Assembly (NCBI GenBank): GCA_903928915.1
Contig: CAIYSL010000068.1
Location: forward strand, 159,274 to 223,273
Source of the DNA: an uncultured Syntrophobacterales bacterium
Lineage (GTDB): Bacteria; Desulfobacterota; Syntrophia; Syntrophales; UBA5619
Reading direction: 5' to 3'
DNA length: 64,000 nt
Positions 1-64,000 of this stretch are shown piece by piece. Both the position numbers and the translations under genes were made by a program. Within the stretch, counting starts at the first letter, position 1; each line of letters begins with the position of its first letter. Below the pieces are notes generated by a model. It did not search any database. It was given only the letters and a program-made list of their open reading frames with translations, and was not told where the DNA came from.

Positions 1-1
1 C

Positions 2-1093
2 GAGACGGCGGGACCGTCCCTGCTGAGCCTCGGGGAAGAGCTGGACGTGGCCGTTGTCCAACGGAATTCCGCCGATCAATACGTGGTGGCGTGCAAGGGC
101 CGGATGATCCTGGCCGATTCGGCCACCCCGCTGAAGCCCGGCGATACGCTGCGGGTGCGCGTCGACCAGAACCACCCCCAGCTTGTGCTCAGGGTTGTGA
201 GCGACGATGCCGTCAGCAGGGAAATCCTGACGGAGAACCTCCGGCTGTTCCGTGCCAACCAGGCGGAGCTCCCCGACAATCTCGCGAGAACCGAAACCCT
301 CCTCCTGCAGGCCCTGGGACACCCGCGGCTTCCCCCGCCCCTGCGGCAGCATATCCGGGCCGTCCTGCGGCTGCTCCAGGCGCTCCGGTATTCCGGAGGG
401 GCCGCACAGGATGGAAGCTACCTGCGCGGTTATCCCGCCGACCTGGGCCTGCTGATGGAAAGCGGCCTGAAAAAGAGCCTGCCGGCAAAAGGGGAGCGGG
501 CCGCAGGGGACGGCCGTGTCCCGGGGGGGGTGAAGGAGCTGCTGCTGGGCCTGCCCGGGAGGATGGCCGGGGCGCTGGGGGATGCCTCTCTGCCGGAGGA
601 ACTCCGGCATACCCTGCAGGAGACGCTCTCCACCGCCGAGAAGACCGCAAAGGCGATCGAAACGCAGCAGGCGGTGAATGTGATGCTGCAGGAGGCGGAA
701 CGCGCGTTTATGCTGCAGATCCCCTTGCTGTTTCCGAACGGTATGAAGCCGGTCGATATCCTCATCCGGGAGGAGCAACGGGCCGACTCGTCGTCGAATG
801 GCCGCCGCTCCTTCAGCGTCGAGCTGTTCTTCGAACTGGATGCCCTGGGGCCCGTCCTCGTTGAGCTGCACCTGAACGACAGGGCCGTGCGGTGTGTGTC
901 TACGTGCCAGGAGACCGCGGCGCGCGAGTTTGTCTCGTCACACCTGGCGGAGCTGCGGGAACAGCTGTCCGCGGCGGGATACCGGGTTGAACGGCTGGCG
1001 TGCCACCTGGCAGAGGACCTGCGGACCCAACGGGCCGCGCGGAAGAATAATTCTCTTTTATATTCAGCAGAGTGCATAAATATTTTCGCCTGA
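2..1093 (+). CDS. fliK: Flagellar hook-length control protein FliK-like (5'-truncated; frame is open from the window edge)
   Basis: C-terminal Flg_hook-like domain (FSVELFFELDALGPVLVELHL...LREQLSAAGYRV). Followed by a FlhB-C-like gene, the usual pairing. No stop between nt 2 and the ORF-track start at 47. Confidence 0.65.
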   Translation, partial: ETAGPSLLSLGEELDVAVVQRNSADQYVVACKGRMILADSATPLKPGDTLRVRVDQNHPQLVLRVVSDDAVSREILTENLRLFRANQAELPDNLARTETLLLQALGHPRLPPPLRQHIRAVLRLLQALRYSGGAAQDGSYLRGYPADLGLLMESGLKKSLPAKGERAAGDGRVPGGVKELLLGLPGRMAGALGDASLPEELRHTLQETLSTAEKTAKAIETQQAVNVMLQEAERAFMLQIPLLFPNGMKPVDILIREEQRADSSSNGRRSFSVELFFELDALGPVLVELHLNDRAVRCVSTCQETAAREFVSSHLAELREQLSAAGYRVERLACHLAEDLRTQRAARKNNSLLYSAECINIFA

Positions 1094-1139
1094 GGCCGGG
1101 TATGGGCCGCCTCCGGTGCCGACCCCGGGAGAGGGTGCG

Positions 1140-1431
1140 ATGAACAGGGACGCAGGGCAAAGACTGGCGGCCGTGCTGAAGTACGACGCCAAGAAAGACC
1201 GGGCGCCGCAGCTGGCTGCCAAGGGGGCGGGGGACGATTGCGGAAAAGATCATCGAGCTCGCCCTGCGGCACGGGATCCCCATCAGAAAAGATCCGGCCC
1301 TGGTACAGGTGTTGAGCCGGCTGGAAATCGACGAGACGATTCCCCAGGAACTGTACCAGGCCGTCGCCGAAGTCCTTGCCTTCGTGTACCGGATGAACGA
1401 ACAGCGGCGGCAGGCATCTTCTTCCAGGTAA
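1140..1431 (+). pseudogene. EscU/YscU/FlhB C-terminal-like small export-switch protein, interrupted by a +1 frameshift
   Basis: From ATG 1140: ...AAVLKYDAKKDRAPQLAAKGAG. Removing one G from the GGGGG-C-GGGGG tract (1223-1233) continues TIAEKIIELALRHGIPIRKDPALVQVLSRLEIDETIPQELYQAVAEVLAFVY to TAA 1429-1431, a typical FlhB-C sequence. Confidence 0.85.
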
Positions 1432-1547
1432 GGAAATTTTTTCCTTCCGTTTTGCTCCCCCTGCCGCGTCTCCTCCGCGTGCTTCGTTAGATTGTAACCA
1501 TACGATATTGATGTATAAATTTATTTCTCCCCGGACTTGCGGGGCAG

Positions 1548-1563
1548 TGGCACAGCCATTGCT
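1548..1563 (+). promoter_or_regulatory. sigma54 (-24/-12) promoter of the flgF operon
   Basis: TGGCAC-AGCCA-TTGCT matches TGGCAC-N5-TTGCW, 30 nt upstream of flgF. AT-rich tract at ~1487-1526. Confidence 0.85.
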
Positions 1564-1593
1564 TACTAGGGGGTAAACGGAAGGGAGTGCGCT

Positions 1594-2313
1594 ATGGAAA
1601 ACATCATGCAGGCGGTTGTCGAACAGTGGCACCAACGGCTCGATCAGCTGGACAACACGACGCATAATCTGGCGAACTCAGGCTCGGCAGGGTACAAATC
1701 CTTCCGGCTCCATTTCAACAAGTCCCTCGAGGCTGCTGCGGCGTCCGGTCAGCAGGGTACCGCGGGTCCCCTCGTTGCTACTGATTTCGACCGGGGACCG
1801 TTGCAGACCACGGGCAACCCCCTGGATGCGGCCATCGAAGGGGAGGGATTCTTTGCCGTTCAGACGGCCTCCGGGGTGGCCTACACGCGCCGGGGCAGTT
1901 TCAACGTGAGCAGAAACGGGGAGCTGGTCACCGACACCGGGGAGAACATCCTCAACAGGGCGGGCGGGAAGATCAGCGTCTCCGGCGGCAGGGCCGAGAT
2001 TACCGGCGAAGGGGACATCCTGGTGGACGGCCGGAAGGTCGATACGCTGAAGGTGGTCACCTTCAAGGATAGGACCAAGCTGGTGCGCCTGCCGGGGTGC
2101 CTGTTCCAGGACCCGGGCACGGCGGGCCCGGCGGAGGAGAAAAAACCGGAGATTCATGCCGAGCATCTGGAGGGATCGAACGTCAACGTAGTCATCGAAA
2201 TGACGCAGTTGATCAATATGCAGCGCATGGTCGAGTTCTACCAGAAGAACATGCAGGCGATCAGCGAGCTGGACAAAGTGTCGAACAATCGCGTCGGCAG
2301 GCTGTACAGTTAG
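1594..2313 (+). CDS. flgF: Flagellar basal-body rod protein FlgF
   Basis: HNLAN..SAGYK, TGNPLDAAIEGEGFFAV, YTRRGSF, LEGSNVN motifs; precedes flgG. Confidence 0.9.
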   Translation: MENIMQAVVEQWHQRLDQLDNTTHNLANSGSAGYKSFRLHFNKSLEAAAASGQQGTAGPLVATDFDRGPLQTTGNPLDAAIEGEGFFAVQTASGVAYTRRGSFNVSRNGELVTDTGENILNRAGGKISVSGGRAEITGEGDILVDGRKVDTLKVVTFKDRTKLVRLPGCLFQDPGTAGPAEEKKPEIHAEHLEGSNVNVVIEMTQLINMQRMVEFYQKNMQAISELDKVSNNRVGRLYS

Positions 2314-2346
2314 CGGTTATTCAGGAATCAGGAAGGAGATTCGCAT

Positions 2347-3129
2347 ATGATAAGAGCGTTATGGACCGCGGCCACCGGGATGGCAACGCAGCAGATGAAC
2401 CTGGACGTGATATCCAACAACCTCGCCAACATAAACACCACCGGGTTCAAGAAGGCCCGGGCGGAATTCCAGGACCTCCTGTATCAGGAAACCAAGAAGG
2501 CGGGCAGTGAGACCGCATCGGGAAGCCAGATCCCCGTAGGCGTCGAGGTGGGCATGGGGGCCAAGATCACGGCCACGAAAAAGATGTTCAGCCAGGGGGA
2601 TTTCAAGACCACCGACAGCCCCTACGACATCGTCGTCGAGGGGGACGGTTTCTTTCAGCTCGATAATAACGGTACGAACGCCTACAGCCGCTCGGGCAGC
2701 TTTACCACGAATCGGGAAGGCTACCTGTGCAATCCCGAAGGGTTGAAGCTTGTTCCGAACGTCACGATACCGATCGAGACGTCCAATTTCCAGGTCCTGC
2801 CCGACGGATCATGGCAGGCGCGGGACAAGAATTCCGCGGTCCTGGCGAGCGGCCGGATAGAGCTGGCACGGTTCGTGAATCCCGCAGGGCTCAAGAGTCT
2901 CGGGCGAAACCTGTACGGGGTGAGCGACAGTTCCGGAACGGCGGTGACGGGAAACCCCGGCGACACCGGATACGGCACCCTGACGCAGAACGCCGTCGAG
3001 ATGTCCAATGTGAACGTCGTCGATGAGATGGTCCAGATGATCATGGGACAGCGGGCTTACGAAATCAACACCAAGGCCATCCAGACCGCTGATTCGATCC
3101 TGTCGCTTGTCGCGAACTTGAAGAGGTAG
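2347..3129 (+). CDS. flgG: Flagellar basal-body distal rod protein FlgG
   Basis: MIRALWTAATGM..QQ.NLDVISNNLANINTTGFKK.RAEFQDLLYQ; EMSNVNVVDEMV.MI.GQRAYE; 260 aa. Confidence 0.97.
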   Translation: MIRALWTAATGMATQQMNLDVISNNLANINTTGFKKARAEFQDLLYQETKKAGSETASGSQIPVGVEVGMGAKITATKKMFSQGDFKTTDSPYDIVVEGDGFFQLDNNGTNAYSRSGSFTTNREGYLCNPEGLKLVPNVTIPIETSNFQVLPDGSWQARDKNSAVLASGRIELARFVNPAGLKSLGRNLYGVSDSSGTAVTGNPGDTGYGTLTQNAVEMSNVNVVDEMVQMIMGQRAYEINTKAIQTADSILSLVANLKR

Positions 3130-3131
3130 CC

Positions 3132-3857
3132 ATGAATCGCCGCATCCGCATCGTCCTTGGGTTGTTGTCCTTTTTCCTGGGCTGGGGGCTGTGGGGGGCC
3201 GCGTCCGACGGTTCGGCCGCCGTCCTGAAGGAGGGGATGATCAAGAAGATCGTCGCCGAGCACATCCAGCGCCATATGCCCTGGGACCCCGAGAACGTGC
3301 GCCTCACCTTTGTCGGCGGGGGCAGCGATATCGCCGTTCCCGCGCCGGAGTACACCATCGATACCCAGGCGCGCCCCAACGAGCCCTACATCGGGGATTC
3401 CTTCGTCACGCTGAAGCTGTACCGCGGCGGCGTGTTTCTGCTGGAGCGCCCCGTTCACGTGAAGATAGAGGTCGCCTTCGACGTATTGGTAAGCTCCCGG
3501 GCGCTGCCCGTGGGCGCCGTGATCGGCCCCGACGATGTGCGGGTCATAAAGCGCTGGCTCACCCGCGAACCGCAGCGGACCATCGCCTCTCCGGAGGAGG
3601 CGCTGGAAAAGCGGGTCGTCAGCGCGATCCGCCCCAACCACGAGATCACCCGCACCATGCTCAGGGATGTCCCGCTGGTGAAGAAGGGGGGGATGGTGAA
3701 GATGGTCCTGAACAACGGGGCCATCACCATCACAACCCTCGGACAGATCCAGGAAGACGGGGGCATGGGCTCTTCCGTGCGGGTCAAGAACATGGGTTCC
3801 CAACGGGTCGTCTATGCCCGCGTGATCGGCGAATCCCTCGTACAGGTAGATTTTTAG
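3132..3857 (+). CDS. flgA: Flagellar P-ring formation chaperone FlgA
   Basis: Signal-peptide-like N-terminus, SAF-type C-terminus (PLVKKGGMV...EDGGMGSSVRVKNMGSQRVV), located between flgG and flgH. Confidence 0.9.
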   Translation: MNRRIRIVLGLLSFFLGWGLWGAASDGSAAVLKEGMIKKIVAEHIQRHMPWDPENVRLTFVGGGSDIAVPAPEYTIDTQARPNEPYIGDSFVTLKLYRGGVFLLERPVHVKIEVAFDVLVSSRALPVGAVIGPDDVRVIKRWLTREPQRTIASPEEALEKRVVSAIRPNHEITRTMLRDVPLVKKGGMVKMVLNNGAITITTLGQIQEDGGMGSSVRVKNMGSQRVVYARVIGESLVQVDF

Positions 3858-3866
3858 GCAGGTGCC

Positions 3867-4577
3867 ATGATGAAACAGGGTCAGACAGGGGGCAGGAGGT
3901 ACAACGGGGGGGCATGGCTGTTGGCACTGCTCCTCTGCGGGTGTTCCGCCGGGATGGCGGAGCTGAAGACGCGGCCGACGATCAGCGAGGAGCCGATGCC
4001 GGCAGCGGCGCCGGCCCCCGGTTCGATATGGGCGGGGGAAAACACCCATAACCTGCTGTACGGCGACCGCAAGGCCCGGTACGTGAACGACATCGTCACG
4101 ATCATCGTCAGCGAGCAGGCATCGGGAGGCAACAAGGCCACCACGAACACCAGCCGGGACACGACGACCGGGGCGGAAATCACGGCGCTGATGGGGGTGG
4201 ACAAGTCGATCACCAACAACAACGCGAACATGGGGGGGAAGATCGAACTGGGCGGGTCGTCGACGAACGCCCTGAAGGGGACGGGAGACACGACCCGCGG
4301 GGGCAACCTCGTCGCCCGCCTGACGGCGCGGATCACCCGGGTGATGAGCAACGGGAATCTCGTGATCGAGGGGCGGCGTCAGGTCACGGTCAATTCCGAG
4401 GACCAGTTCATCTTCATGAGCGGCATCATCCGGCCCGAGGACATAACATCGGATAACTACGTTTATTCTCAATACATAGCCGATGCACGGATCATCTACA
4501 CGGGCGATGGGGTGATCAACGACAAGATGCGGCCCGGGTGGCTGACCCGGGTGGTTGACTGGGTATGGCCGTTCTGA
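3867..4577 (+). CDS. flgH: Flagellar L-ring lipoprotein FlgH
   Basis: Lipobox-like [36 protein letters not shown]-terminal WPF. Confidence 0.96.
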
Positions 4578-4594
4578 TTGCTGGGGAGAAGGCG

Positions 4595-5779
4595 ATGAAA
4601 ACACAGGCGATGCGGCGAATGTTCACCCTGACGATTCTGGCCGTCGCGGCCGTTGCGGCGGGTATGGGTGCCGCCGAGGCGCAGGCAGCGCGCATCAAGG
4701 ATATCGCATCGATCAGCGGGGTTCGTGACAATTACCTGCTCGGATACGGCATGGTTGTCGGCCTGGCCGGGACGGGTGACGACGTGAAAAACGGGTTCAC
4801 CAAGGAGTCCCTGGCCAACCTGCTGAGCCGGCAGGGGTTGTCGATGCGGGACAAGGACATCAAGGCGGATAACGTTGCCGCCGTCATGGTTACGGCCAAT
4901 CTCCCCCCCTTCGCGAAGATCGGCGCCAAGATCGATATCACCGTCTCATCGGTCGGCAATGCCAAGAGCCTGCAGGGGGGGACCCTGCTGATGACCCCCC
5001 TGCGGGGGGCGGACGGGCAGGTCTACGCCGTTGCCCAGGGGGCGGTCGTACTGGGCGGCTTCTCGGCGGGGGGGCAGTCCGGCTCCGTGACGAAGAATCA
5101 CCCCAGCGTCGGCCGGATCCCCAACGGAGCGGCGGTGGAGAGGGAGTTGCAGCAGGATTTCGCCCAGAAACGGGCGCTGACCGTCAATCTCTACCGGGAT
5201 GACTTCACCACGGCCCGGAAACTGGAGGCGGTCATCAACGCCGGCGTCAAGGATGTCCAGGCGCAACAGGTGGATTCCTGCTCCGTCAACGTGCGGATCA
5301 TCGCTCCCCAGCCGGGAAGGGTCATGGAGATCGTTTCGCTCATCGAGAACCTGGACCTGCCCGTCGATGCACCCGCAGTGGTGGTGATGAACGAGAAGAC
5401 CGGCACGGTCGTCATGGGCGAGAGCGTCCGGATTTCGACGGTCGCCGTCGCCCATGGGAGCCTGACCATTCAGATCAAGGAGACCGCCAACGTCTCGCAG
5501 CCGCTTCCCTTTGCCCCCCAGCCGCCGCAGGGAACTCCTCCGGTCAAGGCAAAGGGCGGGACCATCGTCGCCCCCGGAGGCCAGACGGTGGTCACGACGG
5601 ATACGAACGTGGGCGCCCAGGAAGAGAAGAGCCAGCTGGTGATCGTTCCCCATGGGGTGACGATCCAGGATCTCGTCAAGGCGCTGAACGCCATCGGGGT
5701 GACCCCCCGGGATCTGATCACGATCATGCAGACGATCAAGGAGGCAGGGGCCCTCCAGGCGTCGTTGAAGATCATCTGA
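4595..5779 (+). CDS. flgI: Flagellar P-ring protein FlgI
   Basis: ARIKDIASISGVRDNYLLGYGMVVGLAGTGD, SLQGGTLLMTPL, TPRDLITIMQTIKEAGAL; ATG 4595 with upstream GGAG. Confidence 0.97.
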   Translation: MKTQAMRRMFTLTILAVAAVAAGMGAAEAQAARIKDIASISGVRDNYLLGYGMVVGLAGTGDDVKNGFTKESLANLLSRQGLSMRDKDIKADNVAAVMVTANLPPFAKIGAKIDITVSSVGNAKSLQGGTLLMTPLRGADGQVYAVAQGAVVLGGFSAGGQSGSVTKNHPSVGRIPNGAAVERELQQDFAQKRALTVNLYRDDFTTARKLEAVINAGVKDVQAQQVDSCSVNVRIIAPQPGRVMEIVSLIENLDLPVDAPAVVVMNEKTGTVVMGESVRISTVAVAHGSLTIQIKETANVSQPLPFAPQPPQGTPPVKAKGGTIVAPGGQTVVTTDTNVGAQEEKSQLVIVPHGVTIQDLVKALNAIGVTPRDLITIMQTIKEAGALQASLKII

Positions 5780-5822
5780 CGACCCAGGCCCGGTTGGGTG
5801 GGCGGCCGATTCGAGGAACGGG

Positions 5823-6131
5823 ATGGAACTCTCGGGTATCGGAAAAGGGGAACAGGCGCAGGGAGCGACGAAATCGTCGCAGACCCCCGCGGACGACGCA
5901 CGGCGGGATGCGAAGCTGCGGAAGGCCTGCCAGGACTTCGAGGCGCTGTTTTTGTTCAAACTTTTTAAAGAGATGCGGCAGACTGTCCCCCGCTCGGGGT
6001 TGCTGCCCTCAGCGCCGGGAAGGGAGACCTTTCAGATGATGTTCGATCAACGGGTCGCGGAGGAGCTGTCGAGTCGGGGTGAGGGAATCGGGCTGCAGAA
6101 GATGCTGTGCGAACAGCTCCGCCGCCGGTAG
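5823..6131 (+). CDS. flgJ: Short FlgJ (rod-binding domain only, no muramidase domain)
   Basis: KLRKACQDFEALF...KEMRQTVP...MFDQRVAEELS...GIGL; follows flgI; 102 aa. Confidence 0.85.
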   Translation: MELSGIGKGEQAQGATKSSQTPADDARRDAKLRKACQDFEALFLFKLFKEMRQTVPRSGLLPSAPGRETFQMMFDQRVAEELSSRGEGIGLQKMLCEQLRRR

Positions 6132-6167
6132 GTGCGGCGACGGGACGGCATCTGCGTCTGAAGCCGC

Positions 6168-6195
6168 TAAAGTTTCATTTCCAACATGCCGATAC
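6168..6195 (+). promoter_or_regulatory. sigma28 (FliA) promoter of flgM
   Basis: TAAA(GTTT)-N16-GCCGATAC, 34 nt upstream of the flgM ATG. Confidence 0.85.
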
Positions 6196-6229
6196 GTGTG
6201 GTAAGATCACTGCAAAGGAGAATTGTGAC

Positions 6230-6547
6230 ATGTCAGTATCGCGAATCCAAGACGGAAACGCCCGGACGATTCAACAGACATACCTGCGCAACGAGCAGGT
6301 ACGGGCGGACTCGGAACGGCAAGCGAACGACGGGGCGGTTTCTTCTTCTCCTTCCGAGCGAGTCGATCTTTCCACCACGGCCAAGGACATCCAGCAACTG
6401 AAAGATGCACTGTCCAAGCTTCCCGATGTCCGGGAAGAGAAGATCCAGGAAGTGCGGAAGAAGCTGGAGGACGGCACCTATAACGTCAGTGCCGATCAGA
6501 TTGCCGGAAAAATGGTGGGAGAATCGATCCTCGATTTGCTTGTCTGA
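6230..6547 (+). CDS. flgM: Anti-sigma28 factor FlgM
   Basis: ERVDLS, PDVREEKIQEVRKKLEDGTYNVSADQIAGKM; AGGAG RBS before ATG 6230. Confidence 0.93.
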   Translation: MSVSRIQDGNARTIQQTYLRNEQVRADSERQANDGAVSSSPSERVDLSTTAKDIQQLKDALSKLPDVREEKIQEVRKKLEDGTYNVSADQIAGKMVGESILDLLV

Positions 6548-6684
6548 GCCACGGATCACCTCCCGGAATTTGTCGATCAAGCGGTACGTTCTTCTCCCGT
6601 GTAATCCGGTGAAGCGGGTTGCCGGCGGGAAGGACGCGCCCACGGTGCAGCGGGGGGGCCACCCGGCCTCCCGGGGAGGTGCGT

Positions 6685-7236
6685 ATGGCGTCCCAGTCAA
6701 TTCCCACAGGCCACGATTTCAGCGGCGAACGGCAGGTCCAGCCGCTTATCGAATCGTTGCTGGGCGTGTTGAAGACCGAAATCGATCTCCAGAAGGAGCT
6801 CCAGCGCTCCCTCGAGGAGGAACGGCGCGCCCTGAAACACCCTGACACGAATCAGCTTTCCCAGAGCAATCAGAAGAAAGAGGGCATACTGCTCAAGGCG
6901 ATGATGCTGGACGAAGTCATCGCCGACATGGTGCGGCAGATCTCCCGGACGGCAAACATCGCAGCACCGCAGGTCACCCTGTCCGACCTTTCGGCCTATG
7001 CGGCCCCTCCCCTGCAGGCGGAACTGCAGCACTGTAGAAAATTGCTTGCTTCGCTGGTGATGAACAACCGGGAGCTGAACGAGAGCAACCGAGACCTGCT
7101 GGCGATGCTGCTGCGCCTGGTGAACAATTCGATGCGGGTCATCACGAACCTGATGTCCGCCGATTCCGACTATGTCGGTTCGGGGCAGCGGATTTCTCCC
7201 CGGATGACGGGAGCCGTTGTGTGCATGAAAGGATAG
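6685..7236 (+). CDS. flgN: Flagellar export chaperone FlgN
   Basis: Helical protein between flgM and flgK; VTLSDL and RELNESNRDLL patterns; GGAGG RBS before ATG 6685. Confidence 0.8.
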   Translation: MASQSIPTGHDFSGERQVQPLIESLLGVLKTEIDLQKELQRSLEEERRALKHPDTNQLSQSNQKKEGILLKAMMLDEVIADMVRQISRTANIAAPQVTLSDLSAYAAPPLQAELQHCRKLLASLVMNNRELNESNRDLLAMLLRLVNNSMRVITNLMSADSDYVGSGQRISPRMTGAVVCMKG

Positions 7237-7240
7237 GAAG

Positions 7241-8614
7241 ATGGGGGTCAATGCCACTCTGAATGCGGCGCGACTGGGGTTGGCTGTCAGCCAGTTTGCG
7301 ATCGACGTGACCGCGTCGAATGTGACGAACGTCAACACCCCCGGCTACGTGCGGCAACGCCCCGAGTTCGAGGCGACCGGCGTCGTCGACGTGGGAGCAA
7401 AGAGTTTCCAGGTCGGCGTCGATGTCCCGATGGTCAAACGGGTATTCGACCGATACCTGGAGTTTCAGATTGCCGAAGGCCAGATGGAGCAGGGGTACGG
7501 CGCAACGATGCAGGACTACCTGCAGCGGGTTGAGGGGCTGTTCAACGAGACGAACGGGGGGGGCGTCAGCGAACTGCTCGGCGCCTTCTGGTCTGCCTGG
7601 CAGAATCTCAGCACGAACCCGCAGGGCGGGGCCGAGCGCACCGTGGTCCTGGCGGCGGCGCAGGATCTCGCCAACCGTTTTCGCGAATTCAGCAACGATC
7701 TGACCTCGATCAGAATGGATGCCCGCGACAAGATCAGGACGATGGTGGCGGATATCAACAGCGATGCGCGAAAAATTGCCGAGCTGAACGATGCGATCAT
7801 GGCCGAGGGAGGGGAAAACGGGAACGCCAACCTGCTCCTCAACGAGCGGTCGACTCTCCTGATGTCGCTGGCGGAGAAGATCGGGATCAACTACATCGAG
7901 GACAGCAACGGCGGTATCGCCATCTACCTGGCGAGCGGCAGCTCCCTGGTTGCGGGGGGGAACGCCCGCCAGTTGGAGATGGTCGTCGACGATATCCGGA
8001 TCGCCGGTACGACGGAATCGCTCACCGCGGGCATTACCACGGGGAAGCTGGGGGCGATGCTCGAGGTACGGGATCGCGTCGTGGCGGGGTATCTGGATTC
8101 CCTCAACACGCTTGCCGCAGGGATCGTCGGGGCGGTGAACGACCGGCATGCCGCCGGGTATACGGCCGGAGGCGAAGTGGGGGGCAATTTCTTCGTCCCG
8201 GTCGGGGCCCTGGACACCGCTGCCCGGAACATGTCCGTGAGCGCCGACATCGTCGCCGATCCCAATCGGATTGCCGCGTCAACGACGGTGGACGGCAACG
8301 GCGACAACGCACGGGAGATCGGCGCCATCTCCGATCTCTCCATCAACTGGGGCACATCGATAACGACTGCCAACGGGTATTACGGCGCCCTGTCTGCCCG
8401 GGTGGGACAGGACGTGAAGAACGCGATCAGCCGGAAGGAACACCGGGATATCATCATGAACCAGCTTGAGGAAAAATGGGAGTCGGTCTCCGGTGTTTCC
8501 GTCGACGAGGAGATGATGAACCTGATCAAGTACCAGATGGGGTACAACGCTGCGGGACGGCTGGTGACCGTGGCCGACGAACTGATGGAAACGCTCATTA
8601 ACCTGGGCAAGTAG
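7241..8614 (+). CDS. flgK: Flagellar hook-associated protein 1 FlgK
   Basis: NVTNVNTPGYVRQR, WQNLSTNP, SVSGVSVDEEMMNLIKYQMGYNAAGRL. Confidence 0.96.
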   Translation: MGVNATLNAARLGLAVSQFAIDVTASNVTNVNTPGYVRQRPEFEATGVVDVGAKSFQVGVDVPMVKRVFDRYLEFQIAEGQMEQGYGATMQDYLQRVEGLFNETNGGGVSELLGAFWSAWQNLSTNPQGGAERTVVLAAAQDLANRFREFSNDLTSIRMDARDKIRTMVADINSDARKIAELNDAIMAEGGENGNANLLLNERSTLLMSLAEKIGINYIEDSNGGIAIYLASGSSLVAGGNARQLEMVVDDIRIAGTTESLTAGITTGKLGAMLEVRDRVVAGYLDSLNTLAAGIVGAVNDRHAAGYTAGGEVGGNFFVPVGALDTAARNMSVSADIVADPNRIAASTTVDGNGDNAREIGAISDLSINWGTSITTANGYYGALSARVGQDVKNAISRKEHRDIIMNQLEEKWESVSGVSVDEEMMNLIKYQMGYNAAGRLVTVADELMETLINLGK

Positions 8615-8629
8615 CGGGGGAAACCGGTC

Positions 8630-10438
8630 ATGTCGATGCGTGTCACCGAGGGCATGAAGTTCAAGAGCAGCCTGTATAATCTGAACACCCTGCAGTCCGC
8701 CAGCAAGACGATCATGGATCAGATGAGCAGCCAGAAGAAGGTCAATCGGCCCTCCGACGATCCGACGGGTGTGGGCAAGATCCTCGACATCCGGCACGTT
8801 CAACAGATGAACGAACAGTACCGGCGGAATATCGACGGCGCCGATTCCTGGCTGATGATGACGGAAGCCAAGCTTACGGACCTGAACGATCTGCTGGTGA
8901 ACGCCCGGGAACTCGCCATCGCGCAGGCGACCGCGACCGCGACGGCGGAAACCCGGCGCGTTGCGGCCGCCAGTGTGGATCAACTGGCCGAACAGATGTT
9001 CAGCCTCGCCAATTCTCGGTACCGGGACCGCTATATCTTCGCCGGTTCGCGGAGCGATCAGCCGCCCTTTTCCCGGGACGGTTTTCTGGGGGGGGGTGTC
9101 GATCTGGCGATGACCATGGCCTCCGGTGCGAACAACGGGTTCGGCGGAACCGCCTCGACGGTGATTCGTTCGTTGCGGGTGACAAACGTGAAGGTCGGCG
9201 ACACGATCACCCTGGAGGGGACTGTGTACACGGCCATCGAAAGCGGCGCCGCCCCCGCGGTGGGGCAGTTCAACGTCGGCGCCACGGATGCGCAGACGGC
9301 GGACGGCCTGCGGACGGCCGTAGCGGCGGCGCAGCCCGGCGTCTACACCCTCGGCGGCGCCGGAACCGACACCATCGCGATCACCAAGAACCATCAGGTA
9401 TCCGCCCAGGGGTGGGCGGATACCGCGCTTACCCCCGTCGGGGATGCGGGCGGGGATTTGGTGATCCAGGTGGGGAGCCAGGGGACGATCACGATCGCGG
9501 ATGGGGCCATCGGAGCCGCAACAACCCTTGAACAGTTGCGCGACCTGATCAATGCCAGCCCCGACAACGCAGGACCGCGGGCCGTTACCGCGGCGATCGT
9601 CGATGACGGCAGCGGGGTCAATCCGTACCATTTGACGATTACGGCGGACAACGGGGGGCCCGAGTACCGGGTTTCCCTACCGGGCAATCCGACGAACCTC
9701 CTGTTCAGTTCGCTCAATACCGCCGAAGTGACCTCCCTCAGCACGAATAATCGCGCCCATTTTTCTTCCTTTGCCGGGGCGGCGAACCGAACCTCCGTGC
9801 TGAAGATCCTGAGCGGGGGGACGCTGGCGGATGCGACCTATGCGGTCTCCCAAGACGGGGGCAGGACCTGGTCTGCGGAGATGACCGATTTGGATGCAGG
9901 GGTTGTGGAGATCGGCGACGGGGTGACGATGACGTTCAGCGCCGGGGTGTTTTCGGCGAACGACATCTTCACGGTGCGGGCGTCGACGCCGGGGTATTAC
10001 GACGGCGACGGCCAGGAGCTGGCCACCGATATCGGGGAGGGTTCGCCGTTTGCATACAGTATCTCCGGGGAGGCGGTATTCACCGACCGCGGGGAGGTGG
10101 AAACGGATGTGTTCGAGGTGATGACCGACCTGAAGAAGGCCCTGGAGACGAACGATGTGGAGAGCATCCGGGAGCAGATCGATAAGCTGAAGGATGCCAA
10201 CGACCAAGTGCAGCTCGGCATCACCACCTCCGGCGTCCGGATGGACCGGATGGAGGTCGCCCGGAACTTCCAGTCCGAGTACGATCAACGGGCGGCCGAC
10301 ATGCTGTCGAAGATCGAGGACGCGGACATGACGAAGCTGGTGACGGATATGGCGACGACGCAGCTGGCGCTGCAGTCGTCGTACCTGGTGACGTCGAAGC
10401 TGACTCAGGAGACGTCGATACTCAATTTTCTCAAATAG
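8630..10438 (+). CDS. flgL: Flagellar hook-associated protein 3 FlgL (large central insertion)
   Basis: MSSQKKVNRPSDDP, LANSRYRDRYIFAG, LSKIEDADM...ALQSSY...SILNFLK. Confidence 0.93.
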   Translation: MSMRVTEGMKFKSSLYNLNTLQSASKTIMDQMSSQKKVNRPSDDPTGVGKILDIRHVQQMNEQYRRNIDGADSWLMMTEAKLTDLNDLLVNARELAIAQATATATAETRRVAAASVDQLAEQMFSLANSRYRDRYIFAGSRSDQPPFSRDGFLGGGVDLAMTMASGANNGFGGTASTVIRSLRVTNVKVGDTITLEGTVYTAIESGAAPAVGQFNVGATDAQTADGLRTAVAAAQPGVYTLGGAGTDTIAITKNHQVSAQGWADTALTPVGDAGGDLVIQVGSQGTITIADGAIGAATTLEQLRDLINASPDNAGPRAVTAAIVDDGSGVNPYHLTITADNGGPEYRVSLPGNPTNLLFSSLNTAEVTSLSTNNRAHFSSFAGAANRTSVLKILSGGTLADATYAVSQDGGRTWSAEMTDLDAGVVEIGDGVTMTFSAGVFSANDIFTVRASTPGYYDGDGQELATDIGEGSPFAYSISGEAVFTDRGEVETDVFEVMTDLKKALETNDVESIREQIDKLKDANDQVQLGITTSGVRMDRMEVARNFQSEYDQRAADMLSKIEDADMTKLVTDMATTQLALQSSYLVTSKLTQETSILNFLK

Positions 10439-10450
10439 AGGAGAGCAACG

Positions 10451-10699
10451 ATGCTGATCCTGACACGGAAGTTGGGAGAATCGATTCAGATCGGCGATGA
10501 CATCCGGGTTACCTTGCTGGATATCAAGGGCAAGCAGATTCGAATCGGGATCGAGGCGCCGCGGGAAGTGATGGTTCATCGGGAAGAGGTCTACCGGATG
10601 ATCCAGGAGCAGAATCTGCAGGCTGCGCACTTTGCGCTGGCCGTTGCGGAGACGGAGAATCTGGCGGGCGTCTGGGACAGATTGAGCGGGAATCAGTGA
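10451..10699 (+). CDS. csrA: Carbon storage regulator CsrA
   Basis: [18 protein letters not shown]...[18 protein letters not shown] with the C-terminal extension typical of FliW-partnered CsrA. Confidence 0.97.
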
Positions 10700-10709
10700 G
10701 GCGAACGGT

Positions 10710-11180
10710 ATGAAGTTCCAAACGAAGCGCTTCGGCGCTATCGACGTGGATGAAACCCGGGTGATCAGGATGAAAGGGGGTATCTTAGGGTTCGAGCATC
10801 TGCTGACCTATACCCTCCTGATCCAGGACCCGCACAATCCGTTGTGGTGGCTGCAGTCTCTGGAGGACGACGGCCTCGCCTTCGTCGTGACGGATCCGCT
10901 GGTCATCCGGGCAGACTATCGTCCGGAGATCCCCAGGGCGGCCCTGGCCTTTCTGGATATCATGCAGGAGGGAGCGCTGTCCCTGCTGGCCATCGTGACG
11001 ATCCGCTCCCAACCCTTTCGGGTGACGGCAAACCTGAGGGCGCCGCTGGTCATCAATGCGGAAACCCGTGTCGGGGGGCAGGTCGTTCTCGATGACGAAA
11101 CGTACCAGGTCCGTCAGGAGATCATCCCGCCCACCGCAGCGGAACGGGGGCTGGCCGCGGTATGCGTTGCCGGCCCGTAG
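10710..11180 (+). CDS. fliW: Flagellar assembly factor FliW
   Basis: TKRFG, GILGFE, WLQSL...LAFVVTDP, TANLRAPLVIN...GGQVVL; adjacent to csrA. Confidence 0.95.
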   Translation: MKFQTKRFGAIDVDETRVIRMKGGILGFEHLLTYTLLIQDPHNPLWWLQSLEDDGLAFVVTDPLVIRADYRPEIPRAALAFLDIMQEGALSLLAIVTIRSQPFRVTANLRAPLVINAETRVGGQVVLDDETYQVRQEIIPPTAAERGLAAVCVAGP

Positions 11181-11214
11181 CCGGCTCTCCGCCCCGTTTT
11201 TCTTCCCTGCCGGG

Positions 11215-11252
11215 GCAGCGGTTTTCCCCTGCGGGGAACTGCCGCTGCTTTT
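11215..11252 (+). terminator. Putative intrinsic terminator after fliW
   Basis: GCAGCGG...TTCCCC-TGC-GGGGAA...CCGCTGC stem followed by TTTT. Confidence 0.5.
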
Positions 11253-11419
11253 CGCGCTGCAACGCCTGCGCGTAGTCTTTCAGTTGGATCGGGATGACCG
11301 CGGACCGTTAGCGGTCCGCAGAGGCGGGAGATGCGTGGAGATCCATCCGCGGGCGGCGAACCGTTCAAAGAACGGCGCCGGCCGCTTCGTATCTGCGGGC
11401 GTACTCAACGACCGATTTC

Positions 11420-11872
11420 TCAGACGTAATCGCCCCGGTTGAATTTTATGACCTCCACCGTCGAGGCGACAAGGGTGCGGTTGAGGATATCTTTCAGTTT
11501 ATCCCCCTCGGGCAATGATTCCAGCGTCGGGATGAGTTCCGTCGCTTTCGCCTCCATCTGCCGGAGCAGCGGATAGGCCTCCTTGAGCGAAGCCCGCGGA
11601 TCGGCCATTTTCCGCTCGTACGCCTCCATGAGGTGCAGAAACTTGTCGATGCTCTCCACCGTCTGCGCGCGGTCCACCCCGGACGGAACGGTCAGGTTCA
11701 GGCCGGAGAGGCCCTGCAGAGGCGCCAGTGCGTTGGCTGACACCGCTTGTCCGCCCTGCGGGGTCATCGCCTTTTCCAGCAATTCGTCAAATCCGCCGAC
11801 AGCGGACTTGCCCTGTTGGTGCTTTCTTGGCGGTTGGACGATGCCTGCTGTGTCCTGGGTGTAGATCTTCAT
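11420..11872 (-). CDS. Hypothetical protein, probably flagellum-associated (150 aa)
   Basis: Clean ORF with AAAGGA RBS and a sigma54 site upstream; no family recognised. Confidence 0.75.
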   Translation of the reverse strand: MKIYTQDTAGIVQPPRKHQQGKSAVGGFDELLEKAMTPQGGQAVSANALAPLQGLSGLNLTVPSGVDRAQTVESIDKFLHLMEAYERKMADPRASLKEAYPLLRQMEAKATELIPTLESLPEGDKLKDILNRTLVASTVEVIKFNRGDYV

Positions 11873-11957
11873 GGCCGGTTCCTTTCTTCCCCCTGTTCTG
11901 GTGGTGTTGACACCGAGGACCGATGCTTCATCGTGCGGCCCCTATGCACTGCCTGAA

Positions 11958-11973
11958 AGCAATCACTATGCCA
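11958..11973 (-). promoter_or_regulatory. sigma54 promoter of the 11420-11872 gene
   Basis: Minus strand TGGCAT-AGTGA-TTGCT (GG-N10-GC); AT-rich tract 12045-12088 upstream. Confidence 0.75.
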
Positions 11974-12310
11974 TGTCCGATTTTCCGTCCCCTATCCTGA
12001 GCGGCGATACACGCTCCCGCAAGGAAGGGCGTTGCCGGACAGGCTTTATTTATATAACATACAGATAATATTATTAAAATATGAAAAGAGTTCTTCGGCG
12101 GCTGAAAGCCGGTCCGCTGACGGCAGGGATTATGCGGCCCTGACCCCGTTGGTGGCCGGAATAATTTTCCGTTTTCGCGGAAAAAACCTCCCGCCGTTCA
12201 GGGGGGAGCCGTCCTGCGGGGCTATGCCCCCCCGCAGGATCGGTGAGAAAAATAGAATAAAAAAACGGTCGTCCGCTGAAATCGGCACGAGAAATGCGAA
12301 GAATACGTGC

Positions 12311-13528
12311 ATGATGGCTATCCACTTGTCGATAATCGCACTGACCGTTATCGTGATTGCCATAATCTGGTATGCGCTCTCCCGGGATCAGGGTCTCGAC
12401 AGGAATCAGAAGACCGGCTCTGCCGCCGTCAAGGAGCTCAGGGCGAGCGGCCCGTCGTGCCGGGAACAGCGTCCTCCGGAAGGCGTCGCCAACCCCGGCG
12501 ACAGCCCACCCCTCCGTGCCGCTCCTGTCCCGGACGGCGGCGAGGAAAATCCCCATGATTCCCAGGCCTATCTCAGGGATGGGATAGCCCTGATTTTTGC
12601 GGACCCGCCCCTTCCGGCTGAACAGGGGGGAGCGCTGCTCAAGATTGAGGGAGTTCGCGACGATGTCCGTCAGCACGTGCTGTCCCACATCGCCTCGTTG
12701 AAGAATGTCGATTACGTGCACCGGCTGCAGCGGATGATGGGTGATCCCAAGACGAGCATGAAGGATCTTTCCGTAATGATCACCAGTAACCCCCTCCTGT
12801 CCGCCAAGATTCTCCAGGTTGCCAACTCCGCCTATTACGGCATGGAGCAAAAGCTCAATTCCATCAGTCACGCCATCATGATCATCGGGATGGTGAATAT
12901 CAAGGCGATCATCTACCACGAAGGGGTCCTCCAGGTACTGAACGAACAAAATTTCCGCAACAATCCGACGATGCAGACCGTCTGGCAGCACGCCAATTAT
13001 GCGTCTATCTGCTCATCGTACCTGCAGTATCTGTTCGGCGACCTCAACATGGGTACCCTGTTTACCCTGGGGCTGCTCCACGACATCGGCAAATTCATCC
13101 TGATGAAGCTGCCGCCCCTTTCCGCAGGCGACGGCGAACCGCCGCCCGTCTACTCCTCCGACTGGACACTCGCGGAGGAGGAGCGGATTTACGGTATCAA
13201 TCATGCCCTCGTGGGCCAGCTGGCGGTGCGACACTGGGGACTTTCCCCGCTGATTGTGCAGACGATCGCCCTGCATCATGCCCCCCCATCGCTCAGTGCC
13301 GATGCCGTGGGCGTGGACCGGGAAGTGCAGTCCTACCTGCTGGTGCTGTTTCTTGCCGATCAGGCAGCCCGCCTTTTTGCCGGCGGCGGTGCCGCAGTCC
13401 GGGTGGACCGGCTGCATCCCTCCTACCACGCCTTGATAGACCGGCATACCCTGTCTCAGCTGATCGCGGATAAATCCCTGATCGGGCAGCTCCGCGAGGC
13501 CGAGGCGATTACCAGCGTTTACGCATAG
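12311..13528 (+). CDS. Membrane-anchored HDOD domain protein
   Basis: N-terminal hydrophobic helix; NPLLSAKILQVANSAYYG, SISHAIMIIG, GLLHDIGK, EERIYGINHALVG, HWGLS motifs of HDOD. Confidence 0.9.
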   Translation: MMAIHLSIIALTVIVIAIIWYALSRDQGLDRNQKTGSAAVKELRASGPSCREQRPPEGVANPGDSPPLRAAPVPDGGEENPHDSQAYLRDGIALIFADPPLPAEQGGALLKIEGVRDDVRQHVLSHIASLKNVDYVHRLQRMMGDPKTSMKDLSVMITSNPLLSAKILQVANSAYYGMEQKLNSISHAIMIIGMVNIKAIIYHEGVLQVLNEQNFRNNPTMQTVWQHANYASICSSYLQYLFGDLNMGTLFTLGLLHDIGKFILMKLPPLSAGDGEPPPVYSSDWTLAEEERIYGINHALVGQLAVRHWGLSPLIVQTIALHHAPPSLSADAVGVDREVQSYLLVLFLADQAARLFAGGGAAVRVDRLHPSYHALIDRHTLSQLIADKSLIGQLREAEAITSVYA

Positions 13529-13644
13529 GATTGATCCGTTCCGCCGCTGTCTCGCCCCGATCTTCCCTTTCCTCCGGCGCATATCTGGTGCACCCTCCTG
13601 CCGGAGCATGATCGGTACCGCGTGCCGTCCCTGAAGCGCAGGGG

Positions 13645-13660
13645 TGGTATGCATATTGCT
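13645..13660 (+). promoter_or_regulatory. sigma54 promoter of the glycosylation island
   Basis: TGGTAT-GCATA-TTGCT (GG-N10-GC) ~90 nt upstream of the merR-pseB start. Confidence 0.7.
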
Positions 13661-13752
13661 TATTCAAAGTTAATCTGAAAGTTCACTTTTCCCTTCAGCA
13701 GAGGGTATTCGCTCGTTGCCGGGTGTCCGCGACACAGAGAGTCGGAAACGAT

Positions 13753-15123
13753 ATGGGTGAGAGAATGGAACTACGAATCAACGAGATCAGCCAGAAATTG
13801 CAGGTGCCCAAGTCGACCATCAGATTCTGGGAGGCGCAGTTTGCGGAGCTGATACGGCCGCACATGACCAAGGGGGGACAGAGACGGTATTCCGTTAAGG
13901 ATGTGGAGTACCTGCGGATGATTAAGGATCACGTGCACCAGCACAATCGGAGCATTCAGGAGACGAAGCGTATCCTCCGGCAGGGAAAGACGGGCGACGG
14001 GGCCATCGACTGGAGCCAGCAGACCATCCTGCTGACCGGGGGAACGGGCTCATTTGGCAAGCATTTCTGTGAGGTGATGATCCGGAAATACCACCCGAAG
14101 GCGGTGCGGGTGTACAGCCGTGATGAATTGAAACAGCACGAGATGCGTCAAAAGTATGGCGAAGAATCCCTGCGGTATTTCATCGGCGATATCCGCGATG
14201 CCGACCGTCTGCGCAGGTCGATGGAGGGGGCAGATATCGTGGTACATGCCGCTGCCCTCAAGCAGGTTCCCGCCTGCGAATACAACCCCCTCGAGGCGGT
14301 GAAGACCAACATCCACGGCGCCCAGAACGTGATCGATGCGGCGATCGACACGGGTGTCAAGAAGGTAATCGCCCTCAGCACGGACAAAGCGGTCAATCCC
14401 GTCAATCTCTATGGCGCTACCAAACTGTGCGCAGAAAAGATCTTCATTCAGGGAAATTCCTACCGCGGGGGGCGGGGGACCCGTTTCAGCTGCGTACGGT
14501 ACGGGAACGTCATCGGCAGTCGGGGAAGCGTCATTCCGCTGTTCAAGGACCAGAAGAAGACCGGCAGGGTCACCATTACCGACATGCATATGACCCGGTT
14601 CTGGCTGACCCTCGATCAGGCCGTCGACCTGGTCGTCAATGCCCTCGAGCACATGCAGGGGGGGGAGATATTCGTCCCCAAGATTCCCAGCATGAAGATT
14701 GTCGATCTGGCCAAGGCGATCGCCCCGGAATGCGAGATCGAAGTCATCGGCATCCGGCCGGGGGAGAAACTCCACGAGGTGCTGTTTACCGAGGAGGACG
14801 GAAGAAACGCCCTGCTGTACAACGGGATGTTCGTGATCATGCCGAGCTACAGCTGGTGGGAGCGGGAGAACTACAAGACCGGCCGCCGCCTGTCCGGGAA
14901 TTACACCTACGCCAGCAACACCAACGATGAATGGTTGAGCGTCGAAGACCTGAGACGGATCATCGCGGACGGTTCGCCCGGGGCGAGCGATCCGGCGTCT
15001 CTGCTGGCTGCCACCATTCACCGGCTGAACGAACGGGTGATCATCAGCATGCTCGACTCGGAGGAGGTCATCCCGGAGCCCGGGGAGCGGTCCCTCGGCA
15101 GGGCCGGGGGTGCCGACCGGTGA
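13753..15123 (+). CDS. pseB: MerR-type HTH domain fused to UDP-GlcNAc 4,6-dehydratase (inverting) PseB
   Basis: N-terminus LRINEISQKLQVPKSTIRFWEAQF...GGQRRYSVKDV (MerR HTH), then TGGTGSFG, HAAALKQVP, STDKA, YGATK, RYGNV, MTRFW, GIRPGEKLHE. Alternative starts 13723 (GTG) and 13765. Confidence 0.92.
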   Translation: MGERMELRINEISQKLQVPKSTIRFWEAQFAELIRPHMTKGGQRRYSVKDVEYLRMIKDHVHQHNRSIQETKRILRQGKTGDGAIDWSQQTILLTGGTGSFGKHFCEVMIRKYHPKAVRVYSRDELKQHEMRQKYGEESLRYFIGDIRDADRLRRSMEGADIVVHAAALKQVPACEYNPLEAVKTNIHGAQNVIDAAIDTGVKKVIALSTDKAVNPVNLYGATKLCAEKIFIQGNSYRGGRGTRFSCVRYGNVIGSRGSVIPLFKDQKKTGRVTITDMHMTRFWLTLDQAVDLVVNALEHMQGGEIFVPKIPSMKIVDLAKAIAPECEIEVIGIRPGEKLHEVLFTEEDGRNALLYNGMFVIMPSYSWWERENYKTGRRLSGNYTYASNTNDEWLSVEDLRRIIADGSPGASDPASLLAATIHRLNERVIISMLDSEEVIPEPGERSLGRAGGADR

Positions 15124-15153
15124 CGATCCTCGCGGGATGAAGGGCAGAGCTCG

Positions 15154-16347
15154 ATGAACGACGCTGTTGAACAGGAGACCGTGACCGCACGGCATTCCGC
15201 CGCCGACCGCGCCTGCATACCCTACGGCAGGCAGACGATCGAGGAGGATGATATCCGCGCCGTGGACGAGGTACTGCGCTCGGACTGGCTGACGACGGGG
15301 CCCCGGATAGCGGAATTTGAAGCGGCCGTTTCCCGGTTCGTGGGGGCGACCTGCGGGGTCGCGGTCAACAGCGGCACGGCCGGCCTGCACAGCGCCATGA
15401 ACGCCCTCGGCATCGGGCCGGGCGACGAAGTGATCGTGCCGCCGCTCACCTTCGCGGCGACCGCCAATTCCGTTGTCTACACGGGAGCCCGGCCGGTATT
15501 CGCGGATGTGGAGCCCGACACCCTGCTGATCGACCCTGCCCGGGCGGAAGCGAAGATCACCCCGAGAACCCGGGCCATCATCGGCGTGGACTATGCCGGA
15601 CACCCCTGCGATTGGGATGCCCTGCGGGATATTGCAGCCCGTCGCCGCCTCGCCCTGGTCGCCGACGCCTGTCATGCGCTGGGGGCAAAATACCGGGGAA
15701 GACCGGTCGGCGCCCTTGCCGACCTCACGGTGTTCAGCTTTCATCCGGTCAAGCACATCACTACCGGGGAGGGGGGCATGGTCGTCACCGAAGACCCGGC
15801 CCTGGCGGCGAGCATGCGTACATTCCGCAACCATGGGATGACCGCCGATCATCGGCAGCGGAACGACCAGGGGTCCTGGTATTACGAGATCCGTTCCCTC
15901 GGATACAACTATCGCATCACCGACTTCCAGTGCGCCCTGGGCATCAGCCAGTTGCGCAGACTGCCGGCGTGGCTCGCGCGCCGCCGGGAGCTTGCCGCAA
16001 GCTACGCCGCGGCCCTGGCCGATGTCCCCTGGCTGCGGCCCCTGTCCCTGCGGCCGGAGGTGGTGCACGCCTACCATCTGTATGTCGTCGAACTCACCCC
16101 CGCCGCCCGCCCCCTGAGCCGCGCGCAGCTGTTTGGCCTGCTGCGGGACGCCGGGATCGGCGTCAATGTCCATTACATCCCAGTGCACCTCCACCCCTTC
16201 TATCGGGAGCGGTTCGGCACCGGCCCTGGTCTCTGTCCGGTGGCGGAGGCGGCCTACGAGCGGATCCTCAGCCTCCCGCTGTACGCCGGTATGAAGGACT
16301 CCGAGCAGGGGGCGGTGATCGCGGCCCTGAAGGGGGCGCGGCGATGA
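15154..16347 (+). CDS. pseC: UDP-4-keto-6-deoxy-sugar aminotransferase PseC (DegT/DnrJ family)
   Basis: IPYGRQTIEEDDI...LRSDWLTTGP, SFHPVKHITTGEGG, LGYNYRITDFQCALG, VNVHYIPVH. Confidence 0.92.
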   Translation: MNDAVEQETVTARHSAADRACIPYGRQTIEEDDIRAVDEVLRSDWLTTGPRIAEFEAAVSRFVGATCGVAVNSGTAGLHSAMNALGIGPGDEVIVPPLTFAATANSVVYTGARPVFADVEPDTLLIDPARAEAKITPRTRAIIGVDYAGHPCDWDALRDIAARRRLALVADACHALGAKYRGRPVGALADLTVFSFHPVKHITTGEGGMVVTEDPALAASMRTFRNHGMTADHRQRNDQGSWYYEIRSLGYNYRITDFQCALGISQLRRLPAWLARRRELAASYAAALADVPWLRPLSLRPEVVHAYHLYVVELTPAARPLSRAQLFGLLRDAGIGVNVHYIPVHLHPFYRERFGTGPGLCPVAEAAYERILSLPLYAGMKDSEQGAVIAALKGARR

Positions 16348-17225
16348 ATATGGGGTTGGGGACGGCGCAGTTCGGGCTCGCGTACGGCATATCCAACCGG
16401 GACGGACAGACGCCGGAGACAGAAGCGCGGGGCATCCTTTCCGGCGCTGCGACCCGGGGATTCACGCTGATCGATACGGCGGCACAGTACGGGACGAGCG
16501 AGGCGGTCATCGGACGGTGCCTTCCCGCCGGGCATCGGTTCCGCATCGTCACGAAGACCCCCACCTACGAAAAGGCGGCGCTGGACGACGGGGACGCCCT
16601 CCGTCTGGATGCCCAGTTCCGCGCCTCGCTCCGGTACCTGGGGCAGCGCACCCTGTACGGGCTGATGATCCACCATGCCGAGGATCTGCTGGCCGAGAAC
16701 GGCGTTGTGCTCTGGCGGGCAATGCAGAATCTCAAGGCCGCGGGGGGCGTGGAGAAGATCGGCGTGTCGCTGTATACGCCCGAGCAGCTCGATGCGGTCG
16801 TCGCCTCGTTCCCCGTCGATCTGGTTCAGGTGCCGGTCAACGTCCTGGATCAGCGCCTGGTCCGCAGCGGCCGTCTGAAGCGGCTCAAGCAGGCGGGGGT
16901 GGAGGTGCACGCACGGTCGATCTTTCTGCAGGGGCTGCTGCTGATGGATCCGGGCGCCCTTGCCGGGCCCCTTGCCCGCGCGCGGGAGGTACTGACGCGG
17001 TATCGCGGGCTGGCGCGGGACCGGGGCCTGACGCCGCTCGAAGCGGCCCTGGCCTACGTGAACGGCGTCGGGGAAATCGACGCGGTAATCGTCGGCGTGA
17101 ACAATGCCCGGCAGCTGGATGAGCTGTGCGCGGCCGGTCGTCGAGACCGGGGCGCGACACCGCTCGATTTTGCGGAGTTTGCCGTGGACGACGAGCGGAT
17201 CATCGATCCGCGCCGGTGGCAGTGA
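16344..17225 (+). CDS. Aldo/keto reductase of nonulosonate gene clusters
   Basis: GLGTAQFGLAYG, DTAAQYG, KIGVSLY, ARSIFLQGLLL; ATGA overlap with pseC. Confidence 0.9.
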   Translation: MNMGLGTAQFGLAYGISNRDGQTPETEARGILSGAATRGFTLIDTAAQYGTSEAVIGRCLPAGHRFRIVTKTPTYEKAALDDGDALRLDAQFRASLRYLGQRTLYGLMIHHAEDLLAENGVVLWRAMQNLKAAGGVEKIGVSLYTPEQLDAVVASFPVDLVQVPVNVLDQRLVRSGRLKRLKQAGVEVHARSIFLQGLLLMDPGALAGPLARAREVLTRYRGLARDRGLTPLEAALAYVNGVGEIDAVIVGVNNARQLDELCAAGRRDRGATPLDFAEFAVDDERIIDPRRWQ

Positions 17226-17249
17226 CCTTCAGGCGAACAGGAGGATGGT

Positions 17250-19340
17250 GTGACGATGATACTGGCGATCCTGCAGGCGCGCGTCTCTTCCACGAGACTC
17301 GCCGGTAAGGTGTTGAAACCCCTCCAGGGCAAGCCGATGCTCCAGCATCAGATCGAGCGGGTCCTCCGTTCGCGCAGGATCGACCGGCTCGTCGTGGCGA
17401 CCAGCGCGGATAGGTCCGATGACGGTCTCGAAGCGCTGTGCGGGGCGATCAGCCTGCCCTGCCATCGGGGCGATCTGGACGATGTGCTCGACCGTACCTA
17501 CCAGGCCGCGCTGCCCTTCAACCCGCAGCACATCGTGCGGTTGACCGGCGATTGTCCGCTCCTGGACCCGGCGGTCGTGGACCGGGTGATCGAATTCTAC
17601 CTGGAGGGTAACTACGATTACGCCACGAACAGTCTGGAGGAGACCTTTCCCGACGGGCTCGATGTGGAGGTCTTCTCTTTTTCCGCCCTGCGGAGGGCAT
17701 GGGCGACCGCACGGCTCCCCTCGGAACGGGAGCATGTCACCCCCTTCATCCGCAACCATCCCGAGTTGTTTCGTATCGGCAGTCTCCGCAACGATCGGGA
17801 TCTCTCCGTCCACCGCTGGACCGTCGACGAGCCCCGTGACTTCGATTTCGTATCGCTGATCTACCGGGAATTGTATCCCGGGAAGCACGATTTCGCGACC
17901 GCGGATATCCTGGCGTATCTCGAGCGGAATCCCGAGGCCATGGCGATCAATCGGGGGATCGGAAGGAACGAAGGGTACGCAAAGTCTCTGGCGGAGGACC
18001 GGAGGGCAACCGCGGTGCGCAGCCGGAACATCGAAAAATCCTTCGCCATGCAGCAGCATGCCAAGGAGCGCATACCCGGGCTGAGTCAGCTCCTGTCCAA
18101 GCGGCCCGACCTGTTTTCCTACGGCCTCTGGCCGGGGTATTTCAGCGCCGCACGGGGGGCCGAGGTCTGGGACCTGGACGGCAACCGGTACGTAGATATG
18201 AGCATTGGCGGCGTGGGGGCCAATGTCCTGGGGTATGCGGACCCCGACGTGGATTCCGCGGTGAAGGAGGCGATAGACCGGGGAACCAGCTGTTCGCTGA
18301 ACTGCCCCGAGGAGGTGGAGCTGGCGGACCTGCTGTGCGAATTACACCCCTGGGCCCGGAAGGTCCGCTTTGCCCGCACCGGCGGTGAATCGATGTCCGT
18401 GGCCGTGCGCATCGCCCGGGCCTGCACCGGCCGGGACAAGGTTGCCTTCTGCGGGTATCACGGCTGGCACGACTGGTACCTGGCGGCGAACCTGGGAACG
18501 CAAAACGCCCTGGGGGAGCATCTGATTTCCGGGCTGGACCCGGCTGGCGTCCCCCTGGGGCTTGCCGGCACATCCCTTCCCTTCCGGTACAACCGCAGCG
18601 ACGAACTCGCCGCGATACTCTGCGACAACCCCGGGGAGATCGCGGCGGTCGTCATGGAGCCGATCCGCAATCAGCAGCCGGAGCCGGGGTTTTTCGCCAC
18701 CGTCAGAAAACTGGCGCAGGAGCATGGCGCCGTGCTGATCGTCGACGAAATATCCGCGGGGTTTCGGCTGAACAGCGGCGGGGCGCACCTTTCCCTGGGG
18801 CTGGAGCCGGATGTTGCGGTCTTTTCGAAGGCCCTGGGCAACGGATATCCCATCGCCGCCGTCATCGGCAAGGCCGAGGTGATGGACGCCGCGCAGAAGA
18901 CCTTCATCAGCTCCACGGCCTGGACCGAACGGGTAGGGCCGGTCGCGGCGATTGCGACGATCCGCAAACACCGCCGGTGCAACGTTGCCGACCATCTCGT
19001 GCGGATCGGCCAGCTCGTGCAGGAGTGCTGGCGAGCCGCGTCGCAAACCCATGGCCTGCCGATCTCCCTGGGCGGCATTCCGCCGCTCGGCTCTTTTGCC
19101 TTTACGGGAGACAATGCGCTCCTCCTGAAGACGCTGTTCATCCAGGGGATGCTGGAGCGGGGGTTTCTGGCGACCACAGGGTTCTATGCCATGTATGCCC
19201 ACCGGGAGGCCCATGTCCGGGCCTATGCGGCCGCGGCCGACGCGGCATTCGGCTCGATACGCGCCGCCCTCGAGACGGGGAGGCCCGAGGAGTGCCTGCG
19301 GGGAGAGCAGGCGGTGGCCGGGTTCAAGAGGCTGAACTGA
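17250..19340 (+). CDS. SpsF-type cytidylyltransferase fused to a class III (GSA-aminomutase-like) PLP aminotransferase
   Basis: N-terminal ILQARVSSTRLAGKVL, RLTGDCPLLDP, REHVTPFI; C-terminal GYHGWHDW, DEISAGFR, FSKALGNGYP (PLP lysine). Confidence 0.9.
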   Translation: MTMILAILQARVSSTRLAGKVLKPLQGKPMLQHQIERVLRSRRIDRLVVATSADRSDDGLEALCGAISLPCHRGDLDDVLDRTYQAALPFNPQHIVRLTGDCPLLDPAVVDRVIEFYLEGNYDYATNSLEETFPDGLDVEVFSFSALRRAWATARLPSEREHVTPFIRNHPELFRIGSLRNDRDLSVHRWTVDEPRDFDFVSLIYRELYPGKHDFATADILAYLERNPEAMAINRGIGRNEGYAKSLAEDRRATAVRSRNIEKSFAMQQHAKERIPGLSQLLSKRPDLFSYGLWPGYFSAARGAEVWDLDGNRYVDMSIGGVGANVLGYADPDVDSAVKEAIDRGTSCSLNCPEEVELADLLCELHPWARKVRFARTGGESMSVAVRIARACTGRDKVAFCGYHGWHDWYLAANLGTQNALGEHLISGLDPAGVPLGLAGTSLPFRYNRSDELAAILCDNPGEIAAVVMEPIRNQQPEPGFFATVRKLAQEHGAVLIVDEISAGFRLNSGGAHLSLGLEPDVAVFSKALGNGYPIAAVIGKAEVMDAAQKTFISSTAWTERVGPVAAIATIRKHRRCNVADHLVRIGQLVQECWRAASQTHGLPISLGGIPPLGSFAFTGDNALLLKTLFIQGMLERGFLATTGFYAMYAHREAHVRAYAAAADAAFGSIRAALETGRPEECLRGEQAVAGFKRLN

Positions 19341-20371
19341 TGAACCTGCTCATCCGTGCGGACGCCTCGACCCGGATGGGGTCGGGGCATGTCATGCGCT
19401 GCCTGGCCCTGGCGCAGGCGTGCCGGGGGCAGGGGGGGCGGGTGCGGTTTGCCTGCGCCGAAATCCCCCCGGCGCTGGAGGCGCGGCTGCGGAGCGAGGG
19501 GATGGACCCGACGGCGGTGCCTCCTCCGGCCGCCGGTCCCGGCGATATGGCGCGGACGGCGGCACTCGCCCGGGAAATGGACGCGGAATGGGTGGTGCTG
19601 GACGGATATCAGTTCGGACCGGACTCCCAGGAGGCGATGAAAGGGGCGGGGTTCAAGCTGCTGAGCATCGACGATTACGGCCACGCGCGCAGGTATGTGT
19701 CCGACCTGGTGCTGAACCAGAATATCTGCGCCGCGCCGGGGCTGTACCAGGAGCGGGCGCCCGAAACGCACCTGCTGTTGGGGACGCGGTACGTCTTGCT
19801 GAGGCGGGAGTTCTGGCCGTGGCGGGGGGGCCGCAGGAGGGTCGCACCGGAGGCGCGGACCGTCCTGGTGACGATGGGCGGGAGCGACCCCGGCAACGTC
19901 ACGCTGGGCGTCATCGACGCCTTGACCGCTCTGAACAACGCGCGGCTCGACGTCAGAATCGTCGTGGGCCACGGAAACCCCCACCTGGCCGTTCTGGAAG
20001 AGGCCGTCACGGCCGCCCCCTGCCCGATGCGCCTCCTGAAGGACGTGGAAGATATGGCCGGGGTCATGGCCGGGGCTGACATCGCCGTATCGTCCGGGGG
20101 AAGCACCTCCTGGGAACTCCTGCTCATGGGTCTGCCGGGCGTCCTGTTGGCGTTGGCCGCCAACCAGGATCCGATCGCCGCCGGCCTGGAACAGGCAGGG
20201 GCGGCGCTGACCTGCCGGGCGCCTGCACCGGGCGACGGTTCACTGCGCATCGCCCTGGAAGGGCTGATCGGCGACCCGCAGAAGCGTCAAACAATTGTCG
20301 AGCGGGGATACGACCTGGTGGACGGGTACGGCGCGGCGAGGGTCCTGTCTGCCATGGCCATGTCGTGCTGA
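19340..20371 (+). CDS. pseG: UDP-2,4-diacetamido-2,4,6-trideoxy-altropyranose hydrolase PseG
   Basis: IRADASTRMGSGHVMRCLALA, LLSIDD, LLGTRYVLLRREF, TMGGSDP, GGSTSWE, AANQ, VDGYGAARV. Confidence 0.9.
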   Translation: MNLLIRADASTRMGSGHVMRCLALAQACRGQGGRVRFACAEIPPALEARLRSEGMDPTAVPPPAAGPGDMARTAALAREMDAEWVVLDGYQFGPDSQEAMKGAGFKLLSIDDYGHARRYVSDLVLNQNICAAPGLYQERAPETHLLLGTRYVLLRREFWPWRGGRRRVAPEARTVLVTMGGSDPGNVTLGVIDALTALNNARLDVRIVVGHGNPHLAVLEEAVTAAPCPMRLLKDVEDMAGVMAGADIAVSSGGSTSWELLLMGLPGVLLALAANQDPIAAGLEQAGAALTCRAPAPGDGSLRIALEGLIGDPQKRQTIVERGYDLVDGYGAARVLSAMAMSC

Positions 20372-20481
20372 ATGACAGGCGCCGCGGCATTGCCGGAGCG
20401 CACGGTGGCAGGTGCCGGGGCTGCGCCGCGGTGCGGATAAAAAGTTGAATAATATATCATATGTACGACATAAGAGGGGAT

Positions 20482-21186
20482 ATGTCCGCTGACGCAACGG
20501 GAAGCAACAGGGATTACTGGAAGAATTTTTGGAACACCCATGCCGCCACCGACCGCATGTACGGCCGGGATACCTGGTCGTTCCGGGAATTCTATCTGCT
20601 GATCACTGATGTGGTTATGGCACTGGATTTGAATAAGGATGACGTTCTCCTGGACGCCGGCGGCGGCACGGGCGCCATGGCAATCGCGCTTGCGCCGTTC
20701 GTAAAGCGGATAACCCTGTTCGACTTCGGCGACGACATAGTGGCCAAGGCCCGTGAAGAAACGAGTTTTTTCAGGAACATCGATGTCCTGAGCGATGATG
20801 TCCGCGTTTTCGGGTCGCTGGCCGGGGCAGGGGCGTATTCCAAAGTACTGGTCGGTTCGGTCTTACAGTACCTGGATGATATGGATGAGGTCCGGCAGGT
20901 GCTTGCGCAGACCTTTCGCGTGCTCGCTAGCGGGGGAAGGGCGCTGTACACGCACAACCCGGACCTCGCGAAAAAGGCCGCTCACATCGAGTCCTACGGC
21001 CGCCTGTCCTGGGAGAAGGAGAGGGTGGACCGGGCACTGGAGATGGAAGAGCGCCGCCTGTGGGTCGACAAGGAGGAGTTTTACCGGATCTCCCGCGAGG
21101 TCGGGTTTGGCAAATCCGTCGAGTGCGCGATCAACGGGAATCTCTGGCAGTCGACCCACATGTTCGACTGGCTGGTGGAAAAATGA
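20482..21186 (+). CDS. Class I SAM-dependent methyltransferase
   Basis: LLDAGGGTG motif I, SVLQYL, RVLASGG; GAGGGG RBS before ATG 20482 (alternative 20461). Confidence 0.85.
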   Translation: MSADATGSNRDYWKNFWNTHAATDRMYGRDTWSFREFYLLITDVVMALDLNKDDVLLDAGGGTGAMAIALAPFVKRITLFDFGDDIVAKAREETSFFRNIDVLSDDVRVFGSLAGAGAYSKVLVGSVLQYLDDMDEVRQVLAQTFRVLASGGRALYTHNPDLAKKAAHIESYGRLSWEKERVDRALEMEERRLWVDKEEFYRISREVGFGKSVECAINGNLWQSTHMFDWLVEK

Positions 21187-21198
21187 CGGAGCAGTCGC

Positions 21199-21690
21199 AT
21201 GACCGAGCGGAAACCGGCGGGCACGGATGAAGCCCGGATGACGCTGAAGGAATTTCAGGAGCTGTTCAGTTCGCTGACGAATTTTCGCGCGAATCGGTTT
21301 CATCCCCTCGTGTGGATAAACGGTGAACCGGAGATCGGCGAAAATGTCTATGTGGGCGGGATGTCGGAGATCAACGCCAAGGGGGCCCGGGTGGTGATCA
21401 AGGAGAACTGCGACATCGCCTCGTTCGTGGCGATCAATTGCGCCGACTCGCACCGCAAATGTCTCGGAATGTCGCCGCGGATCGACGCGCAGGATATCCT
21501 CATCGAGGAAAACGTGTTCATCGGCTCCCATTGCCTGGTCAAAGGGGGAGCCCATATCGGCCACCATTCGGTGGTGGCGGCGGGAACGATCGTGGATGCC
21601 GGGGCGATCCCGCCCTACTCGCTCGTGTACGGCAATCCCATGAAGGTCAAGAAGGGATACTATCTGTCGCGAATGCCGGGCAGCCGCTAA
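21199..21690 (+). CDS. Left-handed beta-helix (hexapeptide repeat) acyltransferase
   Basis: IGENVYVG, IEENVFIGSH, IGHHSVVAAG, VYGNP repeats. Confidence 0.88.
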   Translation: MTERKPAGTDEARMTLKEFQELFSSLTNFRANRFHPLVWINGEPEIGENVYVGGMSEINAKGARVVIKENCDIASFVAINCADSHRKCLGMSPRIDAQDILIEENVFIGSHCLVKGGAHIGHHSVVAAGTIVDAGAIPPYSLVYGNPMKVKKGYYLSRMPGSR

Positions 21691-21729
21691 GCGGCCGGCA
21701 CCGCAAACCGCAGGGCGTGAGGAGTTTCG

Positions 21730-23037
21730 ATGGTTCAGAACGACATTGTGCTGGTGTATCCGATTCCGACGCTCGACTCGCCGGTCAACCTGGTGCCCCT
21801 GTCGATTCTGTTCCCGGGCGCGCTGTTCGAGCGGCAGGGGATGAGGGTGGCGTATTTCGACGAACGGTATGATTCCGAAGAACTGCTCGCCCAACTGATC
21901 CGGGAATCGCGGGAGATCGGCGTCAGCGCCTTCACGGGACCGCAGGCGGGCCGTGCGGCCGACATCCTGATCAAGGCCAAGCAGATCAACCCGTCGATCA
22001 TCACCGGCGTGGGAGGGCATCACGCCCGGATCCTGCCCGAGCAGGTGCTGGCGGAGCCCTTCGTGGACAAGGTGTGGACCGAGCCGTCGTACGGCGAGGA
22101 TCTGTTCCCCTATAACGAACGCACCAAGAAATTTTTCGCCCGCTCCGACATGCAGTACTTCGCCTCCCGCGGCTGCCCGCACACCTGCTCCTTCTGCTGC
22201 CTCAGCTCCCCGTGGCAGCCGAAGGCAATAGGGGATCTGGAGCGGGAACTGACGATCATCCACGGGGATGTCGGGTTTCACGAGATCTCCTTTTCCGATC
22301 CGAATATTGCCTTCGGGAGGAGCGAGCGCGAGCGGCTCGAACGGATCCGGGGGATCGGACGCATCATGCGGAAGCTGAAGGTGCGCTGGGACGGCAACAT
22401 GCGCTCTCCCTATCTCTCCCCGGCCATGGTGGAGGCGTTGGCCGAATCCAACTGCTATTCCCTGGAGATCGGCTGCGAGTCGGGGAACGACCAGTTCTTG
22501 CGGAAGGTGATCAGGAAGGGGCACGGCGTGGAGGCGATCAGGAAGGCGGCCCGTGCGGTCAAGGGCTCCGGCATCTCGGTGATGTACAGCTTCATCGCCC
22601 ATATGCCGCGGGAAACGAAGGCCATGCTGATGGATACCTTCGACCTGATCGACTGGATTGTGGGTGTCGACCGGGATGCGCGGGTGTCAATCTTCACCTA
22701 TGCCCCCTTTCCCGGGAGCAGGATGTACCGCGACGCCGTGGAGGGGGCGGCGGGCTATCCCCCCTTCGTCCCGCCGACGACGATGAAAGGGTGGGCCTCC
22801 CTGCCGTTCATGAAGAGCCCGCTGTACTGGATTGCCGGTCTCTGCTTCCGGAAGGACAACACCCGGAAGAATTTTCGCGGCGACGACTGGAAGCTGATCG
22901 AGCCGTATTTGGCGCTCGCGGAGAAGAAGTGGAAAGAACGCGATTTTGACGACTTTCCCATCCGGGACGTGGAGGCGCTCATCCTCCGGCAGATGGTGAA
23001 GAACAACACGATACGAAGCGCCGGTCGAGCGGCGTGA
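21730..23037 (+). CDS. B12-binding radical SAM protein
   Basis: B12-binding-like N-domain (IGVSAFT...VGGHHA...P), SRGCPHTCSFC, IGCESG, YAPFPGS. Confidence 0.88.
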   Translation: MVQNDIVLVYPIPTLDSPVNLVPLSILFPGALFERQGMRVAYFDERYDSEELLAQLIRESREIGVSAFTGPQAGRAADILIKAKQINPSIITGVGGHHARILPEQVLAEPFVDKVWTEPSYGEDLFPYNERTKKFFARSDMQYFASRGCPHTCSFCCLSSPWQPKAIGDLERELTIIHGDVGFHEISFSDPNIAFGRSERERLERIRGIGRIMRKLKVRWDGNMRSPYLSPAMVEALAESNCYSLEIGCESGNDQFLRKVIRKGHGVEAIRKAARAVKGSGISVMYSFIAHMPRETKAMLMDTFDLIDWIVGVDRDARVSIFTYAPFPGSRMYRDAVEGAAGYPPFVPPTTMKGWASLPFMKSPLYWIAGLCFRKDNTRKNFRGDDWKLIEPYLALAEKKWKERDFDDFPIRDVEALILRQMVKNNTIRSAGRAA

Positions 23038-23053
23038 GCGACGAAAGGGGGCA

Positions 23054-23824
23054 GTGATGATTCTCACATCCCACCAGCCGGTATACCTTCCCTGGCTGGG
23101 GCTGTTCCACAAGATAGCCCTGGCCGATGCCTATTGCTTTTTCGACATCGCCCAGTTCCTGCTGAAGGACTGGAACAACCGGAATCAGATCAAGACGGCC
23201 AACGGCGCCCTGTGGCTGACGGTTCCGGTGTACAAGAAGGGGTACGTGGACAAGCAGATCAAGGATATCGAAATCGACAACGAGTATGACTGGCGGAAGA
23301 AGCACTGGAACACCCTCATGCTGTACTACAAAAAGACGCCCTATTTCAGCCAGTATGCCGATTTCTTCGCGGATACCTATAAACGGGACTGGCAATACCT
23401 GGTCGATCTGAACGAACACATGCTGCGGTACTTTCTTCAGGTGCTGGGGATCGAGGTCCGCATCTTCAAGGCCTCGGATTACCGCTTCGAGGGGAGAAAG
23501 TCCGACCAGGTGCTCGACATGTGCAAGAAGCTGCACGCCGATTGTTTCATCTTCGGCGCCCAGGGGAGAAATTACGCGGTGCCGGAGGACTTTGCCCAGA
23601 ACGCAATCGCGATCCATTTCCAGGACTACGTCCATCCCACCTACAACCAGCGCTGGGGCGATTTCGTCCCCTATCTCTCGGTCATCGACCTGCTGTTCAA
23701 CGAAGGGGCGGCCCGGGCGCGCGATATCATCATGATGAATAACATCGGCAAAGCCGAGCTGGGGCAGCTCTGCGCCGAGCCAGGCGCGGGAGTACAGGCG
23801 GCAGGGGTATCCCATGCGAACTGA
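23054..23824 (+). CDS. WbqC-family protein (putative aminoacyl/glycyl transferase)
   Basis: HQPVYLPWLGLFHKI, WNNRNQIKT, WLTVPV, YKKTPYF, HPTYNQ, LSVIDLLFNEG. Confidence 0.92.
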   Translation: MMILTSHQPVYLPWLGLFHKIALADAYCFFDIAQFLLKDWNNRNQIKTANGALWLTVPVYKKGYVDKQIKDIEIDNEYDWRKKHWNTLMLYYKKTPYFSQYADFFADTYKRDWQYLVDLNEHMLRYFLQVLGIEVRIFKASDYRFEGRKSDQVLDMCKKLHADCFIFGAQGRNYAVPEDFAQNAIAIHFQDYVHPTYNQRWGDFVPYLSVIDLLFNEGAARARDIIMMNNIGKAELGQLCAEPGAGVQAAGVSHAN

Positions 23825-25496
23825 ACCGAATGTGCTGTTCGTCAACCTACCCACCGTTCCCTTCGACGAGATGGTCAAAGGCCTCCGGGAGGAGCAGTAC
23901 GTTTCCCAGGTGCTGGCGCTGCCGATGGGGATCCTGTACCTTTCGGCATACCTCCGGCAGCACAACCCCGTGCGGGGCGAAATCGGCATCCTGGATTACA
24001 TCCTCGCCATGGAGGGACTGTCCGCGTACCGGAGCGTCGAAGAGTTCATCCGCGACATCGCCGTCAAGTCGGTGCACTTCCGGCCGGACATCCTGGCCTT
24101 CTCGCTGATCTTTTCCACGTCGCATACGGTGTTCGCCATCACCCTCGGCATCCTGAAATCCCTCTGGCCCGATGCCTGTGTCGTCGTGGGGGGGACGCAC
24201 GCCACCGCGGCCGCCCTCCCGATCCTGCAGAACGATCAGGTCGACTACGTGATCCGGGGAGAGGGGGAGATCGCCTTCTCCGATTTCGTGACCGGGTATG
24301 CACGGGGGGAGCGCATCGCGATCAAAGGGGTATACTCCCGGCACGATGCCCCCGCGGCGGGAGTGCTGGAAACGACCGATGCCCCCGCCGACCTCGACCT
24401 CCTCCCCTACCCGGACTGGCAGCTCGTGGACATGCCGGCCTATTCGGTGAAAAAGGGGAGCCAGCGGGAGTTCGGCGATCGGGAACCGCGCAAGGTCGGT
24501 ACGATCGTCACGACCAGGGGATGTCCGAACAAATGCACCTTCTGCGCCGCCCACCTCGTTCACGGCAGGAAGGTGCGGTACCGGTCGGTGGCGAACGTCG
24601 TGGACGAGGTGCGGGAGCTCCATCGAACCTTCGGGATAACCTTGTTCATCCCCGAGGACGACATGTTCACCGTCCCCAAGAAGCGGTTCATCGCCCTGAT
24701 GAAGGCCCTCCGGGACCTGAACATCCCCGGGTTCGAGATGCAGAATCAGGACGGCCTTTCCGTCAACACCCTGGACAACGACGTCATCGACGCGATGCTG
24801 GGCGCGGGGGTCCGCCTGTTCAATCTCGCCGTGGAGTCCGGGTCCGAGGACGTGCAGACCCGCCTGATCAAGAAGAACGTCCGGCTGCACCGCGTCCGGG
24901 AGATCATCGACTACATCCGGTCCCGGAACAGCGAGGCGATCGTCCGGTGCTATTTCATCCTGGGGTTCTTCGGCGAGACGAAACAGCAGATGCGGACGAC
25001 GATCGACTTTGCCAAGGGGACCGGGGCGGACTGGTGCCTGTTCAGCATCGCCACCCCGCTGATCGGCACGGAGATGCATCGCCAGATGCTCGCGGCGGGG
25101 CTGATCGAGGACAACATCGATTACTGGGTGCGGGCGTCCTTCGGCCAGCGCTGCTTCGATACCCCCGAGATCTCGGCGGCGGAGCTGACCGAACTTTCCT
25201 ATGGGGCGAACCTCGAGGTGAATTTCTTCGGCAACGTCAACATGGCGAACGGGAATTACTCCAAGGCCCTGGGGATCTTCAGCGATATCGTCCGGCTGTA
25301 CCCCTTCCACATCGTCGCGTGGTACTGCATCATGGAATGCCACGCCGGGCTGCGGGATCGGCAAAAGGCAGCGGAGGTCCGGCGGAAACTGGATGAGCTC
25401 GTCCGCAGGGATGCGCGCTCGGCGGAGATGTTTCGGAAATACGGCCGTCTGATGCCCAGCATCGCCCGGTCGGAGCGGGAGGTATCGGCAGCGTGA
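23814..25496 (+). CDS. B12-binding radical SAM protein with C-terminal TPR-like helices
   Basis: PMGILYLSAYL, VVGGTHAT, VIRGEGE, TTRGCPNKCTFC, AVESGS, FILGFFGET, TPLIGT. Confidence 0.92.
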   Translation: MRTEPNVLFVNLPTVPFDEMVKGLREEQYVSQVLALPMGILYLSAYLRQHNPVRGEIGILDYILAMEGLSAYRSVEEFIRDIAVKSVHFRPDILAFSLIFSTSHTVFAITLGILKSLWPDACVVVGGTHATAAALPILQNDQVDYVIRGEGEIAFSDFVTGYARGERIAIKGVYSRHDAPAAGVLETTDAPADLDLLPYPDWQLVDMPAYSVKKGSQREFGDREPRKVGTIVTTRGCPNKCTFCAAHLVHGRKVRYRSVANVVDEVRELHRTFGITLFIPEDDMFTVPKKRFIALMKALRDLNIPGFEMQNQDGLSVNTLDNDVIDAMLGAGVRLFNLAVESGSEDVQTRLIKKNVRLHRVREIIDYIRSRNSEAIVRCYFILGFFGETKQQMRTTIDFAKGTGADWCLFSIATPLIGTEMHRQMLAAGLIEDNIDYWVRASFGQRCFDTPEISAAELTELSYGANLEVNFFGNVNMANGNYSKALGIFSDIVRLYPFHIVAWYCIMECHAGLRDRQKAAEVRRKLDELVRRDARSAEMFRKYGRLMPSIARSEREVSAA

Positions 25497-26572
25497 AATT
25501 CGAAATCGCACAGAGACCGATCGGGGGGGACGCCCCCGTCTTCATCGTCGCCGAGCTCTCCTGCAACCATCAGCAGGACTTCTCCCTGGCGGTGAAGACG
25601 ATCCGGGCGATGAAGGAGGCCGGGGCCGATGCGGTAAAGCTCTCGACCGACTGGAACGACGGCGGGATAACCATCGATTGCGACAACCGGTACTTCCGTA
25701 TCGGCGAGGGGACGATCTGGGACGGGAAGACCCTGTTCGAGCTGTACGAGGAGGCCTTTACCCCCTGGGAATGGCAACCGAAGCTGAAGTCCCTGATCGA
25801 GGAGCTCGGGATGGTCTGTTTTTCCACCGCCACCGACACCACGGCCGTCGACTTCCTGGAGGGTATCGACATCCCCTGTTATAAGATCGCCTCCTTCGAG
25901 ATCAATGATCTGCCGTTGATCGAGTACGCGGCTGCGAAGGGAAAGCCGATGATCATTTCCACCGGCGTGGCGACACTGTCCGATATCGAAGCGGCGGTGC
26001 ACGCCTGCCGGAAGGCGGGCAACCACCGCATCGCGCTGCTCAAGGCGACCTCGGCCTATCCGACCCCCTTCCGGGAGATCAACCTGCGGACCATCCCCCA
26101 CCTGCGGAGCCTGTGCGGCACCGTCGTGGGGCTGTCCGACCACAGCCTGGGCACGTCGGTGGCGGTCGCGGCGGTCGCCCTGGGGGCGAAGGTGGTGGAG
26201 AAGCATTTCATCCTGGAGAGGGCGCTGGGGGGGCCCGACGCCGCCTTTTCGATGGAGCCCCAGGAGTTCCGCCAGATGGTGCAATCGATCCGGGAGGTGG
26301 AGCAGGCCCTGGGCGCGGTGTCCTACGAGATACCGGAAGGGGTCCGCAGGAATCGGAGGTTCATGAAATCCCTGTTTGCCATCCGGGACATCGCGGCGGG
26401 GGAGGAATTCACCGGGGAAAACATCCGTTCTATCCGGCCCGGGGATGGACTTCCGCCCGGATTTTTTCCCACGCTGGTGGGGAAGAAGGCGAACCGCCCC
26501 ATCCGCAGGGGGACCCCCTTGACGTGGGAACTCCTCCTGGGGGCGTCAACGCCAGAAAGGTGCGAAGGTTGA
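25493..26572 (+). CDS. pseI: Pseudaminic acid synthase PseI-like (NeuB family) with atypical active-site motifs
   Basis: IVAELSCNH, TPWEWQPKL, KIASFE, IISTG, GLSDH, VEKHF, GPDAAFSMEP, C-terminal SAF/AFP-like domain (SIRPGDGLPP). Confidence 0.88.
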   Translation: MKFEIAQRPIGGDAPVFIVAELSCNHQQDFSLAVKTIRAMKEAGADAVKLSTDWNDGGITIDCDNRYFRIGEGTIWDGKTLFELYEEAFTPWEWQPKLKSLIEELGMVCFSTATDTTAVDFLEGIDIPCYKIASFEINDLPLIEYAAAKGKPMIISTGVATLSDIEAAVHACRKAGNHRIALLKATSAYPTPFREINLRTIPHLRSLCGTVVGLSDHSLGTSVAVAAVALGAKVVEKHFILERALGGPDAAFSMEPQEFRQMVQSIREVEQALGAVSYEIPEGVRRNRRFMKSLFAIRDIAAGEEFTGENIRSIRPGDGLPPGFFPTLVGKKANRPIRRGTPLTWELLLGASTPERCEG

Positions 26573-26642
26573 TGCGGGCGCATCGTTTTCTCCGGCACGC
26601 CCATCGGGAGGTGCCGACGATGACAGGCACAAGACGATCCCT

Positions 26643-27959
26643 ATGACGCGACACGCACCGCTTCGACATTCCGGACTCGTGGAGCGCAATTACCTGCGCA
26701 ACCGGACTATCGTGTCTTCCGATATCGGCCCGCTGCTGGAGGATGTCGCCGCGACGGCCGGGCATGAACTCGTGGTCCACCGGTACCCGAGCGGGTCGGA
26801 TATCGGCACCTGGATCGTCCCCCCCCGGTGGGATGTGAAAGAGGCCTGGCTGAAAGGGCCCGACGGCGCTCTCATCGCCTCGTACGCGGACCATCCGCTG
26901 TTCTCGATACCCTACACGCAGCCCTTTAGCGGCAGGGTCGATCACGAAACGCTGAAACGGCACGTCCTGCTTCACCCCACGCAGGACGACGCCTTCTTCT
27001 ACGAGCACCGGTTCGCCTACGACTATCGCAAGCGCTTGACGGACTGGGCGATCACCCTGCCGCGCACCCTGTTCAACCGGCTCAGGGCGGGCGAGTATAC
27101 GGTGCATCTCGACTACGACATCGCGGACGGGGAGATGCTCGTCGGGGAGCTCTGCCTTCCCGGCGCGACCGGGGAGTGTATCGCGCTGTTGACCGACTAC
27201 TGCCATCCGGGACAGGTGAACGATTCCTTTACCGGGATTCTGGCCATGCTGGACGTGTTCGAACGGCTGAAGGTAATGGAAAACCGGCGGTATACGTACC
27301 GGCTGTTCTTCTTTCCCGAGACGATCGGCTCCTGCGTGCTGCTCCACGCCCGCCCCGACTATGCGGCAGACACCCGTCTGGCCATCTTCAGCGAATTCGT
27401 CGGCTGGGGGCGAAACTGGAAGGTCCTTGCCGGCGGGGACGCAAACGGCCTGAGCGGGAAGCTCGGCCGTCAGATCGCGCTCGCGTACCGGGATGTGCGG
27501 TGCGACGGCCTGGCGGACGGGTTCGGCAATGATGAGGCCGTGTTCGACTTCGCGGGGATACCGTCCCTGTCCGTGCAGATGAGCGAATGCGACGAATACC
27601 ACAGCTCGCTCGATCGGCCGGAGCTGATCGAACCGGCAAATGTCGAGCGGGCCGCCGACATCGTCTTTAGCCTCTGCCGGATGATGGAGGAGAACCGGGT
27701 GCTCCGCCTCGGTCAGCGCGTCCCCGTGTACTTGACGCGGTACGGCCTCTATTCCGATTCCGTGTACCAGTCCGCGGATTTCGAGAAGAACCGGACGATT
27801 CTGTACGGACTGCGCGACGGCCGTTCGCTGCTGGACATCGCCGCGGCGGCCGGTATCGAATTCGCGTACGTGCGAAGCTTCGCAGCGACGCTCGCGGAGC
27901 GGGGATTGCTGGAAACCCCGCTCCCGGACGACGACAGGAGGAAATGCCATGGAAATTGA
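26643..27959 (+). CDS. DUF4910 (M28 aminopeptidase-like) protein with C-terminal winged helix
   Basis: YPSG...WIVPPRW, YCHPGQVNDSFTG, YTYRLFFFPETIGS, EYHSSLD, DGRSLLDIA. Confidence 0.85.
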   Translation: MTRHAPLRHSGLVERNYLRNRTIVSSDIGPLLEDVAATAGHELVVHRYPSGSDIGTWIVPPRWDVKEAWLKGPDGALIASYADHPLFSIPYTQPFSGRVDHETLKRHVLLHPTQDDAFFYEHRFAYDYRKRLTDWAITLPRTLFNRLRAGEYTVHLDYDIADGEMLVGELCLPGATGECIALLTDYCHPGQVNDSFTGILAMLDVFERLKVMENRRYTYRLFFFPETIGSCVLLHARPDYAADTRLAIFSEFVGWGRNWKVLAGGDANGLSGKLGRQIALAYRDVRCDGLADGFGNDEAVFDFAGIPSLSVQMSECDEYHSSLDRPELIEPANVERAADIVFSLCRMMEENRVLRLGQRVPVYLTRYGLYSDSVYQSADFEKNRTILYGLRDGRSLLDIAAAAGIEFAYVRSFAATLAERGLLETPLPDDDRRKCHGN

Positions 27960-28878
27960 CGAACAGGCCGGTTTCGTCGGGGGAACGGTCGTATCCCGGT
28001 CGTCGCTCGAGGAGGTACGGAAGTTCTACAATACGGTCGGGGCGGATTGGGGGAACCGGTACCAGGCCCCCGACGAGAAGGCACCCGATCCCGCGGTCCT
28101 GCGGCTTCGCGTCGTGATCAAACTGATCGAGCGGTACGGGTGCGACAACATCTTCGATGCCGGCTGCGGGGACGCGCCGGTCGTTGCGGAGCTGCTGCGC
28201 CGGGGCAAGACGGTCCGCGGGGTCGATTTCTCCGAGGTGCTGGTGAACCGCGGCAAATCGCTTCTCGAAAAGCAGGGGTTTGACCCCCGCCTGTGCGAAG
28301 TCGGGGATGTAACGAACCTTGCCGAACCGGACGGCGCCCATGACACCGTCCTGTGCCTCGGCGTCCTGCCGCACATCGACCGTATGGACCGGGCAGTCGG
28401 GGAGCTGGTGCGCATCACCCGACCGGGGGGGATCCTGATCCTGTCGTTTCGCAACGACCTGTTCGACCTGTTCACCTTCAACCGCTTCACGGTGGAATTC
28501 TTCGCCGACCGGCTTCTGCCGGCAGTTCCCTTCACCCCGGAGGAGCGGGATCGCGCCCTACGCGGGATCGCCGGCCTGCTGGCCTTTCCCGACCGGCCCG
28601 GGGAGAGCCCCGACAGCCCCCATCGGGAATTCTATCGGCTGACCCGGATCAACCACAACCCCCTGACTATCGCCGCGGATCTCGAGCCATTCGGCATGAC
28701 GCACCTGGTGAACGGCTACTACAAGTTTCATCCCCTCCCGCCGCTCCTCCAGGAGCAATTCCCCAATTTTTCCGAGATCGGCGCACGGATGGATGAAACC
28801 CTGAGTTTTTCCTGGCTGGGGATGTTCATGTGCTCGACGTTCATCGCGGTATTCCGGAAGAACGGAGGCTGCCGATGA
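27949..28878 (+). CDS. Class I SAM-dependent methyltransferase
   Basis: FDAGCG, GVDFS, LCLGVLPHI, RITRPGG. Confidence 0.88.
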   Translation: MEIDEQAGFVGGTVVSRSSLEEVRKFYNTVGADWGNRYQAPDEKAPDPAVLRLRVVIKLIERYGCDNIFDAGCGDAPVVAELLRRGKTVRGVDFSEVLVNRGKSLLEKQGFDPRLCEVGDVTNLAEPDGAHDTVLCLGVLPHIDRMDRAVGELVRITRPGGILILSFRNDLFDLFTFNRFTVEFFADRLLPAVPFTPEERDRALRGIAGLLAFPDRPGESPDSPHREFYRLTRINHNPLTIAADLEPFGMTHLVNGYYKFHPLPPLLQEQFPNFSEIGARMDETLSFSWLGMFMCSTFIAVFRKNGGCR

Positions 28879-29630
28879 GCGGGGGAGACCGGGCCGCGCC
28901 CCGCGGAAGGGGCGCGCGGCGCCCAGCGGGGGAGGGGCGCAGAGGCGGGGGGGACACCGTCCTGATCGTGGCGGCCCATCCCGACGACGAGGTCCTCGGG
29001 TGCGGCGGGACCGTGGCCCGGCTGGCAGCGGAGGGCCACGATCCGTACATCGCGATCCTCGGCGAGGGGGTCACCTCGCGGTACGCGAAGCGCCGGCAGG
29101 CGGACCGGGCGATGGTCGAGGCCCTGCGGCAGCAATGCCGTGCGGCGGCAAGCACGATCGGGGCGCGGGACCTGTTCCTGTACGATCTGCCCGACAACCG
29201 GTTCGATACGCTCCCGCTGCTCGAGGTGGTGAAGATCGTGGAAGCCCTGATCGCCCGGCTGCGGCCGCGGGTCCTATATACGCACCACCCCGGCGACCTG
29301 AACGTGGATCATTGCGTCACCTTCCGTGCCGCCTTGACCGCCGCCCGGCCCGTTCCGGGCTGCGCGGTCCGGGAACTGTACACCTTCGAAACCCCGTCGT
29401 CGACGGAGTGGTCGTTTGGGGGAGGGCAACGGTTCAACCCCACGGTATTCGTCGATATCGGCGCTACGTTGCCGGCAAAGCTCGCCGCCCTTGCGCTGTA
29501 TGACGGCGAGGTGCGCCCCTTTCCCCACCCGCGGTCGAACGACGCGGTAACGGCGATCGCCCGCCGCTGGGGGAGCGTAGCAGGGGTCCACGCGGCGGAG
29601 GTGTTCGAACTGATCCGGAAGGTGTGCTGA
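28875..29630 (+). CDS. PIG-L/LmbE family deacetylase
   Basis: AAHPDDEVLGCGG and HHPGDLNVDH metal-binding motifs; FPHPRS; ATGA overlap with the upstream gene. Confidence 0.92.
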   Translation: MSGGDRAAPRGRGARRPAGEGRRGGGDTVLIVAAHPDDEVLGCGGTVARLAAEGHDPYIAILGEGVTSRYAKRRQADRAMVEALRQQCRAAASTIGARDLFLYDLPDNRFDTLPLLEVVKIVEALIARLRPRVLYTHHPGDLNVDHCVTFRAALTAARPVPGCAVRELYTFETPSSTEWSFGGGQRFNPTVFVDIGATLPAKLAALALYDGEVRPFPHPRSNDAVTAIARRWGSVAGVHAAEVFELIRKVC

Positions 29631-29729
29631 GATGCCGGCGGGGACGAGAGACAGGCGCCGCGGAGGGGATGGCGATGGCATCGGCAACGGGCCGAATGCC
29701 CCGCGAACGAGGGAAGGCAGGTGAGGGGA

Positions 29730-30353
29730 ATGGCGGATCAGGAACGGGGGAGCCGGCAACTCATCGAGGGTGCGCGGATTCATCTGCGGGCCGTTGTCCC
29801 GGCCGATGTGACCGACCGGTATTGCCGGTGGATGAATGATCCGGAAGTGGTGCAATTCTTGGAATCGCGCTTCCAACCGTCGTCGCGGGAAACCATCCTG
29901 GCCTATGTGAAAAAGATGGGCGACGCCGCCGATTACCTGTTCCTGGCGATCTGCCTGAACGAGGGGGGAGTCCATATCGGGAATATCAAGATCGGTCCGA
30001 TCGACTGGATTCACCGGTTTGCCGATGTTTCGCTCCTGATCGGAGAAAGGGACTGGTGGGGGAGGGGGCTGGGAGCGGAGGCGATCGGGCTGGTCGTCGG
30101 GTATGCGTTCGAAACCCTGAACCTCCACAAGCTGACCGCCTGTGCCTACCGGGACAACGTCGGTTCGCTCAGCGCCTTCGCAAAGGCCGGTTTCACGGAA
30201 GAGGGGGTTCGGCGGGAGCAGCGGTACTCCGCGGGGCGATACATCGACGACATCCTGCTCGGCTTGGTCAACGGCGGCGATGCCGGGGCCGCGCCTCAGG
30301 GCGGGCAGCGGCGCGAAAAACGGCCGGGGCCGCGCAGGACGAAGAAGGGATGA
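29730..30353 (+). CDS. GNAT N-acyltransferase (RimJ/RimL type; candidate PseH equivalent)
   Basis: HIGNIKIGPI, WGRGLGAEA, LNLHKL, N..S..AF.KAGF..EG. Alternative GTG start 29721. Confidence 0.85.
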   Translation: MADQERGSRQLIEGARIHLRAVVPADVTDRYCRWMNDPEVVQFLESRFQPSSRETILAYVKKMGDAADYLFLAICLNEGGVHIGNIKIGPIDWIHRFADVSLLIGERDWWGRGLGAEAIGLVVGYAFETLNLHKLTACAYRDNVGSLSAFAKAGFTEEGVRREQRYSAGRYIDDILLGLVNGGDAGAAPQGGQRREKRPGPRRTKKG

Positions 30354-30365
30354 GGGGCGAAAACG

Positions 30366-32849
30366 GTGCGTAAGTGGGAGACGCAGGATCGGAACGGCGG
30401 GCAGACTGCGCAGCGGCAAGCGGGCATCAGCGCCTGCATCATCTACCGGGGTGACGAGCGCCGGCTGCTCCGGAGCATGGCCGAACTGCGCGATCGCTTT
30501 GCCGAGACGATCGTGACGAATGCCTCCGGGTCGGGCCTCCCCGCCGGCCTCGTGACCGATGCGCGGTGCAGATGCGTCGAGCCTTCCGCTGCGTTCCCGG
30601 ACGACGCCGTCGCTTGCGGGATCGCAGAGGCGCGGGAGGAGTGGGTGTTGATCGTCGAAGCGGGCGAGTCGGTTTCCGCCGCGGGATGCGAACGCCTCAA
30701 GGAGTTGTGCCGCGCCGGCGCCGCCGATGCGTACCGGCTCCTCTTTCCCGCGGGGATCGAGGCCGGAGCGCTCGGGGCGTACGCCTGGATGGGCGCCTGG
30801 GCGGCAGATGCGCCCCCCCGGGTCGATGCGGCGGGATATGTGCCTTCCGTGGGCATACGGCTATTTCGGAAAGAGGCGGTCAAAGCGGTTCGCTCCCTTC
30901 CCGCGGGAGGACTTCAGGTCGACGTTTGCGCCTCGGCGCGGGTCTTGACCCGGTGCGACATCGGGCTGCAAGGCGATGGCGGCGCAGATGAAATCTCCGC
31001 GTCCGTCGGGGGGGAGGAGGGGCGCCGGAGAAGGGAGCGGGAGGCCTTCCTGCAAGGCACCGCCCCGCCGGACCGGCTTCCCGAATCCGGCGAGATCGTC
31101 GGTCCCGGCGAGATCGGCTATCCGCTGATTTCGGAAGAGGACCTGCCGTCGCTCGAGGCCGGCCTTGCGCGGGGGTTCGGGCGCGTCGAGATACTGAAAT
31201 GGGCGATCCATAACGTGATCGAAACGGGGGAATACCGGAAGGCCGTTTCTCTCGCGCAACAGGCGATCGACCGCCTGCCGCCGAGCCGCGAGTTGTTCGA
31301 GATCTGGCACCTCAAAGGAATCGCCCTCTTCCACCAACTGGACCTAGCGGGCGCCGCGCAGGCGATGCGCAGGGCGCTGGAGCTCAATGGGACGGATTTC
31401 AACACCCTTTCCGATCTGGTACGGGTGCACATCGTTTCCGGGGATTTGTCCCGGGCGCGGGAGGTGCTGGACTCAGCGATCGCCCATCACGGCCGCATGC
31501 CGGCAAACGAATACATCAGGCAAGCGCTCGACAGGCGGTCGGAGCGGCCGGTGACCGTCTCCCTGCTCTTGTTGTGTCGCGACGAGGAACGGTACGTCGC
31601 TCGGGCGCTACGGTCGGTTCGCTCGCTCGTCGACGAGATCGTAGCCGTCGATACGGGATCGCAGGACCGGACACGGGACATCCTGCGGGAATACGGCGCA
31701 CGCGTGGTTCCGTTCCCCTGGACCGACGACTTTGCCGCGGCGCGGAATCACGGCCTCGCCCAGGTCAGCTGCGATTACGTCTTCTGGATGGATGCGGACG
31801 AATTCCTCGCCGACAAGGACCGGCTGTCGTTCCTGGTGTTCAAGAATCTCCTGCCCCGGAGCGCTGCGGTCGGCGTCGTCTTCGACGTGCGTACACTCGA
31901 CGGGGACTACGGGATCGACGCCTGGGGGATCCCGCCCCGGATGATCGGAAAGCGGGTCGCGCTGTTTCCCCATTCGCCGCCGGTACGGTTTCAGGGGCGC
32001 GTCTTCGAGAGCGTCGATTCGGCGCTCCAGACCCTGCGCATCCCTCTGCTGTTCGCCGAAAGCATCGCCATCCGGCACCACCACGATGACGAGGCTGCAC
32101 GGCGGATCCGCAAGATCGGGGCAATGAGCGGAAGTGCGGGGGATTTGACCGCAGAGGGGTTGCTCGCGGGGGTGCTCTTCTGGATGGAGGGGGGCGATCT
32201 CGAGCGGGCTGGGGAATGGTTCGAGCGCGCCCTCGGGGCGGCAGCCGGAGAGGACAGGCACCTGCCGACGATCTGCAAGCTGTTTGATGAATGCCGGCAG
32301 AAGGGGCTCATGCGCACCAACCCCCGGATATTCGGGAAGCTTCTGTCCACCTACGGCACTTCCTATCGGGTGGTCACTCTTCTGGCCGACCATCTGTACG
32401 GGCTCGGTGAGTACGACGGGGCTGCAATCCTGCTCCGGCGGTTGGCGGCGGGAGCGGGCGGCGGGTTCGCCGACCGGCCGGAGACCGATGCCCTCCGGGA
32501 TAACCGCGTGAAGCTGGCCGCGGCGAGTCTGGAGCGGGGAGACATTGCGACCTGCGATGCCATGATCGCGCTGCTGGGAGCGGACCGGGAGGGGTCCGAC
32601 GCGGTTCGCGCGGTGTCGTTCTCCCGGGCGATCAGGACGCGGGACCTCGACGAGGCGCTCGCCCTTCTGGATGCATGGGTCCGGGAACGAAACATGCCGA
32701 TCCGGGGCACCATCAACGATTTCACCGACCTGCTTCGCGTCATCGCCGAATGTGCGGAGGTCATCGCCCGGTACGGTTCGCTCGACGCCGCCCGGATCCT
32801 GAACCGATCCGCGCACTACTTCGCCGGAACGATCGCCCAGGTGAGCTGA
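30366..32849 (+). CDS. TPR-containing GT2 glycosyltransferase (degenerate GT2 - TPR - intact GT2 - TPR)
   Basis: Second GT2 domain VSLLLLCRDEE...VDEIVAVDTGSQDRT...DDFAAARN...WMDADE. First copy ISACIIYRGDE...WVLIVEAGE lacks the DxD motif. Confidence 0.85.
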   Translation: MRKWETQDRNGGQTAQRQAGISACIIYRGDERRLLRSMAELRDRFAETIVTNASGSGLPAGLVTDARCRCVEPSAAFPDDAVACGIAEAREEWVLIVEAGESVSAAGCERLKELCRAGAADAYRLLFPAGIEAGALGAYAWMGAWAADAPPRVDAAGYVPSVGIRLFRKEAVKAVRSLPAGGLQVDVCASARVLTRCDIGLQGDGGADEISASVGGEEGRRRREREAFLQGTAPPDRLPESGEIVGPGEIGYPLISEEDLPSLEAGLARGFGRVEILKWAIHNVIETGEYRKAVSLAQQAIDRLPPSRELFEIWHLKGIALFHQLDLAGAAQAMRRALELNGTDFNTLSDLVRVHIVSGDLSRAREVLDSAIAHHGRMPANEYIRQALDRRSERPVTVSLLLLCRDEERYVARALRSVRSLVDEIVAVDTGSQDRTRDILREYGARVVPFPWTDDFAAARNHGLAQVSCDYVFWMDADEFLADKDRLSFLVFKNLLPRSAAVGVVFDVRTLDGDYGIDAWGIPPRMIGKRVALFPHSPPVRFQGRVFESVDSALQTLRIPLLFAESIAIRHHHDDEAARRIRKIGAMSGSAGDLTAEGLLAGVLFWMEGGDLERAGEWFERALGAAAGEDRHLPTICKLFDECRQKGLMRTNPRIFGKLLSTYGTSYRVVTLLADHLYGLGEYDGAAILLRRLAAGAGGGFADRPETDALRDNRVKLAAASLERGDIATCDAMIALLGADREGSDAVRAVSFSRAIRTRDLDEALALLDAWVRERNMPIRGTINDFTDLLRVIAECAEVIARYGSLDAARILNRSAHYFAGTIAQVS

Positions 32850-34775
32850 ATGATACAGGGAGAGACCATGCGATCATCGGTGTTCGAAAAGAACATGCAG
32901 GCCCTGGAGACTCGATATCCCGAGCTTTTCCGGCAGGTCTGCACAACGGGCGCTGCAGGTCCGGCGACCATCGTCCGCACTGGGGCCGCGGATGCCGCAG
33001 TGAATCTCCTCTCTCCGGATGATCGGGGGGGCTGCCTCTGGTATGACAACGAGGACCCGCTGGGCTACTGCCGCCGGTATATTCGTTCCCTCGACCTCGG
33101 GTACGCCCCGGTCGTCATTTTTTTGGGTTTCGGCCTCGGGTACCAGGTCCAGAGTGCCCTGCAGGATTTTTCGCAGCAGCTTTGCATCCAGCATATCGTC
33201 ATCATAGAAAAGGATCTCACCGTCTTTCGCGCCGCATTGCAGTACCACGATTTCAGCCGGATCATCACGCATCCGGCAATCCATCTGTTCGTCGGCTGTT
33301 CGGCCAGCGAGCTGTTCTTCGCGCTCCGGACCCATTTCGTGAACCACCCGTCGGTGCTGGAGTATGCGCGGAATCTGAAATTCATCGCCCTGCCGGCCCT
33401 ACACCGGTTCGAGCCCTCCTATTACGGCGAGGCATATCGGTGCGTAAAGGACGCCACGCTCCACATTCTCCAGCACATGGGAAACGATCCCTACGACGCC
33501 CTCCTCGGGATCCGCCAGACGGTCGCAAACCTCCGCCCGCTGATCGAAGACCCGGGGATTGCCGCCTTCCGCGGCTGCTTCCGGGCAAAGCCCGGCATCG
33601 TGATCGGCGCCGGTCCCTCGCTGAACAAGAATATCCACCTGCTCAGGGAGGCGGCCGACAAGGCGGTCCTGATCGCGGTGGACGCGGCCCTGAAGCCGCT
33701 GCTGAACGCCGGAGTTCGGCCCCATCTGGTCACGAATATCGAACGGACCGCCGGCGTGAACGCCTTCTTCTTGAACCTGGGTCGACAGGAGGAGATCTTC
33801 TTCGTCTTCTCCCCCGTAGCGGCCCCCGGGACGTACGCCGCCTTCGACGGGCCGAAGATCATCGCCCACCGGTACGAGAAGCTGATGCAGTGGCTCGCCC
33901 TACCCAAAGGAGCGCTCACCGGCGGCCCGCTCGTCTGCAACTTTGCCTTCGATATGGCTCAGTACCTGGGGTGCGATCCGATCATCCTGGTCGGACAGGA
34001 TCTGTCGTTCACCCCCAGCGGGGCGACGCACGCCAGCGGCAACGTGTTCGGACAGATCGACGAGTACAAGAGAGATACCCGGGAGGTCGAAGGCAACTAT
34101 CAGGAACGGCTTCTGACAACGCCATCCTTCGAGGAGGGCAGAAAATCGCTGGAAGTTCAGGTGCGGCACTATCCGGGTGTCTGCATCAATGCCACCGAAG
34201 GCGGCGCCAGGATCAACGGGTGCCGCTTCGTGAGCCTGAGGCGGTCGATCGACGCCTATTGCCGGGTCGGGGTCGACGCCGTGAGTATCCTGAAACGGAT
34301 CTGGACTGCCGAGAAGTCGTGTCAGCAGGACGTATCCGGCGAGCTGAGGCGAGCAGGTGCGCTCATCGATCAATCGCTTGCCGAGATGGACGCGGCGCTG
34401 GACGATTGCCGGAGGGGGCTGGATATGATCGACGCCTTTCTGCGCAGCAATCCTCTCACCTCGGGCGACGGACCCGACCCGAATGTGGCGGCGGCGATCC
34501 GCGCGCTCACCGGAGAACTGAATGAGATACGCGGACGGGTGATCGCCCTCCCCTCGTTTGCGGTGTTCGAGATGGTCATCCAGGGCTACCACTTCGACCT
34601 CGAGATGCGCCGCAACATGGCCCATGAGCAGTTTCGCCGGCGGGAGTTCGCCGAGTCGAAGTCCTTTCTGCTGCTGAAGGAATGGTTCGCCACGGTCGGC
34701 CAGCTCATCCTGTCGACACGGTTTGCCATCGAACGGGCACGGTCGGCCGCAATGGCGGAGGCGGGGTGCGCATGA
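32850..34775 (+). CDS. Motility-associated factor (Maf/DUF115) flagellin nonulosonate transferase
   Basis: FEKNMQAL, FLGFGLGY, IGAGPSLNKNI, LGCDPIILVGQDLSF, INATEGGARING. Confidence 0.9.
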   Translation: MIQGETMRSSVFEKNMQALETRYPELFRQVCTTGAAGPATIVRTGAADAAVNLLSPDDRGGCLWYDNEDPLGYCRRYIRSLDLGYAPVVIFLGFGLGYQVQSALQDFSQQLCIQHIVIIEKDLTVFRAALQYHDFSRIITHPAIHLFVGCSASELFFALRTHFVNHPSVLEYARNLKFIALPALHRFEPSYYGEAYRCVKDATLHILQHMGNDPYDALLGIRQTVANLRPLIEDPGIAAFRGCFRAKPGIVIGAGPSLNKNIHLLREAADKAVLIAVDAALKPLLNAGVRPHLVTNIERTAGVNAFFLNLGRQEEIFFVFSPVAAPGTYAAFDGPKIIAHRYEKLMQWLALPKGALTGGPLVCNFAFDMAQYLGCDPIILVGQDLSFTPSGATHASGNVFGQIDEYKRDTREVEGNYQERLLTTPSFEEGRKSLEVQVRHYPGVCINATEGGARINGCRFVSLRRSIDAYCRVGVDAVSILKRIWTAEKSCQQDVSGELRRAGALIDQSLAEMDAALDDCRRGLDMIDAFLRSNPLTSGDGPDPNVAAAIRALTGELNEIRGRVIALPSFAVFEMVIQGYHFDLEMRRNMAHEQFRRREFAESKSFLLLKEWFATVGQLILSTRFAIERARSAAMAEAGCA

Positions 34776-35812
34776 CGCAGGTTGCCGGACCATCTCAGGA
34801 AGGAGGGCGTATGCAGCACATTGGGCGCGAAGAGTCCGGGGCGGCGGTTCTGCCGGTGAGACCGGAGGATATCTCCGTCTTCACCGCCTACTTATCGCTT
34901 CTCGCCGGGCAGGGCGAGCAGGAGAAATGTCGACGGCTGCTGGGGCCGCTGTTGGACGTAGTCCGCGCACTCGCCCCTGGGGAGCGCCAGGCGATTCCTT
35001 TCCTGGCGGCAGTGTTCCGGCTCGCTGCCGAAAACAGCATCAGGACCGGAGAGGTGTCGGCGGCCGCCGACCTGTACCGCGAGGGAATCGAGCTGTTTCC
35101 CCGTGCCGGCGAGCTGCGTCTCGGGTATGGCGAATGTCTGATCCGTCTCTGCCGGTTTGCCGCCGCGGAATCGGTGCTGCACGAGCTGGCCGAAGGGAGC
35201 GCGGACCCCTCCGCGGAGCTGGAATGTCCGGGCCTCACAACTTATCGGAAGGATACGGCCCTGGGAGAACTCCGGCAGAGCCAGGGCTGTCAGGAGGCGG
35301 CGCAGGACTTCTTTGCCTCCGCACTCGCGGACAACCCGGCGTGGATTCCGGCCCACATCGGCATGATCGAGACGGAGATCCTGAAGGGAAACGTGGGCGG
35401 GGCGGAACAGTATCTGGCGGCGGTCCTCGAACGGCTGGGACCGGACCCGGCCCTCCTCCTCGCCGCGGCGGAGAGCGCGCTGATAGCCGCGGACTTCGCG
35501 AAGGCAGAGGATTGGGCCGTGCGGCTGCAGGGGGAGCTGCTGGGAGACGACCGCTTCGAGTACCTTCTGTTCAAGATCGATTTCTTCCGGGGAGACCGGG
35601 GGGCGCTGACAAGGGCACCGTACCTGTTGCGGGGGGAAACGGTGGAGACGGAGGCGGCGCGTGTCTGGCTCCATCGCCTGAACGGGGGGGCGCATGCGGC
35701 AGACCCCCGGAGGATACCCGAGGAACTCTGGCGGGATGAGTACGCCACCCTGGACGCGGCGTGGAGCGGGACGGCCTCCTCAGGCAGGCCGATTGATACG
35801 AGGGAGAGATGA
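34772..35812 (+). CDS. TPR-repeat protein
   Basis: TPR-like helices (AADLYREGIELFP, AQDFFASALADNP). ATGA overlap with maf; alternative ATG 34811 with AGGAGG. Confidence 0.75.
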   Translation: MTQVAGPSQEGGRMQHIGREESGAAVLPVRPEDISVFTAYLSLLAGQGEQEKCRRLLGPLLDVVRALAPGERQAIPFLAAVFRLAAENSIRTGEVSAAADLYREGIELFPRAGELRLGYGECLIRLCRFAAAESVLHELAEGSADPSAELECPGLTTYRKDTALGELRQSQGCQEAAQDFFASALADNPAWIPAHIGMIETEILKGNVGGAEQYLAAVLERLGPDPALLLAAAESALIAADFAKAEDWAVRLQGELLGDDRFEYLLFKIDFFRGDRGALTRAPYLLRGETVETEAARVWLHRLNGGAHAADPRRIPEELWRDEYATLDAAWSGTASSGRPIDTRER

Positions 35813-36798
35813 AGATAGACGAGTGCGGATTTCCGTCCGCGTCGGAACAGGTGTGCAGGCTGATTCTTACCGAAGACTGCAATGCAACCTGCCCCCACTG
35901 CTTCAATGCCAACATGCGCGTGGGCAACCACATGTCGATGGAGACCTTCCGCCGGGCCCTTGCGCTGGTCAGCGCCCCGGCGATCAAGCTGATGGGGGGG
36001 GAGCCGACGCTCCATCCAGACCTGCCCGAGATATTTTCCGCCTGTCACACCGTCGTTTCCCAGGTGCGGCTGTTCACCAACGGCCTGCAGCAGGAGGTGC
36101 TCGCCGGCCTCGACTGGCGGCCGGGCGACACGGTCACCTACAATTTCTTCGTGGCGAACAAGACGCTGACCAACCAGAATTATCTCTGGCAGCGGGATAT
36201 CAGCCGCACCTTCCACGTTGTCGTCAATACCCAGACCGATTTTTCACGGCTGTACCGGAAATTGCGGGCGCTCGCCGGCGTCCTCCGGAAACAGCCGGAA
36301 GGGGTGCGGGCCCGTTCGGGGCTGGCAGTAAGCCTGGACACCCAGGAAAACATCTTCCTTCACAGACAGGAGTTGCAGAGGATCCTGTACGATGTGGTGC
36401 GCAGAGCGAAGCTCTGGGGGTTCCGGAACGTCACCCGCGACCACAACATCCCGGTCTGTTTCTGGACCGAGGAAGGGATGCGGACCTACTTGGACCGTCA
36501 CCTCAGCCACAACGCCACCACCGCCTGCATGTCGCCCGCCTGCGCGAGCTGGATCGGGATCGACGGAACCGTGCGGCACTGCAATCAGTTCCCGATCCAA
36601 TGCGGTAGAATCACGGCGGAAACCAGCCGCGCCGACCTGGCCTCCTTCTATCTGCGGGGGCGGGCCGCCAAACGGGAACTTCTGGCCGCCGACGGCGAAT
36701 GCCAGCACTGCCGCCATCTGGAGCGATGTCTGGGCGGATGCTTCAAGGCCTACCACCTGGACAACCAGGTCAGCCTCCACCGGTTGAAGTGCGCCTGA
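35809..36798 (+). CDS. Radical SAM protein with SPASM domain
   Basis: CNATCPHC, MGGEPTLHP, FTNG; C-terminal C...GIDGTVRHC...CQHCRHLERCLGGC. Confidence 0.9.
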   Translation: MKIDECGFPSASEQVCRLILTEDCNATCPHCFNANMRVGNHMSMETFRRALALVSAPAIKLMGGEPTLHPDLPEIFSACHTVVSQVRLFTNGLQQEVLAGLDWRPGDTVTYNFFVANKTLTNQNYLWQRDISRTFHVVVNTQTDFSRLYRKLRALAGVLRKQPEGVRARSGLAVSLDTQENIFLHRQELQRILYDVVRRAKLWGFRNVTRDHNIPVCFWTEEGMRTYLDRHLSHNATTACMSPACASWIGIDGTVRHCNQFPIQCGRITAETSRADLASFYLRGRAAKRELLAADGECQHCRHLERCLGGCFKAYHLDNQVSLHRLKCA

Positions 36799-36929
36799 CG
36801 ACTCCCGGAGCCGAATCCTCTTGACCGGACACAAGGTCCGGGAGTCCACCCGGGAACGGGGGGGCCTGCCACGGCGCTTCCCGTTTCTCCCTCGGGAACC
36901 ACATTCCGCTTTCCCCTCCGAAAAGAAAT

Positions 36930-36957
36930 TAAAGCAAACCCCCCTGCCTGCCGATAA
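36930..36957 (+). promoter_or_regulatory. sigma28 promoter of fliC
   Basis: TAAA-N16-GCCGATAA, consensus boxes. Confidence 0.92.
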
Positions 36958-37038
36958 TGTGTTCAAAGGCCGGAACGATCCAATACGCGGGGGAAGGAGG
37001 GGATGAGCAAAACGGGCCGCACCGGGGATCACGGGCCG

Positions 37039-37056
37039 GCGGGCAGGGAAGCCCGC
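37039..37056 (+). promoter_or_regulatory. Candidate CsrA-binding hairpin in the fliC 5' leader
   Basis: GCGGGC-AGGGAA-GCCCGC: 6-bp stem with GGA in the loop. Further GGA motifs occur in the leader and in the SD (AAGGAGGA). Confidence 0.65.
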
Positions 37057-37115
37057 ATGCTGTTCGCCGAATGACCGGCGACACTCACACACAAAATCAA
37101 GGAGGATGACATACC

Positions 37116-38222
37116 ATGGGATTAAGAATTCAGAACAACATCGCGGCAATGAACGCTCATCGGAACCTGACGATCGCGGACGGCGGGATGAGCAAATCAC
37201 TGGAAAGACTCTCTTCGGGTTACCGGATCAACAAGGCGTCGGATGACGCGGCGGGCCTGGCCGTTTCTTCGGGAATGCGGGCCGACATCGCCAGCTATAA
37301 GGTGGCGTCGCGGAACACCTCCGAAGCCATCGCCCTGCTGCAGGTGGCCGAAGGCGCCTACGACCAGATCAGCAATATCCTGACCCGGTTGAAGGAACTG
37401 ACGACCCAGGGCACCTCGGCGAACGCCTCGGGAAACACGGCCGACATCAGCAACGAAGTCACGGCCCTCAAGGCCGAACTCGACCGGATCGCCAACGCCA
37501 CGGAGTACAGCGGCCAGACCGTTCTGCGCGGCTATGGCTCCGCGGTGCAGGCCTATGGCGCCGGCATCGACTCCACTGCCGAGCGGGATGCGATGGGTCT
37601 GACGAGCATCTCGGCAAGCGGCGTGACCGACAACGTCACCTACACGATCACCGCCACCTCCTTGAACGTGATCACGGTTACCAACGGCACTACGAGTGCT
37701 ACCGAGTCCAAGACGCTCACCGGCGACGGCGCCCAGACGATCAATTTCCAGTCCATGGGGATCACCCTGAACATGGGGTCGCTCTTCGTCAGGACGGCGG
37801 TCGCCCTGAACGGCCAGACCCTGGTGTTCACCGTGGCCGGCGGGAATTTCGTCACCGGCATCAAGAATGACGCGAACCACTACATTAACGTCGGGATCGA
37901 CAAGGTCTCCTCGGCGGATCTGTCCCTCACGGGCGTGACCGGGACGGTGTTGGCCGACCTCGACACGATCAACACCGCCATCGAGACGCTGGCAGGCAGC
38001 CGCGCCGAGATCGGCGCCGCCATGAACCGCCTCGGGTACGCCGCGGCGAACCTGGCCTCGTCGATCGAGAACGTGCAGGCGGCCGAGTCGGTCATCCGCG
38101 ACGTGGATATGGCGGCGGAAATGACCACCTTCACCAAGAACCAGATCCTGCTCCAGGCGGGTACGGCCATGCTGGCTCAGGCGAATATGGCTCCGCAGGG
38201 CGTCCTGTCGCTCCTCAAATAA
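37116..38222 (+). CDS. fliC: Flagellin
   Basis: LRIQNNIAAMNAHRNL, LERLSSGYRINKASDDAAGLA, AAESVIRDVDMAAEM, LAQAN..PQ.VLSLLK; Thr/Ser-rich centre. Confidence 0.98.
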   Translation: MGLRIQNNIAAMNAHRNLTIADGGMSKSLERLSSGYRINKASDDAAGLAVSSGMRADIASYKVASRNTSEAIALLQVAEGAYDQISNILTRLKELTTQGTSANASGNTADISNEVTALKAELDRIANATEYSGQTVLRGYGSAVQAYGAGIDSTAERDAMGLTSISASGVTDNVTYTITATSLNVITVTNGTTSATESKTLTGDGAQTINFQSMGITLNMGSLFVRTAVALNGQTLVFTVAGGNFVTGIKNDANHYINVGIDKVSSADLSLTGVTGTVLADLDTINTAIETLAGSRAEIGAAMNRLGYAAANLASSIENVQAAESVIRDVDMAAEMTTFTKNQILLQAGTAMLAQANMAPQGVLSLLK

Positions 38223-38254
38223 CCCCTCCCCGGCCCGAGGCCGGAGAGCAACCG

Positions 38255-38293
38255 AACCCCCGTTCCCGGATCCCCGGGAACGGGGGTTTTTTT
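38255..38293 (+). terminator. Intrinsic terminator of fliC
   Basis: 15-bp perfect stem AACCCCCGTTCCCGG/CCGGGAACGGGGGTT, 4-nt loop, followed by a T run. Confidence 0.92.
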
Positions 38294-38340
38294 ACCCGCG
38301 GTCCGGCCCGAACGGCAGGATCCGCGGCGGTTGGACGGGT

Positions 38341-38356
38341 TGGCCGACATTTTGCT
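38341..38356 (+). promoter_or_regulatory. Candidate sigma54 promoter of fliD
   Basis: TGGCCG-ACATT-TTGCT (GG-N10-GC). Confidence 0.55.
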
Positions 38357-38383
38357 CATCCTACTGGCAGACGGGCTGATTGC

Positions 38384-38411
38384 TCAAGTTCCGGGTATTT
38401 TTTTCCGATAG
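38384..38411 (+). promoter_or_regulatory. Candidate sigma28 promoter of fliD
   Basis: TCAA(GTT)-N16-TCCGATAG, same spacing as the flgM and fliC promoters. Confidence 0.65.
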
Positions 38412-38469
38412 GGAATATGAGCCGCGGAATTTTTTGCCGGGCCGTGTCGATCGATGGGGCGGAGGAGAG

Positions 38470-41400
38470 ATGGCGACAAGCACGAATCAGGTCTCCGGAC
38501 TGTCCAGCGGGTTTGACTGGCGGACGATGGTGGATCAGTTGATGGCGGTCGAGCACCGCCGGGTCGACCTCGTCACCTCGCGGAAGACGGCCTCGGAAAA
38601 GAAGCTCGCCGAGTGGCAGTCCTTCAACACCAAGCTCCTGGCGCTGAAAACGGCTGCGGGCACGTTGAAGGATGCCGTCGATTTCGGGCTGTTCAAGTCG
38701 ACCATGACCAGCGACAGCGCCACGGTCGAGGCGGCCGATCTGCTGTCCGTCGCCACCTCGACGTCCGCCTCGATCGGCTCGTACACGCTGACCGTTGACT
38801 CCCTCGCCGCCGCGCAGAAGGTATCATCCGGCTCCTTTGCCGATCTGACCACTGCGCTCGGCGCCGGGTATGCAGGCGATATGCTGATCAACGGCACCGT
38901 GGTCACCGTTGCGGCGACGGACACCCTCGCCAGCGTGCGGGACAAGATCAACAACGCCAACTCGGGCGGCACTCCCACGGGGGTGACCGCCAGCACTGTC
39001 AGCTACGGCGCGGGCGACTACCGGCTGATCCTCACCAGCGACGCGACCGGAAGCAGCGGCATCGGCCTGCTCAACGGCGGGGCGTCGGACATCCTCAATG
39101 CCTTCGGGTTCACCGATACCGGCCGGACCGCGAAGAACCATCTCGCCGGCGGGGACCGGACGGACCGGTTTACGAGCACCAGCATGTCGATCAAGTCGCT
39201 GCTCGCTCTGACGACCGCCCAGACCTCGGCGGGAGGGGAGATCGTCATCAACGGCCAGGCCGTCGGCGCGATAGATCTCAACACGGACACCCTGAGTACC
39301 CTGCAGACCAAGCTTGGCGCCGCCGGACTGAGCGCTTCGATAACGACGGAGACGGAGAACAACCAGACCTACTACCGGCTGATGGTGTCCGGGGCCGCAA
39401 ACACCTATACCGATAAGAGCAACATCCTCGAGACGCTCGGCCTGATTAAGGCCGGCGTATCGGATGTGTCGGGAGTGGCCGGCGACGTCGCCAACACCGC
39501 CGGCGGGACGGTCATCACCGCGGCCACGCTGCTCAAGGACATCGACGGGTACACAGGGTATGCGGCAGGCGATTACATCCACCTCGAGGGAACGGATACG
39601 GACTCTGCCCCCGTATCCGACGACACCCTGATTCTGTCCGACACAACCACGGTCGGGGATCTCCTGGCCAAGCTGGAGTCGGCGTATGGCGATGTGACCG
39701 CCTCCGTCACCGGCGAGGGAAAACTGACGGTCATCGACAACACCACCGGCGTAAGCCCGCTCGCAGTGACGATCGGTGTGAAGAATGCCGGCGGGACGGA
39801 CGACGCGACCCTCAAGTTCGATGCAAACGGCATCCTGGCCAGTACGACGCGGAAGAGGCAGATCGTGGCCGGGGCCGATGCGTCCGTGACTGTGGACGGC
39901 GTAACCGTGACGCGCTCCACCAATTCCATCGACGACATCATCGACGGCGTCACCCTCGACCTCCGCAAAGCCGATCCGGCGACTACGGTGACCCTCACGA
40001 TCGGCAGGGATGTCGATGCGGTCATGGGAAAGGTCGACGCTTTCGTAGCGAGCTACAACAGCGTCGCCTCCTACATCAAGACCCAGACGACCTATGACGC
40101 GACGAAGCAGAAGGGGGGGGGCGTTCTGTTCGGGGATGCGACGCTCCTGTCCGTGAAATCGCAGCTCACTTCCACGCTGCTCCAGACCGTCTGGGGGGTG
40201 TCCGCCGACTACTCCACGCTCGGGCTCGTCGGGGTCAGCGTGGATAAGGAAGGTCAGCTCTCCGTCGACGGCGACACGCTGCGCGGTTACCTGGCCACCA
40301 ACTTCAACGACGTGCAGAAGCTGTTCACCGCCAACGGCGTTACCGATACGAGCACCCTGGAGTACATCGGCCACGGCACCGACACGAGTGAGGATCAGTA
40401 CACCGTCCATATCGATACTGCCGCCACGCAGAGCGCTTCGGCCGCGTCGGATAATACGGGCCTGGGCGGAGATGAGACGCTGACCATCACCGCGGGGAGC
40501 AGCCAGGCCGCGGTCAGCCTCACCAGTTCGATGACGATGGCCCAGATCGTCAACGCGATAAACAGCGAGATGGCGACGGTGCATACGCAGACCCTGGTCG
40601 GCGCCGAGCAACTGTACGCCGACGGCCTGCAGGCCGCGAAGATCACCGCGGAGACGACCTGGAACAGCGTTTACAACAGCACCGGGCAGTCCGCCGGGCT
40701 GCTCAACGGAGACGTGATCTCCTTCTCCGGGACCTCGCGGACCGGAGCTGCAGTCAGCGGATCGTACGCCGTCTCCGATACGGCAACCGGTACGGTCCAG
40801 GGTCTGCTTACCGCCGTTGCGGACGCCTTCGGCGGGCAGGTTACGGCGGCGATCGATGCCTCGGGACGCATCGTCGTGACCGACAAGACCGCCGGGGGCA
40901 GCAGCGTCGCGGTCTCCTTCGACTATGCGGATGCCCACGACCTGGATTTCGGGTCGGTCCTGACGACAAACCCCGCCGGACAAAAAGGGCGCTACGCCAT
41001 GGACATCTCGGCGTCGGCCGACGCGGGGAACCATCTGGTCCTCACCCATGACAGTTACGGGACAGGCCACAGCTTCACCATTCACCAGCAGAACAACCTG
41101 CTGTGGACTGGCGGCGACCAGACCGTCGACAACGGCGTCGACGTGGCGGGAACGATCGGCGGGGAGGCGGCCACGGGCGCGGGACAGGTGCTGACGGGAA
41201 ACGACGGCGAGGCGAACGTCGACGGCCTCGTGGTGAGATACACGGGAACGGCAACCGGAGACGTGGGAAGCGTTACCCTCACCCTGGGAGTGGCGGAACT
41301 GTTCGACCGGACGCTATTCGGGATTACCGATACCTACGATGGCTACGTGGCCTTCAAACAGGAATCACTCCAGGATCAAGTGAGCGATCTCGCCGATCAG

Positions 41401-41544
41401 ATCGAGGAGATGGAGGCGCGTCTCGACCGGCAGCAGGAGCAGATGATCAATCGGTTCATCGCCATGGAACTGACGTTGAGCCAGCTGCAAAACCAGAGCA
41501 ACTGGCTTGCCGGTCAGATCACGGGGCTGTTCGGCACGACGTAG
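38470..41544 (+). CDS. fliD: Flagellar filament cap protein FliD (1024 aa, unusually large)
   Basis: VSGLSSGFDW..MVDQLM, TVDGVTVTRSTNSIDDIIDGVTLDL, RFIAMELTLSQLQNQSNWL; GGAGG RBS before ATG 38470. Confidence 0.95.
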   Translation: MATSTNQVSGLSSGFDWRTMVDQLMAVEHRRVDLVTSRKTASEKKLAEWQSFNTKLLALKTAAGTLKDAVDFGLFKSTMTSDSATVEAADLLSVATSTSASIGSYTLTVDSLAAAQKVSSGSFADLTTALGAGYAGDMLINGTVVTVAATDTLASVRDKINNANSGGTPTGVTASTVSYGAGDYRLILTSDATGSSGIGLLNGGASDILNAFGFTDTGRTAKNHLAGGDRTDRFTSTSMSIKSLLALTTAQTSAGGEIVINGQAVGAIDLNTDTLSTLQTKLGAAGLSASITTETENNQTYYRLMVSGAANTYTDKSNILETLGLIKAGVSDVSGVAGDVANTAGGTVITAATLLKDIDGYTGYAAGDYIHLEGTDTDSAPVSDDTLILSDTTTVGDLLAKLESAYGDVTASVTGEGKLTVIDNTTGVSPLAVTIGVKNAGGTDDATLKFDANGILASTTRKRQIVAGADASVTVDGVTVTRSTNSIDDIIDGVTLDLRKADPATTVTLTIGRDVDAVMGKVDAFVASYNSVASYIKTQTTYDATKQKGGGVLFGDATLLSVKSQLTSTLLQTVWGVSADYSTLGLVGVSVDKEGQLSVDGDTLRGYLATNFNDVQKLFTANGVTDTSTLEYIGHGTDTSEDQYTVHIDTAATQSASAASDNTGLGGDETLTITAGSSQAAVSLTSSMTMAQIVNAINSEMATVHTQTLVGAEQLYADGLQAAKITAETTWNSVYNSTGQSAGLLNGDVISFSGTSRTGAAVSGSYAVSDTATGTVQGLLTAVADAFGGQVTAAIDASGRIVVTDKTAGGSSVAVSFDYADAHDLDFGSVLTTNPAGQKGRYAMDISASADAGNHLVLTHDSYGTGHSFTIHQQNNLLWTGGDQTVDNGVDVAGTIGGEAATGAGQVLTGNDGEANVDGLVVRYTGTATGDVGSVTLTLGVAELFDRTLFGITDTYDGYVAFKQESLQDQVSDLADQIEEMEARLDRQQEQMINRFIAMELTLSQLQNQSNWLAGQITGLFGTT

Positions 41545-41678
41545 CCGGCGGCGCGGCGCGGGGGAGCGGAGATGCATCCCGCGCACGGCCGGGGCGAGAA
41601 ACGGGAAAAGGGACCGGGCCGCCGCGGCGGCGTGCGGTCGGAAAAGACGGCGAATCAGAGAAAGGGCGGGTGACATTC

Positions 41679-42131
41679 ATGTATCAGAAGGCGGCGACGA
41701 CCTACAAACAGACGAACCTCTTGACGGCGAACCCGGTGAAATTGGTTATCATGTGCTACGACGGAGCGATCGGTTACCTGAAGGATGCGCGGGATTTCTA
41801 TCGGGGCCGGAATTATGAGGCCAAAGCCAAGGCGCTGCAACGGGCAGTCGACATCATCCACGAGATGAACATTTCCCTCGACCTGGATAAAGGGGGTGAC
41901 ATCGCGAGGAACCTGCGCTCCCTGTATCTCTACATGATACAGATACTGACCGAGGCCGACCTCAAGAAGGATGTCGCCAAATTCGACGACGTCATCCGGA
42001 TGCTGGAAGAACTGGGTGACGGATGGAAGGAGATCGCCTGCGCGGCCGTCGTGGAGACCGAGACCGCGGCCTACGCGATACCGGCCCCCGGCATCAGCGC
42101 GGCTGCGGCGGTCCAGGCATGGAGCGCATAG
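41679..42131 (+). CDS. fliS: Flagellin chaperone FliS
   Basis: TANPVKLVIMCYDGAI, SLDLDKGGDIARNLRSLYLYM, LEELGDGW. Confidence 0.95.
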   Translation: MYQKAATTYKQTNLLTANPVKLVIMCYDGAIGYLKDARDFYRGRNYEAKAKALQRAVDIIHEMNISLDLDKGGDIARNLRSLYLYMIQILTEADLKKDVAKFDDVIRMLEELGDGWKEIACAAVVETETAAYAIPAPGISAAAAVQAWSA

Positions 42132-42175
42132 TAGAGCCGACGATGAAGGAGGGCGATCACCGGAGGGATGCCGCG

Positions 42176-42613
42176 ATGAGCCGTCACCGGGAAGAGATAT
42201 CCGCCATGCTGGCGCGGAAACTGCGGGCCTTCGAGGAATTCCGGTCGCTTACCGGACAGCTTCGGGCCGCCCTGGAAAGCGATGAGACGGAAACGGTGAG
42301 CCGGTGCGTCGAACGGCGCGAAGCGCTGATGCGGGATGTCGAAGGGCTGGATCGGCGCATCGCGCGCCAGCGACGTTCTGCCCCGGCGGATGAATGCGCG
42401 GCTATCAACCGAGTCGTGGAGGAGGCGTCCGGCGAACTGGGTGAGAAGCTCGAACTGATCGTTGCAGCCGACCGAGACTGCGCCGCTCTGGCGGCGCAGA
42501 GACAGGCGGCGTTCAGGAATGAACTTGCGGCCATCCGCAAGCAACGAGTGGGGCTCCACGGGTATGCCCAACGGGCGCCCGGGACGCCGAAGTTTCTCAA
42601 CGTGCAGACATGA
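42176..42613 (+). CDS. FliT/FlgN-like helical chaperone
   Basis: All-helical protein after fliS, ending in a GYA...PKFLN motif. Start uncertain (42143 or 42176). Confidence 0.55.
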   Translation: MSRHREEISAMLARKLRAFEEFRSLTGQLRAALESDETETVSRCVERREALMRDVEGLDRRIARQRRSAPADECAAINRVVEEASGELGEKLELIVAADRDCAALAAQRQAAFRNELAAIRKQRVGLHGYAQRAPGTPKFLNVQT

Positions 42614-42674
42614 ACGGATGAGGTGGTCGGACCTTCCCGGCGGTAAGCCGCGGTGCATGCCGTCGCAAGCGGAT

Positions 42675-42701
42675 TCAAGTTTTCCCGGGACATGCCGAAT
42701 A
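42675..42701 (+). promoter_or_regulatory. Candidate sigma28 promoter of flaG
   Basis: TCAA(GTTT)-N15-GCCGAATA. Confidence 0.65.
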
Positions 42702-42754
42702 TAACAGTAAAGGGGCTGGGGGAGGAAAGGGACTGCGGGAGGGGGTGAAAAACA

Positions 42755-43111
42755 GTGAACATCAGTGCCGTGGACATGAACAGCTCAGTGACCGGCCAAG
42801 CCGCCGGTCAGGCGACGCCGCGGGTACAGGTCGAGAGCGTCAGCGCACCGCACCAATCGCCGCCGGTCGCGGATTTCGAGACCGCCCGGGAAGATGTGCG
42901 GAAGGTTGTCGAGAAGATGCAGGAACAGTTCGACAGCATGAACGTCTCTCTCCAGTATTCCACGTACGGAGATCATGGCGAAAAGATAGCCATTGCCGTC
43001 GTGAACAAAGAAACCGGTGAACTGATCCGGGAAATTCCCTCGAAGGAGCTCCAGGCGCTGTACGCCAAGATGAGCGAGTTGGCCGGGATGATCTTCAACC
43101 GGGAGATTTGA
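42755..43111 (+). CDS. flaG: Flagellar protein FlaG
   Basis: VVNKETGELIREIPSKE...GMIFNRE. Confidence 0.92.
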   Translation: MNISAVDMNSSVTGQAAGQATPRVQVESVSAPHQSPPVADFETAREDVRKVVEKMQEQFDSMNVSLQYSTYGDHGEKIAIAVVNKETGELIREIPSKELQALYAKMSELAGMIFNREI

Positions 43112-43127
43112 AAAGCAACGCGAAGGT

Positions 43128-43895
43128 TCAGGACGTCTTTCCCGTGTCAACCGGTCTGATCGGTTCGGGAGACAGGTGTTTCTGGATATGCGCCAGGAGG
43201 GTTTTCCCCTCCGCAAACTCGGGGTTGATGTCCAAACCGGAACGGATCGCCTCCTCAGCGGATGTCCATTCCATCCGTTCCACGTGCACGCGGGCCAGAT
43301 TGTAGAAGATCCCTTCATCCTGCTGGTACACGACGAGGGCCTTCTTGTACTCCTGGAGGGCCCGTTCGCTGTCCTTGTTGCGGCGATAGGTAATCCCCTC
43401 GGTGTTGTAGAAATCGATCAACGGGGAGATGATCTCGTCGTCCTCCCCGATCAGCTCCCTGGCCAGGGCGTGATCGCCGATGCTGATCAGCATCTTGATC
43501 TTCTCCAGCTTTTCCTGGAGGGTGGCGAACTGCTTGGCCCGCATCTCCTCTTCGGTTTCGGTCTCGGCGAGGCTCTGGTTGATCTCTTCTTCCTTGATCA
43601 GGATCAGCTGGTTCATGAAATCCAGCGCCGTATCTATGTCGTTGTCGCGAAAGGTTACCGGGCCGTACACGTCCCGGAACGTCTTGCTGGTGGCGAGCTG
43701 TTCCTGGAATTCGTTGATGATCTTGTTCAGCTCCTTCTCATCGGTCGGGATCATCCGGGTGACCTTCATTTTTTTCAGGCTTTCGCGAAAACTGATCAGG
43801 CAGGAAAAGATATTCCCCTTCTGAAGGTGCCGCCGGCATTCGTCCAGCCGCTTGAAAATGACGGCCGTATCTTCGCGTCTGATGACCTCTGACAT
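43128..43895 (-). CDS. TPR-repeat protein
   Basis: YNTEGITYRR...ALQEYKKAL...DEGIFYNLARV...GLDINPEF; ATG 43895 preferred. Confidence 0.85.
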   Translation of the reverse strand: MSEVIRREDTAVIFKRLDECRRHLQKGNIFSCLISFRESLKKMKVTRMIPTDEKELNKIINEFQEQLATSKTFRDVYGPVTFRDNDIDTALDFMNQLILIKEEEINQSLAETETEEEMRAKQFATLQEKLEKIKMLISIGDHALARELIGEDDEIISPLIDFYNTEGITYRRNKDSERALQEYKKALVVYQQDEGIFYNLARVHVERMEWTSAEEAIRSGLDINPEFAEGKTLLAHIQKHLSPEPIRPVDTGKTS

Positions 43896-44027
43896 AGTTC
43901 CCCTGCTTCCTCGCGGGAGTGGCAACGACATCCTGTTCCGCTTGGTTACATGCAAACGGCGTGACAAAACTTTATGCAGGACCATTTTTTCTCGCGGGCA
44001 GCGGGGATTATTTTTTTCCCCGAGGCC

Positions 44028-44055
44028 TAAAGTATTCGCGCCGCCCTGCCGATAG
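44028..44055 (+). promoter_or_regulatory. sigma28 promoter of the 44100 small gene
   Basis: TAAA(GTAT)-N16-GCCGATAG. Confidence 0.8.
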
Positions 44056-44099
44056 TGTGTTTAACGGTACGTGTAAGCGGAGTTTGCGGGGAGGATCCA

Positions 44100-44312
44100 G
44101 TGACCATTTCATCCTATCAAGTCGACAGCATCATAAAGGCGTACAACAAACAAAGCCGCTTGAAGATGAAGCAGTCTATTCCTTTCGGTAATCAGGCTGA
44201 TAAATACACCGATGTGGTGACGCTGTCGGTCGGGAGGGCGCCCGACGAGGCAGCGTACAAGGCAATTTCCTACAATCTTCTTGATGTCATCCTGAATGCG
44301 AAGGAACGCTGA
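44100..44312 (+). CDS. Small sigma28-controlled protein (70 aa), resembling the deltaproteobacterial FlgM-associated DVU0524-like family
   Basis: GTG start after GGAGGA; N-terminus ISSYQVDSIIKAYNKQ and a FlgM-like D.VTLS motif. Family call is from recall, not a search. Confidence 0.6.
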   Translation: MTISSYQVDSIIKAYNKQSRLKMKQSIPFGNQADKYTDVVTLSVGRAPDEAAYKAISYNLLDVILNAKER

Positions 44313-44526
44313 TGCCGGTTTCTGTCAGCGATCGTTTGCGGCTACGGGGTTGTGCGGCTGCGGGGTTGCGGGATACCCCGCAGATACCGCGCAAACGCGC
44401 ACGCCGGCAGGGAAGCGGACGGGTCGGACGTGCCGGGGTACCAATCGGTGCCGGCGGCACGACAGTCTCGGCAACCGGAAAATTCAGTGGTCTCGCACCG
44501 GGGGCGACGGGTACGGAGAGTAAGTG

Positions 44527-46032
44527 ATGGGGCAAGCGGGAACCGCGGCAGCGATGACCGGGGTTGGGCTGAAGAAGATTCTCGTCGTCGACGACTACAT
44601 CGCATCGCGGGAGATGATCTCCGAGGCGCTCGGGCAGAGCGGTTCTTACGAGATTCGCGAAGCGGAAGACGGCTTCAAAGCGTTGCAGCTGTTTCAGCAG
44701 GAGCATTTTGATCTCGTGATCAGCGATATCATGATGCCCGGCATGAGCGGAATGGAACTGCTGAAGCGCATAGCGGAGATCAACCCCGACACCGCGGTGA
44801 TCATGATCACCGCGTACCCGGAAACGACGCTGACCGTTTCGGCGATGAAAAAGGGGGCGGTCGATTTTCTGGCCAAACCGTTCAAGATCGACGACCTCCT
44901 GTTCAAGGTCAACATCTATCTGCGCGAAAAAACCCTCCTGGCCGCGGAATCGCAGGAGAGCAAGGAATCAGCCGCCACCCTGAAAAACAAGACCCGCGAG
45001 CTCTCCCTGCAGGGGTATATCTACGATTCGATCGAGAATACCTTCGGCGATAACAAAGACATCTTTGAAAAAATTGCCGATATGGCCATGAACGTCGTGG
45101 AAGGGGAGAGCTGCGCGCTGCTGCTGTACGACGCCGAGGAAGAGGAATTCCGGCCGCAAATCGTCATGCGGGGCGCTGCGCCGCATGTCCCGCAGAAGGG
45201 GGCCGATCAGGCGTGGCTGGGGCCGTGCAGGCATGTAGTGACGACCAAGGAAGGATTGATCGTGCAGGCGTCGGGGCATCCGCGCAAGGAGCCCTCCCTG
45301 ATCTGCGCCCCGCTGATGATCAGAGACCATGTCTTCGGTGTACTGTACATCCAGAAGAACGGCAATCGGGAACCCTTCAGCGAAAAGGACCTGCAGTACA
45401 TCCTGAGTCTGACGAAGCGGGCCTCGTTGAACCTCGAAAACAAGATCCTGTACGAGAGCATCTTCAACAACATTCTGGAAACCTTCAAATCGTTGATCGC
45501 CTCCATCCAGGCGCGCGATTTCTATACGGAGGAGCATTCGCTGCGGGTCACGAAGATGGCCGTGTCCCTTGCCCGCAGCCTGAAGTGCCCCGAGCAGGAC
45601 ATCGAATCGCTCAAGATCGCGGGCACCCTGCACGACATCGGCAAGATCGCAATCCCCGACCAGATCCTGCTGAAACCGGCCCATTTATCGTCCCCCGAAT
45701 ACCGGGTGATCCAGGAGCATCCGGTCATCGGTGAGCGGATTCTGAAGCCGATGCTGCTGTTCGATCGCGAACGGGAGATCATCATTCATCATCACGAGCG
45801 CTGGGATGGGACCGGCTATCCGCACGGCCTTGCCGGGGAAGCCATCCCCTACTTGTCGAGGATCCTGGCTGTCGCGGATTCATACGATGCAATGACGACC
45901 GATCGCCCGTACAGCAAGGCAATGCCCGCGCAGACCGCCTTGGATGAGCTGGCGCGCAACCGGTACAAGCAGTTCGACGGCCGGATCATCGACTGCTTCC
46001 TCGACACCCTCCTGTCCCACAAGGAATCCTAG
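44527..46032 (+). CDS. Response regulator REC-GAF-HD-GYP (putative c-di-GMP phosphodiesterase)
   Basis: ILVVDD...SDIMMPGMSG...KPF; GAF (LICAPLMIRDHVFGVL); LHDIGK, HHERWDGTGYP, ADSYDAMT.DRPY. Confidence 0.92.
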   Translation: MGQAGTAAAMTGVGLKKILVVDDYIASREMISEALGQSGSYEIREAEDGFKALQLFQQEHFDLVISDIMMPGMSGMELLKRIAEINPDTAVIMITAYPETTLTVSAMKKGAVDFLAKPFKIDDLLFKVNIYLREKTLLAAESQESKESAATLKNKTRELSLQGYIYDSIENTFGDNKDIFEKIADMAMNVVEGESCALLLYDAEEEEFRPQIVMRGAAPHVPQKGADQAWLGPCRHVVTTKEGLIVQASGHPRKEPSLICAPLMIRDHVFGVLYIQKNGNREPFSEKDLQYILSLTKRASLNLENKILYESIFNNILETFKSLIASIQARDFYTEEHSLRVTKMAVSLARSLKCPEQDIESLKIAGTLHDIGKIAIPDQILLKPAHLSSPEYRVIQEHPVIGERILKPMLLFDREREIIIHHHERWDGTGYPHGLAGEAIPYLSRILAVADSYDAMTTDRPYSKAMPAQTALDELARNRYKQFDGRIIDCFLDTLLSHKES

Positions 46033-46232
46033 CAGAACGGTCTCGTCCGCCGCCTTCGCCGCCGGTGGCATGGATATTGATAGCATCAATGTCCAGGAGC
46101 CTCTCGTCGATCGCCTTTGCCCGCTCCGGCCAGAGGGCATCCAGAGGCGGGCGAAGCGGGGCATTCCGCTAAACAGCAGCAGCTACCGCATGTTGCTGCG
46201 GGCAGTTCGCCGGGACAGGAGATATCGGGACG

Positions 46233-47000
46233 ATGTCGCTGGGAGCGATACAGGGGATTCCGTTCGCGGGGCCTTCCGCAAGGAAGGAACCGGGTGAACC
46301 GCCGGAGAAACCGGTCGGTGTTCTGCGGCCTTCCCCGTCCTTTATCGCCTCCCTCGCGGATGCAGAAAGCCGAAGGGAGCGACCTACCGAGGGGGGAGAT
46401 CGCCCCGCGGCACCGTTGAACGAGAGGCTCGGCCAGTTTCTGCGCGCGCAGCAGACCCAGATGAACATCCGGCTGCTCGACAGTCTCACAGGGCGGGGCG
46501 ACCGGGGAGAACCCGCAGCCGGTTCGCTCGAAACCCTGGCGGCAGACTCCCTGCGCCGCACGCTGGTCGAGGAGTTGTCAAAAAATAGGCAAGATGTACA
46601 AAAAAATGACGCTCCGGCGTCGCCGCAGGGATTGACCCCGATCATCCGCCGGGCGGCGGAGACGTATGGGGTGGACCCCGGCCTCATCCGGGCGGTGATC
46701 AAGGCGGAGAGCAACTTCCAGCCGCAGAGCACCTCTCCCAAAGGGGCAATGGGGCTGATGCAGCTGATGCCGGAAACGGCCCGGGAAGTGGGGGTGAATG
46801 ATCCCTACGACCCGTTCGAGAATGTGATGGGCGGGACGCGGTACCTCAAGCGGCTGCTCGATCGCTACCAGGGCAACATCCCCCGGGCCCTGGCCGCGTA
46901 CAATTGGGGTGCGGGGAATGTGGAAAAATATCCCGACCGGCTGCCGCGGGAAACGCGTGACTACATCCGGCGAGTTACCGAGGAATATCGTTCCGCATGA
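46233..47000 (+). CDS. Lytic transglycosylase (SLT domain) with N-terminal extension
   Basis: AVIKAESNF, SPKGAMGLMQLMP, AAYNWG, ETRDYI. Confidence 0.92.
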   Translation: MSLGAIQGIPFAGPSARKEPGEPPEKPVGVLRPSPSFIASLADAESRRERPTEGGDRPAAPLNERLGQFLRAQQTQMNIRLLDSLTGRGDRGEPAAGSLETLAADSLRRTLVEELSKNRQDVQKNDAPASPQGLTPIIRRAAETYGVDPGLIRAVIKAESNFQPQSTSPKGAMGLMQLMPETAREVGVNDPYDPFENVMGGTRYLKRLLDRYQGNIPRALAAYNWGAGNVEKYPDRLPRETRDYIRRVTEEYRSA

Positions 47001-47049
47001 CAGGTGAGCGCGGCCCCGGTCCGCGCAGTGAATTTCGGTGGAAGGGCAT

Positions 47050-47298
47050 ATGAGCGGTCTGTCCCCTATTGATACCCGTGACGACAAGATGCTGCCGGCG
47101 GTCTACCGCCGTTCCGACATCGTCCAGAGGGCAAACGTCGCCGCGAGGCGGCCATCGCCGGAGCGGCCCGAGGGGAAGAGCCTCGCCGCGACCGACGGTG
47201 CAGCCAGCGGCGGATACACACGCAAACCGAGCAGTTCTGCCGCGACGGTCGGTGCGGGCCCCCCCCGCAAGGGAATGATCGTCGATGTGTGGGCGTGA
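47050..47298 (+). CDS. Small hypothetical protein with a C-terminal GxxVDVxA motif
   Basis: GAAGG RBS; ends KGMIVDVWA. Confidence 0.55.
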   Translation: MSGLSPIDTRDDKMLPAVYRRSDIVQRANVAARRPSPERPEGKSLAATDGAASGGYTRKPSSSAATVGAGPPRKGMIVDVWA

Positions 47299-47388
47299 TC
47301 GCGACACGATCCGGCGCGATTTCCGGCGGAGGGATCGATTCTGTGCAGTGGCTCACGGGCGAGCCTTTTCCCAGTCCCGGAGGTGGGT

Positions 47389-48408
47389 ATGCTGATGTCA
47401 CCAGGTGAGGGGTTGCAAAAAATTCCCGTCCGGAATCTGCAGGTCGGCATGTACGTCATCATGCCGGTTTCCTGGAAGTCGCACCCCTTCCTGATAGGTC
47501 GGTTCCGCATCTCCTCCCCCGCGCAGATCCAGAAGATCAGGGACGCCGGCCTCGAAGAGGTGATGGTCGATCCGGCACGGAGCAGCGTTCCCTGCCTGGC
47601 GTCCGCCGTGCCACCGGCGGGGTCCCGCCGGCCGGAGACGCAGCCGGAAAAGAAAGACGCCGGCGCAGTAGTCGCTACCCTGAAAGATGCCGTCAAGGAG
47701 GCCGCAGAGGACCGCACGCTCCCCCGGGAGGAGAAGGCGAAGGTCGTTTACAGCCGGGCCGTCGAGATGATCGACAGTGTGCTTGAGCAGCCCGATAGGC
47801 AGAATATCAAGACATCGAAGGAGGCCATCGCTGCGGTCGTCGACATGATCCTCGCGGACCGGGATACGTCGCACTACCTCGCCCGGATCACGAGCCACGA
47901 TTTCTACACCTACACCCACTCCGTCAACGTGGGGTTCCTGGCGGTGTGCCTGGCAAAGACGATCCTGCAGGATTCGGATAACCACAACATGCACGAGCTC
48001 GGAGCGGGGTTCTTCCTCCATGATCTCGGCAAGGTGCGCATCGGCCCGGAGATAATCAACAAACCCGGACGGCTGTCCGGCGAGGAGATGGCGGAAGTCC
48101 GGAAACACCCCGCGATGGGATTCAAGATACTCAACGAATGCCGGCAGCTGACCGAGGAGTGCCGGACGATCGTCCTGCAGCATCACGAGCGGAACGACGG
48201 GTCCGGGTATCCTCACCAGCTGCGCGGTCAGGAGATCCATATCTACGGCAGGATCTGTTCGATCGCCGATGTCTACGACGCCCTGACGTCGGACCGTCCG
48301 TACCGGAAGCGGATGCAGCCCTTCGAGGCCCTGCGGTTGATGAAGGACGACATGATGCACCACTTCCAGAAGGACCTGTTCGAGAAGTTCGTCCTGATGC
48401 TTTCCTGA
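47389..48408 (+). CDS. HD-GYP domain protein with DUF3391-like N-terminus
   Basis: NLQVGMYV...W.SHPFL; YTYTHSVNV, LHDLGK, HHERNDGSGYP, ADVYDALTSDRPY. Confidence 0.92.
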   Translation: MLMSPGEGLQKIPVRNLQVGMYVIMPVSWKSHPFLIGRFRISSPAQIQKIRDAGLEEVMVDPARSSVPCLASAVPPAGSRRPETQPEKKDAGAVVATLKDAVKEAAEDRTLPREEKAKVVYSRAVEMIDSVLEQPDRQNIKTSKEAIAAVVDMILADRDTSHYLARITSHDFYTYTHSVNVGFLAVCLAKTILQDSDNHNMHELGAGFFLHDLGKVRIGPEIINKPGRLSGEEMAEVRKHPAMGFKILNECRQLTEECRTIVLQHHERNDGSGYPHQLRGQEIHIYGRICSIADVYDALTSDRPYRKRMQPFEALRLMKDDMMHHFQKDLFEKFVLMLS

Positions 48409-48491
48409 GGCCTCGGCCGCAAGCGGCCCCTTCGGAAAAAGCCCGCCTCCGGTCGCCTGCCCGTGTTTTGCCCCGCCCGCCTGTGCCTCGG

Positions 48492-50387
48492 TTACAGCCT
48501 CGCGATGACGCCCAACTTGATCGCCTGCAGCACGGTCCGTTTGGTCCGTTCGATATTCTTTTCGAAGTAGTGGCTGTTGCGCTGGATGTAGTACCGTATC
48601 TCCGGCGGCGCCGTCTGGGCGGTGGCGATCTCCCGCACGAGGGACTGCAGCTCTTCCTGGGTGCGAAACCTGCGCACGAACAGTTCCCCCCAGTGATTCT
48701 GATACAGAAAGTGCAGGTCGTCCATGCTCTTCTTGTTCGGCGGGCCGTCGAAACTCACGACCACCAACCCTTTGACGATCTGTTCCGGTTCGATGAAGTT
48801 GGTGAAGTCGATCGCGGCTACGTCGTGGCTGCCGAAGGTTTCGTGAATGACCTTGGAGAGGTTGATGATTTCCTGGATCGTCACCGCGGTGGGGTTGTAT
48901 TCCATCCGCGCCTGGCCGGGTCCGGAGATGCCGTTCCAGATCAGGTAGGCAAGGCAGGTCACGATGTCGCGGTGGGAGATGATGACGTCGGCCGGATTTG
49001 CCGAGTCGCAGATCTGCCATTTGTTCCCGTTCTTCTTGAAGGTCAGCGCCGGCAGGGTCATGTGGCCGGTCGGCTTGTGGATGACGGGGATCTTGTCGGT
49101 CTTGTGCACCACGCAGGAGGCGATCTTGCGGCCGATGATGGACATGTCGGTGGCCGACAGGGATGACGGCACCGGAGAGTCGTTGATCGATTTGTAGATG
49201 TCCAGCAGAAAGCGGAAGATCTTCTCGCCGAAGGCCACCTGCTCCGAGAAGCTCCAGGTACGGAATTCATTCAGGCGGTAGACGGTGCTGCGCTCGAACC
49301 GGTGCATCGTCAGGAGGTCGGCGGCGAGCGCTTCCTTCAGCCCCTGCCGTTTCGAGAACATCTTGAGGTCGAGACGCAGATAGACGCACTGTCTGATGAA
49401 CTCGAGCGTCTCCGGCTTGGCGAGCTGATTGTGCTCGAGGATGGCTTCCACGGTGTACAGACTCGGGTCGGACTGCGCGGGGGTGGCGCTCTTCTGCAGG
49501 ATCAGCTTGCGAAACCGTGAACAGAGCAGCTCCTCCGGGGGCCGGTCGATCTGCATCTTGAGCAGCAGCATCTTGATGATCGATTTCAGCGGATAGGTGA
49601 ACGATTTGTTGAGCTGCCACAGCGCGGCCCCGAAGTATTCGTCCTGGCTGATCGGTTCGATGTCGCCCAGATCGACAAAATCCTGCCCCTCCGCCTCGTC
49701 ATGAGCCAAGGTATTGGCGACGTCGCGATAGCCGTCGGAATTCCCCGTGTCATTACAGACCCACCACAGGGGGATCCTCCCGGCAATCACGATCATCGTA
49801 CGGTAGAATTCCTCCTTGAGAATGTTTTTCTGCGCCGTGCCGCAGCTCTCCTCATCCACTTGTCCGAATTGACAATTTCTGATGTCCGCCACGTCGCTGA
49901 CAAAGAAATACACGGGCAATTTCAGCTGGGTGTCGAGCCAATTCTTCAGCAGGTTCACCTTCTGGGAGAGCTGCTGGAGCCCCGGGGAGTCGTAACTGCC
50001 CTTATCGATGCACAGCCAGATATCGCAATCGGAGTACTCCGTCTGGGCGATCGTCCCGGAGCTGCCGATCGTGTAGACCCCCAGGATGGTGTTTGCCTGG
50101 GGGCAGAACTTCAGGAGCGATTCCCCCTCGGGGACTCCGAAGCGGCGTTTGAATGCGTCTTCCCTGCGGAGGATCCCCTCCTCCCGTTGAATGTTGGCTA
50201 CCTGGATCGGGATCTTGAGACCCTGTACATAGCCGGGGCATGACGGATGATTGACGCTCAGCAGCCAGGGGATGAGAAAGAGGATCGTATCGGCATCCTT
50301 CGGGCTCAAATCTAGAAATGTACGCTTCCGGGCCTCGTTATAGTTCAGAAAGCTTTCTTTTTGTTCGATGATCGTCTTTAGGCGCAA
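48492..50387 (-). CDS. cyaA: Class I adenylate cyclase (CyaA-like, shorter than the enterobacterial enzyme)
   Basis: YTIGSSGTIAQT..SDCDIW, ESCGTAQ..ILKEEFYRT.IVIAGRIPLWW, YFGAALWQL.K...PLKS. TTG start 50387 with GGAGG RBS preferred over ATG 50474. Confidence 0.85.
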   Translation of the reverse strand: MRLKTIIEQKESFLNYNEARKRTFLDLSPKDADTILFLIPWLLSVNHPSCPGYVQGLKIPIQVANIQREEGILRREDAFKRRFGVPEGESLLKFCPQANTILGVYTIGSSGTIAQTEYSDCDIWLCIDKGSYDSPGLQQLSQKVNLLKNWLDTQLKLPVYFFVSDVADIRNCQFGQVDEESCGTAQKNILKEEFYRTMIVIAGRIPLWWVCNDTGNSDGYRDVANTLAHDEAEGQDFVDLGDIEPISQDEYFGAALWQLNKSFTYPLKSIIKMLLLKMQIDRPPEELLCSRFRKLILQKSATPAQSDPSLYTVEAILEHNQLAKPETLEFIRQCVYLRLDLKMFSKRQGLKEALAADLLTMHRFERSTVYRLNEFRTWSFSEQVAFGEKIFRFLLDIYKSINDSPVPSSLSATDMSIIGRKIASCVVHKTDKIPVIHKPTGHMTLPALTFKKNGNKWQICDSANPADVIISHRDIVTCLAYLIWNGISGPGQARMEYNPTAVTIQEIINLSKVIHETFGSHDVAAIDFTNFIEPEQIVKGLVVVSFDGPPNKKSMDDLHFLYQNHWGELFVRRFRTQEELQSLVREIATAQTAPPEIRYYIQRNSHYFEKNIERTKRTVLQAIKLGVIARL

Positions 50388-50577
50388 AACATCCTCCCTC
50401 CGCCTGCTTGTCTCTTTTTTGCACGGAGATCGACCCGAACCTGGCATCGTTCCGGCAGAGCAATCTCCTTGCAAGAATCAAACCTATCGAGTGGCACAAA
50501 GTGGTCATGAAAATTGCATGGAGAATCGGGATCGGTCTCCGGGAAAGGGGATCGCTGAGGGAGGTGCGGGAAGCGGC

Positions 50578-51486
50578 ATGGATGTAAAGCTCATCAATCC
50601 TTTTCTTCTCGGGGCAAAAGACGTGTTGTCGACCATGGCGTATGTAGAGATGGACATCGGGAAACCCTACGTAAAGCGGGACTCACTGGCCACCGGGGAC
50701 GTAAGCGGCATCATCGGGTTAACGGGAGATGCGATCGGCTCGCTGGCGATCAGCTTCAGCGAGGCCTGCATCTGCGGGATAGCGGGGAGCATGCTCGGCG
50801 AAACCTTTGCCAACGCCAATCAGGAGGTGTTCGATGCCGTGGGGGAGATCACCAACATGATTTCGGGGGCCTCCCGCACCTATCTGGAAAAGGATTCCCT
50901 GACCGTTTGGGCGGGCATCCCTTCCGTGGTATTCGGCAAGGAGCACCGGGTGAAGCACATCCTGCAGAGCCCCAGCATCGTCATCCCCTTTTCCACGAAA
51001 TTCGGTTCATTCTTCGTGGACGTGTGCATCAAGTCCACCGTAAAGCGGGCTGCGGAAGCCACGGTGCAGACGGCGAAAAGGCCGGGCAAGTTTGCCTTGG
51101 ACGGAAGGGTCACCCCCGTAGCTCCGGCTGTGCCGGCGACTGAAGAAGCGATGCCGGAGATGCCTTCGCTGGCCGCCCCGGCGGGGATGGCGGAATTGAC
51201 GCTCGACGGGCGGATCGAGTTGCTGAAGAAGCAGTTGGAGGAGACCAAAGCGGTCAAGGAGTCGCTGGAGAATCTGCTAAGAGAGAAACCGTTCATGAAT
51301 TTTCAGATGCGGCAGAAATACAAGAGTGCCATCCCGGTGTACGATAAGAAGATCAAGCGGATTAAACTGGATATCACCGCGGTGGAGATGCTCAAGAACA
51401 TGCCCGCGGGCGACGACTCGCCGGTTGAACTCCCGCGCCATTATCAGAATTATCCGACAAAGAAACCCCCGCAGCAGCGAAACTGA
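50578..51486 (+). CDS. cheX: CheX-family chemotaxis phosphatase with long C-terminal extension
   Basis: INPFL...VLSTMA, GDVSGIIGLTG, DAVGEITNMISG (ExxN), PSVVFG, IPF. Confidence 0.85.
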   Translation: MDVKLINPFLLGAKDVLSTMAYVEMDIGKPYVKRDSLATGDVSGIIGLTGDAIGSLAISFSEACICGIAGSMLGETFANANQEVFDAVGEITNMISGASRTYLEKDSLTVWAGIPSVVFGKEHRVKHILQSPSIVIPFSTKFGSFFVDVCIKSTVKRAAEATVQTAKRPGKFALDGRVTPVAPAVPATEEAMPEMPSLAAPAGMAELTLDGRIELLKKQLEETKAVKESLENLLREKPFMNFQMRQKYKSAIPVYDKKIKRIKLDITAVEMLKNMPAGDDSPVELPRHYQNYPTKKPPQQRN

Positions 51487-51641
51487 GAGCCTCCTTCCCT
51501 GCCGGGAGCCTCGGTCGACCACCGGGTCCCGGGGCGGGTGTGGCCGCGGCGGGCGCTCCGCCGGCGCGGGATGCGGCGCGCTTTCGGTACGGACAAATCA
51601 TTGTCGAAAACCGGCCATATGTGGTAATGAAATCAGCGGGT

Positions 51642-53261
51642 ATGAAAAAAACAGCACACAACAAGCATCCGGAGGGCACCGGCGATCGCCGCAGGCGGGT
51701 CCCTGCCCGGGAGTCGGAGCTGGAGGCCCTTCGCCGGGCCGAGGCCGACCGATGCATCATCCTAGAGGAAAGTCCCGCGGGTATCGCCGTGCTCCGGGAC
51801 GATCCCTTGCGACTCGTGTACGCCAACCCGGCCATGGCCGCCTTGACGGGCCGCAGGCCCGACGAGCTGCTCTCCCCGGCGGAGGGGGGGCCTGCAGGCT
51901 GGGTCTACGAGCAGGACAGGGCGGAGTTGCAGGAACGGGTTCGCGGCTGCCTCCGGGGGACGACAGGCCCCTGTCTGTTCGAATTCCGCTGCGTACGGAA
52001 CGAGGGGAGCATCCTGTGGCTGACCGGATCTTTCCGGGCTGCTCGCTACGGGGGAGAACCGTCTCTGCTGGCCGTGTTCATCGATATGACGGAACGAAAG
52101 CTCCGGGAGGAGCGGGCGGCAAAGATGGAAGGCCGGCTGCGCCAGGCGCAAAAGATGGAGGCGATCGGAACCCTGGCCGGAGGTATCGCGCATGATTTCA
52201 ATAATTTACTCATGGGAATTCAAGGCTATGCCTCGTTGATGCTGGTGGGCATGGGACCCGGGCCTCACTACGAACGGCTCAGGAGCATCGAGGATCAGGT
52301 TCGCAGGGGGGCGGAGCTGACACGGCAGCTGCTCGGGTTCGCGCGCGGCGGCCGGTACGAGGTGAAACCCCTGAACCTGAACGAAGCGGTGCGCAAGAGT
52401 TCGACGCTGTTCGCCCGGTCGCGGAAGGAACTGACGCTCCAGCGGAATCTGAAACAGGGGCTCTGGGCGGTGGAGGCGGACGGGGGGCAGATCGACAAGG
52501 TTCTGTCGACCCTGTTCATGAATGCCTGGCAGGCGATGCCCGGGGGCGGGACACTGACGATCGCGACGGGCAACGTGGAGATAGGGGAGGACCATTCGCT
52601 GCCCTACGAGGTGTCTCCGGGCCGTTATGTGCGGGTGGCCGTTTCGGACACCGGAATGGGAATGGACGAACAGACGCAGCAGCGGGTGTTTGACCCGTTC
52701 TTTACGACAAAGGCGATGGGACGGGGGACCGGGCTCGGGCTGGCGACGGTGTACGGAATCGTGAAGGGGCATGGGGGGTTCATCCAGGTGGACAGCGCCC
52801 CCGGCCAGGGTGCGACCTTCACGTTTTTTCTCCCCGCGACGAGCCGGCCGACGCGGATCGACCCGGACAGACGGGAAGTCCGAACGGCTGGCGGCAGCAA
52901 GAAAACCATCCTCGTCGTGGATGATGAACCGGCGAATATGGACGTCACAAAGGAGATTCTCGAAATCCTCGGGTTCAACGTCAAGACTGCCGCCAACGGC
53001 AATGAGGCAATAGCCGTCTATCAGGAATACGGTGAAGAGATCACCCTGGTCATCCTCGACATGATCATGCCCGGCATGGGCGGCGGAGAGACGTTCGACC
53101 GGCTGAAACTGATCAACCCCGATGTGCGCGTCCTTCTGTCCAGCGGCTACAGTCTGGAAGGCCAGGCCAAGGATATTCTGAACCGCGGCTGTCTGGGGTT
53201 CATTCAGAAACCCTACAAGATCGATGAATTATCCAACAAAATAAACGGTTGCCTCCCCTGA
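51642..53261 (+). CDS. Hybrid sensor kinase PAS-HisKA-HATPase-REC
   Basis: QAQKMEAIGTLAGGIAHDFNNLL, DTGMGM, FFTTK...GTGLGL, ILVVDDE...LDMIMP...KPY. Start approximate. Confidence 0.93.
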   Translation: MKKTAHNKHPEGTGDRRRRVPARESELEALRRAEADRCIILEESPAGIAVLRDDPLRLVYANPAMAALTGRRPDELLSPAEGGPAGWVYEQDRAELQERVRGCLRGTTGPCLFEFRCVRNEGSILWLTGSFRAARYGGEPSLLAVFIDMTERKLREERAAKMEGRLRQAQKMEAIGTLAGGIAHDFNNLLMGIQGYASLMLVGMGPGPHYERLRSIEDQVRRGAELTRQLLGFARGGRYEVKPLNLNEAVRKSSTLFARSRKELTLQRNLKQGLWAVEADGGQIDKVLSTLFMNAWQAMPGGGTLTIATGNVEIGEDHSLPYEVSPGRYVRVAVSDTGMGMDEQTQQRVFDPFFTTKAMGRGTGLGLATVYGIVKGHGGFIQVDSAPGQGATFTFFLPATSRPTRIDPDRREVRTAGGSKKTILVVDDEPANMDVTKEILEILGFNVKTAANGNEAIAVYQEYGEEITLVILDMIMPGMGGGETFDRLKLINPDVRVLLSSGYSLEGQAKDILNRGCLGFIQKPYKIDELSNKINGCLP

Positions 53262-53623
53262 TCCGCTGTTGCGCGACGGGACCGCGTTCCCGCCGCCGCT
53301 GTCCTCCGACCGCCGCGCATGGTCAGCGAGGCCCGGCCGGTCCAGCACACTTCATTACTGCTATGACGGGGTGTAATCCCGGCGGCGCACAGGCAGGTGC
53401 CCGATTCACGGTCTGCCGGCCTGGGGAGCGAGGGGATTCCCCGGCAGCGAATCCGATTCGAGCGGACGAAAATCCGGCGCGGCCGGAATCCGTCCGGTCG
53501 GAGCGCACATGCGGATGCAGCGCAGCGACCGGGCCCGCAACCGTCAGGGAGTTCAACCCCGGGGAGGCCGGCGGCGTTCCTTCTGCCAGCCCGGCCGCCG
53601 CAGGGTCGGGAGCGGCCTGCTGT

Positions 53624-53651
53624 TTGACAATTCGGACAACGTCGCTATGTT
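53624..53651 (+). promoter_or_regulatory. Candidate sigma70 promoter of msrAB
   Basis: TTGACA-N16-TATGTT. Confidence 0.5.
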
Positions 53652-53682
53652 AACTCAATAACTGTACACAAGGGGGGCGGGT

Positions 53683-54780
53683 ATGAGGAACAGAGTGATG
53701 CTGCTCGGCCTGATCGTGTTCACCATTCTTGGCTGCGACAACGGGCAGACGAGCCAGAGGGAGGTACAAAAGAGCATGGCGGAAGCGAATCAATCCGGCG
53801 CGGTAGCCACCTTCGCCGGCGGCTGCTTTTGGTGCGTGGAGTCCGATTTTGAAAAAATTCCGGGCGTCCTGAAGGTCGTCTCGGGCTATACCGGGGGTAC
53901 GGGAGAAAATCCGACCTATGAAACGTACGGCAAGTTGGGGCACATCGAGGCCGTCCAGATCAGCTACGATCCGGCCAGGGTAAGCTACGCGCAGCTGCTC
54001 GAGGTGTTCTGGCGGCACATCGATCCGACGGACAGGGAAGGACAGTTCGTCGACCGCGGTCCCTATTACCGCAGCGCCATCTTCACCCACAACGAAGAGC
54101 AGCGGCGGCTCGCTGAGAAATCCAAGGAAGAGCTGGGGAAATCGAGCAAATTCGCAAAGCCGATCGTGACCGAGATCATCGGGTTCACCCGGTTCTACCC
54201 CGCCGAGGAGTACCATCAGGACTACTACAAGAAGAATCCGCTCCGGTACCGGTACTACCGCCATGGTTCGGGCAGAGACCAGTTCCTGGAGAAGGTATGG
54301 GGGGCGGAGCGCGAAGGGCGGCAGGCCCCGACGGGGGATTCCTACCGCAAGCCCGACGACGCGACCCTGCGGAAGAAGCTCACCCCGATGCAGTACCAGG
54401 TCACCCAGCGGGACGGCACCGAGCCGCCCTTCCAGAACGAGTACCACGACAACAAGCGGGCGGGGATTTACGTGGACATCGTTTCGGGCGAGCCGCTGTT
54501 CAGCTCGCGGGACAAGTACGATTCGGGGACGGGATGGCCCAGTTTCACCAAGCCGCTCGAACCGGGCAACATCGTGGAAAAGGAGGATCGCGGGCTGTTC
54601 ACGACGCGCACCGAGGTGCGGAGCCGCCACGCCGATTCCCACCTCGGGCATGTCTTCCCGGACGGCCCGAAGCCGACAGGATTGCGGTACTGCATGAACT
54701 CGGCCGCCCTGCGCTTCATCCCGAAGGAAGACCTCGAAAAAGAGGGGTATGGCAAGTATGTGACGCTGTTTAACAAGTAA
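53683..54780 (+). CDS. msrAB: Lipoprotein-type bifunctional peptide methionine sulfoxide reductase MsrA/MsrB
   Basis: Lipobox ILGC; Msr[19 protein letters not shown]; Msr[28 protein letters not shown]. Confidence 0.96.
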
Positions 54781-54841
54781 TCTCGAATCGGCGGGGGCCG
54801 CGTGCCCCCGCCGAGCGAAGGAATCCTCCCAGGGAGCCCCG

Positions 54842-56206
54842 ATGGACCTGAAACCGCTGTTCGAGCCCCGGAGCATGGCCGTGTTCGGGGTGTCGCTGAG
54901 CAATGACCGGCACCCGGCCAACGAAATCTTCAACAAGAACCTGCTGCGCTATCCGGTTCGCGTCTACGGCGTCAACCCACGGGGAGGGACGATCAACGGC
55001 GAGCAGATCCACCGGAGCATCGCGGAGGTGCCCGAGCCGGTCGATCTTGCCGTCATTGCGGTCCGGGCCGACCTCGTCCCGGACGTTCTCACCGCCTGTA
55101 TCGCGGCCAAGGTCCGCTCCGCGGTGGTCATCTCAGGCGGGTTCGGGGAGGTAGGGAGACTCGACCTCCAGGGGCGGCTGGCGGCCGTCGCCAAGGAGGC
55201 CTCCTTTCCCTTCATCGGCCCCAACTGCCTGGGGATCTACTCCCCGGCCCGCGTCGACACCTTCTTCCTGCCGGGAGAACGGATGGTCACCCCTGCCGTG
55301 GGCAACGTCTCCTTCGTGAGCCAGAGCGGGGGGATCCTCGTGGACCAGATGATCAACTTCACGAACGAAGGGGTGGGGCTCGCCAAGGCGATCAGCATCG
55401 GCAACAAGGCGCTCCTCGGCGAGCTGGAGATCCTCGAGTACCTCGCCCAAGACCCGGCAACGCAGGTGATCGCCTTCTACATCGAAGGGTTCGGGCCGAA
55501 GGAGGGGCGCCAGTTCGTCCTTCGGGCCGGCGGGTGCGGCAAGCCGGTGGTTGTGCTGAAATCCGGCAAGAGCCCCGGCGGGAGCGCGGCCGTGTCGAGC
55601 CATACGGCCTCCCTGGCCGGGGACTATGCGAGCTTTTCCGCGGTCCTGGCCCAGTACGGGATCGTGGAGGCGACCAGTGAACTGGAGCTCGTCTCCTTCT
55701 GCGAGTCGCTCAGCGCGTACGCCAGACCGATCGCCGGCAATGTCGGAATCGTCACGGTCAGCGGGGGGCACGGGGCGATTGCCGTCGACGCCTGCACGGC
55801 CCGCGGGATCCGCGTCCCGGAGGTGCCTGCAGAGGCCTGCGAGACGCTGCGGAAATCCCTCAGCGCAAGCGTCCGGGAGATCGCCTCCCTGACGAACCCT
55901 GTGGACCTGACCGGGAGCGGAATCGATGACGATTTCGTCGCCGCCGCCCGGTTCTTCTTCGGCCGCGACGAGATCGACTGCGTGCTCGCATTGCTCCTTC
56001 CCTACGTCCCCGGGATCACGTCCGACCTCGGCGCGAAGCTCAGCTACGCGGCCCGGCAGTGCGGCAAACCGCTCATCGCCTACGTGCCCCATGTGGAGAA
56101 ATACGCCATGCTCATCGAGGGGTTCAATCTCAACGGCGCACCGGTATCCCCCTCCATCGAGGGGGCCGTGCTGATGGTGGAAGCCCTGCGGAGGAACAGA
56201 CAATGA
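54842..56206 (+). CDS. NDP-forming acyl-CoA synthetase, alpha (CoA-binding) subunit
   Basis: FEPRSMAVFG, GPNCLG, SQSGG, SIGNKA, SHTASLAG (phospho-His), NPVDLTG. Confidence 0.92.
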   Translation: MDLKPLFEPRSMAVFGVSLSNDRHPANEIFNKNLLRYPVRVYGVNPRGGTINGEQIHRSIAEVPEPVDLAVIAVRADLVPDVLTACIAAKVRSAVVISGGFGEVGRLDLQGRLAAVAKEASFPFIGPNCLGIYSPARVDTFFLPGERMVTPAVGNVSFVSQSGGILVDQMINFTNEGVGLAKAISIGNKALLGELEILEYLAQDPATQVIAFYIEGFGPKEGRQFVLRAGGCGKPVVVLKSGKSPGGSAAVSSHTASLAGDYASFSAVLAQYGIVEATSELELVSFCESLSAYARPIAGNVGIVTVSGGHGAIAVDACTARGIRVPEVPAEACETLRKSLSASVREIASLTNPVDLTGSGIDDDFVAAARFFFGRDEIDCVLALLLPYVPGITSDLGAKLSYAARQCGKPLIAYVPHVEKYAMLIEGFNLNGAPVSPSIEGAVLMVEALRRNRQ

Positions 56207-56892
56207 ACGATTACCCTGCCGAGGCCCGGCGGATCATCGCCGCGGCCCGTTCCGGGGGGTGGGTGCTGGAGCCCGAGGCCAAGCGGCTGTTCGGCCTGGC
56301 GGGGTTCGATCTCCCCCGCTTTGCCCTTGCCCGGACCGCGGAGGAGGCGCTCCGGTTTGCCGGCGAGATCGGCTATCCCGTGGCCGCCAAGGTCATCTCG
56401 CCCCGCATCCTCCACAAGTCGGACGCGGGCGGTGTTGCCGTGGGGATCCCCGCGGCCGGCGGCCTGGAAGAGGCCTTCCGGCGTTTCCGAAAACTGGACG
56501 GGTTCGCCGGCATGCTCGTCGAGGAGATGGTCTCCGGGGTGGAGCTGATCCTCGGCGCGAAGATCGACGTGCAGTTCGGGCCGATGGTCCTGCTGGGGAT
56601 GGGAGGGACGGGCGTCGAGATCTACCAGGACATCGCCCTCAGGATGGCGCCCCTGGCGGAGAGGGACGCCGCCGCGATGATCGCCGCACTCAGGGCCCGG
56701 CGGCTCCTCGATGGGTACCGGGGGGCGGAGGCGGTCAATCGGGAAAAACTGATCGCGACCATCCTCGCTTTCTCCGCAGTGGCCATGGACCTGGAGGGGC
56801 TGATCGCGTCGATCGACATCAACCCCCTCATCTGCTCCGCACGGCGCTGCGTGGTCGCCGACGCCCGGATCATCCTCGGGGAATACGCCTAA
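56203..56892 (+). CDS. NDP-forming acyl-CoA synthetase, beta (ATP-grasp) subunit
   Basis: LEPEAK, GYPVAAK...HKSDAGGV, FGPMVLLGMGG, DINPL...DARI; ATGA overlap. Confidence 0.92.
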   Translation: MNDYPAEARRIIAAARSGGWVLEPEAKRLFGLAGFDLPRFALARTAEEALRFAGEIGYPVAAKVISPRILHKSDAGGVAVGIPAAGGLEEAFRRFRKLDGFAGMLVEEMVSGVELILGAKIDVQFGPMVLLGMGGTGVEIYQDIALRMAPLAERDAAAMIAALRARRLLDGYRGAEAVNREKLIATILAFSAVAMDLEGLIASIDINPLICSARRCVVADARIILGEYA

Positions 56893-57026
56893 TCCGGGTG
56901 ATGGGCACGCATCTCTCCTTCACCTACCTATACGGAAAATAATCTCTTTATTTGCTATTGATGTTAGTGTGTTAAACTGTGTTTACGTTTTCATAGATTC
57001 CGCGGCAACGTAGGATTCTTGAATCG

Positions 57027-59762
57027 CTACATTGCCGGCAGTCCGTCAACCATCCGGTAGTCGGAACTCCCGTTCATCTGAAACCCCACCATATTCCGGT
57101 CGGCGGAATAGGTAATGTAGGTTGCAGTATTTATGCTCTGACTGAAGAACCCCATCGCGAAATCATGCGCCTTTGCAAATCCATTCACTGTGAACGTCTG
57201 CGTGGTTACGACCGCGCCCGAGTCATCATACGCAGTGAGCGTTACCGAAGCCGGCAACGCTTCGGTGTTCACGAGGACGAGGTCGGTCCACCCATCCTTC
57301 TCGATCTTCGAAAAAACCCCTGCCCTTGCAGCGGCCCTCCCTCCACCCCCATAACCCGCGAGCAGATTTAAATCGTTCGATCCAAGGAGTTCAAAGCCGG
57401 TGAGCGGGCTCGTGGATTGTATTTTGAACCACGCTGTTTCGGTAGGAAGGTTTAGGTCTGCGACAGCGCCGATATATTTTTCTTTACCCGCAAGAGTAAG
57501 GACTTTTATGGTGAGCGGATCACCCTGGGCGCTATAGGGGCTGATGGTGATTGTACAAGGCGTGCTCGCGGGATTATATGCCACGACGCCTGTCCACCAT
57601 CCACTGCCGGCGATGTGAGGATAGTAAAGCGTCGACGTGGTTTTATCCGTAAGCGTTATTCCTTCCAGCTGGCTGCCGCTGGGAAGGTCTAGGCTGCCGA
57701 AGAGCTCCAACCCGACAACTCCGCTGGCATTTCTGATCACCGCCGATTTGATCCCCGGCTGAGGTTGATTCCCGAACAGCTCCCGTATCGCGAATGCCCG
57801 GTGCTCATTTGCCCCAAGCGAGAGCTGTTGCGTTCTGCCATCGCTGAAGGCAATGGTCAACATCTTCGCTGTCGCTGTGGTATTCACCAGGCTTACTCCC
57901 GTCCACCACTGGTCGCTGGAGTCTATGTGGGTGAGGTAGATGTCATTGGTATTGATATCCTTCGTCGTGGGAACAGCGACCCGATAAACACCATTGATAA
58001 GAAATTTGATGTAGCCTTGGATCGTATCTGCGTCGGCTTCAAGAACGATGTAACCGATTCTCGTGTTGGCAGCAAATTCACTTGCAACGTCGATCTGTCT
58101 GCGTCCATGGGCGGGCAGGGTTACCGATTTTGACTCCACCAGCTGACCCTGGTTGGTGTATCCCTTCAGGATGCCGCTTACGCGTTCGGTCCCGCTCGTG
58201 TTTATGATGGCGATCTCGGTCTGCCATCCGTTGTTCGTGTCTACGTGCGAAAAATAAAGTGACGCAGCGGGTGCTGCACCGGTCTGAGTAACAGTAAAGG
58301 TCTTCCCTCCGAGGATGATGAATCCTGTCCTCGAAATTCCCGGTGTATTGGCTGAGACGACATAGGAAACCGTTCCATCACCCATACCCGCACTCCCCTC
58401 CGTGATCGTGAGCCACTCCACATTGCTGACTGCTGTCCAGTTACATGCGAAGGACGAAGCGCGGACTTTAATGGAACCACTGACGCTGAAGGCATTAACG
58501 TCTATACCGGCAGGGGCGATTTCATAGGTACATGCCGAGGATGATGACTCTTTCCACTTTGCGAGGGTTAGGATTCTCTGGTCGCTGAGAAACGTGCTGA
58601 ACGCTGCCCGGGTTTCCGGTGCAGAGCTTCCGTCGATGAGCGACCCTACCCCGGAAGTCCCCCCCCAAACACGCCATCCACGAGCAAACCAGAGGCTGAA
58701 CCCACGAAATCGCTGGATATCCATGAAGGCACCGGCTGCTTGATTCCAGAAGTCCGAACGAGCAACAGGGCCAAGTTCGCTGATGAAGATCGGTTTGTCG
58801 AGGCCGATTGTCTCGATAGATGCGAGCGTGTTTAGCGCACTTGCAGGAAGTGCTGGCGCATCGAAATAGAGGTCAACTCCCAACATGTCTACATATGCGT
58901 CGCCTGGGTAAAAGGCTGGCGCACTGCACGATGCACCGCTGCAGAGATCACCCATTGCCCAGAGCCAGATGACATTTGATACTCCCTCCGCCTGGAATAG
59001 CTCGAAGGTCATTTTCCACAATGCCTTGTAGTCGTCGGCGTTCCCGCCCCACCAAAACCAACCGCCGTTGCCTTCATGGAATGGACGGAAGACGATCGGC
59101 CTCCCGACTGCTTTCATTTCATGCGCAAGTTGCCTGATATAGGTTGTGAATGCTGCGTGGCCGCTTCCGCCGGGGAGAACTCCGGCCGCATGGTTGTGTG
59201 TATCGTTCATCCCTCCTGCCGGTGGTGTCCCGGCTCCGAACGGAACGGTAAAGTTATTCAACGAAATCATCACCCAAGGGAGTCCACCCGAGGCAGCAAA
59301 GGCTGCAAGACCTTCCCAGTCACGATGTGCCACGGCACTATTGCGCTCCGCCATCTCCCACTCCATACATGCGGGTAGACCGGCATCGAGGCCGTAGAGC
59401 TCGACCCAGCGAGCCTGAACTTGACTGATCGGTACAGTGACAAAGGCATTGGCGGCCGAGCCAAGGGCATCCACCCCCAGGAGCCAAGCCTGTTCAGAGC
59501 GAATGCGATCATAGACTAGCTGGGTATCGGTGTCCAGGTGAGGTCGGACCGTGAGCGGCATGCCGCGGGCAAGAGAGCCTGTCACCGCCCGCGTCATTGT
59601 ATCGTCTGCGAGTCGCATAGGGGATGTTTCATGCTGGTATTGTTTGTCATCATAAGGTAAGGCGATCCGTCCGCTCTTCGGCAAGGGGGCCAGTGCCGAG
59701 AATACGGATGAGGGAACGAGAATAAGAGTAAACAGGACGATAAGGAAAGGGTAGTGTATCAT
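57027..59762 (-). CDS. Secreted GH26-family glycoside hydrolase with BACON domain and four C-terminal repeats
   Basis: Signal peptide; RPFHEGNGGWFWWG, YPGDAYVD.LGVD.Y, KPIFISELG; BACON (CNWTAVSNVEWLTI...FTVTQ). ATG 59762 preferred. Confidence 0.88.
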   Translation of the reverse strand: MIHYPFLIVLFTLILVPSSVFSALAPLPKSGRIALPYDDKQYQHETSPMRLADDTMTRAVTGSLARGMPLTVRPHLDTDTQLVYDRIRSEQAWLLGVDALGSAANAFVTVPISQVQARWVELYGLDAGLPACMEWEMAERNSAVAHRDWEGLAAFAASGGLPWVMISLNNFTVPFGAGTPPAGGMNDTHNHAAGVLPGGSGHAAFTTYIRQLAHEMKAVGRPIVFRPFHEGNGGWFWWGGNADDYKALWKMTFELFQAEGVSNVIWLWAMGDLCSGASCSAPAFYPGDAYVDMLGVDLYFDAPALPASALNTLASIETIGLDKPIFISELGPVARSDFWNQAAGAFMDIQRFRGFSLWFARGWRVWGGTSGVGSLIDGSSAPETRAAFSTFLSDQRILTLAKWKESSSSACTYEIAPAGIDVNAFSVSGSIKVRASSFACNWTAVSNVEWLTITEGSAGMGDGTVSYVVSANTPGISRTGFIILGGKTFTVTQTGAAPAASLYFSHVDTNNGWQTEIAIINTSGTERVSGILKGYTNQGQLVESKSVTLPAHGRRQIDVASEFAANTRIGYIVLEADADTIQGYIKFLINGVYRVAVPTTKDINTNDIYLTHIDSSDQWWTGVSLVNTTATAKMLTIAFSDGRTQQLSLGANEHRAFAIRELFGNQPQPGIKSAVIRNASGVVGLELFGSLDLPSGSQLEGITLTDKTTSTLYYPHIAGSGWWTGVVAYNPASTPCTITISPYSAQGDPLTIKVLTLAGKEKYIGAVADLNLPTETAWFKIQSTSPLTGFELLGSNDLNLLAGYGGGGRAAARAGVFSKIEKDGWTDLVLVNTEALPASVTLTAYDDSGAVVTTQTFTVNGFAKAHDFAMGFFSQSINTATYITYSADRNMVGFQMNGSSDYRMVDGLPAM

Positions 59763-60223
59763 CACGGCACCTCGGTACGAGAATCCCAGCAAATCTTGGC
59801 TATCAGAACGGAGCAACTACTGGCCACGCTAAGACAAATGAAGGATTCGGTACACAGAGTGGACTATCTCCGTGCCGTCCACCTCTACACTATCACGGAA
59901 GATCGGTTCGCTTTTTGAGATGGCGGTCTGATCTGGCACATCTATGTACCGGGAATCTCAACAAAGAATATCGGCAGAGGGGAGTAAAACTTTATCCCGC
60001 GAACAGACGCGCCAGGAAACACCGGACCTTTACGGTCACTGAGTGATTGGAGCCGATCCTCTGCGATCGCCAATAGCCGGGATAGTTCAGGAAGCTATAC
60101 GCACTAACGGTATAAGCAGGAAATTGGCGGGCAGCGCTCAGCCGAAAAATATGATATACAGTGCCGCAGGCGTCCGGGACTGACTGAACGGAAGACTCAG
60201 GGGGATCACACCGGAGGGGATAC

Positions 60224-61849
60224 ATGGAGATGAATGTCATCATCGCCGGGGAGGCAGGGCAGGGCGCCTTTTCCGTCGAGATGGAGTTGACCGAGACCCT
60301 GTCGCGGCTGAACTACCACTTCTTCGCCACGAAGAACTACATGTCCCGGATCCGCGGCGGCCACAATTATCATATAGTCCGCATCGCCGACCACCCCGTC
60401 CATGCCCTGAGCGGGGGGATATGGGACATGGTGGTCGCCCTGGACGGGGAGACCGAGCGGAGGCACAGGCCAGACCTCCGCGAAGGGGGGATTTACCTCT
60501 CCCGGGAGATGACCGCCGCGGTCGCCGAGACGGCCAAGGAGGCCTTCGGAACCGTCGCCGCGAGCAACTCCGTCCTGGTCGGGATCATCCTGGCCGTCAT
60601 CGGCGTATCTGCCGAGAAATCGGCGGAGGCCGCCGAACCCGGGAGAGCGGAGTACGTAAGGAAGGGGTTCGAGTTTGCCGCAAAATGGAAATTGACCGCG
60701 GCCGTTCCCGTGTCGGCAGCGGCCGGGGTGCACCGCAAATTCGACGGCAATCAGGCCCTGGCCCTCGGCGCCGTCCTCGGCGGCTGCCAGTTCGTGGCCG
60801 GCTATCCCATGACGCCGGCCACCTCCATCCTCGACTATTTCGTGACCCTGGCCCAGGGGCTCCCCCTCCATTTCGAGCAGGCCGAAGACGAGATCGCCGC
60901 CATCAACATGGTCCTGGGGGCCTCGTACGCGGGACTCCGGGCCATGGCGGCCACCGCCGGCGGCGGGTTCGCCCTGATGCAGGAGGCGGTCTCGTTGGCG
61001 GGCATGACGGAGACGCCGGTGGTGATCGCCGTTGCCCAGCGGCCCGGCCCGGCCACGGGCCTGCCGACGCGGACCGAGCAGGCTGACCTCGCCTTCGTCC
61101 TGAACGCCGGCCACGGCGAGTTCCCCCGGATCATCTTCGCCCCGGGATCGATCGGGGAGATGATCGCCCTGAGCCGGAAGAGCTTCGCCTTGGCCGATCG
61201 GTATCAGATCCCGGTGTTCATCCTGACGGATCAGTACTTCGCCGATTCCGTCCAGATCGTCGAGGAGGAGATACCGCTTCAGGTGGACAGCCGTCAGTAC
61301 CCCGAGTTCGACGGGACCTACCTGCGCTACCGGCTCACCGACGAGGGGATATCGCCGCTGACCTTCCCCGGCCTGACCGCTGCCCTGGTCAAGCTCGACT
61401 CGGACGAGCACGACGAGGAGGGGAAGATCACCGAGGACCGCCGGATGCGGGTGCGGATGGTGGACAAGCGGCGTGGGAAACGCGCCCTGTTCGAGAAGGA
61501 GGCCGTCATGCCGACCTTTCACGGCGACCCCGGGGCCGGCATGGTCGTCCTCTGCTGGGGATCCACAAAGCTCATCGTGCAGGAGGCCGCCGAGCGGCTG
61601 ACCGCCCAGGGGACCCCCGTCGGCGTGCTCCATTTCGGCCAGGTGTATCCCCTGACGCGGGAGATGATCGCCCCGTTTGGGCTGGAGGGGAAAAAGCGGA
61701 TCTGCGTGGAGAACAATGCCGGCGGCCAGTTCAGCCGGCTGCTGAAGAGCGAGCTCGACCTCGGCGTGGACCGCCTGGTCCTGAAGTACGACGGCGAGAG
61801 TTTCACCGTCGACGAACTCACCCGGACCCTGAAGGGGTTGTTGGCCTAG
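60224..61849 (+). CDS. 2-oxoacid:acceptor (ferredoxin) oxidoreductase alpha subunit
   Basis: IAGEAGQG, SRIRGGHN, GYPMTPAT, QAEDEIAA, QRPGPATGLPTRTEQADL, DEHDE. Confidence 0.95.
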   Translation: MEMNVIIAGEAGQGAFSVEMELTETLSRLNYHFFATKNYMSRIRGGHNYHIVRIADHPVHALSGGIWDMVVALDGETERRHRPDLREGGIYLSREMTAAVAETAKEAFGTVAASNSVLVGIILAVIGVSAEKSAEAAEPGRAEYVRKGFEFAAKWKLTAAVPVSAAAGVHRKFDGNQALALGAVLGGCQFVAGYPMTPATSILDYFVTLAQGLPLHFEQAEDEIAAINMVLGASYAGLRAMAATAGGGFALMQEAVSLAGMTETPVVIAVAQRPGPATGLPTRTEQADLAFVLNAGHGEFPRIIFAPGSIGEMIALSRKSFALADRYQIPVFILTDQYFADSVQIVEEEIPLQVDSRQYPEFDGTYLRYRLTDEGISPLTFPGLTAALVKLDSDEHDEEGKITEDRRMRVRMVDKRRGKRALFEKEAVMPTFHGDPGAGMVVLCWGSTKLIVQEAAERLTAQGTPVGVLHFGQVYPLTREMIAPFGLEGKKRICVENNAGGQFSRLLKSELDLGVDRLVLKYDGESFTVDELTRTLKGLLA

Positions 61850-61859
61850 GAGTCGTTCC

Positions 61860-62684
61860 ATGGAAGCGAAAAGCGATATCGCCTGGTGCCCCGGTTGCGG
61901 AAATTTCGCCATCCGCGATGTCCTGGAGAAGCTCCTCCCGGAACTGCCCGTTCCGGCAAACCGGATCGTGTTCACGTCGGGGATCGGGCAGGCGGCCAAG
62001 ATGCCCCATTACCTGAAGGTGAACTACTTCAACGGCCTCCACGGCCGTTCCCTGCCCCTGGCCGTGGGGATCAAGCTTGCCCGGCCCGACCTGACCGTCA
62101 TCGCCTATTCCGGCGACGGCTGCATGTACGGCGAGGGGGGGAACCATTTTATCCATACGATCCGCCGGCAGCTGGATATCACCATCCTCGTCTCCGATAA
62201 CCAGGTCTACGCCCTGACCAAGGGGCAGAGTTCGCCCACGACCGATCCCGGGGCGATAAATTCCCTCTCCCCCGGGGGAAACCGGAATCTCCCCTTCAAT
62301 CCCGTCGCGCTGGCGATCGCGATGGGCGCCCCCTTTGTGGCCCGCGGCTTTGCCGGCGACAAGGAGCACCTCACGGAGCTGATCAGGCAGGCGATCCTGT
62401 TCCGCGGTACGGCACTGGTGGACATCCTGCAGCCCTGCGTCAGCTTCAACAAGGTCAACACCTATCAGTGGTACCGCCAGCGGGTGGTCAAGCTGGCAAA
62501 ACCGGCGACGGACCGCTCCGCGGCCCTGCAGACCGCCGAGAGATGGGGTGAACAGATCCCGATCGGCGTCATCTACCAAGACGACGCCGCCGAGTGCCGC
62601 GCCGGGGCGGAGATCTTCCGCAGAGGGGCTACCGCAGAGGAGGTCGCCTGCCAGATCGACATGAAGTGCGTGATGATGCGCTGA
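61860..62684 (+). CDS. 2-oxoacid:acceptor oxidoreductase beta (TPP-binding) subunit
   Basis: WCPGCGNF, LHGRSLP, SGDG...EGGNH, DNQVYALTKGQ.SPT, LQPCVSFN. Confidence 0.95.
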   Translation: MEAKSDIAWCPGCGNFAIRDVLEKLLPELPVPANRIVFTSGIGQAAKMPHYLKVNYFNGLHGRSLPLAVGIKLARPDLTVIAYSGDGCMYGEGGNHFIHTIRRQLDITILVSDNQVYALTKGQSSPTTDPGAINSLSPGGNRNLPFNPVALAIAMGAPFVARGFAGDKEHLTELIRQAILFRGTALVDILQPCVSFNKVNTYQWYRQRVVKLAKPATDRSAALQTAERWGEQIPIGVIYQDDAAECRAGAEIFRRGATAEEVACQIDMKCVMMR

Positions 62685-62911
62685 AGGCAGCTTTTTTCCG
62701 CTTGACAGCACCGCCGTTTCTCTATAGGTACCACCCGTGAGCGTACCCTCGTCGGAACGATCCCCGATGCCAAGGGCGCCGGCTCATCAACGTCAACCGT
62801 ATTTTCCCTGACTGCCACGATTGTGTAACTCGTACAGGAGTATGGTGTGCGGCTGTTCCCCCCTGGACGGTGTGGCTGAGCCGGGAATTCGATACAGCGG
62901 AAGCGGAGGCA

Positions 62912-64000
62912 ATGATGCGGGAATTTCAAGGTAAAGCGGCCCTTGCCGTGGGGGCCCTGTACATCGGGTTCGTCGGCTGGTCGGTCTACGGCGCCATCTG
63001 GCCGGTCGAAACCTACATCTTCCGCATGGTCCACATGGGGTTCATCTATGCGCTGGCATTCTGCGTCTACCCGGTCCGGCCGAACGCCGGCCGCTGGGCC
63101 GTCTGGCCGGACCTGCTGCTGGCCTTGCTGGGCATAGCCTCGATCGCCTACAGCTTCATCGACATGGACCAGTTCATCCGCCGCTCCACGCTGCCCGAGC
63201 CGCTGGACCTGCTGTTCGGCATCGTGGCGGTCGTCCTGCTCTTGGAGATCTCCCGCCGGATCGTCGACAACACCTTCACCCTGGTCGTGGTAGGGTTCCT
63301 GCTGTACACCCTGTTCGGGAACTATTTCCCCGACATCATCTCCCACAAGGGATACGACCTGGACCGGATCGTCGGCCACATGTACATGACCCTGGAGGGT
63401 ATCTTCGGGGTCCCGCTTTCGGTCAGCGTCTCCTTCGTGATGCTGTTCGTCGTGTACGGGACCTTCATGGACGTGGCCGGGGCCGGGGGGTTCTGGCTCG
63501 ACCTTTCGCTCGCCACGATGGGGAGAAAATCGGCGAGCGCCGGCAGGGGGGCGGTGATCACCTCGGCGCTCCTGGGGGGACCGCAGGGAAGCGGCGTGGC
63601 GACCACCATGTCCGTCACCCCGATCATGTGGCCCATCCTGCAGAAGGCCGGCTATTCGCCCAACATGGCCGCGGGGCTGATCGCCACCGGGGGGATCGGG
63701 GCGGTCCTCTCGCCGCCGCTGATGGGAGCGGCGGCCTTCTTGATCATGCAGTTTCTGAACATCTCCTTCTGGGAGGTGCTCGTCATGGTGACCGTGCCGA
63801 CGCTGCTGTACTACATCGGTACGCTGTTCATGGTGGAACTGGAGGCCCGCAAGTACCGGTTCATCCCCCCCGATGCCGAGGCCAAGACCGTCCGCCGGGT
63901 GATGCTGACCAAGGGGTACCACCTGGTGTCGATCGTCGTGCTGGTCCTCATCCTCGTCGTCTTCAACAAGTCGCCCGAATACGCGGCCCTCGGCGCCATC
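62912..64000 (+). CDS. TRAP transporter fused 4TM/12TM permease (3'-truncated; absent from the ORF track)
   Basis: Manual translation from ATG 62912 (GGAGG RBS) is open to the window end: EGIFGVPLSVS.SFVMLFVVYG, GSGVATT, PPLMGAAAFLI; highly hydrophobic. Confidence 0.92.
   Translation, partial: MMREFQGKAALAVGALYIGFVGWSVYGAIWPVETYIFRMVHMGFIYALAFCVYPVRPNAGRWAVWPDLLLALLGIASIAYSFIDMDQFIRRSTLPEPLDLLFGIVAVVLLLEISRRIVDNTFTLVVVGFLLYTLFGNYFPDIISHKGYDLDRIVGHMYMTLEGIFGVPLSVSVSFVMLFVVYGTFMDVAGAGGFWLDLSLATMGRKSASAGRGAVITSALLGGPQGSGVATTMSVTPIMWPILQKAGYSPNMAAGLIATGGIGAVLSPPLMGAAAFLIMQFLNISFWEVLVMVTVPTLLYYIGTLFMVELEARKYRFIPPDAEAKTVRRVMLTKGYHLVSIVVLVLILVVFNKSPEYAALGAI

Follow-up and report, generated by a model that had tools for sequence, protein, structure and literature searches.

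A conserved in-frame fusion of a MerR-type domain to the pseudaminic acid enzyme PseB, with a candidate operator at its sigma-54-type promoter

An uncultured Syntrophobacterales bacterium carries, in the window analysed here (the whole stretch of 64,000 nucleotides), a gene in which a MerR-type winged helix (aa 8-77), a complete PseB enzyme (aa 88-403) and a 53-aa tail follow one another in one reading frame. This fusion is real, conserved and selected. We also found a sigma-54-type promoter together with tandem AAAGTT repeats at fused pseB genes. On balance, these comparisons of sequence suggest that the protein is probably a bifunctional enzyme-regulator, which would bind the AAGTT repeats and repress its own pse operon.

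The frame runs without a stop from any of its possible starts (GTG 13723, ATG 13753 or ATG 13765) to the stop codon at 15121-15123. Fusion homologues begin with M-x-Y/L-R-I behind a Shine-Dalgarno-like stretch, and an ATG lies at the matching position in 45 of 58 loci, which makes ATG 13765 the likely start and would give a protein of 452 aa. Throughout, amino acids are numbered from ATG 13753.

Table 1 Features of the fusion gene and its surroundings in the window
Feature	Position	Strand	Details
Rod gene behind a sigma-54-type site	1594
150-aa ORF behind a sigma-54-type site	11872-11420	-	belongs to no Pfam family
Sigma-54-type (-24/-12) promoter, TGGTATGCATATTGCT, ahead of the fusion	13645..13660	+	matches TGGYAY-N5-TTGCW
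Candidate operator	13666..13690	+	AAAGTT 13666-13671, AAAGTT 13678-13683, inverted half ACTTT 13685-13689
MerR-HTH::PseB fusion gene	13765..15123	+	452 aa from ATG 13765 (likely start); in-frame alternative starts 13753, 13723
MerR-type winged helix-turn-helix domain	13774..13983	+	aa 8-77; Pfam MerR_1; AF2; Foldseek
Linker	13984..14013	+	aa 78-87; conserved G-N-x-D-x-G-K-I-D-W motif
PseB domain (UDP-GlcNAc inverting 4,6-dehydratase)	14014..14961	+	aa 88-403; TIGR03589; 2GN4
C-terminal tail	14962..15120	+	aa 404-456; without counterpart in 2GN4
Conserved amphipathic helix of the tail	14992-15063	+	aa 414-437
PseC aminotransferase, next operon gene	15154..16347	+	Pfam DegT_DnrJ_EryC1, E 8e-132

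An earlier note on this DNA had described an in-frame MerR-PseB fusion without a stop and with the catalytic motifs of PseB intact. Both claims hold, as there is a single open frame that contains both Pfam domains and matches the NCBIfam PseB model above its cut-off. The MerR_1 match (aa 8-77; E 9e-14, 51.8 bits versus a cut-off of 21.6) bears out the domain but not the length of about 75 aa given for it, since it covers about 70 aa. Polysacc_synt_2 is matched at aa 92-362 (E 2.7e-104), and TIGR03589, the PseB equivalog, at aa 88-403 with 501 bits versus a cut-off of 407.75; the sister family FnlA scores 265 versus a cut-off of 730, below threshold. The same residues align end to end with H. 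pylori PseB (2GN4; E 5e-113). Because this alignment stops at aa 403, the extra tail, which had been put at about 45 aa, measures 53 aa (404-456). The NAD(P)-binding TGGTGSFG (GxxGxxG type), STDK and YGATK are all present in the PseB domain and aligned to 2GN4, and these motifs fit the catalytic signature [ST]DKxnYx3K given in an excerpt of a published study (PMC8987622). The PseB body is predicted to perform the first step of CMP-pseudaminic acid synthesis for flagellin glycosylation.

Within the tail, H423, L425, N426 and E427 are conserved among fusions and the helix is predicted by AF2 at low confidence. The tail occurs in 19 of the 58 fusions on genome contigs and in one unfused relative (L029). 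Prediction of a homodimer from two full-length copies scored 0.01 against a mark of 0.42, a result that bears neither way on oligomerisation. The fusion usually leads its pse operon as the first gene, and a PseC homologue comes after it in 42 of 58 loci. In the window it is followed by a PseC-type DegT aminotransferase, a PseF-type cytidylyltransferase domain, a NeuB-family (PseI-type) synthase and a Maf-type protein; the PseC, PseF and PseI names are our reading of the Pfam matches. In the pathogens studied, filament assembly depends on the glycosylation of flagellin with pseudaminic acid. H. pylori PseB is an oligomer, and McNally (2008; cited in PMC5378307) reportedly found that PseB is inhibited by CMP-Pse.

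The architecture recurs well beyond this genome. MerR_1 and Polysacc_synt_2 are combined in 120 of 120 homologues among the matches listed (66-87% identical), and of 79 genome loci retrieved by the HTH pattern, 58, mostly from Desulfobacterota, continue in one frame into PseB. Records named Desulfosudis oleivorans, a cultivable carrier, are represented by loci L148 and L171. Within a 401-genome sample of the phylum, 10 of the 65 PseB-bearing genomes are fused. A whole-protein alignment scan of genome contigs was dominated by ordinary PseB (5 fusions among 80 loci). A representative search with the HTH alone returned few fusion representatives, and many of its top matches were truncated fragments; since the family collapses at 50% clustering and the top matches are fragmentary, this search yields no useful count. 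The earlier note had asked for continuity across the domain junction to be checked, and contigs assembled from two runs of a single study, covering 13500-14443 and 13675-14319, cross it without any difference or indel. One of the two runs may be the source sample.

The linker is conserved as well, with G78, I85 and W87 invariant in an alignment of 52 fusions. Considering ATG starts only, Met is absent from the fusion consensus across aa 78-95, which comprise the linker and the start of PseB, and the fusion is the sole PseB above the cut-off in its own genome. Taken together, these two observations suggest that the enzyme is probably made as a fusion protein. In the database the listed homologues are named simply PseB, so that the putative regulatory half is invisible in the annotation. 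Our literature searches, judged by titles and abstract starts, found no publication describing a MerR-PseB fusion, in agreement with the earlier statement that no characterised example was known.

The HTH fold is modelled with confidence (AF2, pLDDT about 87-97), and the nearest solved folds found by Foldseek are DNA-bound MerR-type domains, namely RacA, GlnR, TnrA, NmlR, CarH and BldC (TM 0.65-0.79). Eleven residues (P19, S21, T22, R24, W26, E27, F30, G41, R44, R45 and Y46) are invariant among the 52 fusions; positions of the DNA-contact type show no variation, and neither do the recognition helix and the wing. The coiled-coil helix behind the HTH is absent: the last HTH helix spans aa 68-76, and a 10-residue low-confidence linker (pLDDT < 50 at aa 78-82) leads directly into the Rossmann strand at aa 91-95. 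Also absent is the C-terminal effector-binding region of MerR regulators, in whose place PseB is found, and Pfam detected no B12-binding domain in the fusion protein.

The promoter ahead of the fusion is of the sigma-54 type, for which the consensus is TGGYAY-N5-TTGCW. Sites of this form number 3 in the window versus 0.08 expected, and each sits shortly upstream of a flagellar-cluster gene. Of 59 fused genes, 45 have an equivalent element upstream. From the position of the window's own element, transcription would start near 13671, and the genome encodes both RpoN and FliA. A sigma-28-type promoter was found upstream of 51 of 59 fused genes versus 7 of 96 unfused ones, and at those 51 loci it is placed with repeats 1 and 2 upstream of its -35. 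At the window's own site we found no sigma-28 -10 element and only two canonical repeats, and a scan for sigma-70 promoters and terminators found no sigma-70-like promoter upstream of the fusion. The classical MerR arrangement, an overlong-spacer sigma-70 promoter with a palindromic operator, is replaced here by a sigma-54-type promoter with direct repeats.

Neither the repeats nor the sigma-54 promoter had been noticed in the earlier reading of this DNA. An RNA leader was also considered for the upstream region. No Rfam match reached its gathering score in 13450-13850 (best M23, 21.1 bits versus 41.2), and as the third repeat is direct, with G at its centre, in 22 of 39 aligned sites and thus unable to pair with the second, no conserved hairpin was apparent by eye. 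On these two grounds the RNA-leader reading was dropped.

The two AAAGTT repeats lie 12 bp apart and begin 5 bases after the sigma-54 -12 element, and such a pair occurs once in the window versus 0.01 expected. Upstream of fused genes, AAGTT-N7-AAGTT is found exactly in 28/59 and with one letter off in 13/59 (together 41/59), compared with 0/96 and 3/96 for unfused PseB genes. Both the repeats and a sigma-54 element are present at 34 loci, and in 31 of these the repeats follow the element at a distance of 0-11 bases. At fused loci they are spaced 12 and 11 bp and overlie the promoters; across 39 aligned sites the core positions of repeats 1 and 2 are kept in 38-39, and the centre of repeat 3 is G in 22 and C in 12. 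A motif model applied to 66 fused loci matched a short way ahead of the gene in 54, with one further weak match at locus L180 (E 1.4, about 2.8 kb upstream), and it matched none of the 96 unfused loci (942 kb searched). In the 4.34-Mb genome of the bacterium itself, its one significant match falls in the region upstream of the fusion, and five other genomes with the fusion each contain a single copy of the triple repeat, ahead of the fusion. The motif is, in essence, single-copy in six genomes. The looser two-repeat pattern, allowing up to 2 mismatches, was not enriched genome-wide (69 sites versus 150 in the reversed control), and only the exact site and the model match stand out in this genome.

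Unfused pseB genes of the same phylum often keep the sigma-54 promoter and lack the repeats. The unfused L028 is nested in a fused clade (support 99) without HTH and without repeats and, judging by this position, has lost both. In two divergent fusions (L184 and L185), AAGTT/AACTT pentamers are retained but arranged differently. The fused genes form nearly one clade, with 4 state changes on the tree, so the motif and the HTH could be co-inherited without any interaction. Independent contrasts gave 4 pairs and p values of 0.125-0.5, which are not significant, and the motif is weak or divergent in 16 of the 54 fused rows of the tree. Comparison of the fused loci revealed no co-variation between recognition-helix residues and motif variants, because the recognition helix is nearly invariant and stays constant across these variants.

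To our knowledge, little is known about how sugar supply is matched to flagellar gene expression. Our model suggests that the PseB body would make the first pathway intermediate while the MerR-type head would read the AAGTT repeats, located immediately behind the operon's own sigma-54 promoter and, in most relatives, also over the -35 of a stacked sigma-28-type promoter. The enzyme oligomer would line up several DNA-binding domains along the same side of the DNA, in the manner of CarH and BldC. The bound domains would block RNA polymerase, so that the enzyme would repress its own pse operon. We infer the binding of the repeats by the HTH, the repression that would follow from it and the valency supplied by the enzyme oligomer. 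More speculatively, occupancy by UDP-GlcNAc, NADP or CMP-Pse could tune the binding. The earlier suggestion that a trigger enzyme autoregulates the island gains comparative support here, as the fusion is conserved, is the sole PseB and has at its own promoter a near-single-copy motif that accompanies fused pseB genes and is missing from unfused ones. Given a motif that is specific and single-copy, tethering of the enzyme to the nucleoid, offered in the same note, has become less likely.

We tentatively extend the repressor model to a version that we consider possible but doubtful. Here the PseB oligomer would be a nucleotide-sugar-sensing transcription factor, in which UDP-GlcNAc or the end product CMP-Pse, by occupying the active or an allosteric site, would alter how the MerR heads are presented. 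It would compete with RNA polymerase carrying sigma-54 or sigma-28 at the AAGTT repeats, as mimics of the sigma-28 -35, and glycosyl-donor synthesis would be matched to flagellin production.

The AAGTT block could instead be promoter architecture (sigma-28 -35-like or UP-like) or the site of another factor, with the HTH serving another role such as unspecific nucleoid tethering, which we regard as unlikely. AAAGTT does resemble the sigma-28 -35 consensus TAAAGTTT, as given in a portion of PMC7286023; the sigma-28-type promoter and the fusion have been inherited together, and the phylogenetic contrasts are few. Since the third repeat coincides with the sigma-28-type -35 element and that promoter is itself enriched at fused loci, part of the motif is promoter and not necessarily operator. 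However, the site of a general factor should recur, whereas each of six genomes has a single significant site, and in the fused loci the only match outside the gene's own upstream region is the weak one at L180 (E 1.4). Repeats 1 and 2 are also better conserved than the -35 repeat across the 39 aligned sites, they persist in the window where a sigma-28 promoter is lacking, and unspecific tethering would not require invariant base-contact-type residues in the HTH.

It is improbable that the HTH binds the repeats as an activator or promoter switch, for example by shutting the sigma-54 promoter and recruiting sigma-28 RNA polymerase from -47 and -59 relative to the stacked sigma-28 promoter. The position of repeats 1 and 2 upstream of the -35 at 51/59 fused loci and the presence of FliA in the genome would suit such a switch, yet both repeats are exact in the window, where the sigma-28 -10 element is missing, and they cover the inferred sigma-54 start, a typical position for a repressor. 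We consider it very unlikely that the MerR-like domain has given up DNA binding and helps the enzyme to fold or to contact other proteins: its placement relative to the enzyme body is indeed uncertain in the model (linker pLDDT < 50), but recognition helix and wing show no variation among 52 fusions, every one of the closest folds is DNA-bound and an operator-like motif co-occurs with the domain. An assembly or frameshift artefact, with two genes read as one, is refuted by the listed homologues from many sources, the 58 genome loci and the contigs of two runs, which all show an intact fusion, and by the conserved linker.

Under the repressor model, this family would form a simple circuit of one protein, whose candidate operator is confined to 25-30 bp, and the few known trigger enzymes would be joined by one from nucleotide-sugar synthesis. 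The model would also provide a further putative case of a MerR-type head that lacks a coiled coil and reads direct repeats via another oligomerising module. If the protein is a sugar-sensing transcription factor, it would be the first known enzyme-regulator for a protein-glycosylation pathway and the third independent use of a coil-less MerR domain on direct repeats, beside CarH and BldC.

Among known systems, H. pylori PseB/FlaA1 (2GN4) resembles aa 88-403 over its whole length and has the same catalytic signature, but lacks the 77-aa MerR-type domain, the linker and the 53-aa tail; the fusion stands in a pse operon context of PseC, PseF, PseI and Maf. The GlnR/TnrA regulators of the B. subtilis type have MerR-type winged helices that are among the nearest folds (4r4e, 4r22, 7tea), and glutamine synthetase, an oligomeric enzyme subject to feedback inhibition, controls how they bind DNA. 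There the enzyme acts in trans, whereas here enzyme and HTH form one chain. BldC of Streptomyces (6AMK; Foldseek match rank 50) likewise has a coil-less MerR-like domain, which, according to part of a published account, binds direct repeats as multimers without dimerisation or effector domains (PMC5859096). It is a 68-residue stand-alone protein with many targets, in contrast to the enzyme-tethered domain of the fusion with one site per genome.

CarH/LitR/CarA (5C8D, 5C8E, 3WHP, 2JML) offers a parallel in its arrangement on DNA, since the coil-less MerR-type domain of CarH occupies tandem 11-bp direct repeats that cover the -35, as set out in a section of PMC9304148. The operators of CarH are direct repeats about one helical turn apart over promoter elements, and the candidate operator of the fusion would be of a similar kind; the sequence matches to the CarH group are weak (E 0.003-0.004), with a fold match to 5c8e at TM 0.70. 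The partner there is a B12-binding domain and here an SDR enzyme, the repeat unit is nnnnTnnACAn in CarH and AAGTT at 12 and 11 bp in the fusion, and the promoters of the fusion are, unlike those of CarH, of the sigma-54 and sigma-28 types, with neither light nor B12 involved. Finally, the trigger enzymes BirA, PutA, NadR and RbkR are described in an excerpt of PMC5397151 as joining a DNA-binding domain to an active enzyme and regulating genes of their own pathway. The fusion differs from them in its DNA-binding fold and in its pathway, a nucleotide sugar for flagellin glycosylation, and shares with them a DNA-binding domain and intact enzyme motifs in one chain, with binding to its own operator as a candidate function.

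The fusion gene is a single open frame in which a MerR_1 domain (Pfam, aa 8-77 counted from the ATG at 13753, E 9e-14, exceeding the cut-off) runs into a Polysacc_synt_2 domain (aa 92-362, E 2.7e-104). The enzyme half scored 501 bits against the NCBIfam PseB equivalog TIGR03589 (cut-off 407.75, aa 88-403) and far under the cut-off of FnlA, the sister family of PseB. H. pylori PseB (2GN4) matched this half end to end (E 5e-113). The STDK and YGATK motifs and the nucleotide-binding glycines are all present, the motifs fitting the published signature [ST]DKxnYx3K (PMC8987622). The protein belongs to PseB and is not a classical MerR regulator. The in-frame joining with intact motifs claimed in the earlier note is thus borne out by the single frame, both family models and the 2GN4 alignment, which ends at aa 403; the extra C-tail is also present, but measures 53 residues, not about 45. 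Contigs from two runs of one study, one possibly being the source sample of the window, span the junction without an indel or any other difference.

The start codon is likely the ATG at 13765, because homologues begin M-x-Y/L-R-I after a Shine-Dalgarno-like stretch, with an ATG there in 45 of 58 loci. When only ATG starts were considered, the consensus of the fusions contained no Met in the linker and PseB start, suggesting that the first enzyme of the pathway is probably made as a fusion. No second PseB scored above the cut-off in the organism's own genome.

Features of the window discussed in the text
Feature	Position	Strand	Remark
Sigma-54-type match	1548-1563	+	shortly upstream of rod gene (1594)
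csrA, fliW	10451-10699, 10710-11180	+	between flgL and HDOD gene
Sigma-54-type match	11958-11973	-	shortly upstream of 150-aa ORF without Pfam family (11872-11420, -)
GC dip	12001-14000		0.578, around HDOD gene and promoter; flanks 0.61-0.68
Junction contigs of two runs	13500-14443, 13675-14319		zero differences
Sigma-54-type element of fusion	13645-13660	+	TGGTATGCATATTGCT; shortly upstream of fusion
AAAGTT-N6-AAAGTT	13666-13683		once in window vs 0.01 expected
Short inverted half ACTTT	13685-13689		in place of third repeat
Fusion frame	13723 to stop 15121-15123	+	456 residues if read from ATG 13753
Contig of run X4	13757-13964		208 bases, HTH part, 5 differences
C-terminal tail with helix	14962-15120	+	conserved helix, consensus LLSTIHxLNEKVILNMLNSEE; no Pfam family
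PseF-aminotransferase	17250-19340	+	CTP_transf_3 aa 6-187, class-III aminotransferase aa 300-598; one 696-aa frame
Modification genes	20461-30353	+	two B12-binding radical SAM enzymes, WbqC, two methyltransferases, DUF4910, PIG-L deacetylase, GNAT
Sigma-28-type match	42675-42701	+	3 mismatches
GH26/BACON protein	57027-59816	-	929 aa; no obvious flagellar gene
Sigma-28-type match	59968-59994	-	1 mismatch; precedes GH26/BACON protein

AlphaFold2 predicted a winged helix for the N-terminal part (pLDDT about 87-97), a low-confidence linker (aa 78-82), a mostly confident PseB body with weak loops (aa 172-175 and 213-239) and a low-confidence tail helix (aa 414-437); the fusion has no MerR coiled coil. 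Among solved folds, the head comes closest to MerR-type domains bound to DNA (RacA, GlnR, TnrA, NmlR, CarH with 26-bp DNA, MtaN, CadR and SoxR), with BldC lower in the same list, and the closest solved chains by sequence are MerR, GlnR, the CarA DNA-binding domain, CarH and 3WHP (E 4e-4 to 4e-3). Across 52 aligned fusions, little or no variation is seen at residues of the recognition helix and wing (P19, S21, T22, R24, W26, E27, F30, G41, R44, R45, Y46), the linker (G78, I85, W87) and the tail helix (H423, L425, N426, E427). Of the 58 genome-contig fusions, 19 have the tail helix, as does a single unfused PseB (L029).

Both Pfam domains were found in all 120 homologues among the matches listed (66-87% identical, 400-484 aa), which are called merely 'UDP-N-acetylglucosamine 4,6-dehydratase' where the source names them. 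In line with the earlier note, which knew of no characterised MerR-PseB fusion, none of the papers retrieved by our literature search describes one. Scanning one genome per species with an HTH-derived pattern, we kept 79 loci: in 58 the frame runs on into PseB, the record titles naming Syntrophales, Desulfobacterales, Desulfobulbia/Desulfurivibrio and Desulfosudis, together with a few MAGs under loose labels and a single Zixibacteria MAG, and the remaining 21 are small stand-alone MerR-like genes from other phyla. Of 401 genomes sampled evenly across the phylum, 65 carried PseB at E <= 1e-90, and 10 of these, including the organism's own, carried it fused. PseB of this kind was absent from all 14 other genomes in the genus, and the fusion occurred in 3 of the order's 16 other families; therefore, the distribution of the island is patchy, and it may have been acquired or often lost. 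A riverine-metagenome contig from a different study (sequencing run X4) comes from a close relative.

The fusion lies in a flagellar glycosylation island. Upstream are genes for a FlgF/G-type rod protein, FlgI, FlgN, FlgK, FlgL, CsrA, FliW and an HDOD protein; downstream follow PseC, an aldo-keto reductase, a PseF-aminotransferase fusion, methyltransferases, two B12-radical-SAM enzymes, WbqC, PseI, a PIG-L deacetylase, GNAT, a TPR-glycosyltransferase and a Maf protein. The fusion usually opens its operon, with a PseC homologue behind it in 42 of 58 fused loci. The gene set at 20461-30353 suggests a heavily modified pseudaminic acid derivative. In relatives, PseF-aminotransferase is in one piece (e.g. 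L141, L157) or two (e.g. L132, L143, L150). CsrA-FliW, a post-transcriptional flagellin control module, adjoins the glycosylation operon.

Of 59 fused genes, 45 have a sigma-54-type element upstream. Three such sites occur in the window, where 0.08 would be expected, each shortly upstream of a flagellar-cluster gene, and the own genome encodes RpoN. Tandem AAGTT pentamers stand 0-11 bases behind this element in 31 of the 34 loci having both, with the consensus tAAAGTT-N6-AAAGTT-N6-AA(G/C)TTT and centres 12 and 11 bp apart. Of 59 fused upstream regions, 28 carry the two-repeat pattern exactly and 13 with a single changed letter; among 96 unfused ones (21 from the same phylum) the corresponding counts are 0 and 3. 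Many same-phylum unfused genes retain a sigma-54-type promoter, nearer the start codon and without the repeats. In most relatives the third repeat doubles as the -35 element of a sigma-28-type promoter, TAAAGTTT-N11/12-GCCGAWAA (consensus from PMC7286023), which 51 of 59 fused and 7 of 96 unfused loci match at 11 or more of 16 positions. FliA is present in the organism; the window's fusion promoter lacks the sigma-28-type -10 element.

A profile built from 39 sites matched 54 of 66 fused loci (618 kb), its training sites matching by construction and 8 of the loci, from the genome search, possibly duplicating others. Matches were confined to just upstream of the gene except in L180, with an extra weak match (E 1.4) about 2.8 kb upstream. 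Unfused loci, 942 kb in all, gave the profile no match, and the 21 stand-alone MerR loci gave three weak ones. Across the 4.34 Mb of the own genome, the fusion promoter was the only significant match (E 0.013; next E 34). The three-repeat pattern (up to one mismatch) occurred once per genome in five other fused genomes, always before the fusion, versus 0-2 matches each for a reversed-pattern control. For a general flagellar factor, sigma-28 or IHF, several sites per genome are expected. In the most divergent fusions, L184 and L185, the -12 element is immediately followed by AAGTT/AACTT pentamers with a 6-bp spacing; judged from these sequences, the conserved unit looks like the pentamer rather than the whole block.

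We then placed 54 fused (including the window's) and 83 unfused PseB domains in a FastTree tree of 137 rows, 18 loci having been dropped for an HSP through a stop or under 280 residues (L138, L181, L139, L067, L071, L076, L088, L101, L106, L110, L120, L121, L042, L044, L045, L046, L155, L177). The fused state requires 4 changes. Unfused L028, nested among 24 fused rows (clade support 99), retains a sigma-54-like element and has lost both HTH and repeats. Unfused L034, on a long branch of uncertain placement, keeps the linker I-D-W motif and lacks HTH and repeats. L028, L034 and L031 are same-phylum PseBs within or adjoining the fused clade, and the linker D-W motif kept in L034 and L031 suggests repeated secondary loss of the HTH. 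Over four independent contrasts the repeats went the same way as the HTH in 3.3 on average and the opposite way never, an association that is not significant (p 0.125-0.5). Of the 54 fused rows, 16 have repeats that are weak or divergent at best.

The PseB of H. pylori forms a hexamer, and an oligomeric enzyme could bring several heads to pentamers on the same side of the DNA. With a start inferred near 13671, the repeats would cover the sigma-54 promoter from roughly -5 to +19, and in relatives they additionally overlie the sigma-28 -35 element; self-repression of the operon by the enzyme would thus be the simplest reading. Ligand-gated DNA binding would be attractive because CMP-Pse reportedly inhibits PseB (as ascribed to McNally, 2008). 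The 'trigger enzyme' proposed earlier, which would autoregulate the island, is partly supported, having gained a concrete candidate operator at its own promoter from comparative evidence.

Enzyme-regulators with a DNA-binding domain, among them BirA, PutA, NadR and RbkR, are well known as a class (PMC5397151). CarH binds as a tetramer to three or four 11-bp repeats, the -35 element among them (PMC9304148), and BldC forms cooperative multimers on direct repeats (PMC5859096). The MerR-type heads of CarH and BldC, coil-less like that of the fusion, read tandem direct repeats, and by this analogy the fusion probably acts in a manner resembling both.
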